A stretch of 64,000 bases of DNA from Chiloscyllium plagiosum. Taxonomy: Eukaryota. The stretch is from positions 58,773,325 through 58,837,324 of the forward strand of contig NC_057718.1 of assembly GCF_004010195.1 (NCBI RefSeq). The letters run 5' to 3'. The position numbers and the translations under genes were made by a program. This document shows positions 1 to 64,000 of the stretch, one piece after another. The notes beneath the pieces were generated by a model, which ran no database searches, was not told the origin of the DNA, and saw only the letters and a program-made list of their open reading frames with translations. Position 1 is the stretch's first letter; every line of letters begins with the position of its first letter.

Positions 1-109
1 AATTTATATATAGAAAGATCCTAAAAAGAACATTGAGATAAATTACTTGCTGCTAGTGATGAAGTATATGCATTTCGAGAACAACAGGACAACTCACCAG
101 TTCTTTACA

Positions 110-400
110 AGAGGGCATAGGTTTAAGGTGAGAGGGAAAAATTTTAAAAGGGACCTAAGGGGCAGCTTTTTCACACAGAGGATGGTGTGTGTATGGAATG
201 AGCTGCCAGAGGAAGTGGTGGAGGCTAGTACAATTACAAAATTTTAAAGGCATCTGGATGGGTATATAAACAGGAAGGGTTTAGTTGGGTATGGGCCAAA
301 TGCTGGCAAATGGGGCTAGATTAGTTTAGGACATCTGATCCACATGGACACGTTGAACTGAAGGGTCTGTTTCCGAGATGACCATCGCTATGACTCTATG
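110..400 (+). mobile_element. CR1 LINE 3' fragment
   Basis: TRGHRFKVRG...FFTQRMVCVWNELPEEVVEA (CR1 ORF2 C-terminus) followed by the tatgactctatgac tail. Confidence 0.9.
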
Positions 401-411
401 ACCGTATGACC

Positions 412-590
412 TGAGAAGGCTGACTGGACCTTCAACCTGGATATCCAAAAGACTCCAACAATATAACACTTCCTCAATATTACACAATAGTGCGGCCTAG
501 ATTATGTGCTGAAGTACATGAATTCAACTCAACCTACAACCTTGTCTTTCAAAAAAAGATAGTTCTACCATTGAGCTAAAGTTGACAGAT
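412..590 (-). mobile_element. Degenerate Deu-domain (SacSINE1/AmnSINE-like) SINE
   Basis: Resembles the reverse of the Deu core and tRNA head (cacttcctcaatattacac...gcctagattatgtgctgaagt...accattgagct); similar remnants near 50085-50450 (+) and 60560-60800 (-). Confidence 0.5.
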
Positions 591-1047
591 TCATTCTTGT
601 AATTTATGAATAAATTTCACCAGAGAGTTGACATTGCAACTCTGTGAGTGCTTATCAAAGTTATTTATAATGTTCAAAACCCTGTATAGATTAAAATGTA
701 AACTGGGAATAAATTAATGAAGGTAAGCATTGAAAGTACTTGCACGTATATAAAGCCTCATGATTCCTGAATATCCAAAGAGTGACAGCTGATCAAGGGT
801 GGTCACCCCCAGTAAAGTGCCTGCCTTAATTTAGAGAAACAGTTCTGGTGGAACTCGTCACAAATAGCAATGATGGAAATAATTTGGCAAGTGACTCTGG
901 TTGAGAGATCGATATTGAGCAGGATAGTTGGGAGAACCTTTTCTGCTGTTCTTTGAAGAAATGGCATCTACATGGGAGAACAGACAAGGCCTTAATTTAT
1001 TAATTTGAAATATCAAACCTCCTAATCAAGTTTGTCAATTCATTATA

Positions 1048-1266
1048 CAGTCTGTTCCAATATAATGCAATAGTTCTGCTCTCGTGTGATCTTGCGTTAT
1101 AAAAAAATTGCGCAATAGCTGCGCCATTTAAACTAATGGGGCTGGAATTGCATTATAGCCAATACAGGTAAGGAAGGCTCTCATCCTGCAAAAAACAGTC
1201 TAAATTCTCCAATCGCATCAAAGCCAATTCACGTTGAAGAAACACACGTTACAGCAGAACTGACTG
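1048..1266. mobile_element. Tigger/pogo-type MITE
   Basis: TA|cagtctgttccaatataatg ... cgttacagcagaactgactg|TA: imperfect ~20 bp TIRs beginning CAGTC, with TA duplication. Confidence 0.75.
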
Positions 1267-3189
1267 TATTCGACTGTTACTGCTGTTTCAGTGCCCATTG
1301 ACTGTTGGGATAAGAGGGCTTCTGATCAAACAGCACTGGGATTTTTATGCTGAATATTTTGTTTTTTTTCTTGCATGCTGGTTAGCAGAACAGGAGATAC
1401 GTGGAGATAGAATAACACTAGTCCACTTTGTGAAAATCAATTTTTAGACAATAGTATTGCTTTCATTAAATCAATAGTTTGGGGATAGGATGGAAGTAAA
1501 AATTCACTTGTTGCATTGAAGTCATATTTTAGCAAATTAAATTGTACTAGAAGAACAAATAAGGAAGAAATTTTCTTGTAGAAATTATTCTTTTTAACCA
1601 AAGACATTGAGTTAGATGTCAGTAAATAAATATCAGAATTGGATATGTCTATTATTTATATATTCTCCAAAGCTAGTTTGCCTACCTGCATTTTTGTGCT
1701 GAATATTTGTTATGTTGATGCGACTTCAGCATTTGATTATCAGTAAAATAAGATCAGCACAACAGGTAAGTGCAATACAACTGGTCATATGCATACCAAC
1801 TGTTGGAAACAGCGTCGGTTTCTCCTGGCAGGCAGCCAACCAGAGCTTAATTGGCCTTAACAGGAAATAGCAGAAGTTCTAGGAAACACCATTATTCCAC
1901 TATCTTCTAATGATGGATGGAACACAGAAACTGAAACTGAGACAAAAAAAATTAGTTTATTACCTCAGTTTTACATAAGTTTCAAAACAGGGTCATTGTC
2001 ATTGAGAGAGCTGTAAATGAAATATGTACAATCCTGTGTTTATCAATAGGGGCACAGAGTTCAAAAACAAGGAAGTCACATACAAAACACCAATTTTACC
2101 TGGCATATTGCATTCTGTTCTGGGAATAATTATTTAGGAAGGGTGCAAAATCTTTAGAAAGAGTGCAGGAAAGATTCACTGGAGTGGTTACAAGGACGTA
2201 GATTAACTGAGGAAATGGGACTATTCTTAGAAAAGAGGAAGGTGAAAGAGGCTATTAATTAGTTTTCATAAAGCATTTGTGGGTTGTATTTGTTGCATTA
2301 ATTTGTCTGATTTCATTTGCTGTGTATGAGGTGAAAGTGGGTGGCAAGGATCTTAGTTCTGGTGAAGATGGTCGAAAGGTGATGAGCTGCCCTGAGAGAT
2401 GAGGTAGGCACCGTAGAGACCATGTGGGATTAGTGGTGCGGAAGTTTTTGTTGGGGTGAGGTGACAAAATGTGAGGGAAGATGTTGCAGCCAATAGTGGG
2501 AATAGCAGAGCGTGAGACTTGCTGGGAGGTGGGTGAGCCAGCAAAGATAGAATGAGTGTGAGGTAGCAGAGAGAAGAGTGTAGCACTTGCTCTGGTGCCA
2601 CAGGTGCAACCTTACAGCACTGCTAGCCATTCCTTCGAATGTTGGACACGGCACTGATTCAGGTGATGATCTTGTGCCAAGTTGTGATGGTGTGGTCTCC
2701 TCTGTAACACCTCCAGAAAGAGGATTTCTCTCCTATGGACCATGCCTTGGCCAGTGCCTCCAGGTCCCTTTCATTACATTGCAGTGCCATCTTCCACTTG
2801 TCCAATTTTGGGTGATCAGGGAAGCTTTGGAAAGCCAATATTCATCTAGGTGCACTGAACCTATCTAAAGCTGGCTGGGGCACAAGGTATGCCAGTCTTT
2901 TGGTGGAAATCCTCTGAGTTATGAATTGTTCTAGGAATGGAGTGTGGTAATGTGGACTGAAATTAGATGTGAGGGACAATTTGGAGGGGGGTAGGAAGTT
3001 AATGTGACAATTTTGGTTACACACAGTGAAACATCTTATTAGGGCTCGCTGTAAAAATCCCACCAAATTCCTTGATACAACCTGGACTTTACCAAAGATA
3101 CGTGAGGTCTGGCCCAAGATCTTTCATATTTCAGTAAGATCAGTTCACATTTTTAATTAACTGCAAATTGGTGTTTGTTCTTCCTCGGA

Positions 3190-3730
3190 ATGTGAGCATT
3201 ACTGACCAACATTTGCTGTGCATCCCTCATTGATTATGAATTGAGTGACTTGCTTGGCCTTTAAAGATAGCAGATTCTGGATCAGTGGTGCTGGAAGAGC
3301 ACAGCAATTCAGGCAGCATCCGAGGACAGGCAAAATCGACGTTTCGGGCAAAATGAAGGGCTTTTGCCCGAAACGTCGATTTTGCCTGTCCTCGGATGCT
3401 GCCTGAATTGCTGTGCTCTTCCAGCACCACTGATCCAGAATCTGGTTTCCAGCATCTGCAGTCATTGTTTTTACCCCTTTAAAGATAGCAGTTAAGAATC
3501 AACCACATTGCTGTGAAGTGGGCATTACATGTACACCTTTAGGGTAGCTGATCTCCCCTGCTAAAAGACATTAATGAACCAGAATTTTTTGACAAGAGTT
3601 GATGGCTGTTTTGTGACATCATGACTAAGGCTAGATTTATATGCCAGCTCCATTAATTAAATTTAAATTCTACTATGTTTTCCGAGTCTGCACCTCTGGT
3701 TTACCAGTTCAGCAACATTATTACTATGTG
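3190..3730 (-). mobile_element. tRNA-derived SINE, interrupted by a Penelope-like palindrome
   Basis: Shares gcagttaagaatcaaccacattgctgtg core with the copy at 46105-46435; split at 3274-3475. Confidence 0.6.
3274..3475. mobile_element. Palindromic Penelope-like mini-insertion (family A)
   Basis: Inverted arms 3271-3353 / 3362-3444, 31-nt tail, 16-bp direct repeat cctttaaagatagcag at 3258-3273 and 3476-3491. Confidence 0.8.
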
Positions 3731-3829
3731 ACTATCTTGTCCTCTCTCCTCCTCCCCCACTAATGCCTAAGTGACTATTAATTTTGTTCTAAATTACTAT
3801 TTCTAGATGCAACCCACCAATGACATTAA

Positions 3830-4290
3830 ATTGACTTATATGTTTCAATAAGGTATGTTTCAATAAAACTCTCATTTTTCTATATTCCAACAAGTACATG
3901 CCGAATCTACTCAACCTCCCTCCATTCCTGGTATCAGCCTAGTGAACTTTCTCTGGGCAGCCTCCAATGCCAGTATATCTTTTCTTCAGTAGGGTCCCAA
4001 ATCTGTTCACAGTATTTGAGGTGTATCTGACTACTGTTTTGGATAGTTTTAATAAATCCTCCCCACTTGTATACCCCATATCTTTTGAAGTACAGGCCAA
4101 TATTCCATTTGTCTTCCCTATTACCTGCTGAATGTGGATACTAGCTTTTTGTGTTTTATGCTTAAGGACTCCCAAATCTCTCTGTTCTGCAGCTTTCCAC
4201 AGTCGTTCTCCAGATAAATAATACTCAGCTCATCTATTCTTCCTGCCAAACTGCAGGACCTCATATTTCCCCACATTAAATTCTGTTGGA
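3830..4290 (-). mobile_element. CR1 LINE fragment
   Basis: Minus ORF resembles CR1 RT C-terminus (QQVIGKTNGILACTSK). Confidence 0.75.
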
Positions 4291-4506
4291 ATTTTCTAGG
4301 TTTCTGTGAGATCCAGCCTCATTCTCCACTGCCCCCCCCCCCCCCCCCACCACCAAATTCTTCAATGTATATCATTCTGATCAATTCAGCCCCCCTTCAC
4401 ACATCAGTCCTGCCATCCCAGGAATCAGTCTGGTTGTAAGCTCTCTCTTTTGGAAGTACTATTGGACTGCACTACAGTCTGGTAATAGAGGATATATTGA
4501 TTTATA

Positions 4507-4636
4507 GGTGAAAGCGAGGACTGTAGATGCTGGAGATTAGAGTTGAGAGTGTGGTGCTGGAAAAACACAGCAAGTCAGGCAACATCCAAAGAGTAGGAGA
4601 ATCAACGTTTTGGACAAATGCCTTTCATCCTCTGGA
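4507..4636 (-). mobile_element. Single-arm Penelope-like family A remnant
   Basis: aaagcgaggactgtagatgctggagattagag...gaatcaacgttttggacaaatgcctttcatc; same arm as the palindromes, with a decayed hammerhead core. Confidence 0.7.
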
Positions 4637-4810
4637 ATAAGACCCAGCATCTTCTTTTTGTGTGTGCAATTGAAATACTGGCTTACCCTGGATTCTCTGC
4701 AAAGGTTGATTTCATCCCTTTTTGACTGTGCGTTTATTTAAGGCATTAAGCTGTGGTTGTCAGTTCAGAGGGATATCCATCAGTTGTTGAGCAACAGGAA
4801 GGAAAGTAGT

Positions 4811-5155
4811 GTGGAACAGTGGCTCAGTGGTTAGCACTGCTGCCTCACAGCACTAGGACCTGGGTTCGATTCCACCCTCAGGTGTGTGTGGAGTTTTCAC
4901 ATTCTCCCATGTCTGCATGAATTTCCACCTGGTGCTCTGGTTTCATCTCACAGTCCAAAGATGTGCAGGTTAGGTGGATTGAGCATGCTAAAATTAACCA
5001 TACTGTTCAGGGATGTGCTGGCTAGGTAGATTGACCATGGGAAATGCAGGTTGACAGGGATTGAGTCGGGGGCAAGTCTGGGTGGGATGCTTTTCAGAGG
5101 GATGGTGTGGACTAAATGGACCGAATGACCTGCTTCAATACTCTAGATTCTATGA
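4811..5155 (+). mobile_element. HE1-type (V-SINE) SINE
   Basis: tRNA head gtggctcagtggttagcactgctgcctcacagc...gggttcgattcc, V-core gtgtggagttt...cacagtccaaagatgtgcagg, gattctatga tail. Confidence 0.9.
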
Positions 5156-5760
5156 AGTGCAAAATAACTCAAAGATAATGTGTAACAATTCCAAATAATT
5201 ATCAAGTCGCTAGGTCAAAATCACGAAACTCTTCCCAGTAGCAATGAGACTGTACCTATATGACATGAACTGCAGTGGTTCAAGGCACTGATTCAACACT
5301 TTCTCAAGGACAGTTTGGAGTGGACAAAATGAAAAAATGCTGGCCTATCTAGCGATAGTACCCTCTCATGTAAGAATAAAAATTAAAACATGACAAATGA
5401 TGGCAATGACAGAAGGAGAACCAGGAACTAGAGCTTGAAACAGGCAGCAAGAGGTCACCCACAAGTTCATTGAGCAACAAAAACTTGTATTTAATACTCT
5501 ATACATAATGAAACATCCTAAAATATTTCACAGGCGTGATCATAAATTTAGCTGCAGGAAAGATTAGGTCAGATAACCTCAAACAAAAAATTAATTTTTA
5601 AGGATTGTCTTATCACGGTGAATTGCAGGGCTGTTGAAGATTCGTAGATAGGAAGGAGTGAGATCATTGAGGAAACCAAGTATAAGGAATTTAGAACTAA
5701 GACACTGCATAATAACTGGGAGGACTGTGCAGCAAGTCATTATCACTGTAAAGCAGATTG

Positions 5761-7770
5761 TGTGAGCAAACCTCTATTACAAGGGCATCAGGAAATAGAA
5801 GCTAGTGACAGAGTGTGGCCAGGTAGCTCAGATCCTGAATGGCTAGGCCTGAATCCAGAATGGGCATCTTTTGAGCAGTCAGGCTTGATTGTAGGACAGT
5901 TCAAGCACAAAGCATCCGCACAAGACAAAGGCTGGCAAGGACAAACCAAGCTTGCCTTGGAAAATAAGGTTGGTTTGTGTCTTGGCGTATTTTTACAGTA
6001 TGGTGAGCAGATTGGATGGCATCCTGGGTTCCTGCCATGACCATGTATGGAAAAGAGGATGTGCCCTTGACACATCAGAGAATAGATTACATCAAGGATC
6101 CCTTTGAACACCTTGCCCTAGACCTGGAAGATCAATTGTCTGAGGGTCAGAGATCATTTTGGAAGAATGTAAAGGGGAGGATAAGAAAGGACACCTGCTG
6201 GCCATTCTCTGAGTGAAGACTCAATCTGACCTAGCAGTGGATCTCTGACCACCTGGAGAGAGATAGAAGATGACCACATGTAAGACAAACCTTCACCAAG
6301 TGTATCAGTGCTGACTACACAGCCTAGCCAAGTTTAACTGCATGGGTAGTAACTGGTTCTAGTCTGGTAGCTAGTAGTAGTTTAGATAAGGATTGCAACA
6401 TAGATGTAACATCACGATTGGTAAGGCAGTTAATATAAGATTGGGAGTTTTATATCAACAGAGCAGGATTTTAGATAATATTCAGCTATTTGGCCCCTTT
6501 GTGCCTTTAATATATTTTGTGAATAAAATTGTATTGAATTACAAATTGACGCTGACCTTTTTTCATCTCAAAAGTATAGTCCTTGAGTAAGACAAGTTTA
6601 TGTAGAAAATGATCAGTGTCCAAAACACAAACAACATTGGAATCCTGTGGTTTTCGACAATAAGTGTCTAATAGTTACTCCAAAGTCGAACTCCACCAGC
6701 CTTGTATTCCTGACCAGCTGTCCCACATGATGACCAGGATTCAAATGGGTGAACAGGGATAGAGGCAACTGACCAGTAATTGGATTACACACCAACTCTG
6801 TGGATTGAGTCAAATAAAGCAGTAGCATTTTGAAGCTAGGCTAGTCAAGGGGGAAGGCTAAACTGTGCAAGTCAGCCTGGGGGCAGGTGGGGAGTGAGTC
6901 ACTTACCTCTTCTGTGTTTGACTAAGAGGGACTGGGCGGGAATTTAGCATAAGCCAAACCCCTAACTCCAGTTGCTTCCCTACCCCTCAGATAAACTGTA
7001 AAGGAACAAGAGAGCAGAACAAGGCAGACTGCACATTGTAGGAGGAGACCTTAAGGAAATATCTCAATAGGAAATGGTCCAAATGAGTGAATTTCAGGAT
7101 ACAAAGGACTAAAATTATTTTGGGGGACACATGAAGAGTTAGGTAAGCCCATCCCAAATTAAGTCACACTTCAGGGATAGCCAGCTGTATGGTGCAAGTG
7201 AAAGGGAGAGAAGGTGAAAATGTAAAGCTTAAAGAAAAGCAGGAACAGAGGAAGCAGGTGAATTTGTTGCACATGTGGTGGCTTCAGGCCCAGGTAGAGA
7301 AGGTCTTTTACAGGCAACAATGTATGAGTTATGATCATGATGCAGCCCAAAAAGCAGTGACTGAGCTAGCTGAGAAATGTAGTAATTTACAGGCAACAGT
7401 CATGGTTCTATCCCAAGCAAAACAAGAGAACAAAGCACACACTGCATATGTGTCAATATGAGTGTGATAGATTAAAGTCCCAATGTGTCTTTAGGACTGC
7501 AGGGACAGAAGAGGAGAACAGCAATGAGTTGGATTGGGAGATATAGAGGACGAGGCACATTGCTATACTGAAAACCATGAGGGATGGGCATTCCCACCTC
7601 CCTATCCAGAAGGACCCCTAACTCCAATACCCCTAACAACCTCAGTACCCTCAGAAACTTCAGTATCCTCAGCAGTCCCAGCTCTGCTTCACCTCCCGAA
7701 AGAACCTGAACCCCAGAGAACCACTGAACCACTTCCATCCCAATGAATCCACCAACCACCAATCACCAAG
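5761..7770 (+). mobile_element. 5' LTR, putative PBS and partial gag of a decayed LTR retroelement
   Basis: TG...AACA-bounded ~880 bp segment with AATAAA at ~6522, then TGG-starting PBS-like sequence at 6638; coiled-coil and proline-rich (PPPY) ORF remnants at 7189-7746; truncated by a CR1. Confidence 0.5.
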
Positions 7771-7799
7771 ATAGGCAAACCAAAAAGAAATGAAGTGCA

Positions 7800-9240
7800 G
7801 GGTATTGAATAGGCAAATAATAATCAAAATGTGAAAAGGCAGAAAATATAAACAGGAGAGGACAACAGAAATTAGAACCAGAATAAACAATAATGGCAAA
7901 AGTCAATACTTAATACTCTTTATCTGAATATGTACAGTCTATGTATAAATGTGCTAATGGTGCAAATAAATAAATGAATATGACTTAATAACTATTACAA
8001 AGATGTGTTTGCAAGGTGGTCAGAATCTGGAACTCAAATTCAAGGATATTTGATATTCTGGAAAGCTAAGCAAAAATAGAAAATAAATGGGAAACATTGT
8101 TAATAAAGGACAGTATTAATGTGACAGTGAATAGTTGATTCAGGTGATATAGGTACAATAGATTATCATGTGTAGTCGAGAAGAAAGTGAGGACTGCAGA
8201 TGCTGGAGATCAGAGCTTATTTCCCTTGCTATTTCTTATTTCTAGCCAAGGTGACTACACATGATAGCTGAAAATGTGTTGCTGGTAAAGCACAGCAGGT
8301 CAGGCAGCATCCAAGGAGCAGGAGAATCGATGTTTCGGGCATGAGCCCTTCTTCAGGAATGAGGAAAGTGTGTCCAGCCTATCACCCTCACCTTGACCTC
8401 CTTCCACCTATCGCATTTCCAATGCCCCTCCCCCAAGTCCCTCCTCCCTACCTTTTATCTTAGCCTGCTGGGCACACTTTCCTCATTCCTGAAGAAGGGC
8501 TCATGCCCGAAAGTTCGATTCTCCTTCTCCTTGGATGCTGCCTGACCTGCTGCGCTTTTCCAGCAACACATTTTCAGCTATCATGTGTCGTCACCTTGGC
8601 TAGAAATAAGAAATAGCAAGGGAAATAAGCCAATAAGGTTCAGAGTCATCTATAAGCCCTTAAACAGTTGCCTCATTTTTGGAAAGAATACAAATCAGGA
8701 AATATTGGAGGTGTGTAAGAAGGATACCGAAGTGGTCTTAATTGATTTTAATCTCCATATTGACTAGATAAATAAAGGCAAGGATAACATGGAAGACAAG
8801 TTTATAGAGTACATCAGAGATTGCTCCTTAGATCAGTATGATACACAACCTATATGGGTATAAGTTATTTTAGACCTGGTAATGTGTAATGAGGTTGGAT
8901 GAATTTCAAATTCAGGTTGATGGATAGCAACTTGGGTCACAAACCAGTGTCCTTAAATAAGGACAATTCCAAAGGTAGATGAAGAAAGATTGCCTAAAGT
9001 GAGGCTGGGAAAATAGACTAAGGGGAAGGTCAGTAGCTGGGCAGTGGGAATCATTTAAGGAGATATTTCATAACACTCTGCAAAAATTATTACATTTATT
9101 ATTTATTATTAGAAAGCACTCTGAGAAGGATGAACCACCTACGGTTAATAAAGGCTGTCAAGGAGAGAATTCAGTCAAAAACTACACATAAATAAAGTGA
9201 TGAAAACTAGCTTTATGACAGAGGGTAGGAATTGTTTTAC
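7800..9240 (+). mobile_element. CR1 LINE, APE endonuclease region (decayed)
   Basis: Remnants of LYLN...YDLITIT and WLEIRNSKG...VIYKPLN...DFNLHID; interrupted at 8178-8578. Confidence 0.75.
8178..8578. mobile_element. Palindromic Penelope-like mini-insertion (family A) with captured flank
   Basis: TSD tatcatgtgt(a/c)gtc at 8164-8177 and 8579-8592; inverted arms; hammerhead core CTGAAGA at 8489. Confidence 0.8.
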
Positions 9241-10864
9241 TCACTAATTTACAAGGAATTTCATGCATTCCTATTTATTCACCAAAGCTCCAATTAATTA
9301 GACTTTATTTGTCAGTGCATCACCAGAATATGAGCTTCTTGAGCAAAATTAAGTGTGATGCAGATTTGAAATTACCTAAATTCAATCATCTGTGAGCTTT
9401 TATCCATCAGAATGATAGGACACTAAGCAACTATGCAAGTGTGAGGCCACACTTAGGCCACAGGCATTGTACCTCTCTACTTTCATAAGAAACATATCTC
9501 TTTATTTGAATCAATACATTTAGCACAATTTAGAAGTTCATTGATAATTTTCTAGTAGGTCAATTCACATTGCAATCCATTTTATGATTACAATTCATCT
9601 TTCTACCTTGTTTGTTACATAATTCATAAAATAACAACAATACTGTCTTTAGGCAATGAAATAATGTATTTTAATGCTGTGTTTCACAAAAAAAAGCAAT
9701 AAACTGAGAGAAACAGAGCTGCGAGCTTTATTTGCAGTTTTGTCAAAATTGTGTTACAAAATGTTGACAGTGAGACCAGAAAATAAAATAATATTTTGAT
9801 TTTTCAATTTATTAAAGGATGCAAAGGATACTACCGCCTTTTGAGCAAACATGTTTCAATCAGTGATAATGGAAGAGTTACTTCTGGACACTGTTTTAAA
9901 AGGCTGAAAACCATGCAAACAGAAAGGATCTCACTTGATAGATTTGGAAATTAAGCAGAGAGATTGGCAACAGCAGCAAAATTCCAAACAAAAACCAAGC
10001 AAAGCCATTGAAAAGGCTATAATGAACAAAGAAGGAGTTGTCTCCAATACATTTTATCATAATTAAAGTAGTCTTATTGCTAAGAGATCATGTGAAGAGT
10101 TAGATTGCTGATAGTCTTTATTTCAAGTGATGGTGCTGTAAATACCTCAAGATTGGTGGTCAAGATTGAAGGTGTTAGAAATGAAATTTTGCAAAGAATA
10201 GAAAGGATTGTCAAAAAACTGAGATGATGTCAAGGAGGTCAAGGATAATGAACAACAGTGAAACCTACAGTCTGTCAGGCTCATGCCTCTTTATTGAGCT
10301 GTTCAAATATTAAGTCATAGCCCCGCTTTCCTTGTTATGATCTCCAATGGAGAAAGTTCCATTCTTTATAAACCACACGTTGTCTTTACAAGGAACCTGA
10401 TCAGAAATTTTCTGCTCTTGCAAATCTCTCTGCTTCATCTCCACATTTCTTCAGCATCATGAAGTCTTGCTCCTCCGCTGTCTGCCCTCTTAACTGGAAT
10501 GAGAAATTGTAAGAGTGAGAAAGAAATGCATAGCACCCCAAGCACGATTGCAGCAGAGAAGTTACAGATACCAGGAAAGAGAATAAAGCGGTGAAAACTT
10601 CACCCAGACCATAACTGAGCAACTAATGAGAAAACTAATTAAAGAACATTTTAAAGTGTCATTTACAGAATGTCAATAACTTCTGATGTGCCTTTCAAAA
10701 CCTTAAGGATTCACAAAGTACTTTGTAGCCAATTATGTTATCTTGTTGAAAAGTCACTGTACCAATATAGGAAACATGGCAGCTAATTTGGGCTTAAAAA
10801 GGTGCCACAAACAGCAGTGAAGTATTAGCCAAACAATTGTAGTGAAGTTGGTTGAAGAGTAAAA

Positions 10865-10957
10865 ATAGAAAATGTTAGAAAGACTCAAGCAACTCAGGTA
10901 GCACCTGCAGAGAGAAACAAAGAAAACACTTCAATTTGACGATTCTTCATCAGAACT
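10865..10957 (-). mobile_element. Penelope-like family C remnant
   Basis: Minus strand reads agttCTGATGAagaatcgtc...tctgcaggtgctacctgagttgct, like the copies at 50488 and 63378. Confidence 0.55.
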
Positions 10958-11169
10958 GCAGACCTCTGACAGTGCCTCCTCGAAGGCTCTACCTCCCTAT
11001 AGCATTCTTTACAACTTCTCTGTGTTGCTTGATGAATCTGTGGAAGGTGAAACACATGACTCAAAATTGACTTTGGAAAGGATAAAATGACAACACTTTG
11101 CAGATTTTCATTTTCATTTTGTGGCAACAGCAACAACATTAAATGTTGTTATGTATCAAGTAGACAAAG

Positions 11170-11480
11170 ATTTGCGACTCATTTCCTTGCCATTGTTGCT
11201 ATCACATCCCCATATTTCTGACTGGGATCAGGCAATGGTGAAATTCTAGCTCAGGACATGTCTGCATTTAGATTCAATCTATCCTCCTACCACAGGTCTT
11301 TTGGTCTGGAGTACATCAGCTGCTTAGCCTTGAACTCCTTCTCATCTCGGAGTTCGGTTTCCATTTCCACACTTTATCCATTATCAAAGTTATGTTTTTG
11401 CACTTCAAACATTGCCTACTTTCACCTATCCCTTTCCTTGACTGCTAGTGAGACCCAAATGATGCATTTACATTAAAACT
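11170..11480 (+). mobile_element. L2-type LINE RT fragment
   Basis: NIAYFHLSLSLTASETQMMH resembles the L2 motif AYFHLRNIA...AETLIHAF. Confidence 0.55.
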
Positions 11481-11815
11481 CATGTGCATTTTCTTGAAAA
11501 CTATATTTTGGCTAGACTGGTGCAGCCCATTTCCCTTCAATGCTTTGCATTGCTTCATACCATCTCATTCCTTGCTAAGCTTCACTGCTGTTCATCTGTT
11601 AGTTGTTCCCTACATTTATCATAAATTTATAGGAGTATATAGCATAGACTGAGAACATGCAGCACATTATTCCAATGCAGGTCTTTGGTAGAGCTTTCCA
11701 ATTATCTCAACTCTCACAGGTCTCCAGTTTCTCATTTTCTTCTCTTCTTTCTGTGCGGTACTGAATTTGGAATACAACTCTGTCTCCATCCTTCAGCCCT
11801 CGCAGGAGCTCACTA

Positions 11816-12016
11816 TAGATCATTCTGGTGTAACATGAATTGACTGTAATGTGAGTCATGAGCTGTTTGGATAATACAAAGTTTCTACAGAATGGGTATA
11901 ATGATTTTCTATAACAACCTTTACAGCACCGTGGTCCTATGGTTTTCCATAGCACAATTTTCTATGGCACGAGGTCGCAGAGGAATGCATATATTGCGTT
12001 ATAGCAGCACGACCTG
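11816..12016. mobile_element. Tigger/pogo-type MITE
   Basis: Right end ttatagcagcacgacctg|TA; degenerate left end TA|tagatcattctggtgtaac. Confidence 0.55.
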
Positions 12017-13723
12017 TACTTGTTTAAGCATCGATTCATTCCCTTCTGCACTCACTTCTCCTCCACTCACAGATTCCCTACCTCCTGTGTTTTCTGCTCC
12101 TCTAATTACAGTTATACTTTTCTTACTCTCACTCCAGCCTTTGATATTGAGTCTTAAATCCCTAAGCTTTTATTCCTACTGTCCCTGTTCCAACATAATT
12201 ACTCTAGATAACCCAAGGCAGCCCTAACAATGGGGTAGACACAATTGTTCTTTATTGAAACAAGATACATTACAAAATACTGCAATCATAATAGTGCATC
12301 GCAAGCCTAGCCATATAGAGCTTACAATCAAGTGAACTTGTCTGATGCTCAGACTGAAACAGGTGATCAGCTTGCTCTGTCCCAAGTTCCGTTCATTGAA
12401 CAAATGGCTCCTGTACCTGAGTTACTTATCATTCTGAGGCACCTTCTCTTCAACTCCTTTCTATGCAAGCAGTCTGTGTGAACAATCCTTGTTCAGTCTT
12501 CAGTGTTTGGCCACAGACAAACACCCCAAATGTATCACATTTGTCACTGTCCCTTGATCTTTCACTCATCAGGACATCTGTGTGCTTTCTCTGGAAGGAG
12601 GCTGATCTCTCAGTTTTAGCAAACCTCGACACCAGATCAGCCTGCTCAGAGGTACTCAGGAAACTGATACAGTTCAGTCAAGGGATCAAGCTACTCATAA
12701 AAACTATTTCCTTGCAGCTTTTGTGTTGTCTAATCAATCATTGGATATTTACACAATGTAATTCTGTGTTCAACAGCACTTTATTTTTCAGATAAATGGT
12801 TAACTGTCACATCTGGTGTTCTGTGTTTAATGAAACATAACCCAAATGCACCATGTCACCAGGTCAGTACATCTCCTGCTGAGTTTCAACCCTTAATTTA
12901 AATTCCTCCAGAGAACACAGAAAACACTCAATTCCCCATCCAACCAATTGACATATATCTTATATGTTTTTTTTCTCAATTTGGCTGACTCACCAAATTT
13001 AGAGTTACAACTCATATTCTCTCTCCAACCTTTAATGTTGATATTTGAATCACAGCCCCATCTCTCACTTAAGCTTTCAGTTATGACTGGTCTTTTTATG
13101 GCAATGCATAGTACATTTGAATTGACTGTGTCTCTACAGTTGTATGTTCCTTAGAGGAAGTATTAGTGGTCCTTGTACTTAACCCTAGGAAACACTACTG
13201 CATAATTTCCTTCCAGTTTTATATCCTTAAGAACATGGGAACACACCATTGCTTCTTTATTAATTCCATGTGCTTTAATGTTGTTAGCAAGCCCATTTTG
13301 GGGACATTTGTCAGTCATCATTTGCAAGTTAGTAGAATAAAGTGCCACCATCACATCGGATAAAATCCTGCACACAGTGAAATTGTAAATGGTGAACATG
13401 TTCTGACAATAAGCTCAGTTGAATGGGCTCCAACCAGACAAAATCTTGATATCTAAAGTACACAGTGGAAGACATAAACCATAAAGTTCCCTTAAAAAAA
13501 ATATATTTTTTTAATTAAGCAAAAAGATTGGCTACTGTGGAAATGGTGCAAGAAGCCAACAAATATATGTAGTTTGTCATACTGACCTTTGTTATAAAGT
13601 GATGGGTTTGGAGATGAATTTGATGGAGCTATGCTAAAAGGTGGAGGTGTAGAAAGTGGGTCAGGTGGATGGTGATCTTGATGCAGCAGTATTAAAAAAC
13701 TGTTCCTTTTGACTACTTTGCCT

Positions 13724-14480
13724 TTAGTTTTTGAATCTCATCAAGGACTCAGTGGGATGCAACAGCAGATCTATCAGTCTCCAAAAGACAATGCTCTTTT
13801 CCATATTTGTATTATGGTCTGTTGTACTTTTATTCAGTTCTTCACCTGATTTAATGAGGTCTGCCATCAACTCAAGTATCAAATGAGCCTCTTCCTTACA
13901 TTTATGTGATTTAATTAGTTCCACCAATTCAGTGAGACTGAGGAAACACTTTGATTCATTTGTGGCCATGTCATCAAATTCCTCCCCTGCGACTTACTTT
14001 CCAGCTCAGTAATCTTGATTCATTCAGCATAAACATTGGGGAATCCTGTGAAATCATCCACAGCCTCAGGCTAAGCCTTTTTTTTTAAACAGCAAGCATT
14101 AATAGTTGATTCTGAACCTCATCTCATGAGTCCTTAATTATTCATATCAATGAAAGGATGTTGAATTCGTTCATGGACAATGGTTGAAAGATTTGCTTCC
14201 ATGAGGTTGTAGCCGAAGCGTCTTCAAATGCAGTGAGCTTTGAAATTGCAATTACCCCTGGTATGTTGGCAAACAAATGACCTTGCACATCAAAAGCTGG
14301 GTGGCTATCTGCAAGAGAGCATGGATATCCATGTGTATTATTGAGGATAAATAAGAGTCTGAAAGCCAAGCTCTGACTCCCCTCAACTGAACCCTAACTT
14401 CATACAGAAATAATTCTTGAACCAGTCATGAAACACTGTTGCAATCCAGGCACTACTGAAATGAGGGAGGAATGGGAAAC
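13724..14480 (-). pseudogene. Tigger/pogo DDE transposase remnant
   Basis: Minus-strand motifs AWIATVFHDWFKNYF, LAFRLLFILNNTHGYP (cf. LLILDNAPGHP), VDDFTGFP and ELVELIKSH, in Tigger order; frameshifted. Confidence 0.7.
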
Positions 14481-17400
14481 CCATTCACCAGCAATTAAAC
14501 TCTTTAAAGAGGCAAATAGCCTGTCCAGTTCAAAGTGGGATTTTCAATCACCTTTTTAAGAATGAAATTGAACTGTTCGTGCATATTATTGCACACCAGT
14601 TGTGGTCCTCATTGTCAGAAGAAAACCATTCACCATCTGTGCTTCCTTCTGAGATTTGAGGGGTCACCTAGTGGTGGGTCAAACACTGTTACCTCGACCT
14701 GATGCCAATTTTGTATTGTCTTTGTCCTGCTGGATATTTGATGAGATGCCTGCTCTCCTCACAAGGCCTTTGAGTCCCCCAACAATGGTGCTGCATGCCT
14801 TTGTCACTTCCCGGAGGAACACTGTGCCTCTAATTGGGTGTCAAACTTGTCAGATTGTGTCATGAGAGTGATACAGTTCAGGCAAGGATCAGGAGCCAGA
14901 ATTCATCCTGTTACTAGGTTCCAGCGCTTCCTTTGACTTTTTGGCTCCATAATTCTCACAAATCCACGGACCATTTATCCCCACGTACAAGCTTGCTTCC
15001 ACTCTCCATGTTCCTGATTTCTGCAATACTCCCTGTTCAGCTTTAGACCACCTTCCATTCTTTGGAAAGTGCTTATTAACCCTCAACCTGTGATATATGA
15101 GTGATCTTTCCCTAATAATCACTCATTATCAAGTTCTTGTTTTCCACTACTTGGTTTTATATTTTCTGCAATCCTGTTTCTTCCCAGTAAACTCAGAGAT
15201 TCATAACTCCTTTCTTTCTTCATGGTGCTGCTTTCCTCCATGTAAGTCTAACATCTGTAATGGAAACCAATAATCTTTAAAGCACTCTTATTTTTCATCT
15301 AGAACTTTATCTTTGAGTAGTTCTTCCCATTTTTGATCTTTTATGTGTTACTTCAATCCATTGTTTTTATCATCTGTTCTTTCCTTGTTTAAAAATTAAA
15401 TGTAAAAGTATTATGATGAACACCCCATAATTATTATCTTATTTCAATTTGGCTATTTAATTTCTCCTCATTAATTTGCAACTGATCCATTATTACTCAT
15501 TCACTCTAGGTTTTCCTATACATGCTGTTTAAAAAAAGCTTTCGAAGTAGTTTTACAACTCCCTCATGCATACAGATTGTCGCTGCTGTCAGTCCCAGTG
15601 TCAATTAGCATGATTAGAATCTAAATGACCTCCCAGAGTGATTGATCTTTGCTTTATATTCTAATGACCTATAACATATTCTTGACAAACGTTCCTTGTT
15701 TGTACAAAATCATCATTGGAGACTGCTAATTTCCAGTTCCTTCCTTTCAGCAGTGTAATAATCTGTCTGATAAACTGTACCACGCAGGTCCTTTTAGAGC
15801 TGCACTTTGACTTGCAGATTACTCTCTTTCAATCTGCTTCCTTGAGCTAAATGTCAGTTACTCCATATTGACCTCCAATTCTATCTGCTGTGAAAACCAT
15901 CATCCACCCATCTGTGACACTCCCCTGGTTTGAATTTATCACATCTGTTTCAGTTATCCAGCTGCTAAAGTAAATGAACTTCCTCAGTTAAAAAAAGGCA
16001 ATCCCAAATATAGAATCTTCCTTTTCCCCGCTTGCTCCATTTAGACAAGAAATGTCTTCCCCCTAAACAATCGGGGTGACTTTAAGCTAATTCACCCAGC
16101 AAGAGAACCAGCAGTCTGAGAGCTCAAACCATCTGGGTGACTTACCTCTGATGTCTATGTCTAACATTGGCTGAGATATGTACTGCCAAGATCAGAGGAC
16201 TTTGGCACCAGCCTCAGCCCTTATCTACCCAATTCCTTCTGCAAGTTAAAGTAGCGGCTGTGTTGAGTCACCATGAACATGCCAAATTTGTCTCTCACTG
16301 ATAAGTCAAGCACATGGCATGGGGAGTAAAGCGAAGATTGTAAGGATTGCTGTTGTAGAATCTTCATTCTACATTCATCCAGGACATTATCTTGTAACAG
16401 GAAATAAACTTGTACACATTAGTACTGTCATTGATAATATGATGGAAAGTTTCTCAGTGTGGAGATGGAATTTGGTGCCACAAGGAATGTGGTCACTCTG
16501 TGAGTCATGGACAGATGCATCTATGACCAAGAAGATCAAGGATAAGTAGGTTATTTCTGTCATAGATACAAACAGACAAGTATGTCCTTCAGAACTTGGT
16601 CAACTTTGTCAGTAGTCATGCGAGCAAGCCACCTTTGGTGACAAACATTGAGGTCCCTTACCGTACCCTCAATGTACTTCCATGTGGTGTTTGGTACAGA
16701 GGAGAACTAATTCATCAGCTGAGGGAGAGCAGTATGAGGTAGAAAGTACCAGTGTTTCTCTAGATCCCATAATGCGTATTGGCTGAACAGTTTAATGCCT
16801 TGAGTTAGGCTGTGGGACAGCTCTCCTAATTTTGGCACAAATCCCCAGATGCTAGTGAGGGAGTACCACAGAGTAATCAGGCAGGGTGTGCCTTTGTCAT
16901 TTCTGGAGCTGAGGTTGGTGTTAGGTGGCTTATTGGGTTTTATTCTTATTTAACTCTCTGCCATGTAGACCAGATCATATAAGGATGGAAAATATTTCCT
17001 GAACGGCATTAATGAAGCACTTGGGATTTTATAATGATCTAGTTATTTATGAAGTTAGCATTTGATTCCAGAGTTACTAACTAATTTAATTTTAATTCAG
17101 CTGTTATCATAGTGAGATTTCAACTTGTGTGTACAATTCTCAGTCCCCTATGAGCAGGTTTCAGGTGAGACTGTCTGACAGATTGAACTTTTTCCAATCT
17201 CCTCTCACACGTTCCTGCCCCTGCCCCAATTTAACCTGAGGTGGGTCAGGTATTTGAAAGTCTTGTGCCAATTAGCTAATGAAGTGGCTATTTAATGGCC
17301 ACTTTCCATCTCTGACACTGTAAAAGCTGTCTAGAAAAATACACACTCAAAATCTTACACTGCAGTAAATATTTTCCATTGTGCAAAATTCTTCATTCTT

Positions 17401-18044
17401 TCATCTGTGGAAGAGCAGAGCTATAAAAATACAAATGAATTTGCTATTTTCCTCTTTTTATTGTATGTCTGGTGGCCACAGAGTACAGCTGAAGATAATT
17501 GTGTGAGGATAAATGTCTCATGAATTTGATCCAGGTGGTGAGAGAGGACAGAGAAAAAGTCACTCAAGAAATGATTATTGGAATACCATTACTCAGGCCA
17601 TCATTATGTGCATACTTCATGGCTCAATAAGTGATGAGTCAGCTTAAACGTCTGTTCAGAAGGTGTCGGTTTCTCTGCTTTTGGTATTTCAAAGTAGACA
17701 GTGAATGAAGCTTTCCTATTTCTAATATAATGGGCTACTTTAGATGCAAGTTAATTGAACAGGATTTTTTTAGATCATTTATCATTATTAGGTTTCCAAC
17801 TGAGCCATATTTCTACGGTAAGGTATAATCGTTGACAAAAAAAGAATCACAAGAGTTGCTTCTCCCTTTCAGAAGAAAAAATATTAAAAACTATAGTGGC
17901 TGATAAGCAACAGTAGTTCATTCTATATGTATATCCATGGAAATGACTGGATGTGTCTCATTATTTATTCTGTATGCAATATTTGAAATAACTTAATTTA
18001 TAATATTGGACTAAAATTCATAATGCCTAAATTGTTCTTTACAG

Positions 18045-18164
18045 GCTCCATATAGGCGGATGTCAGGGGCTGATGGGACATTGTCATCTCCAAGTCATCA
18101 AAGTGGAAAATGTGGATATAATTCATTGCCACAGAAACCTGAAGCTGTGGTTCATGCTATCAAG
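18045..18164 (+). CDS. CCDC85A: Internal coding exon of a CCDC85-family gene (likely CCDC85A)
   Basis: Acceptor ttgttctttacag, donor AAG|gtatgt; 120 bp, phase 0, open frame APYRRMSGADGTLSSPSHQSGKCGYNSLPQKPEAVVHAIK. QKPEAVVHA matches the CCDC85 C-terminus and SGADG..SSP matches CCDC85A, as I recall them; paralog assignment is from memory. Confidence 0.85.
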
Positions 18165-19144
18165 GTATGTGTCACCCTCCAACAGTTAAAACGTTGCAGA
18201 GTATGGATTCTTATCATAAACGTACTTTCGTAGATTAAAAATAATGTTAGTAGTGTTATAATTCAGACTAAGTGAGCAGAGACCTTGTGGGTACGGACAA
18301 CCTGTGCCCCCATCCCCAGCCAGGTGCGAATTCCATTTCACTCTGGCTCCAGCTCTGGTCCTCACAATAGAGCTGAAATGACACTGTCACTGTGCACTGC
18401 TCCCACAGGGGACCACATTTGGTGGTAAAAATTAATCTGCATCATTTTTTGGGTGCAGAAGGTCATGACTTGAAATCTGCCTGCCTCTGCTGCCATGAAG
18501 ATAGTGAGCGGTCAAATTCGTTACAGCCTCCTGATTTATGTTATGCTATCCTGTTGGCTGTCTCAGCAGCATTCATTCTCTTATACAGTGTAAATAGCTT
18601 GCTCCACTTAAAGGCAGTCTGCCCAACTTATAAATTAACTATTGCATGATTGCCTGGAAAGAATGTAGCAGCTTGCACAAGTGGAGATTGTGAGGGACGA
18701 GAGAGGGACCTAAGGTACTCATTGAGGCATTGTTCATTGAGGTATAAAGGTGAGGCGTATGTTTCCACAGTGACCAGGTGGCTGTCAGATAAAGGTAATG
18801 ATGGGAAAATGAGGTTAATTCCAGGAAACTGGCCTCAAGAACTTAGCAACATTAATTTAAGAAGAATGCAATGGCCACAGTCATCATTGCATGACATTTC
18901 CTACATGATATATCACTGATCTCTTGTACTGTAAAATATAACCCACCCCCTATTAGTTTTCTCTGCACTCAGGATTTGTGCCTAATATACACATAACGCA
19001 CATCACTCTCATGCACCTTCTAGCCTCACATTTCACTCAGACTATTTTCACATGTCTGCAGCTATTCCATTGTGCAAGGTATATCACCCACGTACAATGA
19101 AACACAATTAATGACATTCTGTTCTCTCTCTTGCAGGACACAAT

Positions 19145-20803
19145 GACATGCAATAAGATGTTGTCAGGAATGGAAGGTTTGAGTTATAGGGAGAAGCAAG
19201 ATAGGCTAGGACATTTTTCACTAGAGCGCAGGATTTTGAGGAGTGACATTATATAGGTTTTTAAAATCAGGAGGGGTATGGATAAGGTAAATGGTAGGTG
19301 TCTTTTCCCTAGGATGGGGGATTTTAAGACTGGGGGCATGTTTTAAAATGAGAGGAGAAAGATTTTAAAAAGACATGAGCAGCAACGTTTTTACACAGTG
19401 AGTGGTTTGTATGTGGAATGAACTTCCAGATAAAGTGAAAATGGGGGAGATACTAAATGAATATTTTGTATCAGTATTTACTGTGGAAAAGGATATGGAA
19501 GATATAGACTGTATCTCTGTGGGAAGCTAGAGAAGTGCTTGCTGGGCCTCTTGCTGAGATATTTGTATCATTGATAGTCACAGATGAGGTGCCGGAAGAC
19601 TGGAGGTTGGCAAAAGTGGTGCAATTCTTTAAGAAGGGCGGTAAAGACAAGCCAGGGAATTATAGACTGGTGAGGCTGACCTCAGTGGTGGGCAAGTTGT
19701 TGGAGGGAATCCTGAGGGGCAGGATGTACATGTATTTGGAAAGGCAAGGACTGATTAGGGATAGTCAACGTGGCTTTGTGCATGGGAAATCATGTCTTGC
19801 AAACTTGATTGAGTTTTTTGAAGAAGTAACAAAGAAGATTGATGAGGGCAGAGCAGTAGATGTGATCTATATGGACTTCAGTAAGGNNNNNNNNNNNNNN
19901 NNNNNNNNNNNNNNNNNNNNNNNNNNNNNNNNNNNNNNNNNNNNNNNNNNNNNNNNNNNNNNNNNNNNNNNNNNNNNNNNNNNNNNNNNNNNNNNNNNNN
20001 NNNNNNNNNNNNNNNNNNNNNNNNNNNNNNNNNNNNNNNNNNNNNNNNNNNNNNNNNNNNNNNNNNNNNNNNNNNNNNNNNNNNNNNNNNNNNNNNNNNN
20101 NNNNNNNNNNNNNNNNNNNNNNNNNNNNNNNNNNNNNNNNNNNNNNNNNNNNNNNNNNNNNNNNNNNNNNNNNNNNNNNNNNNNNNNNNNNNNNNNNNNN
20201 NNNNNNNNNNNNNNNNNNNNNNNNNNNNNNNNNNNNNNNNNNNNNNNNNNNNNNNNNNNNNNNNATAGAGGTTTACAAAATTGAGGGGCTTGGATAGGAT
20301 AAATAGGCAAAGTATTTTCCCTGGGATCAGGGAGTCCAGAACTAGAGGGCATAGGTTTAGGGTGAGAGGGGAAAGATATAAAAGAGACCTAAGGGGTAGC
20401 TTTTTCACACAGAGGGTAGTATGTGTATGGAATGAGCTGCCAGTGGAAGTGGTGGAGGCTGGTACAATTGCAACATTTAAGAGGCATTTGGATGGGTATA
20501 TGAATAGGAAGGGTTTGGAGGGATATGGGCTGGGTGAGACAAGATTGGGTTGGGATACCTGGTCAGCATGGGCAGGTTGGACCGAAAGGTCTGTTTCCAT
20601 GCTGAACATCTCTATGACTCTAAGTGGTGGATGTTGGTACAGTTACAACATTTAAAAGACATTTGAATAATTGCATGAATAGGAAAGGTTTGGAGGAACA
20701 TGGGCCAAGCACAAGCAGGTCAGACTAGATTAATTTGGGATTATAGTCAGCATGGACTGGTTGGACCGATGGGTCTGTTTCCATACTGTATGACTCTATG
20801 ACT
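19145..20803 (+). mobile_element. Nested CR1s: younger CR1 (19438-20621) inserted in an older CR1 3' end
   Basis: Inner RT motifs VPEDWRLAKV, PGNYRLV, VDVIYMDFSK and C-terminus TRGHRFRV; aagtg duplicated at 19433-19437 and 20622-20626; outer CR1 resumes with its own tatgactc tail. Confidence 0.85.
19887..20264. other. Assembly gap (N run) inside CR1
   Basis: 378 N bases. Confidence 1.
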
Positions 20804-22673
20804 TGTAAATCCTTAGCCCCATGGTAAGAGCTGGTTCTCTGCAAAATAGGGCTAGCTGCAACAGAGCACATATGGCAAGACTGTGTACAATGAAAATGGT
20901 GTTTTAGGCCTGTTTTATACTGCTTCTAAATTTCCAGCAACATCAAACTGCTGGCAGGCATGATGGGCAAACTGCTGATAGTGTTACAGGACTTTCTTGC
21001 CTTCTAACATACCCCTCTTCCCTAAGCCAAACATTCCACTTTCAGATTCCAGACACCCAGTGACACCTACCCAGCTACATTAGCCCAAGGAGAAGAGAGA
21101 ACAACTCTACATCCAGAGATGTGACAAGGGAAACAATGAAAATCACATGAAAAAGGGGGGGCAATTAACTGCAGTGTTACCTATCTGATCACTATCAAAT
21201 GATTTTTGATAGAAGTGCAACTGTGTGAATGTCAATAAACGTCAAGATCAGGAACTACTTTACGGACACTCATTGTTGAACCTCCTCACTTACCAGCTGG
21301 GTAGCTATCATATGGCATTGTGGCTGACTGTATGATAAGAAAATCCTGGGCAAGATTCCTTCATCAGCAAGCACCACTGATATATGGAGATTATTTAATT
21401 ATTCATCTAATTAATTTATTTTGAGGTCTGTTGTGTGTACAATTATTGGCATGAGTATCTACTTTCCTCGAACTACACAGTGTAATTTATTTTATGTAAA
21501 GCATGCAATGATGTTTCTAAGGTATATACTTAGTTGGCCTATAAATTCATGTCTTTGTTTTTAGCTGTAATATTTGACAAAGTTTTGTCAGGTTTTCTTT
21601 CCTGAGCCAGTCTGGGTCAATTTTTAGAAAGATAAACTTCATGTCAGTGCAGTATATTAGAGCAACATTTGGCTAATGATAACTATGAAAAAATATTTAA
21701 ATGTTAAGGTGGCCCTTTCTAAACTTTTATCTATGACAAGGTCTCTTATATTACCTATTCTGAACACATATTTTATCGCAGATTTCTAAATAAATTTAGG
21801 GAAAGTGAAATATCTTGGCTTTAAAAACATTTTGCCCTATTTAGATCGAAAACTGGAGGAACAGTTCACTAATCAAATGGTTAATTTCTCAGATCAAGTG
21901 AATATATTCTTCTGTTTACAATAGTTCTTCCTCCCACTACATTTATCAAATTCTTTTACCAATTCCTTGTCCTCTCGGTTCTATAAACTGTCAGAACAGC
22001 ACTTTGTTATAGCTAGTATCAATTTACTTGAAGGAAATGGATGTGTAAAATAGAATAAAAATAGTGGGTTCATGTATGAAGTTTATCTCAATCTTACCAC
22101 TTTTACTTGGTTTTCTAGAACAAATGAAGTATTATGTGATTGCTAACAGTGCTAATCTGCACTAATGCCCAAATCACAACTTGAATCATATTTCCCACGA
22201 TGCCCAGTGCCTCCTTGTTTGAAAATGTAATCTCCAGTCTCCTTTCAAATCACTTTCATCTTTTGGAGTATTGTTTTCATGGACTGCCTGCAAGTATCTA
22301 GATCAGAATAAAGCGTGTCACATTGATCTGTTTTGTTGCAATCAGCCAATAATGAAACCACATTGATGAACTCTGCAATGACACAATAGCCAATCTTTAT
22401 TATTCCACACCCATTCTAGGAAAAAAAAGTATATAACTTAAAATAACATTTGAGTCAAATTTTCATCTTGATATTCCTCTTGTCTAAAAGCTAAAGTCTA
22501 CTATTGTTTGCTTGTCTCTGCAGTTGTTTTCAAATATGCCTAACACCACCTTTTTAGATATTCACATATATAAATATATGGAAGTTATTGTCATGTGATA
22601 ACAGACGTGTTGTAATTGTTTTGCTTCATGCTGCTGCTAATAATATCTATATTTGCATATTTGTTAAACTTAG

Positions 22674-22766
22674 GTTGTGGAAGTGCACGAAAAAGTGGAC
22701 AAAGATGAAGACTACGAGAATGACCTGAGTGAAACAGAGAAAGCAATAGTTAGAGAGATGTGTAAT
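22674..22766 (+). CDS. CCDC85A: Next coding exon of the CCDC85-family gene
   Basis: Acceptor aaacttag, donor AAT|gtgggt; 93 bp, phase 0, VVEVHEKVDKDEDYENDLSETEKAIVREMCN, in frame with the previous exon; DLSExEKAIVREMCN is the conserved CCDC85A/C motif. Confidence 0.87.
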
Positions 22767-23914
22767 GTGGGTAAATTGTGCCACAGTATTCAGTTGCTGT
22801 TGTGTCTGCCACCTAACTCTCATTTAGTGGATCCTTAGTTCTTGAAAATGAGCACAGCAAGTAAGGCTAAGAATTTAACAAAACACTTGTTATACTTTTA
22901 TTAAACAACTTTTTGTAAAAGGAAAAAAAAAGTCCTGTTAGAAAATAAGTTTCTTTTTGTTTCATTGCAGGCACAGCAGACCTGTTAGGAAATTTAGGGT
23001 GTTGCTCATAATACTCTCCATACTAATTCAAAAATATGAATCTAATATTAAATTCAAATACACATCTTAATTTAGTGTTGCCATTGTAATAGGTTTAATT
23101 CCTCATTTCTAGAAACTGGTTACAGGCAAGTTTAGATTATGAACCTTTCATATGGATTTAAAATCCATAGGACTGACATTTGTCCTGAGGGAAGTGAAAC
23201 TCAACTGCTTTGTCATGGGAATCCAATTCATTGTATCTTACAGCCTAGTCATTCCTAAGTATCGTGTAAACTTTAGGTGCCTCAAATATTTACCCAAAAA
23301 AGCAATGTTAGTGAAAATAACATAGCTTCAACATTTTTATGAAATTGACCAGTGTGTAAATGAATAGTGACATTTTTAGATAATTTAGCTAAATCTTCAT
23401 CCAAAGTGATAATGAGTAATCAGTGACTTAAGACAATGCATCAGCACTATTTTACAAAATCTATAAGGTTTTGTATTGATATCTCGTGAACTACCTACAC
23501 AAAACTGTAGGCAATGTATTATCAAGGAAGTGTTTTCATCAATGGAATGAAGAGTGTTGTTATGATTAGGCAAACAGGTTTTGCAATCTGTCAAGTATCA
23601 AACAGACTCATGTAACATTGAGATCAAACTTTTAGGCAAAAGACAAGGGATCAGTTTTTCCATGAGTAATACTATCAAGGGGCTGAAAAGAATGTCAGGT
23701 GCCGATTATGGTAGTAACATTGCTTGTTGGCCATGGTTCTGAATTTAGCAGTGAAGAGCTGTCCCCAGCTATCTGCTGGCATTTCTGATCTTTAAATAAG
23801 AAAAGAGTAATTGTAAAAGAGACTTGCTGTACTGCTTCTATCCAACCCATTCCAAAATGAGTATAGAGTGTATGAAAAATGCAGGTCTTTAAAGCCAAAA
23901 GTTTGAGTCATTGA

Positions 23915-24308
23915 GTCATAAAGTCAAAGAGTCATGCAGCACAGAAACAGACCTTTCAGTCCAATTCATCCATGCTAATCAGATAGCCCAAACTAAAGTG
24001 GTCCATTTGCATGCATTTGACCCATATCCTTCTAAATCTTTCCTATTCATGTACCTATCCAAATGTCTTTAAATATTGTAACTGTACCTGCATCTACTGC
24101 TTCCTCTGCCAGTTAATTCCACATAAGAACCAATCTTGGAAAAACTCAACAGGATATATATATAAGGTATGTATAAATGACTTGGATCAAAATATAGGTG
24201 GGTGGGTCAGTAAGTTTGCAGATGAAACAAAGATCAGTGGAGTCGTGAATCATGCAGAAGGTTATCAAAGGATACAGCGGGATATAGATCAGTTGCAGAC
24301 ATGGGCAG
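23915..24308. mobile_element. CR1 3' tail (-) plus inserted CR1 RT fragment (+)
   Basis: gagtcat tail on minus; INDLDQNIGGWVSKFADETK on plus; the minus copy resumes after the HE1 at ~24654. Confidence 0.7.
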
Positions 24309-24314
24309 GGTAGG

Positions 24315-24653
24315 GGGACAACATGATGGCTTAGTGGTTAGCACTGCTGCCTCATAGCACCAGGGACCCAGGTTCGATTCCAGCCTCAGGCAGCTGTCTG
24401 TGTGGAGTTTGCACATTCTCCCCGTGTTTGATGGGTTTTCTCCGGGTACTCTGGTTTCCTCCCACAGTCCAAGATTAGGTTAGGTGAATTGGCCGTGTTA
24501 AATTGCCATGGTGTTCAGGGATATGTAGGTTAGGTGCATTAGTCAGGGGTAAATATAGGGTAGGGGAATAGGTCTCGGTGGGTTACTCTTCGGAGGGTCA
24601 GTGTGGACTTGTTGGGCCAAAGGGCCTGTTTCTACACTGTAGGGATTCTATGA
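24315..24653 (+). mobile_element. HE1-type SINE
   Basis: Full tRNA head, V-core and gggattctatga tail. Confidence 0.9.
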
Positions 24654-24958
24654 CCTTCTGTGTGAAAAGGCTGTCCCTCAAGACTCTTTTAACACAATAT
24701 CTTCATACACAGACCTCAAAATGTTTCCCTGTTATTAATATCACCGCTTCCATTTTAAATGCAACTTACATAACAGCAATGCATTTCAGAATAGATTTTA
24801 GTGTTTTTGTAATGCTGCAATCATAAATTATAAATTAATTGTTGAAACCTATTGTTCAAAGATACTCAGCACTTGGTCAAGGCATCCAGTATTTGTGGTG
24901 GATACTGAGAGCCACCCATCTACCCATTCCTCCAAACCTTTCCCAATTCCTCCATTGC

Positions 24959-25805
24959 ACAAGATGCAGATGGCAGATGCAGTTTAATGTGGATAAATGT
25001 GTGGTTATCCACTTTGGTGGCAAGAACAGATTACTACCTAAATGGAGTCAAGTTAGGTAAAGGGGCAGTACAACGAGATCTAGGTGTTCTTGTACATCAG
25101 TCAATGAAAGCAAGCATGCAGGTACAGCAGGCAGTGAAGAAAGCTAATAGCATGCTGGCCTTCATAACAAGAGGGATTGAGTATAGAAGCAAAGAGGTCC
25201 ATCTGTAGCTGTACAGGGCCCTGGTGAGACCACACCTGGAATATAGTATGCAGTTTTGGTCTCCAAATTTGAAGAAACACATTCTGGCTATTGACGGAGT
25301 GCAGCATAGGTTCACGAGGTCAATTCCCGGAATGGCGGGACTATCTTACGCTGAGAGATTGTATACGACTGGGCTTGTATACGCTTGAGTTTAGAAGGCT
25401 GAGAGGGGATCTGATTGAGACATATAAGATTATTAAAGGATTGGACACTCTGGAGCAGGAAGCATGATTCCGCTGATGGGTGAGTCCCGAACCAGAGGAC
25501 ACAGTTTTAAAATAAGGGGTAGGCCACTTAGAACAGAGTTGAGGAGAAAATTCTTCACCCAGAGAGTGGTGCGTGTATGGAATGCTCTGCCTCAGAAGGC
25601 TGTGGAGGCCAAGTCTCTGAATACTTTCAAGAAAGAGTTGGATAGAGCTCTTAAAGATAGTGGAATCAAGGGTTATGGGGATAAGGCAGGAACAGGATAC
25701 TGATTGAGGATGATCAGCCATGACCATAATGAATGGTACTGCTGTCTCAAAAGGCAGATTGGTCTAATCCTGCACCTATTGTCTATTATCTATTGTCTAT
25801 TATCA
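24959..25805 (+). mobile_element. 5'-truncated CR1 LINE
   Basis: WQMQFNVDKC, QRDLGVLVH, TRGHSFKIRG, FFTQRVVRVWNALP; tattgtc repeat tail. Confidence 0.92.
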
Positions 25806-26840
25806 TATGTCCTGGTAGCACTCACCAGTGATAGGGCCATCCACAATTCTGAGCCTCAGGTGAGTGCAATTTCAGCAGCTGCTTTCATCTCCCCAGTAGC
25901 GCTGTCCTTCAATAAGAACTACCAGTTTCTGATTGACCACAATGAATTAGCTCCAGTGTGGTACTTTAAAGCATTTGGGAATTATCTGAAGTAATTGTAA
26001 TTCCTGGAAGAACCTTTTTAGGTAGCACCTGCTATATCCTCTTACATATGGACAAAGTAATCAGTTTTCAGGTAATGTCCCTTTCTCCAAAAGAAATCTT
26101 GGGTTGTGGGCAAGATGAAACTACAAAACCCCACTGCGAAATTGAGCTTTGCTGGTTTAGTCGGCAAGTGATGAATTTAATTAAATAATTGATCTGATCC
26201 ATTCCTTCATGTTATGCCACCAGCAAAAATCTTTTTCCAAGTCTCCCAAACAATTCAATTTGCTTGAGAAATGTAATTTTCCACAACAGAATTTCATCAA
26301 ATGACAATTTTGTGGTTCCTAAACAGAGTTCTGACACTAAAACCCAATCAAATTCTGTCTGGAAGAGCTTATTAAAAATAAATGGTGACTGATTGAAAAT
26401 ATCAAAAATCAGATTTACACAATATCTTCACACACAGACCTCTCTATGTTTCCATGTTCCTGATATCACTGCTTCCATTTTTGCTAAATATTTGGAAGCA
26501 ATGATCGGTTTACCTGAGATAAGCAAATTGTAATCCCATGAAAGATGTACTGTTACAGACAGTTTGGTCTGCTGCAGATAAGTTAAATTGTCAATTTTAT
26601 AGTTGTTGCATGATTTCTGCAAAGTAGACGTAACAGTTCCATACAGGAGTCTAATGCCGCATGGTTACTCTGCTTCTTATTTCCATCAACTGCTATGCAT
26701 CTAATTCATAACTTTAGATAGTTTTCCAAATATGTACATTTTTCCAAACAGACTGCATCTTAACAGACTTCAGGATAAAACTTATTACTAAACCGCAATG
26801 TCAAATTAACAAGATTGTGCTGAGCAATCTTCATTCATTG

Positions 26841-26865
26841 ATATATATATATATATATATATATA
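26841..26865. repeat. (TA)n microsatellite
   Basis: About 12 AT units. Confidence 0.9.
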
Positions 26866-28074
26866 CCACTTTATCCAGTGTGAATGCTGAGTCATTCATC
26901 CATCTTTACAGAGTTAGCTGGTAGGAGTATCATGTTCAGTCTCGCCAACCTTTATTTTGATTTATGGTTCTTGCTCCAAAACATTATCCTGTAATCGGCT
27001 GGAAGTTTTTATGTTTAAACACTTTTAATGGCAGGATCAAATACATAGGTGATGCTTCCCAAGGTAGAATAGTATTAAAATTTCTGTAGACACTCCTAAT
27101 TTTTAAAAGAAGATATAAATTTCTCAGTAGCCACTTGAAAAGATTGCACAACATGACTTTATATTTTAAGACTTTTGTTATAACAGACAAGCTAAAATCA
27201 ACTTAGACCAAAACAGACCTGAAGGCAACTAATACACAAAGCTACAGAAGTGGTATTTCTTATTAACTCCTTACATACCCTACATTATGTGTACTTAGCA
27301 GAAGTGTTATTCTGTGCTTACAAATCTGAAGCTCTCCCTCTTTAAGACTTATCTCTCTGATTCACACTAATGAATCTTCCAGTGTCCTTTTAAATGATTT
27401 GCTTAATTTTCTGAGCATGATAGATTGAGCATCAACTAGTGAAATGCTCTCTGGGAACTCTTTGGTTAGTAGCTGTTGTACTCCTTACTGCCTTAACTAA
27501 GAGTTTGTTCATGCCAGCACACTGCTTGATGATTAAAACAAAAGCAGACCTTTACTTCTGCTTGGCGTGGTAAGGCCTTTTGTGGGTCTTCTTCCCCAGA
27601 TATTCCTCTCTCTGACTATCTCTGAGAGTCTGGGAGTCTGTAAGTAGCAAGGCCAGCAGTTTCGTCCTTAGCTCAGGTGTTAAAACTTGCATCTGACTGA
27701 GAAACATTTTCTATTTGAGCTTCTGTCAGTGTGTAAAGCAGATGATATTGGTGTGCCTTTTACTAGGAGGTCACATCATCATTTAAAGTGCCCTACTTCA
27801 CTTTGAACCATAAGAGTACACTTACATCATCAAGTCTCAAGATAACAAAGACACGAATGAGGATATCAGCTGCAGAGAGTTGAGGCAGGTGTGGATTTGA
27901 GCAATGTTATAGAGGGGGAAAGAATCACGTTTTGTAATAATGCAGTTATGTGAGTGGAAACTTATCTTTGGATCAAGCAGAATATCGAGTCATGAATATC
28001 TTGCTAGGCTTAACACAGTAATGAGGGGTGCAAATAATTCTCAAGAAAGTGAGTATGTGCATTAATCAAAGACA

Positions 28075-28733
28075 ATTGAATTGAGTTGAATTTATTGTCA
28101 CGGGTGAGGCACAGTGAGAAGCTTTGTCTTGTAAGCAACACAGGTAGATCACATAGGTAAATAGCATAGATGAGTAAATAATCGGTAAACAGCGGGAAAA
28201 CCAAAGCACAGGCACAGGCAAATGTTAAGAGTTTATGAGTCCATTCGGTATTCTAACAACAGTAGGGTAGAAACTGTTTGAAACCGGCTGTTGCATGTGT
28301 TCAAGCTTCTGTACATTCTCCCCAATGGTAGAGGTTGTAAAAAAGCATTGCCAGGGTGGGATGGATCTTTGAGAATGCTGGCGGACTTTCCTTGACAGCC
28401 GGTCTGGTAGATTTATTCTATAGATGGGAAGTTGGCTTTTGTCATTGTCCAGGCTGAGTTCACCACTCTATGAAACCGTCTCCGATCTTGAATGGTACAG
28501 TTGCCATACCAGGTAGTGATACATCCAGACTGAATGCTCTCGATGGCGCGCCTATAAAAGTTGGCAAGGGTATTCGCCGTTATGCCAAATTTTCTCAGCT
28601 GCCTGAGGAAGAAGAGACGTGGTTGGGCCTTTGTAACCAGTCCGTCCACATTAAGAAAGCTTGTTGTTGATGACCACTCCCAGGAGCTTGACACTCTCCA
28701 CTCATTCCACCTCTGTGCTGTTAACGTGCAGGG
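28075..28733 (-). mobile_element. Rex1/Babar LINE, 5'-truncated
   Basis: [15 protein letters not shown]...FYRRAIESIQSGCITTWYGNC; (aattc)n tail; same family as 56568-58237. Confidence 0.85.
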
Positions 28734-31700
28734 CTTCAGCCTTCATAATATTCTGTTGATCTAAGATGGGAGCTCAATAAAAAGTAAGTCACAATGGATA
28801 GCGGGGATGTGAGAAACGTGGTAGTGAGATAGGATTGAATATTGTCAATAAACCATATGAAACCTGATATTATGATTTTAGGTGGCATTGCTAAGAAATA
28901 GCATAGTATCGAGATGAGAAATAGTTGCTTGGGAAACATTAGAGGTATTAGAGTGAGGAGCAGGAGGTAACTATTCCAGGTAATTCTCTGGTTCTGCTCA
29001 GAACATTAAAACTCAAGGGCACCATTTATTTTACTCCAGGGTAATAAAAGAAACAGATGAGAAAATTGCAGCTGCCATGCTGTAATATTTTATCTCCTTA
29101 TTTGGGAAATTTGTCTGGTTTTGATTGTTGGAAAAGCCAGTCAACTATTTAAAAGAAAAATGGGAAGGAGTAATGTAATAACTTGGGAGGAGATGATTGG
29201 AAGGTATCGTCATGAGAGTGAGAGGTCTGTGAGGACATTTGGGGAATGAGGTGTCATTTAATCAGAGACCTGTGACAGCAATAGGAATGTGCTCTGTTAG
29301 CGTTTGGGGAAGATGGTGGGTGTATGAGAGCAGAGACAGGCTGGGCAATGGGGAACCTGTGAGACTGTTGAGCTTCAGTAATATTTAAATGTCTCACTTG
29401 CCGAGTTGTTAAGCTCATAGAGCCATTACAGTCTCAGAGCTTGTAGAATTTTGACTCACAACTTGGAAAGCTGTGCACTTGAATGATACCAGCGATTATG
29501 GGTTCACATTATTAACGTAGGTTACAGAAACTTGAATTGATTTTTCTGAAGTTTAGAAGATAAAAGAATTATCTTATCAACATGGTTACAATTATAAATG
29601 AATACAGTAGAGTAGATATGAGCAATCTTTTTTACCCATGATGAAATCCATAAGGAAAACTCTTAAAAGTTACCATGATCTAACTGGATTGGAGAACATG
29701 GGCCAGAGATTGAATAGTATATTTGTATCCCTATATTCCCTTGTGGGTATGAGAAAATGAAGAATGACAAAGAATTTGTTAAAAGTTACCAGTCCCTTCT
29801 TTGGGATCCTTATTGTGAAAGGTGACACAATGCATCAGATGGAGTAGATCTGAAGTTCTGAGAATAATGTGAAAGCAAGAATAAAGGAGTTTTGAGCTTC
29901 ACTTAAGCATTGTCTTCTTGACCCGGGATACTTTGAACATAATTTAGCCAGTATTTGATTGATTGATTTGAAAAATCACACCAGAAGACAAAATCTAGAT
30001 GGCTACAAATAGTTTTAATGGCAATTCAAATCTATTAAAAAGCACATTCATGGAAGCTTGGAAACATATTCATGTCATCTCCCCAGTTAAAACAATTGAA
30101 GCATATAAACAGACATTCCATAAAGTCCAAACTGTTAAATTACTTGAAAATCATGACGCACATGACTTTTATTGTGTTTTTTTACCTGTTTAATCCTTAA
30201 TATTTTAACCTATGTGTCTGTATAGGTTTTGAAACAGAACAATAATTGAACAACTTTCTTCAAATAGCAATTTATTCTAATGCAGATTTTCAAACACATA
30301 TTATCCATTTCTAGTTTAGTCCCATCTCATTTTTCATATTTCCAGTTTTAGAACAGTTACATTCTTTGGATATGCAAAATGTCAGCTAAGCTTTACTCCC
30401 CTTTATTATGGACTTTATATAGTTGTTTTATATATTTCATTTTGAAGAATGAAATGTGTTAAAGAAGGCATTGTGATGAATTGGTTTTTGTTAGTTTTGC
30501 CAATGAAAAGGAATCCTACAACATGAAATTCAATACTGCCTTCTGAATGCATGTTGAAATGCATCCCTGACATGCTAGTGTGAAATAAACACACAGATTG
30601 GTGTACAATATGTTCTGAGCTATACAATCTGGCAATATTTTAAAATTCCTTTAATTTTAGCTCATTATTTATGATGGAATGCCTTCTTCCTTATCAGTCA
30701 GTATTAATCAAAATGTGTTCATCTTCTGTGCACTTTGACAGGATTGGTATAATATATGGTTCAAGCCCTGGAAGCATTTGTAACCTGCTGTTTTAGTCAT
30801 ACAGAATGTTTGAATGTATTAATGTTTCGAATCAACCCCAATTTGAATGTTTATGCCTTTAAATATCTTATTTTAAGTAATATGATGACTTAACCTATTC
30901 ACTACTAAATTAGGTGTTATCCTGTCTTTCCAAATAGTTATTTGGAATAGTTATTTATGAGAATCTTGTGAATTCCTATATCTTACTTCATTAGATTATG
31001 GGCGTGAAAGTTGGTTTGAATAGTTTATAAGCCCTTTGTTTTCTGAAAAATATTTTTGAAAGATTTGATAATGTTGGTCTCTTCTGTCAGAAATGATGGT
31101 GAACATTTGAGTCATTTTTCTGAAAAAAATGGTGCTTACTTCAAGTAGTGAATATGTTAAGCATTTTTCAAATTGCTGTACAAGATGGCTGAATGTAACA
31201 GACTTTGGTGGTGCTTGCGCTTTTACATGTGATTTTAGAAAAAAAATGCATTTACTCCATAGATCAGTAAATAGTAGGGTGCAATGGAATTAAGAAACTT
31301 GAGGTCAAATTATATTAAATGAAAATTTAAATTCTATAGGTTGTTGTAAACTTTTGCAAAACTTTCAAAAATGAAATGTTCCAAAGCAATGTTACCTTAA
31401 ATATCTGGTTGCTATGCTCAGCCAGTTTGTTGAACAGCCTAGTCCCCTTTAATGTTTGTGGGCCCACTTGTACATATCTTAAGGGAATATTGAATTCCAT
31501 ACACAGCTGAATTATTCCCTGTACAACAAATGCCTAATTGTTGTGTGGCCACACACCAAAATAGCTTTGAGAAAGCATTGCTCCTTTAGTCTTCCCCAAC
31601 TAAAGCCTGTGACATTACAGCTAAAGTTTGTCATTAACCTTAAGAGAGTTGTTGTACTATCATTTTTTATTTTTCTTTAACTTCTTACATATCCTGCAGC

Positions 31701-32803
31701 TAATATTTTCAATCCTCCAGCCACAAGCCCATATTTATGCATGAGTTGGTAAGGCACTCATTCATAGAGCAAAATGAATTTTTAAAAGCTGGACTAGATT
31801 CCCTGCTCTTTTGTTCCTCATGATTTACTTTCCTTGTGAATGTTCTAACTTATAAACTTAAGGAAAATTAATGCTATGAAAGCTACACAATTTCTATTTA
31901 TGTCACCCAGTATCAGGAACAAACATAATTAGGTTAGATGCAGATTAACACTCCCTTTATTCTGCCATAACAACACTTCTTAATCCAACCAAAGCTTGCT
32001 GAATGATTATTATGGCATTTCTATCAATTACTATTGAATAAGAATTTTGATTTGATTTTTCACTCAGTAAAGGACTGGCAAACACTGGTTTCACACACCT
32101 CATGGGAGACTCTTAGTGCTTTTATCTCAATCTGGGATGACCTGAAACCACACTGCTCTTGATGATACTAAAGAAAGAAAGACTTGCTTTTCTCTAGAGC
32201 CTTTCAGAGTCATTGGCCAACCTAAATGATTAACAGTGAATGAAGCATTTTTGAAATATTCCTATGGCTGGAATGTAGGAAAAAGATTGGGACCACAAGA
32301 TCCCACAACATACAATGTAACAAAAACCATGATCTGTTTTAGGTTTAACATTGACCTTTTCATCACTGCCCATAACACAACCATTGTGAACTTCCACAAG
32401 TTGTTCCTCTACTAGTCCACCATAAGTTCAGTGGAAGAGCTTTAGAAATACCAGACAAACAAATTCAATGGCATTTGCATATTTTACATGGAGTTCTGTG
32501 GATCATCCTGCAAAGGTACAATGAATGAGTGGGAAACACCTGTAAGCCTCACTTTTTACATTTTAACTCCAGATTAAAGCTTGAAAGCCAGCACAGAATT
32601 TTGAAATAAAATGTCCTACCTTCTTGGGTTCTTGTTTATGAAATATATGTTTGTTTAATTCATAATAGATGAATAACACAATAAAAACATGTCTGTCATT
32701 CTGTTTTGTTTGGCAGAGATTTAGCAATCTCTCTCACAAAGGGTGATTGCTGTAATATGAATGCATTATTAACAAAGGTGCAATATAGCTCTTGTTCTTA
32801 AGT

Positions 32804-33104
32804 TCATAGAATCTTTACTATGCGAAAGCAGGCCATTCAGCCCACTGATGCTCTGAAGAACATCCCGCCCTACTGCCCATTCCTGTAACCCTGCACTTCC
32901 CATGGCTAATCCACCCATTTCTTGACATTATGGGCAATTTTGCACAGCCAATCCATTTGGCCTGTACATCTTTGGATTGTGGAAAGAAACCAACACAGAC
33001 ACAGGGAGAACATGCAAATTCCACACAGTCACTAGAGGGTAGAATTGAACCTGGGTCCTTGGTGCTCTAAGAAAGCTGTGCTAACCACTAAGCCATTGCA
33101 GCAC
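32804..33104 (-). mobile_element. HE1-type SINE
   Basis: Reverse complement of HE1 head, core and tail. Confidence 0.85.
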
Positions 33105-33401
33105 TATAATATATTTTGTTAATTTGGACAAAGGATCAGTATTTTGCAGAGCAAAATGCACTATAATTCTTTCAATGAGAACAACATTGTTCACAAAGCA
33201 AAATAATTTTCTTTTTCACAGTGGGATTCATTAGGCATATTGGCATTACTCCAGACCAGGAGTTAATAGGTTTGTGTCCTGGGCAGTCCATAACTAGAGC
33301 TTCAGCTTAATTAGGTCTGTCACTAGTTTCCAGGAAGGCAGCTGAATTAACAAACAGGTGCTTTAGCTTGATTTAACTCAACTTGCCAATATCTTGTCTG
33401 T

Positions 33402-33888
33402 GGAGGAGAAAGTGAGGTCTGCAGATGCTGGAGATCAGAGCTGAAAATGTGTTGCTGGAACAGCACAGCAGGTCAGGCAGCATCCAGGGAACAGGAGAAT
33501 CAACGTTTCGGGCATAAGCCCTTCTTCAGGAATGAGGAAAGTGTGTCCAGCAGGCTAAGGTAAAAGGGCTTATGCCCGAAACGNNNNNNNNNNNNNNNNN
33601 NNNNNNNNNNNNNNGCCCCTCCCCCAAGTCCCTCTTCCCTACCTTTTATCTTAGCCTGCTGGACCTCTCCGCGCCCACCCCACTCTGACCTATCACCCTC
33701 AGCTTGACCTCTTTCCACCTATCGCATTTCCAATGCCTCTCCCCCAAGTCCCTCTTCCCTACCTTTTATCTTAGCCTGCTGGACACACTTTCCTCATTCC
33801 TGAAGAAGGGCTTATGCCCGAAACGTCGAGTCTCCTGTTCCCTCGATGCTGCCTGACCTGCTGCGCTGTTCCAGCAACACATTTTCAG
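33402..33888. mobile_element. Palindromic Penelope-like mini-insertion (family A), containing an N gap at 33584-33614
   Basis: 15-bp TSD caatatcttgtctgt at 33387-33401 and 33889-33903; inverted arms; 38-nt tail; intact hammerhead core at 33796-33831. Confidence 0.82.
33796..33831 (+). ncRNA. Minimal type-I hammerhead ribozyme motif
   Basis: attc-CTGAAGA-a-GGGC ttat GCCC-GAAAC-GTC-gagt; stem I attc/gagt includes a G-U pair. Confidence 0.65.
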
Positions 33889-36727
33889 CAATATCTTGTC
33901 TGTTCCTAGCTCATCCTTAGAACTATTACTAGTAACTGTAAAAGTGGGCAAACAGATCTCCCTGTGCAATTTAAAAGGACTTGTGAATGGCTCCATAAAA
34001 ATGAATTATAATGGATTCTCCCTCTGAGATAAACATCTGGGACAATTTACAATGATTGAATGGCTTTGAGAAGAAATTGTTTCCTCATAACACTTTTTGA
34101 CAGTTTTGCAATCAGACTATCTAAACATTTATCGAATAAAATTGCTTCAAATGCTGAATGGTGTCCCTTTCTATCTGAAGTATTGTTTCGCTGCCAGTTA
34201 TGAACACAGTGTATAAAGACCATGCAAATGTTCATAAATTTCTGTCAATTTCTTTCTTGTCTCATTTGATTCCATTGTAAAGGCCTTAAGAATTCTTTGC
34301 ACACCTATTAATTCTGAAATTGTAACATTTATCTAAGTTGTTGTGCCTGCTGTGTTTAGCTGCAGTTCAAATTTGAAATGCTTTTGGGAAATAACATGCT
34401 ATGTAAATTTTGTGGAAATTTTTGATATTGTGTTATTTTTTTATATCCATGATACAGTCAAGTATGGATCCATAAATGTAGCATTAATAAAACATGAAAC
34501 AACTATTGTCTTCATTCTGTCTTTTTTGTATACATTACAGTAAGAGATTTCTGTGTGCTCCATTTCATTTGGGTGCAGACATCTACATTATTTCACTGCA
34601 ATTGATGACCAAGCAGGAGTCTCTATTTGTTATATTTGCACAGTGGTTGGTGGTTAGCATGACACCAGCCTATTTTATCAACCTAATTTTGAACCTAAGT
34701 TGAAATGGTACAATGACGTGGCCTCCTGACAACCTGAGTAGTGCAATTGAATCACGCAGTCCAGAAAGCTCACAAGTTTTATTTGAAGCCATGTAGAATT
34801 AGGAGTGGTAAAACTAGACTTCGCACATCTCGGCCAGGAGAGAGAAAACTACGCCTGGAGTCCTGTTCCTAATAGCTCGTGAGTGATTCCAACTGTAAAT
34901 GTGCATTTTTAAATGTCAGGATGATTCTTGGCTGTGATATTCCACTTCTAACTAACCTGCCAATATTCATTGCCTAAGTCACCGAACCAAATGGGCAAGG
35001 TGCCTGCAGTTGGTGAGTGCTTGGGGAATCAACCTTCAAGACAAATCCAACAGGTATTTAAGGTATGATTTTGTGCTCCAGTGGCTGCGAAATCAAATGT
35101 GCCACTAATATGTATGCATGTGCATTGACTTCCAAAACTAATTACACAACACACATTCTAAGAGGTTTGCTTGGTGTAAAGGTTTGCAGTTCAAATTTTA
35201 CTGTTCTGAAGCAAATTATACATGACAAAACTTACATTTTAGTTTAAATTGTTGAGGATGGTGAGAAAAGAATAGAAAATGGCCTTGTTTATTTTGGTAA
35301 TAGTGATGCTACAGAATTCCAAAATGTTGTTGAAGGCAATGTTGTAAGGACTGTCAAATGGGAAAGGTATGCAGTTGGTGTTATTTCATATTCTTTTCAA
35401 GTTATGGTTTGTAGCTTAGCAAAATTGTTTATATTTACAATAAATTCTAAGGATTAATCAAATTATTCAAGTCAATTATATACTAATTATACTCATTATA
35501 TCTAAACTTGTATTTGTGCACTCCAGTTAGTGCTTTTTAAATTTCTATTTAATTCACAGCCCTTTAGTGCCTTATTTTCCTTAATGTTGGTTATAAAGTG
35601 CTTCATTGCATAAACCTGAAAACCAGCATATGACGTATTGGCAAAACAGCTTTGGGCACATCATCACATGAATTCACAAAAAATCCATTCTGTGTACCTT
35701 GTTCCTTGAGGGCATAACACTGCCTTCAATTTGAGGCCAACTGGTATATATTTAGTCAGCCACATTGCAAGTGAACATTAATTTAAGTTGTCATAGAAAT
35801 TAAAGTTTTTTAATTGGGTTGTAAAGACTGATTAGTCTAATTCTGTACCTGCTTAGGATCATTTGAAGTTAGTACTATGGCAAATGTACAATGCTTCTGG
35901 CGTTTCTTTAGTTTTTCTCATATATTAAAAAAATAGAATTTTGCAAAAACATAAGCTCTCCCTTCTTCACTCTGTCTTTATCTGGAAGAAAGCAAAATTT
36001 GGATTCTTAACTAGATAGGGATTAAATGGTTGATATAACAAACAATGAAGCATTTGTTCTATCATTGCTTGTGTATCTAATCCAGTTATAAACACTGACC
36101 TGAAACTTTGATGTTCCATGGCTCTGATGTGGGTAAATTTATGATTTGTGATTTTGTGGGAAGCCATAACTAAATAAACTAATATCTTCTGCTTTTTCTT
36201 GCAGGATCATCTGTATCAATTCTGCCTTGACATTTACAAAACCAACAGATTTCTGATATTTATAAATTGTTAATACAAATAATTTTTAAATTAGGAATAA
36301 TCCTGGTTACAACAGATCTCATGTCTTTCCAACTTATTTTGTTATATGGTAAACTGTAGTGCATGTGTCTTCATAAAGCGCCCAATGAAAAACATTACAA
36401 GAGATTGATTTAGTTCACTTTTCCCCTGGACAAAACTATTTCATTTTCAAGCTCGAAAGAACAGAAGCTGGGAGTTCATTGACCTTCAAGATTAGAATAC
36501 CAGTAGCTAACCTTTCATTTTGGCAGAATTCTAATTAAAGAATCTAGTGATTGACATTGATATTGAGATAAAATTCCCCTTACTTTAATTAATTATCACC
36601 ATCAGTGGCTGCATTACAAGCCTCACCCAGCGAGTCGCAGTGAAAATTTAGACAGGCACATTTTATTTTAAAATTTATTAATCTCATTATTATAGTTGTG
36701 CAGAATATCAAAATAAACAACTTCTGA

Positions 36728-37005
36728 TTAGATTACCTACAGTACTGAAACAGGCCCTTTGGCCCAACAAGTCCACATTCCGCTACATTTACTTCTGACT
36801 AATGCACCTAACACTATGAGCAATTTAACATGGCCAATTCACCTGGCCTGCACACCTTTGGATTGTGGGAGGAAACCCACACAGACACAGGGAGAATGTG
36901 CAAACTCCACATGGACATGACCTGACACAGGAATTGAACCCAGGTCCCTGGGACTGTGAGGCAGCAGTGCTAACAACTGAGCCACCATGCTGCACTGTGC
37001 CACCT
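36728..37005 (-). mobile_element. HE1-type SINE
   Basis: HE1 sequence flanked by 8-bp TSD acttctga (36720-36727, 37006-37013). Confidence 0.9.
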
Positions 37006-39190
37006 ACTTCTGAAGTCTGGATTTAAATCTATTTAATACTTGTTGCAGCAGAGCATTGGCTGAGCTAAATGGAAAGTGGTTGCTTTTATTTGAATTGAAT
37101 GCTCATGTGCTGCAGTTTGTCAGTCCCGTTATTGTTCTGCAAAAAAAGGCAAAAAATTAAAACCAATATCAATATGGTTTCTTCTCTGATTTCCACTGCT
37201 GCTCATCAAGGGCAGGAATCCTCATTCTTTTAAGATAAAATGTTACAGCAAATAGTCTTCAGGAATTAAGTATGTAATTTCAGAGAATATCTTGAACTCT
37301 TACTTGTATAATAGCTGTACTAATATAAATGTAGAGGTGATGGTAGAATGCAATAAATGGTAAGTGATACTTTGGTTGAAGTTAATAAAGTTTTTTTCTG
37401 CATGCTGCAACATATCAGGTCACCAATGAACTATATCACGGATTAGTGAGATATTAGTCTGGGACAATTATTTTCCTCATGCCTCACTGTAACTGAGCCA
37501 CGAGGAACAGCAAAGGAAAATGGACAAATTAACCCAGCATCAATTTGCATACTTTCCAGTTGAGTGGCACTGACTGAAAAATCTGAAGTACATCTTTAAG
37601 TTATCAACTGGCATTATGTAAGTATCCAAAAACTGTAAGAAGAAATTTTGTTTAACTATTGGTTGGATTTTGTATTTAGCTGTGAAGGAGCAGCATGTTT
37701 TCAGTTCTCTGGCAACTGCCCACAACACTTACACATTTTCCAGCACAAATTTGCACAAGTGTAGCATTAATCCTGTGAGTCAGCTTCTACTAGGGCTTTG
37801 TGATTTCTCTGAGCAGAAGAAAAAATGGTAAAAGCTCTTCAGCCAGTCAGATAGAATCCGCCCTGTCGTTAATCTGCTGGAACACGTCAATTTGGGTGGA
37901 GACTGAGATCAAACCAACAAATTTGACAGAACTCTTTGAAGCCTGCTCCAACTTGCTGACTCTGTGACTCATCGGAATATACTTGACTGCTTGCACACAT
38001 GTGACCTGCTTTAAGAGGTGATTGGACAAAACCATGTTTGTCACTCAATCCAAGTGATACTAACATACTCTTTGACTTTAAAATCAGGCCCACAGATTAC
38101 TGAACTTCCTGAAACTGAGGTGAGTACACAATGGTAATCGAGGGGACTGGTAATATTTTTAAAAATTGCTGCTTTCTTAACTTTAAGTGAGAAAGGGTTG
38201 GTTCGTGGTCCTTTTACTGAAAGGTTACTTTCTCCAGTTTGAACGTTAGCCTACGTGGCTACTTCATATGATAACTGAGATCGAAGCTCAGATGAGGACC
38301 ATGATGACCAGTAGCACTAACGGCAGCCTGATTGTCCCAGATCTGTGGCTGCACAGTAATCAGTGGAGCAATGGAGCGGATTCCAGCAAAGAGATGCCCC
38401 TCTGCCCTAAATCAAGATCTAAACACAACACAAATCCTCCTTTGATCCAAAGTCAAGGGAGGAAGAAGAACTGAAGGAGCAGGAGGAGTTGAGTGATAAG
38501 GACATTACATCTTCAGATGTCAGGGAAACCTTTATTAATGCTTAGGTCTCTTCATTTAGGTTGACCAACGTAGCCATTGCAACTGATACTTCCCATCCTC
38601 TACAAAGGCACTGCCAAAAAGCAGTCTTACAACCAGTCAGCCATTCCTCCAACATTCTTCCACTGGTTTTCATCAATTCATGTTTTCACATTTAACAAGC
38701 ATGTTAGAATGTCACAGCAGGTAGTACCCAAGTATGATCAAGTCAAGAAAGTGGTGAAGAAAATAACATCTAAGAGAGCTAAATAAGCTCACATGTCAAT
38801 ATACTTGAGGCATAACAAAGATTTTTTCATTTCTCTGTTAATGTCCATTCATGGCACCATCTCTGTGGCTTCAGCAGAGATAGAGGCAGTTTGCTCCAAT
38901 CCATGCTCTGTCCACTGAGGTGCTCAGTAGTCTATGCCGAAAATAATCCTAAACTAAATTTGTCCCACCTGCCTGTTCCTGGCCCATATGCCTGCAAACC
39001 TTTCCTATTCCTGTCTCAATCCAAATGTCTTTTAAAAATGTTGTAATTGCACCTACACCCACTACTCCCTTGGGAAGTCGATTCCACGCTCAAACCACCC
39101 TCACTGTAAAAGATTTGCCTCATGTCTTTTTTTTAAATCTCTCTCCTCCCATCTTAAAAATGTGCCCCCAGTCTTGAAATTCCGCATCTT

Positions 39191-42100
39191 AGAGTCATAG
39201 ATATGTACAGCATGGATGCCCACCAGATATCCCAAACTAATCTAGTCGCATTTGCCAGCACCCAGCCCAGATCCCTCCAAACCCCTCTTATTCATATACC
39301 CATCCAGATGCCTTTTAAATGTTGCAATTGTACAAGCCACCACCACTTCCTCTGGCAGCTCATTCCATACATGTGCCACCCTCTGCATGAAAATGTTGCT
39401 CCCTTAAGTCTTTTTTATATCCTTCCCCGCTCATCCTAAACCTATGCCTTCTAGTTCTGGATTCTCCCACCCCAGGGAAAAGACCTTGTCTATTTACCCT
39501 ATCCATGCCTCTCTATAAGGTCACCCCTCAGCCTCTGGTGCTCTGGTGCCCCAGCCTATAGCTCAAATCCTCCAACCCTGGCAACATCTTTGTAAATCTT
39601 TTCTGAACCCTTTCAAGTTTCACAACATCCTCCCAATGGGAAGGAGATCAGAATTGCATGCAATATTCCAAAAGTGGCCTAACCAATGTCCTGTACAGCC
39701 ACAACATGACCTCCCAATTCCTGTACTCAATATACTGACCAGTAAAGGAAAGCATACCAAACACCTTTTTCACTATCCTATCTACCTGCGAATCCACTTT
39801 CAAGGAGCTATGAACCTGCACTCCAAAGTCTGTTCAGCAACACTTCCTGGGACCTTTCCATTTAGAGTGTAAGTCCTGCTGAGATTTGCTTTTCCAAAAT
39901 GCAACACCTCGCATTTATCTAAATTAAACTCCATCCACCACTCCTCAGCCCATTGGTCCATCTGATCAAGATCCCGTTGTAATCTGAGGTAACCTTCTTC
40001 GCTGTCCACTACATCTCCAACTTTGGTGTCATCTATAAACTTACTAACTATAACACTTCTGCTCACATCCAAATCATTTATATAAATGACAAAACGTAGT
40101 GAACCCAGCACCGATCCTTGTGGTACTCCACTGGTCACAGGCCTCCAGTCTGAAAAACAATCCTCCGCCACCATCTTCTGTCTTCTACCTGTGAGCCAGT
40201 TCTGTATTCAAATGGCTAGTTCTCTCTATGTTCCATGAGATCTAACCTTACCTACAAGTCTCCCACGGGGAACCTTGTCGAACACCTTACTAAATTCCAT
40301 ATAGATCATGTCCACGCTGTGTCCTCATCAATCCTCTTTGTTACTTCTTCAAAAAGCTCAATCGGGATTATGAGATGATTTCGCATGCACAAAGCCATGC
40401 TGGTTATCCCTAATAAGTCCTTGCCTTTCCAAATGCCTGTACATCCTGTCCCTCAGGATTCTCTCCAACAACGTGCCCACCACCGATGTCAGGCCCACTG
40501 GTCTATAGTTCCCTGGCTTGTGCTTACCACTTTTCTTAAATAGTGGCACCACGTTAGCCAATCTCCAATCATCCGGCACCTCACCTGTGACTATCGATGA
40601 CACAAATATCTCAGCAAGGGGCCCAGCAATCACTTCCCCAGCTTCCCACAGAGTTCCAGGGTACACCTGACCAGGTCCTGGGGATTTATCCACCTTTATG
40701 CATTTCAAGACATCCAGCACTTCCTCCTCTGTAATGTGGACAATTTTCAAGATATCACCATCTATTTCCCTCAATTCTATATCTTCCATGTCCTTCTCGA
40801 CAGTAAATACTGATGCAAAATACTCATTTAGTATCTCCCCCATTCCTGCAGCTCCACACAAAGGCCGCCTTGCTGATCATTGAGGGGCCCTATTCTCTCC
40901 CTAGTTATCCATTTGTCCTTAATGTATTTGTGAAGACACTTTGGATTCCCTTTAACCCTATTTGCCAAAGTTATGTCATGTACCTTTTTTACCCTCCTGA
41001 TTTCCCTCTTAAGTATACTTCTACTGCCTTTATACTCTTCTAAGGATTCTTTCAATCTATCCTGTCCATAACTGACATATGCTTTCTTCTTTTTCTTCAC
41101 CAAACCCTCAATTTCTTTAGCTGAAAATGTGTTGCTGGAAAAGCGCAGCAGGTCAGGCAGCATCCAAGGAACAGGAGAATCGACGTTTCGGGCATAAGCC
41201 CTTCTTCAGGAATGAAGAAGGGCTTATGCCCGAAACGTCGATTCTCGTGTTCCTTGGATGCTGCCTGACCTGCTGCGCTTTTCCAGCAACACATTTTCAG
41301 CTCTGATCTCCAGCATCTGCAGTCCTCACTTTTTCCTCAATTTCTTTAGTCATCCAGCATTCCCTATACCCTACCAGCCTTCCCTTTCACCCTCACAGGA
41401 ATATACTTTCTCTAGACTCTCGTTATCTTATTTCTAAAGGCTTCCCATGTTCCAGCCGTCGCTTTACCTGCGAACATCTGCCCCCAATCAGCTTTTCAAA
41501 GTTCTTGCCTAATGCTGTCAATATTAGCCTTCCTCCAATTTAGAACTTCCACTTTTAGATCTGGTCTATCCTTTTCCATCACTATTTTAAAATAAATAGA
41601 AATATGGTTGCTGGCCCCATAGTGCTCCCCCACTGACACCTCAGTCACCTGCCATGCCTTATTTCCCAAGTGTCGGTCATGTTTTGCACCTTCTCTAGTA
41701 AGTACATCCACATACTGAATCAGAAAATTTTCTTGTACACTCTTAATAAATTCCTCTCCATCTAAACCTTTAACATTATGGCAGTGCCGGTCTATGTTTG
41801 GAAAGTTAAAATCCCCTACCATAACAACCCTATTATTCTTACAGATCACTGAAATTTCCTGACAAATTTGTTTTTCGATTTCCCACTGACTATTAAGGGA
41901 TCTATACACAATCCCAATAAGGTGATCATCCCTTCCTTGTTTCTCATTTCCACCCAAATAATTTCCTTGGATGTATTTCTGGAAATATCCTCCTTCAGTA
42001 CAGTTGTAATGCTATCCCTTATCAAAAACACCACTCCCCCTCCTCTCTTGCCTCCCTTTCTGTCCTTCATGCAGCATTTATATCCTGGAACATTATGCTG

Positions 42101-42400
42101 TCTATCCTGTCCATCCCTGAGCCACGTTTCTGTAATTGCTATGATAGCCCAGTCCAATGTTCCTAACCATGCTCTGAGTTGATCTGCCTTCCCTGTTAGA
42201 TCTCTTGCATTAAAATAAATGCAGTTTAATATATCAGTCCTACCTTGTTCTCTGCTTTGTCCCTGCCTGCCCAGACTGTTTCACTCACTTCTTTTCTCAA
42301 CTGTACCAGTCTCAGATTGATCTCTTGCCTCATTATCTCCCTGGATCCCACCTCCCCATCCCCCACCTTACTAGTTTAAATCCTCCCAAGCAGCTCTAGC
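39191..42400 (-). mobile_element. Near full-ORF2 CR1 LINE (APE + RT), decayed
   Basis: IAITETWL, VMVGDFNFPNID, PGNYRPVGLTSVVG, GVPQGSVLG, SKFIDDTK and gagtcat tail; frameshifted. Confidence 0.93.
41121..41334. mobile_element. Palindromic Penelope-like mini-insertion (family A) inside CR1
   Basis: 15-bp TSD cctcaatttctttag at 41106-41120 and 41335-41349; near-perfect inverted arms; 32-nt tail; intact hammerhead core on minus at 41177-41215. Confidence 0.85.
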
Positions 42401-43777
42401 AAAAAGATAACTGCCATTAACTCCATCTATATTTCTCATTATTTTATAGACTTCTACCTGGTCACTTCTCAATCTCCTCAGCCTGAATGAAAAACGTCCC
42501 AGCCTCCTGCCTTTCTTTATTACTCAACTCTTCCATACCCAGTAATATTCTGGTAAATCTCTCCTGAATCTTCTCCACCTTAATAATATCCTTCCTGTAA
42601 CTGGGCGACCAAAACTGGATACAGTATTCCTGAAGGTGCCACCCCAATATCCTGTACAGCCTCAACACAATGTCGCAACTCTATCCTCAAAGGACTGAGC
42701 AATGAAGGCAAGCGTGCCAAATGCCTTTTTAACCAACTTGCCTTTATGTGGCACAAACTTTAAAGAATTATGTACCTGTACTCTAGGCCTATCTGTTCTA
42801 CAAATCTACCCAAGGCCCTACCATTAATTGTATAAACCCTCCCCTTATTTATTATATCAACATGCAATACTTCGCATTTATCTAGACTGAACTCCATCTG
42901 CCATTTTTCAGCCCGTTGGCCCATTTGATCAAGATTTGTTTGTAATCTTAGAAAACCTTCTTCATTGTCTCCTATGCCATCAATTTTGGCTTCGTCTGCA
43001 AACTTACTAGCCATGCCTTCTATATTCACATCCAAATCACTTACATAAATGACAAACAAAAGAGGACCCAGGACTGATCCCTGAGGAATATTTGCTGGTC
43101 ACAGGCCTCCAATCAGAAAAGCAACCCTCCACCATTACTCTCTATCTCTTGCCATTAAGTCAATTATGTATTGATTTGGCAAGCTCGCCCTGAATCCAAT
43201 GTGACCTAACTTTACTAATTAGTCTACCATGCAGAACCTTGTCAAAGGCTTTACTAAAATCTAAATAAACAATGTCTACTGCAATTATCAACCTTTTGGT
43301 AACTTCCTCAAAACTCAATCAAGTTTGTGAGACATGATTATCCTAAGTGGCTATAAATCCGATCTCTAATAATCACCTCCAACAATTTATCCACAATCGA
43401 AGTCCGACTCACAGGTCTATAGTTTCCTGGTTTTTCCTTGCAACATTTCTTAAACAAAGGTACAACATTAGCCACCTTCCAGTCATCAGATACATCATCC
43501 ATAGTTATAGACGATGCAAATATTTCTTCAAGGGGTCTTACAGTTTCCTCCCTTACTTCCCACAACATTCTGAGACACATTAGATCAGGTCCCGGAGTTT
43601 TATCCATGTTTTTTCTCTAAGGCTTTCCAAACCTACTCTTCTATAATGTGAACTATTTTTAAAGCATCAAAGTTATTTCTCTGCATTCTTCAGACTCCAT
43701 TTCTTTCTCCACAGTAATTACTGACCCAAAATATTCATTTAGTATCTCTCTCATCTGCGAGGGTTCACCATAAAGAC

Positions 43778-43999
43778 AGGGCAAAAGTGAGGACTGCAGA
43801 TGCTGGAAACCAGAGTAGAGATCAGAGTGGTGCTGGAAAAGGTCAGCAGGTCAGGCAGCATCTGAGGAGCAGGAAAATCGACGTTTCGGGCAAAAGCCCT
43901 CCATTCCTGATGAAGGGCTTTTGCCCGAAATGTCTATTTTCCTGCTCCTCAGATGCTGCCTGACCTGCTGTGCTTTTCCAGCACCACTCTGATCTCTAC
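43778..43999. mobile_element. Palindromic Penelope-like mini-insertion (family A variant) inside CR1
   Basis: Diverged TSD ttcaccataaagac / ttcaacgtaaagac; CTGATGA at 43907-43913 followed by GGGC tttt GCCC GAAA; 36-nt tail. Confidence 0.8.
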
Positions 44000-44097
44000 T
44001 TCAACGTAAAGACGACTTCCTTGATTTTTAAGAGGCCCTACCCTCTTTCTAGTTACCTTCTTGCTCTTTATGTATTTGTAGAATCTCTTTGGATTAT

Positions 44098-45036
44098 AAA
44101 ATAAGAACATAAGAACGAGGAGCAGGAGTTGGCTGTTTAGCCCTTCGAGCCTGCTCTGCCATTCAATAAGATCATGGCTGATCTTTTTGTAGCCTCAGCT
44201 CCACTTACCCACCCACTCACAATAACTCTTAGTTCCTTTACAGTTCAAAAAATTATATCATTTAGCTTTCAAAGCACTTACTGAGGAATCCCCAACCACT
44301 TCACTGGGCAGGGAATTCCATACATTTACAACCCTCTGTGTGAAGAAGTTCCTTCTCAATTCAATCTGAAATCTGCTCCCCCTAATTTTGAGGCTATGTT
44401 CTCTTGTCCTAGTTTTACCTGTCAGTAGGAAGGACCTCTCTATGTTGATCTTTCATAATTTTGTATGTGTCTATATATTCTTCTAAATTCCAATAAATAT
44501 AATCCCAGTCTACTCAGTCTCTCCTCATAAACCAACCCCCTCAACTCTGGAATCAATCTAGTGACCCTCCACTGCCAGTGCATCCTTTCTCAAGTAAGGA
44601 GACCAAAGCTGCCGCAGTACTCTAGGTCTGACCTCACCAAAACCCTACACAGCTGCATCATAACATCCCTGCTTTTAAACTCAATCCCTTTAACAAAGAA
44701 GGACAAAATTCCATTTGCCTTCTTAATTGCCTGTTGTATCTGCAGACCAACCTTCTGTGATTCATGCACAAGGACACCCAGGTCCCTCTGCACAGCAGCA
44801 TGCTGCATTTTCTTACCATTCAAGTAATAAACCTTTTCACTGTTATTCCTACCAAAATAGATGACATCACATTTATTAATATTGTACTCCATCTGCCAGA
44901 TCTTTGCCCATTCACTTGAATTATCTATGTCCTTTTGCACAGTTTCATAGTCCTCTGCATACTTTGCCCTACCATCTTAGTGCCATCTGCAAACTTTGAC
45001 ACACTACACATGGTCTCCAACTTCAAATCATCTATG
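44098..45036 (-). mobile_element. 5'-truncated CR1 nested in CR1
   Basis: WAKIWQMEYNINKC, QRDLGVLVHES; ataagaac tail. Confidence 0.88.
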
Positions 45037-45153
45037 TAAAACTCACTGAGCTCAGGGATCACAGCCTTGTCTGCAGGGAGCAGTCAGAAGGTGGAGTGAC
45101 TATCATATACTGAATCAAATTGGTTCAGGGAAGCCTGAGCTCAGTGAGTTTTA
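45037..45153. repeat. 117-bp hairpin with perfect 20-bp terminal inverted repeats
   Basis: taaaactcactgagctcagg (45037-45056) / cctgagctcagtgagtttta (45134-45153). Confidence 0.9.
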
Positions 45154-46104
45154 TATTTACTATGCTGCTGCTGTTCCGCTTATGCTGTTCCACTTATGTA
45201 AATTATCCTTAACCTTGCCTGCCAATGCTATCTAATATATCCTTTTTGTCTTCTTGATTTCTCTGTTAAGAATGCCCCTACACTCTTTAAATTGATTAAT
45301 AGTTTCAATTGAACCAATTTGTCTACATCTAAAATAGATTCTCTTTTATTCTTGACTAGAACTTCAATATCTTTATTCATCAATTGTTCCTTAATCTTAC
45401 CAACCCTACCTTTCACTCTAACAGGAACATAATGCCTCTGAACTCTCGTCATTACATTCTTGAACACCTCCCACTTGTCAGACCTCCTTTTACCTGTGAA
45501 CAGTCTACTCCAGTCAAGTGTTGAAAACTGCCAGCATTCTGTTGGAGAACACTTTGGTTTAGATAAAAAGAGACACTGTAATATCAATGTTAAGGGATCC
45601 ATCAAAGGATCTATCTAAGGTGGCAGACATGTTGGTACCTAATGTTTTCATCATGGTGTTGAAGGTATCTATGAATCCATTTGATTTGGCATACAATAGC
45701 CACTCTGTAAATGAAGGAGACATTATTGCAATGCTCTGCAGCTGCACCTCAGTCATGTTTGAGTTGAACTCCTCCAATATCACTGCAATCATGGTTAGTG
45801 TGCTTAGAAAGCCAGGTCAGTGCATCACACAGTTTCTGCTGCAGCACTATGATATTGCTGTTCAGCTCCAGGCACAGCATCTATAGCCAGCTGAGCAGAA
45901 GCCCCTGACATGGCTTTCTGCATGGCTTTTTCTTCTCCACCAATTGTTCCTACTCACTCGTAAAGTATGAGCCATCAAGTGAAAACCCAACTCTTATCTC
46001 TTAACTGTTCTTACCAGTTGTAAATATCTCTGTTGGTATAGGTCTGTTTCAGTACTGAAGAAGACTCAACTTTTATGAGGGCTCATCAATTACCATGTTT
46101 ATTT

Positions 46105-46435
46105 TTAATTTATTCATAGGATGAGGGTGTTGCCAGCATTTATTGCCCTTCCCTAATTGCCCAGAGGGCAATTAAGAGTCAATTACATTGCTGTGGGCCC
46201 AGAATCACATGTAGTCCGGACCAGGTAAGGATGACAATTTCCTTCTTTAAAGAACATTCATGAACCAGGTAGGTTTTTCAGACAATTCCCACAGTCATCA
46301 TTAGACTCTTCATTCCAGATTTTTTTAAAGTTCAAATTTCTAAATCTGCCAAGGTGGGATTTGAACTCACGACCCCCAAACATTACCTGGGTCGCTGGAT
46401 TAGAAGTCCAGTAATAATGCCATTAAGTTGATGTC
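46105..46435 (-). mobile_element. tRNA-derived SINE
   Basis: Minus B-box-like gagttcaaatccc and tail gggcaataaatgctggc...tcctatgaataaa. Confidence 0.75.
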
Positions 46436-49400
46436 TCCTCATCCTGACTGCTTGATGTATTCATAAGATATTGTGGGAGCTGAAACCCATGAGTTTGTCC
46501 TGCCAAGGTAATAATTTTGCATACTGCAAGTTATCACTATATAGATAAATATTTCAGTGACTATCATTTGTGCTGAATGTTGTGGTTTTTATTTAATTGT
46601 GTCACCAGTAGCTGGAAGGTCCTCATATTTTCAACAGCCAGATATGATATGTTTCTGCAAATTGTCAGCAGCTCCTCTCCTGCAGATATTAATTGTGAGA
46701 CTAATGAGGGGCATCAAATCTTTCTCTATCCCTGATGCTATGTGCTGTCTTCTGCGAGCAGAGAAACCGCAGCACTATGAATGAGAATATTGACATTTAT
46801 TCATCTGATGGATAGAGTGCATTTAGTGATGGCAGAGGTATGATACTGCACAAAAATTAGGCTTAGTGTCAGTGGTGGATGATACAGGTAGGTATTTATG
46901 GAACTGCATAAGAAGACATGCCTGAAGAGTACCCTCAAGCTATGAGGAGCTATAGGACAGGCTATCACAAATTGTGTATTGGAATAGGCTTGACAAAGCA
47001 GTATGATTCATACAATAGGTTTTATGTGTACGTGCCGTTACACTCAATTTTCCTTAGGTCATGAGGTGTTCTATTCAGGAGCAAGGCACCACTCACCTGA
47101 CACTGAGCTTTCAAAAAAATCTAGCTATGCCTTCTTTGTTTGGTAGCAGGCAACTGCCTCCCATTGATGGGGAAGATAATGTCACCCCTATTCCTCATAA
47201 TCTCCAGCAGCCCCTTCACAGAAGAGTTCCTGAAGAGCAGCACAACCTTCACAAACCTTGCCTCCATTCTGAGGTTTGTTTCTCTTTTCTTTCCAAAGCC
47301 AAATTCCTTCAACTTGGCTATTAGCTTCCCCTTTAAATACTGGAATTGATTTTGCAGGGGCAGGAAACCCAGAAGTAAAATGTTAATAATGATGTGACTG
47401 AGTTCGTAAACCACAGATAAATGTGAAATGCTGGATAATTGCTTCCTGTTTTCTCATGCATACTAGGGAACTCACCAACGATTTAAAATCAAGGCTGTGA
47501 CTTCTAAATCAAGACAAATAAAGCAAAAAGTATAATTGTCATTGGGAAAGACAGACAAAATCAATAAAAAGAGACAGAGAGGAAAGATTTAAATATCTTT
47601 CTTTCAATTATCAACTATAATTAATTTTAAAAGGAATGCAACTCCACACTGTAAAATAACATCTTCAAAGGTTTTTCTTGATAGAAAGTCCAATGCATTT
47701 CAAAATTCACATTCTTGAAAGCACAAGCCTTAATTTACCTTAATTTTTTTAAGTAGAAAACTAATGGGTTGGTATAATAAATTCAAGCCAATATGTTGAT
47801 TTCAAAGCCCTGTATATAAGTGCACCATCTGGAAGAGTCACATATCTCTCGCAACAACCTTCGGGTTTTCACTTTTGAATATTCACCTCTGTTTGTCAGA
47901 GCTTGCTGGCTGATTTTTTTCCACAATAAGTTCTATTTGTCCCATCGAAAATTCCAGGTCTTTAAGTTAAACATGTTCTTTAAAACTCTGTGTTCTATTA
48001 AAGGGTTACAAACAAAATAATAAAATTGATTCAGAAGCGAAAGAATAGAAATTATTTGACAACGCAGATTAAAGTCCAAAAATGCCATCTTCAATGGTAT
48101 TAACCAACTTTTAAGATTATTCTACTATCTTCACTTATTCTCACTTTGAAAGAAAACTTCTCTAATGAGGTCATAAAATCTCATTTACCATTCCAACTGA
48201 AAAACCTGCATCAAGAAGATTATATGAACTTTTAACTACCTGTTGAAAATCAGCTGACAGTCTTACGGATACCCTGATGGAAAATTGAAAGAGGTTGGCA
48301 CTGTTCCCTTTGCTTTCTGTTGTTCTGCAGCTTCTGTCTGGGTGACTGCCAAAGTCCATTAGAACAGGATGTATGCTGCCTCTTTGTAATGATGCACTTT
48401 GTTCGAATTTAATATTAGATCTCGACTTAAAACCACTACTGACATTGATCTCATTTTTCTGCTTTTCCAATAACATGTATTAGAGTGTATTTTGAGGTCT
48501 TCTACTTAAAGGTGAAAAATGTTTCTCAGCACACATAAAGTGAAAGAAGATAGCAAATCGGAATAATTTCTTTCTTTGATTTTTAAGATAACCCTGAAAG
48601 TCACATCTTGTGGATTTGCTGGAAGGTTAGATGGGCTAAAAGTGTTTTCCAATTATAAAACACTCTCAACATTGCTGGGAAGTAAGTTAACACATTCTTA
48701 ACTATTAGGTAACAGCAATTACTTTGTGGTAGTACTCGTTGCTTTGAATCAGAAGCTTTTTATCACTTTGAAAACATGACATAGAGACAGATCATTCAGC
48801 GCAATTAGACTCTGTGGTAGACTATTCTCTTTCTTATCCAAACAGCCTCATCTCAACCTTTCAGACATTTTCTATTCCCTTTAGTCTCATAGATCATCTG
48901 GGTTCCTTCTAAAAGCATCTAAGCTATTTACTTCATCTGTTTCCTATGGTAGATTGTTCCACATTCTTTATTGAAAAGTATATTGTATTTGTTGCCTATT
49001 GGTTTTGGATATTCTCACACATGAAAGTTTTAAGTACCTTTACCTGTGCTAAACTCAATGGCATGCCTTTTCTTTCTCCTGCATTTCACTTTGGCAGTCA
49101 CTCAAAAAAAAAATTCAAAACCTTTTCCCAAAAAATGTAGTAAGCAATCAAAACTTTCCTACTATTGTTGTTTAAAAAACTCTGATTTCTCTAATATCTG
49201 AGGCTGGTTTGACAACATATTACCAACCCAACTAATGATTTCATTCTGAATCATATTGAACCTCTGCACAGGGGATATGACCCATCAAATCTGTGCAAGT
49301 AAAATTCAGCGCATGAGCACTTCTCATTGTAATTTTTGCTCCTATACTATTCTATTACTTTGTGCATTATAAACTCCACCTGTTTTTCACTCACTGACAT

Positions 49401-49511
49401 TAAGCTTGACAGGCTACGGTTATCAGTTATATCCATTTTTGTTTACCAGAATATCATTAGCTGTCCATCAGTCTGCTGTCACTACCTTGTCTTCAATAGA
49501 ATATTTGTGTA

Positions 49512-49908
49512 TTAGATTCCCTACAGTGTGGAAACAGGCCCTTCGGTCCAACAATTCCATACCGACCCTCTGAAGAGTAACCCACCCAGACCCATTTCCC
49601 TCTGACTAATGCACCTAACATTTAGCATGGCCAATTCACCTGACCTGCACAACTTTGGACTGTGGGAGGAAACCGGAGCACCCAGATGAAACCCATGCAG
49701 ATACAGGGAGAATGTGCAAACTCCACACAGACAGCGACCCAAGGTTGGAATCGAACCTGGGACCCTGGTGCTGTGAGGCAGCAGCCACTGGGCCACGGTG
49801 CCACCCCAGGTGGGTTTCCTCTGGGTGCTCCAGTTTCCTCCCACAGTCCAAAAATGTGCAGGTCAGGTGTATTGGCCATGCTAAATTACCCATAGTGTTA
49901 GGTGCATA
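49512..49908. mobile_element. HE1 SINE (-) fused head-on to an inverted internal HE1 fragment (+)
   Basis: Minus copy 49512-49808; plus fragment 49810-49908 (gtgggtttcctctgggtgctcc...gtgttaggtgcat). Confidence 0.85.
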
Positions 49909-50487
49909 ATAATATCTGCTAAGCCTGACACAGTTTTCACAAATATGCATTAATTCATCTAATCTGGACCTGGGGTTTCATTTCTTCTGGGTTTTTGTTC
50001 TAGCTTGTCAATTATTTTCTCCATTTCTACCCCAACCATCATGATACACCTTTTAAGCTCATTCTCCAGCGAGGTCACTGTTTCATTATACTATCAGTAG
50101 AAACTAAAGTTGTGCTTTCAAGTCCTATAACAGAGACATAATCCAGCTGACATGCAGTATACTGTCGAGAAAGTGGTGTCCTATCAGAGGCATTTGCTCT
50201 TAAATTGGATATAAAGGATTTTGTGACAACCTATTAATGAAGCACAGGTTTTTTTATTCTCTTCCTGTTTGTTTCTCTCCTTAGTCTTTGTCCCTCAATC
50301 AAAATCACAAAAGGAAATAACCTGTTCATTACTAAACTACAATTAATGAGAGCTTGGTCTGTTTAAATTGCCTACCACAGTTCCTTTATTACATCAATAT
50401 TTCAGGAGCACTTTGTTGCTGTGAAGCATTTTAGATCGTCCTGAAATCATGAAATGCACTTTCTATGTGTGAGTCCTTTTATTAACA

Positions 50488-50604
50488 AACATATGGAATC
50501 AGTTCTGAAGAAGGGTTGCTGGACTCGAAACATTAACTCTGCCTTCTTTCTGCAGATGCTGCCAAACCCACTGAGTTTCTCCAGCAACTTCTGTTTTGTT
50601 TCAG
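50488..50604 (+). mobile_element. Penelope-like family C end with hammerhead core
   Basis: AGTT-CTGAAGA-a-GGGT tgctgg ACTC-GAAAC-ATT-AACT; related copies at 51195-51322 and 63378-63465. Confidence 0.65.
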
Positions 50605-50699
50605 GTGAATCTTCAATTTTGGATTGCATGTCCATGTTTAACAGTAACATGTAAGGTGACAGCATAGTTCTTTATTATATGGAGTCACTGATGAATAAC

Positions 50700-51520
50700 A
50701 ATGACCTAGAACTTGGTTCATGGGGCACAGTTTCTTGAAGTTAATACAAATCTTGGAAGTATTGTGGACCATGAAGAAGATAGTGTAAAACTTCAAAAGG
50801 GCATAGATCGGTGGAATGCACAAACAAGCAGCAGATACATGAAATAATTCACTTAGGTAGGAAGAAGGTAGAGAGACAATATAAAATGAAGTCTAGAATG
50901 ACCTGTGCATAAATCATTGAAGGTTCTAGGTCAGATTGAGAATATGGTCCATGACAAATGCAATATCCTTGTCAATTATTTTCTAAGTTGGAGAGAGTAC
51001 TAAAGCAAGAAATTTATGTTAATCTTAAATTATTGTTAAAATATTTGTTCAATCTCAAATGGAGTGTTGCAAACATTTTTGGGTATAATGCTTTAGGAAT
51101 GATGTGAAAGCATTGGGAAGGGTGCTTAAAAGATACATTACAATAGTTGCAGGATGAGGATCTTCAGTTCGACAGACAGATTGAGGAATATGAAGTTTGG
51201 ATGAAGAGTCACTGAACTAAAAATGTTAACTCTGCTTTCTTTCCACAGATGCTGTCAGACCTGCTGAGTTTCACCAGTGATGTCCTTTTTTGTTTCAGAT
51301 CTCCAGCATCCACAGTTTGTTTTATTGGAGGAAGATTGAACTGTTTTTGGAGAAAGCAAAGTTCAGGCAGAATTTAATAAAATGATCAGAATCATGAGAG
51401 AACAATATAGATAGCAAAGAAACTATTCCCATTGATGAATCATGAACCTGAGGGTAGTGATTAAATATCATTGACAAGAGAAGCAATGGTGATGTGAAGA
51501 AAAGGCTTCCATCCAGCATG
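50700..51520 (+). mobile_element. Old CR1 3' region, split by the Gypsy element (resumes ~59755-59965)
   Basis: ...catccagcatg | gtgcttaagatctggaatgcactg... reconstitutes the CR1 QxVxxxWNAL segment. Confidence 0.7.
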
Positions 51521-52212
51521 TGTTATAACACGGGGTAAACCCTCCTGCTTAATTTAAACCTGCAACACAGAAAAGATTTATCCCATGCAGTAATCTGTGA
51601 ACGTTTGAGAGGCCAAGAATTAGTTAAAGTAAAAGTAACAAATTTATTTCTTAAAGTATAACAGAAAACAACTAACTAACAACACTTTACAATGCCTTCC
51701 TCTAAGCTATCCTTTACCTTCCCATCCTACAATACTAGCCTGATAAAAACCCCTGATTAAGATTTACCAAAATTCAACTTTTCAAAAACTAGCCAGACAT
51801 CGAATCTTCTTTTCTTCTTCTTAGGGATTTCTGCTTCACAGGTTACTGAACAATAAAGGTATCTTTGAGAGCTATTCTCTGGGCAGTCTATAGATCCCAT
51901 TGGCTTGGCAGTTCTCCTCTCAACTGTTCAATTTTCCCCAGTCTTATTCCCCCAAAGCATCGGATTGCGTAATTGGCTTTTCAGCTTGTCAATAAACGGA
52001 ATTCAAACTTGATTGGAGTTTTGTATTTTTCAAGGTATAATTTAAACTGATTGGCCTAATTCAAATCTGTTTTGTCATTTCCAGACAACCTAGCTAATCT
52101 ATATTTCAACCAAGTGTTACATTGTTACCTTACTCAGAACACTTGGTACTGTCAGGTAGTTCTGCTAGCTTTAACTCTCTTAAAGGTATAGTACATCCAC
52201 ATCTTCATAACA
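51521..52212 (-). repeat. 3' LTR
   Basis: TGTTAT...ATAACA termini; preceded on minus by purine tract AAGGGGTGG (52213-52221). Confidence 0.92.
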
Positions 52213-52344
52213 CCACCCCTTAAGAAAAAAATGAACCATCATAATGAAAAGATGGCTTCAGTTTTTTTTCCTATTCTTTAAACACATTGCCCTAACATAA
52301 AGATAACTTCAGTAGAAGTTCACCTGAACTTCTTCCCATATACG

Positions 52345-52396
52345 TGTGTGTGTGTGTGTGTGTGTGTTTGTATATATATATATACATATATATATA
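52345..52396. repeat. (TG)n(TA)n microsatellite within the Gypsy 3' UTR
   Basis: gtgtgt run followed by tatata run. Confidence 0.9.
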
Positions 52397-52437
52397 AAAA
52401 CATTAAATAAATACAAATCTCATCTAAACTTTATCAG

Positions 52438-53650
52438 TTAAGTCCACGATAACGCATCTGTGATTACATTCGTATGACCCACAACGTGTACACTTTTTAA
52501 ATTAAAATTCTGTAATATAAGACTCCAATGAAATAGTCTCATATTTTTGTCTTTAAAGTGTTCTAAGAATGTAAGAGGATCATGATCCATGTACGCAATC
52601 ATCTCCAAAACACTGATCGTGCCATACACATTAAAATGTTCTAAGGCCAGTACCAAACTCAACAGTTCTTTTTCGATTGTGGAGTATTTCCTCCGGTGGA
52701 TGTTGATCTTCTTCAACAAGTAACCAACTGGCACTTCAATCCCATCCTCATCTTTCTGCTGGAGTATAGCTCCAATTCCTATGTCACTAGCGTCGATGGT
52801 GATGTTAAAAGTTTTTGAGAAGTTTGGTGATGCTAAAACGAGTTTGATGGTTAATATGGCTTTCAAATGGTTGAATACCTGCTAGCATTGTTCTGCCGCC
52901 GAACCTTTGTGTTCTTCTTCAGCAAATTGGTTAACGGTCCCACGATGCTGCTGAAGTTTGGAACAAACACCCGATAGAATCTGCTGAGTACTCAGAATTG
53001 AAGCATCTCTTTCTTCAAGGTTGGTTGTGGAGATTCCTTGATGGCCATTGCATTTATGTTCCCGTGGGGTCAACCTTCCTAGACCGATGTTATGTCCCAA
53101 GATCGTGGCCTCTGCTTTTGTGAATTCTGTCTTATTTAAGTTTATCACCAGTTTTTCCTCTTGTAGCCATTCAAAGATCTTACAAAATATCACTACCACA
53201 TCCAAATAGATTGCACAGTTTGTTAACCCAGCCACAACTCTGCTCATGAATCTTTGGAATGTGGAGGGATGTTCTTCATCCCAAAGGGCATTATTTTAAA
53301 CTGATAAAGCCCACTTATGGTTACAAACGCAGAAATTGACTTTACCCTCTCAGATAAAGGTCCCTGCCAGAAACCACACATTAAGTCCAACTTGGTGATG
53401 TTACCGGCTTGTCCGACTTTCCCGATACCGACTTTCTCGATACCGTCTTCCAATCTAGGATTTGGATATGAGTCCGATTTTGTAACAGTGTAGACCTTCC
53501 GATAACCCACACGGTATCGTTGAGTCCCATCCGGGATGGGAACTAAGATGATCCGTGAACTCCACTTGCTCTGGCTTGGTTCGATGATGTCCTTGTCAAG
53601 CATGACCTCCACCTCCATCTGGACCTGACTGGCTTTGAAAGGATTAAGTT
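52438..53650 (-). pseudogene. Gypsy RT and RNase H remnants
   Basis: DSYPNPRLED, KLDLMCGFWQ, GLYQFKIMPFGMKN, AIYLDVV (YLDD box); DASDIGIGAILQQ, YSTIEKELL, DHDPL. Confidence 0.92.
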
Positions 53651-54034
53651 AATAGGGGTGTTGTTTTCCCTATGTCTACTTCATGTACAATAGCATTAGT
53701 CCTCCCCATCTGATTCTTACATACATCCTTATACTGCAGTAAGAAATGTTTCAACTGTGTTCTGTGCTCCTGAGACAGATAGCTTACTAATCTATCCCAC
53801 TCCTCCAGGGCCTCCACATCATCTGGATTTGATTCCTTACTCTGCGGGGCAGTAACTAACACCTGTTTCTCCAGTTCTTTCTCTCCAGTCCTATACGGTT
53901 TCAACATGTTCACATGACATACCCAATACCTTTTTTTTCTATCTGGCATCTTTGCCAGATTGTTGACCTGACTCAACTTTTTCTCAATTTGATAGGGATC
54001 ATTAAACCTGGCTTTGAAGTGATCACCTATCACT

Positions 54035-54298
54035 TTAGGGTATAGGTTTGCTCGCTGAGCTGTAGGTTTGATATCCAGACGTTTCATTACCTGGCTAGGT
54101 AACATAATCAGTGGCGACCTCCAAGTGAAGCGAAGCTGTTGCCTCCTGCTTTCTATTTATATCTTTCTCCTGGATGGGGTTCCTGGGGTTTGTGGTGATG
54201 CCATTTCATGTTCGTTTTTTGAGGGGTTGATAGATGGCATCTAGATCTATGTGTTTGTTTATGGCGTTGTGGTTGGAGTGCCAGGCCTCTAGGAATAC
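54035..54298 (-). mobile_element. Penelope-like family B 3' fragment inserted in the Gypsy pol
   Basis: 11-bp TSD cacctatcact (54024-54034, 54299-54309); minus strand encodes FLEAWHSNHNAINKHIDLDAIYQPL (GIY-YIG-like C-terminus), then a hammerhead motif at 54075-54114. Confidence 0.8.
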
Positions 54299-54309
54299 CA
54301 CCTATCACT

Positions 54310-55330
54310 AACATATCATCCCCTCTGGAAAACATCTGAGACTCAGAGCTTTTTATCTGCTACCTGCTTCATTCTATACCATGCCCGCTTAAGGTGCCAT
54401 TTAGCTAATGCATCCACTCGATTTAATCTCTCTCTCGCCTCCGATACGTAATCTAAGTGCGAGGTCTCCAACTTTAATCCTGTCAATTTTTCTTTTATTA
54501 ATGTCAAAGGGCCTCTCACTTCATGACCAAATATTAACTCAAAGGTATTTAACTGAGTAGATTCATTTGGGGCATCTCTAATGACAAACAATATGAATGG
54601 GATACCTTTATCCCAATCATTCGGGTAATCCTGACAGTATGCTCTCAACATGGTCTTCAAGGTCTGATGCCACCTTTCTGAAACTCTCCTGGATTCAGGA
54701 TGATATGCACTGGATTTAAAGTGCTGTATAACTAAGCTATCCATAACCTCCTTAAACAGCCTAACAGTAAAATTTGATCCTTAGTCCAACTGAATCTCTC
54801 TGGGTAGCCCATACCACGTGAAGAAAGTTACTAATTCCTCTACCACTTTTTTTGCCTTACTACTCTATAATGGCATTGTCTCCGGAAATCTGTTAGACAC
54901 ATCCATTACGGTTAACAGGTACTGGTTCCCACTTTTCGTTCTTGGGAGGGGACCAACACAATCAATTATAACCCAGGTGAAAGGCTCTTCAAATGCAGGA
55001 ATTAGCTACAAAGGTGCTGGTTTTATTGCCGCCTGTGACGTACCTACCATTTGGCATGTTTGACACGCACAGGAAAAGTTGACCACATCCTTGTGCATTC
55101 CAGACCAATAGAAATGTTTTTGTTCTTTAGCCTGAGTCTTTCATGCCCCTGGATGACCTCCTACAGGTAGTTCATGTGCTATCCGTAGCCCCTCCTGCCT
55201 GTATGCTACCGGCAACACAACCTGGGGCACTTCGGCCCATTTCTCCTCTGCACTAACCTGCCATGGTCTCCATTTCTGTCTTAGGATTCTATCTTTCAGA
55301 TAATAAATCTCCGGAATATTCTCTGCTGCC
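54310..55330 (-). pseudogene. Gypsy integrase remnant
   Basis: AHELPVGGHPG...CACQTC (HHCC), IIDCVGPLP, EIQLD*GSNF, SSAYHPES...ERWHQTLK. Confidence 0.9.
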
Positions 55331-55929
55331 TTTTCGGACTACGCATCTACATATATATCTTGTATCATCTTGTCTTGGTAATTTGTGGGATAGATGGACA
55401 GAAATTTAGCATTCCCTTATGTAAGATCAGGTTGGAGTGCTAACTCAAGACTTGGGAAGTTACAGTGGGAGTGATTGACAAAGTGTCAATTCCAGGAATT
55501 CAGTTCATTCTTGGGAATGATTTGGCAGGATCCAAGGTGGGAGTGATACACCTTGTTGTGGAGAAGCCCAAGGAAGACCAAGAACAGGCAGAGGGTCAGT
55601 CGGAAGTGTTAGTAACTTTCTTCACATGGTATGGGCTACCCAGAGAGATTCAGTTGGACCAAGGGTCAAATTTTACTGCTAGGCTGTTGCAAGCCTCTTA
55701 GCATTTCAGGATTAAACACTTCTGCCTGATCCTCTGCCTGTTCAGGCTTTTCCTGCACCATTACATCAAACAGAATATCCACTAACTGAACCTCAACTCC
55801 TTCATATTTTTCTTTACTTTTCACTTCGTGCTGTGACTTATGATCTGGTTGCCACACAGTCTGGGAGAATACCAGGATATTTCTGTTTTAACTCCTCAGT
55901 TTCTTGGTCTTCCTTGGAAGTATTAACTC

Positions 55930-58922
55930 CATACCCAGCCCCTGCCCATGCTGTGCACTCTCCTGCAGCTCCTTGACTTTTCTTGGGGTTTCCTTTACTA
56001 CCTTCACAAATGCCACTGGCCTAGCTTTTTTATGCCACATCTTTTCCCACAGTGCCTTTCTTTAATAACCAGCACTGTGACTTTACTTGCCACACTTTAC
56101 CAAACCTGAGGCCTTTCACGTCCTTTCCACCCTCTTGGGCTTCTTTTTTATTCTGTGGTAAATCATTACTAGTGCTCTCTACTCTTGGTTTTGTAGTGTA
56201 GGATCTCCCCATCTCCGAACTTCTATCCCTCACAGGACGAAATTCTGGCTGGAAGATTGTCTTAGACACCAACATGTACTCATCTGCTAATTCTGCTGCC
56301 CTTCTCACTTCCTTAACTTTCTGTTCCTCCACATGAATTCTTGCCATCTTTGAAAGTGAGTTTTTAAAATCCTCCAGCAGAATAATTTCTCTTTGAGCCT
56401 CAAAAGTCATATCTATTTTCAAAGCACGCGCCCATTGATCAAAATGACTATGTTTAATTCTTTTGAACTCAACATAAGTCTGACCTGGTTCCTTCTTTGA
56501 GTTTCTGAACTGCTGTCTATATGCTTCTGGTACCAATTCATCAGCACTTAAAATGTCCTGTTTAACCGGTGACTATGGCAAGGACTGAATGACATCACAG
56601 GTTCTAAGAAGAGACAGTGCAAGATAGCAGATGATGACATATCCCTGCCAGATCATCTCAATACCTTCTATGTTGCTTTGAGCAGAATTTTGGTGGAGAG
56701 GTAACACCTATTCTGACAAGTCCTGAAGAACCTATCCCAACAGTCACTGCATCAGAGGTCATATCAGTTTTCATTTGTGTGAATGAGACCAGACGGTGTA
56801 CCAGGCCGTGCACTCAGAGCATACACAGATCAACTGGCAGAGGTCCTCTCAGACATCTTCAAACTAACCCTGCAGCAGGCCACTGTTCCTGCCTGTTTCA
56901 AGAGGGCCAACACCATCCCTGTGCCTAAGAAGGTTCATGCAGCATGTCTCAATGACTACCGCCCTAACTTTGGGGGTCATGAAGTGCTTTGAAAGGCTGG
57001 TCATGGCATTAAGCAACTCCAGCCTCCCCATTACTCTTGACCCACACCAATTTGCCTATCGGACCAACAGATAAACATCAAATGCCATATCACTTGCCCT
57101 TCATACTCCCTAGCACATCTTGACACCAAGAACAGCTACGTAAGAATCCTACTCATTGACTACAGTTCAGCCTTCAACACTATTTGCCCTCGAGATTGAT
57201 TACTAAGCTTAGTGAACTCATACAAAGCACCACTCTGCAACTGCATCCTCAGTTTCATGACCCACAGGGCACAATCAGTGAAGATTGGGGACAATATTTC
57301 ATCGTCACTAACACTCAGCACTGGAGCCCCCCAGGGCTGTGTACTCAGTCCCCTGCTGTACTCACTGTATACCCATGACTGCATCGCCAGATACCACAAT
57401 AATGCCATTTACAAGTTCGCTGTTGACACCACCATAGTCGGTCGAATCTCAGATGGCGATGAAACAGATTACAGACGGGAGGTGGAAGACCTGGAAAAAT
57501 GGTGCATTGAGAAAAATTTAGCTCCCAATGTTGGCAAAACCAAGGAGCTCATTATTGACTTTCAGTGGGATGTTCCTCATGCGCCCCTACACATTAACAG
57601 CACAGGGGTGGAACGAGTGAAGAGTGTCAAGCTCCTGGCTGTGGTCATCCACAACAAGCTTTCTTGCCTCTTCATGTGGAATCACTGGTTACAAAGGCCC
57701 AACAATGTCTCTTCTTCCTCAGGCAGCTGAGGAAATTTGCCAACTTTTATAGGTGCACCATCGAGAGCATTCTGTCTGGATGTACTACTACCTGGTATGG
57801 TAATTGTACTATTCAAGATCAGAGACAGTTACAGAGAGTGGTGAACTCGGCCCGGACAATCACAAAGGCCAATCTCCCATCTATGGAATCCATCCACCAG
57901 GTCCACTGACAAAGGAAAGGCCGCCAGCATTCTCAAAGATCCATCCCAACCTGACAATATTTTTCTACAATCTCTACCATCAGGGAGAAGGTAGAGAAGC
58001 CTGAACACATGCACCAGCTGGTTTTGAAACAGTTTCTAGCCTATTGTTATTAAAATACTGAATGGACTCATAACCTCTTAGCATTCACCTGTACCTGTGT
58101 TTTGGTTTTTGCCACTGTTTATCTATTATTTACTATCTATGTTGTTTAACTCTGTGATCTGTCTGTATTGCTCGCAAGACAAAGCTTTTCACTGTGCCTC
58201 GGTACACATACAATAAATTCAATTCAATTCAATTCAATAATCTCTTGACCCCTCATCTGACAGCACGGCAAATACCTCACTAGCTCTGCCTACCAGTTTT
58301 GTCTGAAATAGCATTACCAAAAATCCTTGGATGACTCCATCTGCCTAGCCAATTTTTGAAATGAAACAATGAAGGCTTCAACATCTTCCTCATCAAAATG
58401 CAGCAGAGCTTTGACATATTTGTGTATATCGCTACCTTCTCTTTTAACCTCCATTCTGTTAAGTTGACTTTGCTGATGAAGTTGCAACTTCTCAAGTTCA
58501 AATTCTCTCTTATTGTCTCTCCCTTTCTTCTCTCTCTCTTTGCTCAGCTATAAATCTTCTCTCTCTCTTTTTCCTCTCTCTCTCTATCTTTTGACTTCTC
58601 CCTCTCTTCCTCTCTCCCCTCTGTCTCTCTCATTTTGTTTATCTTCTAACTCCAATTCCCTCAACTGTAATTTCAGTTTTTCTACCTCTACTCCACTTGT
58701 CTGTTTGAGTAATTCCCTTACAATTTCAGCTTTACGTTTGTCCTTGGTTAAATCCAAATCTAACTTTTTTGTCAATTCTAAAAGTATGGCCTTTTTCTTT
58801 CCTTCTAAACTTGCTTGGCAAATTTGAAAATCATCTTCGAATCCCAGAGCCTCTTTAGCAATATTAAGAGCCATTTCTCTCACTTTTAATTCAATCAACC
58901 ACAAGTCAATGAAATTAAGCAA
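55930..58922 (-). pseudogene. Gypsy gag remnant with SCAN-like capsid domain, split by Rex1
   Basis: Charged coiled-coil N-terminus (58584-58922); VPEAYRQQFRNSKK...REIILLEDFKNSL...AAELADEY (56030-56536). Confidence 0.85.
56568..58237 (+). mobile_element. Rex1/Babar LINE, 5'-truncated, inserted in gag
   Basis: PDGVPGRALRA, IPVPKK...[37 protein letters not shown]; (aattc)n tail. Confidence 0.9.
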
Positions 58923-59040
58923 ATTGTCTCACTTAAGTTTTATTTAAAGATCTAGGACACTAACCTGTAAATGTTTAAATCTGCTGGGATTTTTCATACC
59001 CACCCCCCAAATCTATTCAAATCTGTCTAAACCACTTAAA

Positions 59041-59060
59041 ATCTTGACGATGCGCCCACA
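59041..59060 (-). promoter_or_regulatory. Degenerate tRNA-Pro-type primer binding site
   Basis: Minus tgtgggcgcatcgtcaagat next to the 5' LTR resembles TGGGGGCTCGTCCGGGAT. Confidence 0.55.
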
Positions 59061-59063
59061 AAC

Positions 59064-59754
59064 TGTTATGGCACGGGGTAAACCCTCCTGCTTAATTTAA
59101 ATCTGCAACACAGAAAAGATTTATCCCGTGTAGTAATCTGTGAGAATTTGAGAGACTAAGAACTACTTAAAGTAAAAGTAACAACTTTATTTCTTAAAGT
59201 ATAACAGAGGGTAATTAACTAACAACTATTTACAACTCTTTCCTCTAAAATATCTTTTACCTTCCCATCCTACAATACGAGTCCAATAAAACCCCCGATT
59301 AAGATTTACCAAAATTCAACTTTTCAAAAAGTAGCCTGTCGTTGAATCTTTTTTTCTTCTTCTTAGGGATTTCTGCTTTACAGGTTACTGAACAATAAAG
59401 GCACCTTTGAGAGAGCTATTCTCTGGACAGTCTGCAGATGTCATTGGCTTGGCAGTTCTCCTCCCAACTGTTCAATTTTCCCCGGTCTTATACTGCTAAA
59501 GCATCAGATTGTGTCATTGGCTTTTAAGCTTGTCAATATAGGAAATTCAAACTTGATTGGAGTTCATAATTTTTTGGTGTATAATTTGAATGGTCGGCCT
59601 AATTTGAATCTGATTTTTTTGTGTCCAGGCAACCCAGCTAATCTAGCTTTCGACCAAGTGTTACATTGTTACGTTACTCAGTACACTTGGTGCTGTCAGG
59701 TAGTTCTGCTAGCTTTAACTCACTTAAAGGTAAAGTACACCCACATCTTCATAA
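59064..59754 (-). repeat. 5' LTR
   Basis: Direct repeat of 51521-52212 with many substitutions; terminal 2 bp missing at 59755. Confidence 0.92.
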
Positions 59755-61139
59755 GTGCTTAAGATCTGGAATGCACTGCTTGAGACTATGGTGGAAGCAA
59801 GGTCATCTGAGGCTTTCAAAGAAGGATTGATTCTTTATCTGACAAGGAAACAAATTGGAGTGATCTGCTGTAAGGCAGTGAAATAGCACGATGTTGATTT
59901 CTGCTTAGAGAGCCAGAACAGCCACGTTGGATCAAATAGCTCCTATGCTCTAACCATTTCATGATACTAACACACTAAGTACAAGGCTCAAAATGAAGTT
60001 ACAATTCATAAGGAAACAAGCTAATTAATTCTGTGCCTCCTCATTTGTTAAAGTAATCTAATTCCATTGCTCCCAATAGCACTAATTTTTATTTGCTTAA
60101 ATTCATTATCCATTTTTTGCTGTAAAAAAACCCATGATCTCTGTTTCAACCACTTTGTGTGTCTAAGTGTTGCATACCCAAATAATCCTTTTAAAGAACT
60201 ATTTCTAAACTCTGCCAATCTCTTCATGACAGATTTAATTGCGAGGTTTCTTTATTAGTAACTAACCAGAAATAATAGTCTTTCTCTCTTCACTTTATCA
60301 ATTCCTTCATAATTTAAAAAAACTTCTATAAATCCCCTCCCAAGCATTCGTATCATGATAATAATAATTGCAGCCTTTGCAGCCTCGTTTCTTAACCATC
60401 AATTTCCATGGCTGATATTATCTTTGAGATTATGAAACCTTGCAGGAATTTTTCTGTAAACAGTGGCTTGATCACTTATTTGATATGGAGACCAACCTCT
60501 GTACAAGGTTATTTTCTTAATTTGTACACATCATGGTAACCCAGTCAGTAAAAGAGATAAATTATTGACTTTGGTTGAAAATATAATATAGCCAGACACT
60601 CTGAGATCTTCTTGTTTAACTCAAGTATATCGTAGGGTTTTTTAAAAAACTGAAGATGTCCAGAGATCCTCAGTTTAATGTATGATCTGAAATAAGTAAT
60701 ATTTAATAATATTACTTCAATACATGTGTGTCCACTTAGATAATTTACTCAAGTCTTGAAATAGCCCTGGAGCTGTAAGTATTTTAACACGTTGACAAAC
60801 TATGCGTACTGCACATGCTCCCTTTAATTTTGAACAACTGAATTTTCACTTGTACAATAAAAGAACAGATGGCACAATAAATAAAATATCAGTTTTAAAA
60901 CATTTTCAAAGTGATGGTGTGATGAATATTTTTAATTTATTTCATTCCTTTGTTTCCTATTTGTTCATAGCTGGATGAAGTATTGCAGTTGATGTAGAAG
61001 CCCTATATGTGCAATTGTTATGGGAGGGTCATCTTGAAAAGTTCATTAGAGCACTTCAGAAAGCAGGTAATGATTGATTATTTCATATGCTGATATGGAG
61101 AGAAACTGTAACACAGGTCAAAGCTAGTTCTGCTGAGTC

Positions 61140-61630
61140 ATAGAACAAGATGAGCGAGTGGGTGAATGCATGGCAGACAAAGTAAATTTTGGATAAATGT
61201 GACATTATTCAATTATATAGAAAAAGCAGGACAGCAAATTATTAACTGAGGAGGGACAATGTTTTTACACAAAGGGTGGGGTTCACATGTGGAATGACCT
61301 TCCGGAGGAAGTGGTGAATGTGTGCACAGTTACAATGTTTAAAAGACACTTACGTAAGTGCATGAAGAAGATCAGTTTGGGGAGATATGGGCCAAGAGCA
61401 GACCGGTGGCAAGAGTTCAGTTTGAGCTTATGTTCCATATGGACTGGTTAAACCAAAACATCTGTTTCTGTGCTGTTTGACTCTATGACTCCATGGTTAG
61501 ATAGATTGGGAAATGGGGAAGGGGCAATGAGACCTGGATGTCCTTGTACACCAGTTGCTGAAAGTAAGCATACAAATGCAGCAAATGGTGAAGATGGCAA
61601 ATGGTATGTTGGTCTTCTTAACAGGAAATC
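61140..61630 (+). mobile_element. Nested CR1 fragments
   Basis: RT fragment interrupted at ~61250-61492 by a CR1 3' tail (tgactctatgactc), resuming with agacctggatgtccttgtaca. Confidence 0.7.
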
Positions 61631-62139
61631 ATTGAAGATTTCTATCAAGTTAGCCACTGAATGACGAGCACATGAGCTGACAGGAGCGAAATGAGGGTGA
61701 CGTGGCAAACTTGCCTCCATCCAGCATGCCCCTCCTATGGGTGCTGGAGAAAGAGTCTCAGTGGAGAGGAGTAAAATGATATTCTGATCAACTTCTCTTC
61801 CTGTTGACTGCTATCTCACCTAATTTCCAATATGGAGGAACCATCATTGAGCTGATGTTTCACTTTCATGAACAGCATAAAGTTCTACTTGTTGTATTCC
61901 CTCTCAATTTTTCTTTGGGAATTTCTGAGCTCTCAGTCTTGTTCCTCTAACAGTAACATTATTATGTTTGCATTAGAAGATTGTCAGTTTAAGCACCCCT
62001 CCAAAAGGCTGAAATGCCATAATCCAGAGTAACATTAGGAAACTGACATTTATGTGATCAAGCAAAAATGGTTACTATTCAAAAAATTATTCATTGGTTG
62101 TAAAATGCTGGGGAATATCATGGGGTGGTAATGTGAGGA

Positions 62140-62815
62140 TTCATCTGGTCGAATAATGAGGAGAGACAATATGAATAACAGTTAAATTTCTAAATGGGAT
62201 GCAGGAGATGAGGGACTTGGGGTTGTAAGTGCACAGGGTGACACTTGAAGATGACAGGGCAGGGTGAGAAAACAGCTAAAACATTATATAGTATGAAATA
62301 AAGGTTCACCCTCAACAAGAGTTTGTGTCCGCTGAAAGGAAGTGAACACATTGGAGACGGTGAAGAAATGTTTTGTAAGAATATTTCTACAGATGAAGAA
62401 CTCCAGTTAGCAAGATGGAGTAGATAAACTGGAAATGTTCTTCTTGGAGAAGGGAATGTTAAGAGATCTCATGGATTGCCTGGAGAGAGTATGTAAGGAG
62501 AACTCAGTTCAATTGGCAAAAGGATCACATGTAGAGTGCACAGATTTAAGATGGTTAACAAAAGTAGAAATGGTGAAGTGAAGAAATCTTTCTTATGTTG
62601 TGGGTAATTAGAATCTGTAATTTTCTAACTCAGAGTGCGCCAAAGACATATCCAAATGTGGTTTTCAAAATGAAATTAGACAGTTATCTGAGGAGAAAAC
62701 ACCTGTATAGTTATAGGGAAAAGAAGACAGTGGTGGGACTTGGTATTCTATTCTTGCAAATACCCACAATAAACTAAATAGACTCCTCTGTGTTGTGACA
62801 ATTCTATGATTCTTT
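62140..62815 (+). mobile_element. Old CR1 3' fragment
   Basis: Degenerate agggacttgggg...agagtgcacagatttaag...attctatgatt. Confidence 0.6.
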
Positions 62816-64000
62816 TGTTCTGTGTTCCCATGTAATTAAAAACACGTTTTTGTCGTAATTGTACAAAATTGTTATCCGTGCAGGGGTTTATTTCAGCCAA
62901 TTTTGTCCTTCATAAATAGTAGTTTAATGTTGCTAACAGATAGCAAAGTATATGGCTGTATAGATAGTTTAACAGAAGGCTGTCATTTTCATTCTCATGG
63001 TCTTCAGCTTTTATTGAAGGTGTGTCAATTCTGCCACTGATATGAAGGCTGGTGTAGATTACTGCATCTTCAGTTCATAAATTACTTTATCAGAACTTAT
63101 TGGCAATATTTCAGCCAACCTCTTAAGGGCTTATCTTTCTTGAGGTTGAAAGCTTTCTAGAATCAGGCAATATGTAATTTGTGCAACACTGGGACTTCAC
63201 TGAGTGAATGTATCCATTGGGTTTAGAGATGCAATTCAAAGAATAATGTTTTAATGCGAGTTTATTTTTAGTAATGTTTTATCGGAAGAGCCATTATTTC
63301 TGATAGTGAAAAGTATCCTTTGTCATGCAGATGTTTAATCTCTAATTGTGGTTTATCAGGATCAACAACCAAAGGAGAATTCTGAAGACAAATCATTCCG
63401 GACTCAAAACGTTAACTCTGTTTTTTGTCTCCACAGATGCTGCAGAAATGCTGAGCATTCTCTGTGATTGTGTCACTTTGCCTATGTAACTATATGGCAA
63501 CTTCATGAGTGGTGCTAATTACACTCTTTTAGGTATTAATCCTTTCAGACCGATATACTACATTCCACCTCCATCAAGTCTTTGTTCCAATTTCTGTTTT
63601 GTTATTAGGAATATCAACTTTTTCTATCTACATACTATCCATTCCCCCAAATCTCTAGCTCCAAGGATTTAGTCAGTTCGGAGGTTTCACTATTCTCCCT
63701 GATTTTGATTACTTTTGACTTTGAAGGATAGTCCTTTCTCTCTCTCTGTTACAAAGTGAAAAGAGTGCATGATCACTTTAAGACAGGAAGTACTTTCTAA
63801 GTTTAAGGTACAGCAAAGGCTGGCAGTATTCAGAACAGTTAAGAGACAGGCTGTTCCAATGTAGATGCATGCAACCATTGGCTGTTAGATGGATACCTGA
63901 GGTTTGGTTGCTGTTTTGATGACAATTCAAATCTAATCAATCAATTTAAACTAAACACCCAACTCTTCAAAGCCAATCAAATTTAAAATCTGATGATGCT

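Follow-up and report, generated by a model that had tools for sequence, protein, structure and literature searches.

Minimal hammerhead ribozymes of type I (min-HHRs) were described in metazoan Penelope-like elements (PLEs) in 2014, and those of Schistosoma were reported to show no cleavage as monomers and low cleavage as dimers (PMC4209133). PLE insertions often contain an inverted truncated copy and a one-sided tail of 30-40 bp (PMC8557442, PMC3846280), and self-priming on an antisense template has been proposed as the origin of the inverted copies (PMC3846280). For the Anolis carolinensis PLE protein (Poseidon element PAc), it was reported that the protein cuts and extends both strands, that two internal reverse-transcription start sites define the tail, that uncleaved RNA is preferred, and that the PAc hammerhead cuts only in the presence of the protein (PMC11167929). 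In addition, non-LTR retrozymes derived from PLE pLTRs have been reported in one chondrichthyan (bioRxiv 10.64898/2026.07.22.740005).

Here, we analysed a hammerhead motif within a 64-kb stretch of the Chiloscyllium plagiosum genome (the window). It is highly probable that this motif is the hammerhead of a shark PLE family, that it was carried in by a dead-on-arrival insertion of a pLTR end, and that it is most likely inert at this position.

33796..33831, + strand: minimal type-I hammerhead motif (core 33800-33827; predicted cut 33827/33828)

A previous reading of the sequence alone had claimed a full hammerhead core here, and the sequence reads exactly as it stated. The CUGAAGA box (C3 to A9) occupies 33800-33806 and is followed by a bulged A (33807), a 4-bp stem II (33808-33811 with 33816-33819) with a 4-nt loop, and GAAA at 33820-33823. 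Helix III is the loop-less palindrome ACGU at 33823-33826, whose self-duplex has a predicted energy of -3.1 kcal/mol, and C17 is 33827, which places the predicted cut site directly after this nucleotide. Such motifs are far from expected by chance. A loose hammerhead pattern had five matches in the window against 0.40 expected, and none of 100 shuffles reached five. A relaxed descriptor (core, stem II and paired 15.2/16.2) also had five matches, with a mean of 0.045 in 200 shuffles, and a strict one, in which stem II also had to reach 4 bp and stem I 3 bp, matched only 33796-33831, with a shuffle mean of 0.005 (200 shuffles). No Rfam family reached its gathering score in the 64-kb window, and the Rfam hammerhead models had no match up to an E-value of 10 in 33380-33920, probably because the loop of helix III is missing and not because the motif is absent. 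Exact-pattern scans for the motif gave 0 matches in viral contigs and 0 in metagenome contigs.

Every position of 33796-33831 agrees with the metazoan PLE min-HHR consensus (fig. S3 of PMC4209133), which bears out the earlier assignment to the PLE hammerheads that are expected to act as dimers. The features shared with that class as described there include the CUGANGA box, one bulged base, the G10.1-C11.1 pair and GAAA, a loop-less palindromic helix III ending in U-H, a short helix I (2-5 bp) and a U-rich 5' flank; copies that are mostly truncated and opposite-strand pairs 100-700 bp apart were also already reported (PMC4209133). Judged by its sequence, the motif belongs to this class. The short stem I noted before does have 4 bp here, and apart from a more distant subfamily listed below no other copy has four. 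The G at 33830 is a private T-to-G change (U in the five other subfamily-A arms examined) by which stem I gains its third and fourth pairs, whereas the sister arms have a U.U mismatch and a stem I of 2 bp. The family's stem I of 2 bp plus mismatch lies at the short end of the published range, 2-bp examples being present in fig. S3 (PMC4209133). The 56 motifs of that figure include none from a cartilaginous fish, and a search of the readable supplement for shark names gave no match (PMC4209133). We found no paper on this shark repeat family, which may be listed in the supplements of bioRxiv 10.64898/2026.07.22.740005.

The motif is part of the forward arm of a head-to-head (fold-back) insertion, which is built as follows:

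33387..33401, + strand: left target-site duplication (TSD), 15 nt
33402..33567, - strand: inverted arm with a 38-nt tail (33402-33439) and a second intact hammerhead core (33502-33529)
33564..33664, + strand: insertion centre, with a coreless forward fragment, an N gap and a near-duplicate
33665..33889, + strand: forward arm, a 5'-truncated pLTR-like PLE end lacking the tail
33889..33903, + strand: right TSD, 15 nt, identical to the left one

The earlier description of the 33.8-kb copy stands for the forward motif, and its inverted twin with an intact core on the - strand had been overlooked. The arms 33440-33567 and 33762-33889 (128 nt) are 96% complementary, and the left arm reaches 38 nt beyond the right one. 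In the centre, a forward piece of the hammerhead (20 nt, no CUGA box) is found together with an assembly gap of 31 N (33584-33614) and 50 nt that repeat 33735-33784 with one mismatch; because of the gap and the duplication, its true build is uncertain.

Further copies occur throughout the window, as the sequence-only reading had noted. The places it gave were confirmed, with cores at 41182-41209 (-), 43907 (+, with CUGAUGA), 8489 (+, mutated) and about 3350 (+, lacking the CUGA box), and in each fold-back insertion a second arm has to be added to that list:

3274..3475, both strands: fold-back of the second subfamily (B) in a CCDC85A intron; both arms lack the CUGA box; 34-nt right tail, 16-nt TSD
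8178..8580, both strands: fold-back of subfamily A in a CCDC85A intron; helix III mutated in both arms; 14-nt TSD (1 mismatch)
41119..41334, both strands: fold-back of subfamily A; intact core 41182-41209 (-), + arm lacking C3; 32-nt right tail, 15-nt TSD
43778..44000, both strands: fold-back of subfamily B; CUGAUGA box, UUUU loop; 36-nt left tail, 14-nt TSD (2 mismatches)
4508..4638, - strand: single decayed arm with tail, third subfamily; intronic, antisense to CCDC85A
50497..50614, + strand: single arm of a more distant subfamily; stem II 5 bp, stem I 4 bp, helix III mismatched
51194-51327 (+), 63403-63458 (+) and 10860-10959 (-): relatives of the 50497-50614 arm, the last one weak (E 0.018)

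A profile search of the window retrieved 13 arms at E <1e-20 together with weaker pieces. The full core with a self-complementary helix III is kept in only three arms, those at 33800 (+), 33529 (-) and 41209 (-); at 43907, stem I is without its first pair and helix III is no longer self-complementary. At 8178-8630, about 50 nt of the right flank recur in inverted form in the left arm, where they separate the tail from the body. The switch points show AGC/GC microhomology, as if the template had switched by fold-back on DNA while the element integrated or later.

In all, five insertions in the window have an inverted 5'-truncated copy beside a direct copy. Each is flanked by a TSD of 14-16 nt, with mismatches of 0 (33.6 kb), 0 (3.3 kb), 1 (8.3 kb), 0 (41.2 kb) and 2 (43.9 kb). 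The TSD scores were 16, 15, 15, 11 and 8, and among 100 random flank pairs none reached 11 and four reached 8. By this measure, four of the TSDs clearly exceed chance and that at 43.9 kb does so marginally; a convincing TSD was absent from all three single arms tested. Exactly one arm of every fold-back carries a tail of 32-39 nt (left in three, right in two), and the junction between the arms differs in all five, including among the three that belong to one subfamily. None of 12 arms begins at the cut site. The 5' end lies within -10 to +15 of C3 in 8 of the 12, a count that may be biased since non-A arms were measured against the subfamily-A reference.

Head-to-head arms, a tail on one arm, target duplication and 5' truncation are likewise found in endonuclease-bearing PLEs (PMC3846280, PMC8557442). 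On the other hand, the TSDs of the rotifer examples measure 8-10 nt and the shark ones 14-16 nt, and the shark insertions consist of two stumps, each about 80-225 nt long, that enclose no ORF (PMC3846280, PMC8557442). As in PAc, the hammerhead lies near the pLTR end; the two start sites of PAc would explain the tail, and PAc genomic copies derive from uncleaved RNA (PMC11167929). The PAc ORF starts at stem II, whereas the shark ATG, with a frame open through the tail, is found about 20 nt past the cut (PMC11167929). This ATG opens a frame of 25-26 codons (41258-41335 and sister arms, in subfamilies A, B and C), in which one 3-nt indel preserves the frame; the 3.3-kb copy is frame-shifted. The ORF of the element may begin with this frame. 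In subfamilies B and D (50556, 51249 and 43.8-43.95 kb), the ATG directly follows a pyrimidine tract and CAG, a strong splice acceptor, whereas subfamily A has no AG ahead of it, and the C. plagiosum gene model XP_043542746.1 enters the repeat at that ATG. A splice acceptor at this position could place the ribozyme within a 5'-UTR intron of the element.

We recognised no ORF with RT and GIY-YIG domains by eye among the 35 long ORFs of the window. A protein search with the reading frame of the pLTR end gave one candidate and nothing significant, and a profile search with the same frame gave four matches, three of them repetitive artefacts and one a C. plagiosum PDZ-protein gene model that includes the repeat. 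With no RT/GIY-YIG ORF tied to the repeat, membership of the PLEs is drawn from the motif together with the insertion anatomy.

The following scheme would account for this anatomy. The PLE protein would nick both DNA strands about 15 nt apart, and uncleaved element RNA would be copied from each nick. Copying would start at the distal site on one side, leaving the tail, and at the proximal site on the other, leaving none; the two short copies would then join near the ribozyme to give a fold-back. The window data fit two such priming events at insertion and the published self-priming (PMC3846280) alike. In the full-length element, judging from the literature, the ribozyme probably cuts weakly, as a dimer formed through the ACGU palindrome and with the aid of the element protein.

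The motif had also been placed in an intron of CCDC85A, sense to the host pre-mRNA. The following exons were located in the window:

18045..18164, + strand: internal coding exon of CCDC85A, 100% identical to Chiloscyllium CCDC85A proteins
22674..22838, + strand: last coding exon of isoform X1, with the stop codon (22838)
30506..30589, + strand: homologue of an alternative last exon of Scyliorhinus torazame, ending at about 30583 and followed by AATAAA at 30584; the frame is not kept

Gene and strand had been named correctly, but the 33.8, 41.2 and 43.9-kb copies lie downstream of every coding exon found. The stop at 22838 also ends the main CCDC85A isoforms of other sharks and rays, and isoform X2 ends at 21046-21063. 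The 33.8-kb copy lies 10,962 nt past the CCDC85A stop and 3,211 nt past the AATAAA at 30584. Given this stop and the farthest alternative last exon at about 30583, it is outside any demonstrated CCDC85A intron, although the transcript might conceivably extend that far, through a long 3' UTR or towards a last exon outside the window. Only the 3.3, 4.6, 8.3 and 10.9-kb copies are intronic, with + strand cores that are truncated at 3350 and carry a mutated helix III at 8489; any copy upstream of 18045 counts as intronic because the preceding CCDC85A exon is absent from the window. As each fold-back insertion has one arm on either strand, a sense orientation is uninformative, and we rejected it as a signal.

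A donor that bony vertebrates use to splice to a conserved last exon is read through in sharks and rays, which is how their CCDC85A proteins end. The bony-vertebrate last exon is the end of 112 of the 116 proteins with the exon-end motif. This exon has no match in the 64-kb window, and among the matches listed (31 sequences) none ends in it.

The fate of the motif in RNA was predicted by equilibrium folding, which takes in neither tertiary contacts nor protein. For the bare 36-mer, the predicted minimum consists of stems I and II (-8.4 kcal/mol), with pair probabilities of 0.27-0.39 in stem I. Within the natural flanks, the predicted stem I probability falls to 0.000, and the hammerhead-ready fold has a predicted probability of about 1e-6 even if the antisense arm is left out. 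Inside whole insertions, stem II had a predicted probability of 0.000 at nine of the ten sites folded on either strand, the exception being the coreless fragment at 33566, and forcing the hammerhead fold within the whole 33402-33889 insertion would cost 52.6 kcal/mol. The predicted sequestration of the 33.8-kb ribozyme was the same for gap lengths of 0, 31 and 300. For the bare motif of the 33.8-kb copy, the active dimer is predicted to be 3.8 kcal/mol less stable than the best dimer fold, and for family-type copies the difference is about 13 kcal/mol. The self-cleavage in host RNA that had been suggested is thus not favoured by these predictions. Since the antisense arm is upstream on the + strand and is made first, it would already be present when the ribozyme emerges, and in read-through RNA it should sequester the 33.8-kb ribozyme. 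Lying 11 kb past the stop and paired with the antisense arm, this copy is most likely inert. The fate of such RNA, if there is any, would be that of a long hairpin (editing or dicing), not self-cleavage. It is plausible that intronic fold-backs are processed as long double-stranded RNA, for which the ribozyme would not be needed. RNA editing acts on palindromic repeats of pre-mRNA, heavy editing of Penelope having been reported in a lizard (PMC5625713), and it is the likelier RNA-level fate of intronic fold-backs.

To look for excess conservation of core nucleotides across the family, we compared six subfamily-A arms and counted only changes private to one arm. The core and stem II had such changes at 4 of 131 sites, all CpG, and the downstream body at 7 of 372 (Fisher p = 0.49); outside CpG the counts were 0 of 101 and 5 of 354 (p = 0.59), with little power against weak selection. 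The rate looks neutral, at low power, and the loss of the helix III palindrome among the copies keeps pace with CpG decay. The variable stem II loop with kept pairing, which had been pointed out before, was rejected as covariation because stem II is invariant in the copies listed there; no covariation was seen within subfamilies A and B. Across subfamilies, six cells change on both sides, a value reached by 7 of 500 shuffles in an alignment of ten related sequences with one stem II pair out of register in the divergent rows. The compensatory changes are G-C to A-U in stem II and C-G to U-A in stem I. For these few, related sequences, they point to selection on the parent elements, not on the copies of the window. 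A host-domesticated intronic hammerhead of the RECK type, which would be one conserved copy in an intron whose canonical fold is under selection (PMC6155905), was rejected: the motif is multi-copy, it lies outside demonstrated introns and its core shows no excess conservation.

A different role could be imagined if the ribozyme did cut host RNA whenever it is sense and unpaired, the inverted arm acting as an antisense safety catch. Fold-backs would then be tolerated in genes and single sense copies with an intact core would be purged. Of the single arms, the two in the intron are antisense and the three beyond the gene are sense (p = 0.1, calculated by hand); this strand bias could also come from a splice acceptor present in sense orientation in some subfamilies. 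We regard the safety catch as improbable. In a genome with so many young copies, counts could show whether unpaired sense ribozymes are purged from introns, and how the inverted arms arise.

It is quite improbable that the fold-back unit is a non-autonomous element, retrozyme-like or MITE-like, which is transcribed and reinserted as a whole palindrome. Five short palindromic units with TSDs within 64 kb would suit such an element, and so would the PLE-pLTR-derived retrozymes of one chondrichthyan (bioRxiv 10.64898/2026.07.22.740005). Non-LTR retrozymes share the type-I hammerhead, the PLE-pLTR origin and the non-coding nature with the shark repeat (bioRxiv 10.64898/2026.07.22.740005; PMC7229834). 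However, they are arranged as head-to-tail arrays, whereas the shark insertions are head-to-head pairs with unique junctions (bioRxiv 10.64898/2026.07.22.740005). No head-to-tail units with two intact cores, as required of an active retrozyme in that description, were present among same-strand neighbours in the window, where the 31-N gap could hide a short tandem. The tail side also varies among the five, and their centres all differ, even within one subfamily, by which a MITE-like unit with a fixed centre was rejected.

We consider it very unlikely that the repeat is a SINE-like retroposon moving without a PLE protein, in which a hammerhead is present by chance or was borrowed. The lack of a PLE ORF linked to the repeat would agree with a SINE, but there is no poly(A) or simple-repeat end, and the combination of inverted arms, one-sided tail and PLE-specific loop-less core is that described for PLEs (PMC8557442, PMC3846280).

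The least credible possibility is that the 33.8-kb copy cuts host RNA, in a longer CCDC85A isoform with its last exon outside the window or in RNA that runs past the poly(A) site, by dimerising with another copy: it is the sole copy passing the strict descriptor, its bare 36-mer is predicted to form stems I and II, and exon 22674 contains a donor used in isoforms of other species, by which a distant CCDC85A last exon may exist, but the last exon of bony vertebrates was found neither in the window nor at the end of any of the 31 listed sequences, the ribozyme is predicted to pair with the antisense arm, whose transcription precedes its own, the predicted hammerhead fold and active dimer are both disfavoured, and published min-HHRs showed no monomer and low dimer cleavage (PMC4209133).

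As the probable hammerhead of a PLE family brought in by pLTR-end insertions, the motif adds a bamboo-shark-like lineage to the known class of PLE hammerheads, and its fold-backs provide clean examples of PLE insertion anatomy.

Other repeats are also present in the window. A decayed LTR retrotransposon, which we take to be Gypsy-like, occupies 51521-59754 (-), with LTR copies 85-92% alike. A LINE-type RT fragment is found inside it at about 57200-57730, as well as a pair of 80-nt inverted arms (54755-55688; 95%, 774 nt apart), apparently an internal inversion or a fold-back rearrangement. Many LINE fragments, presumably CR1-like, are scattered on both strands at 19.5-20.6, 24-25.7 and 39.2-45.6 kb.
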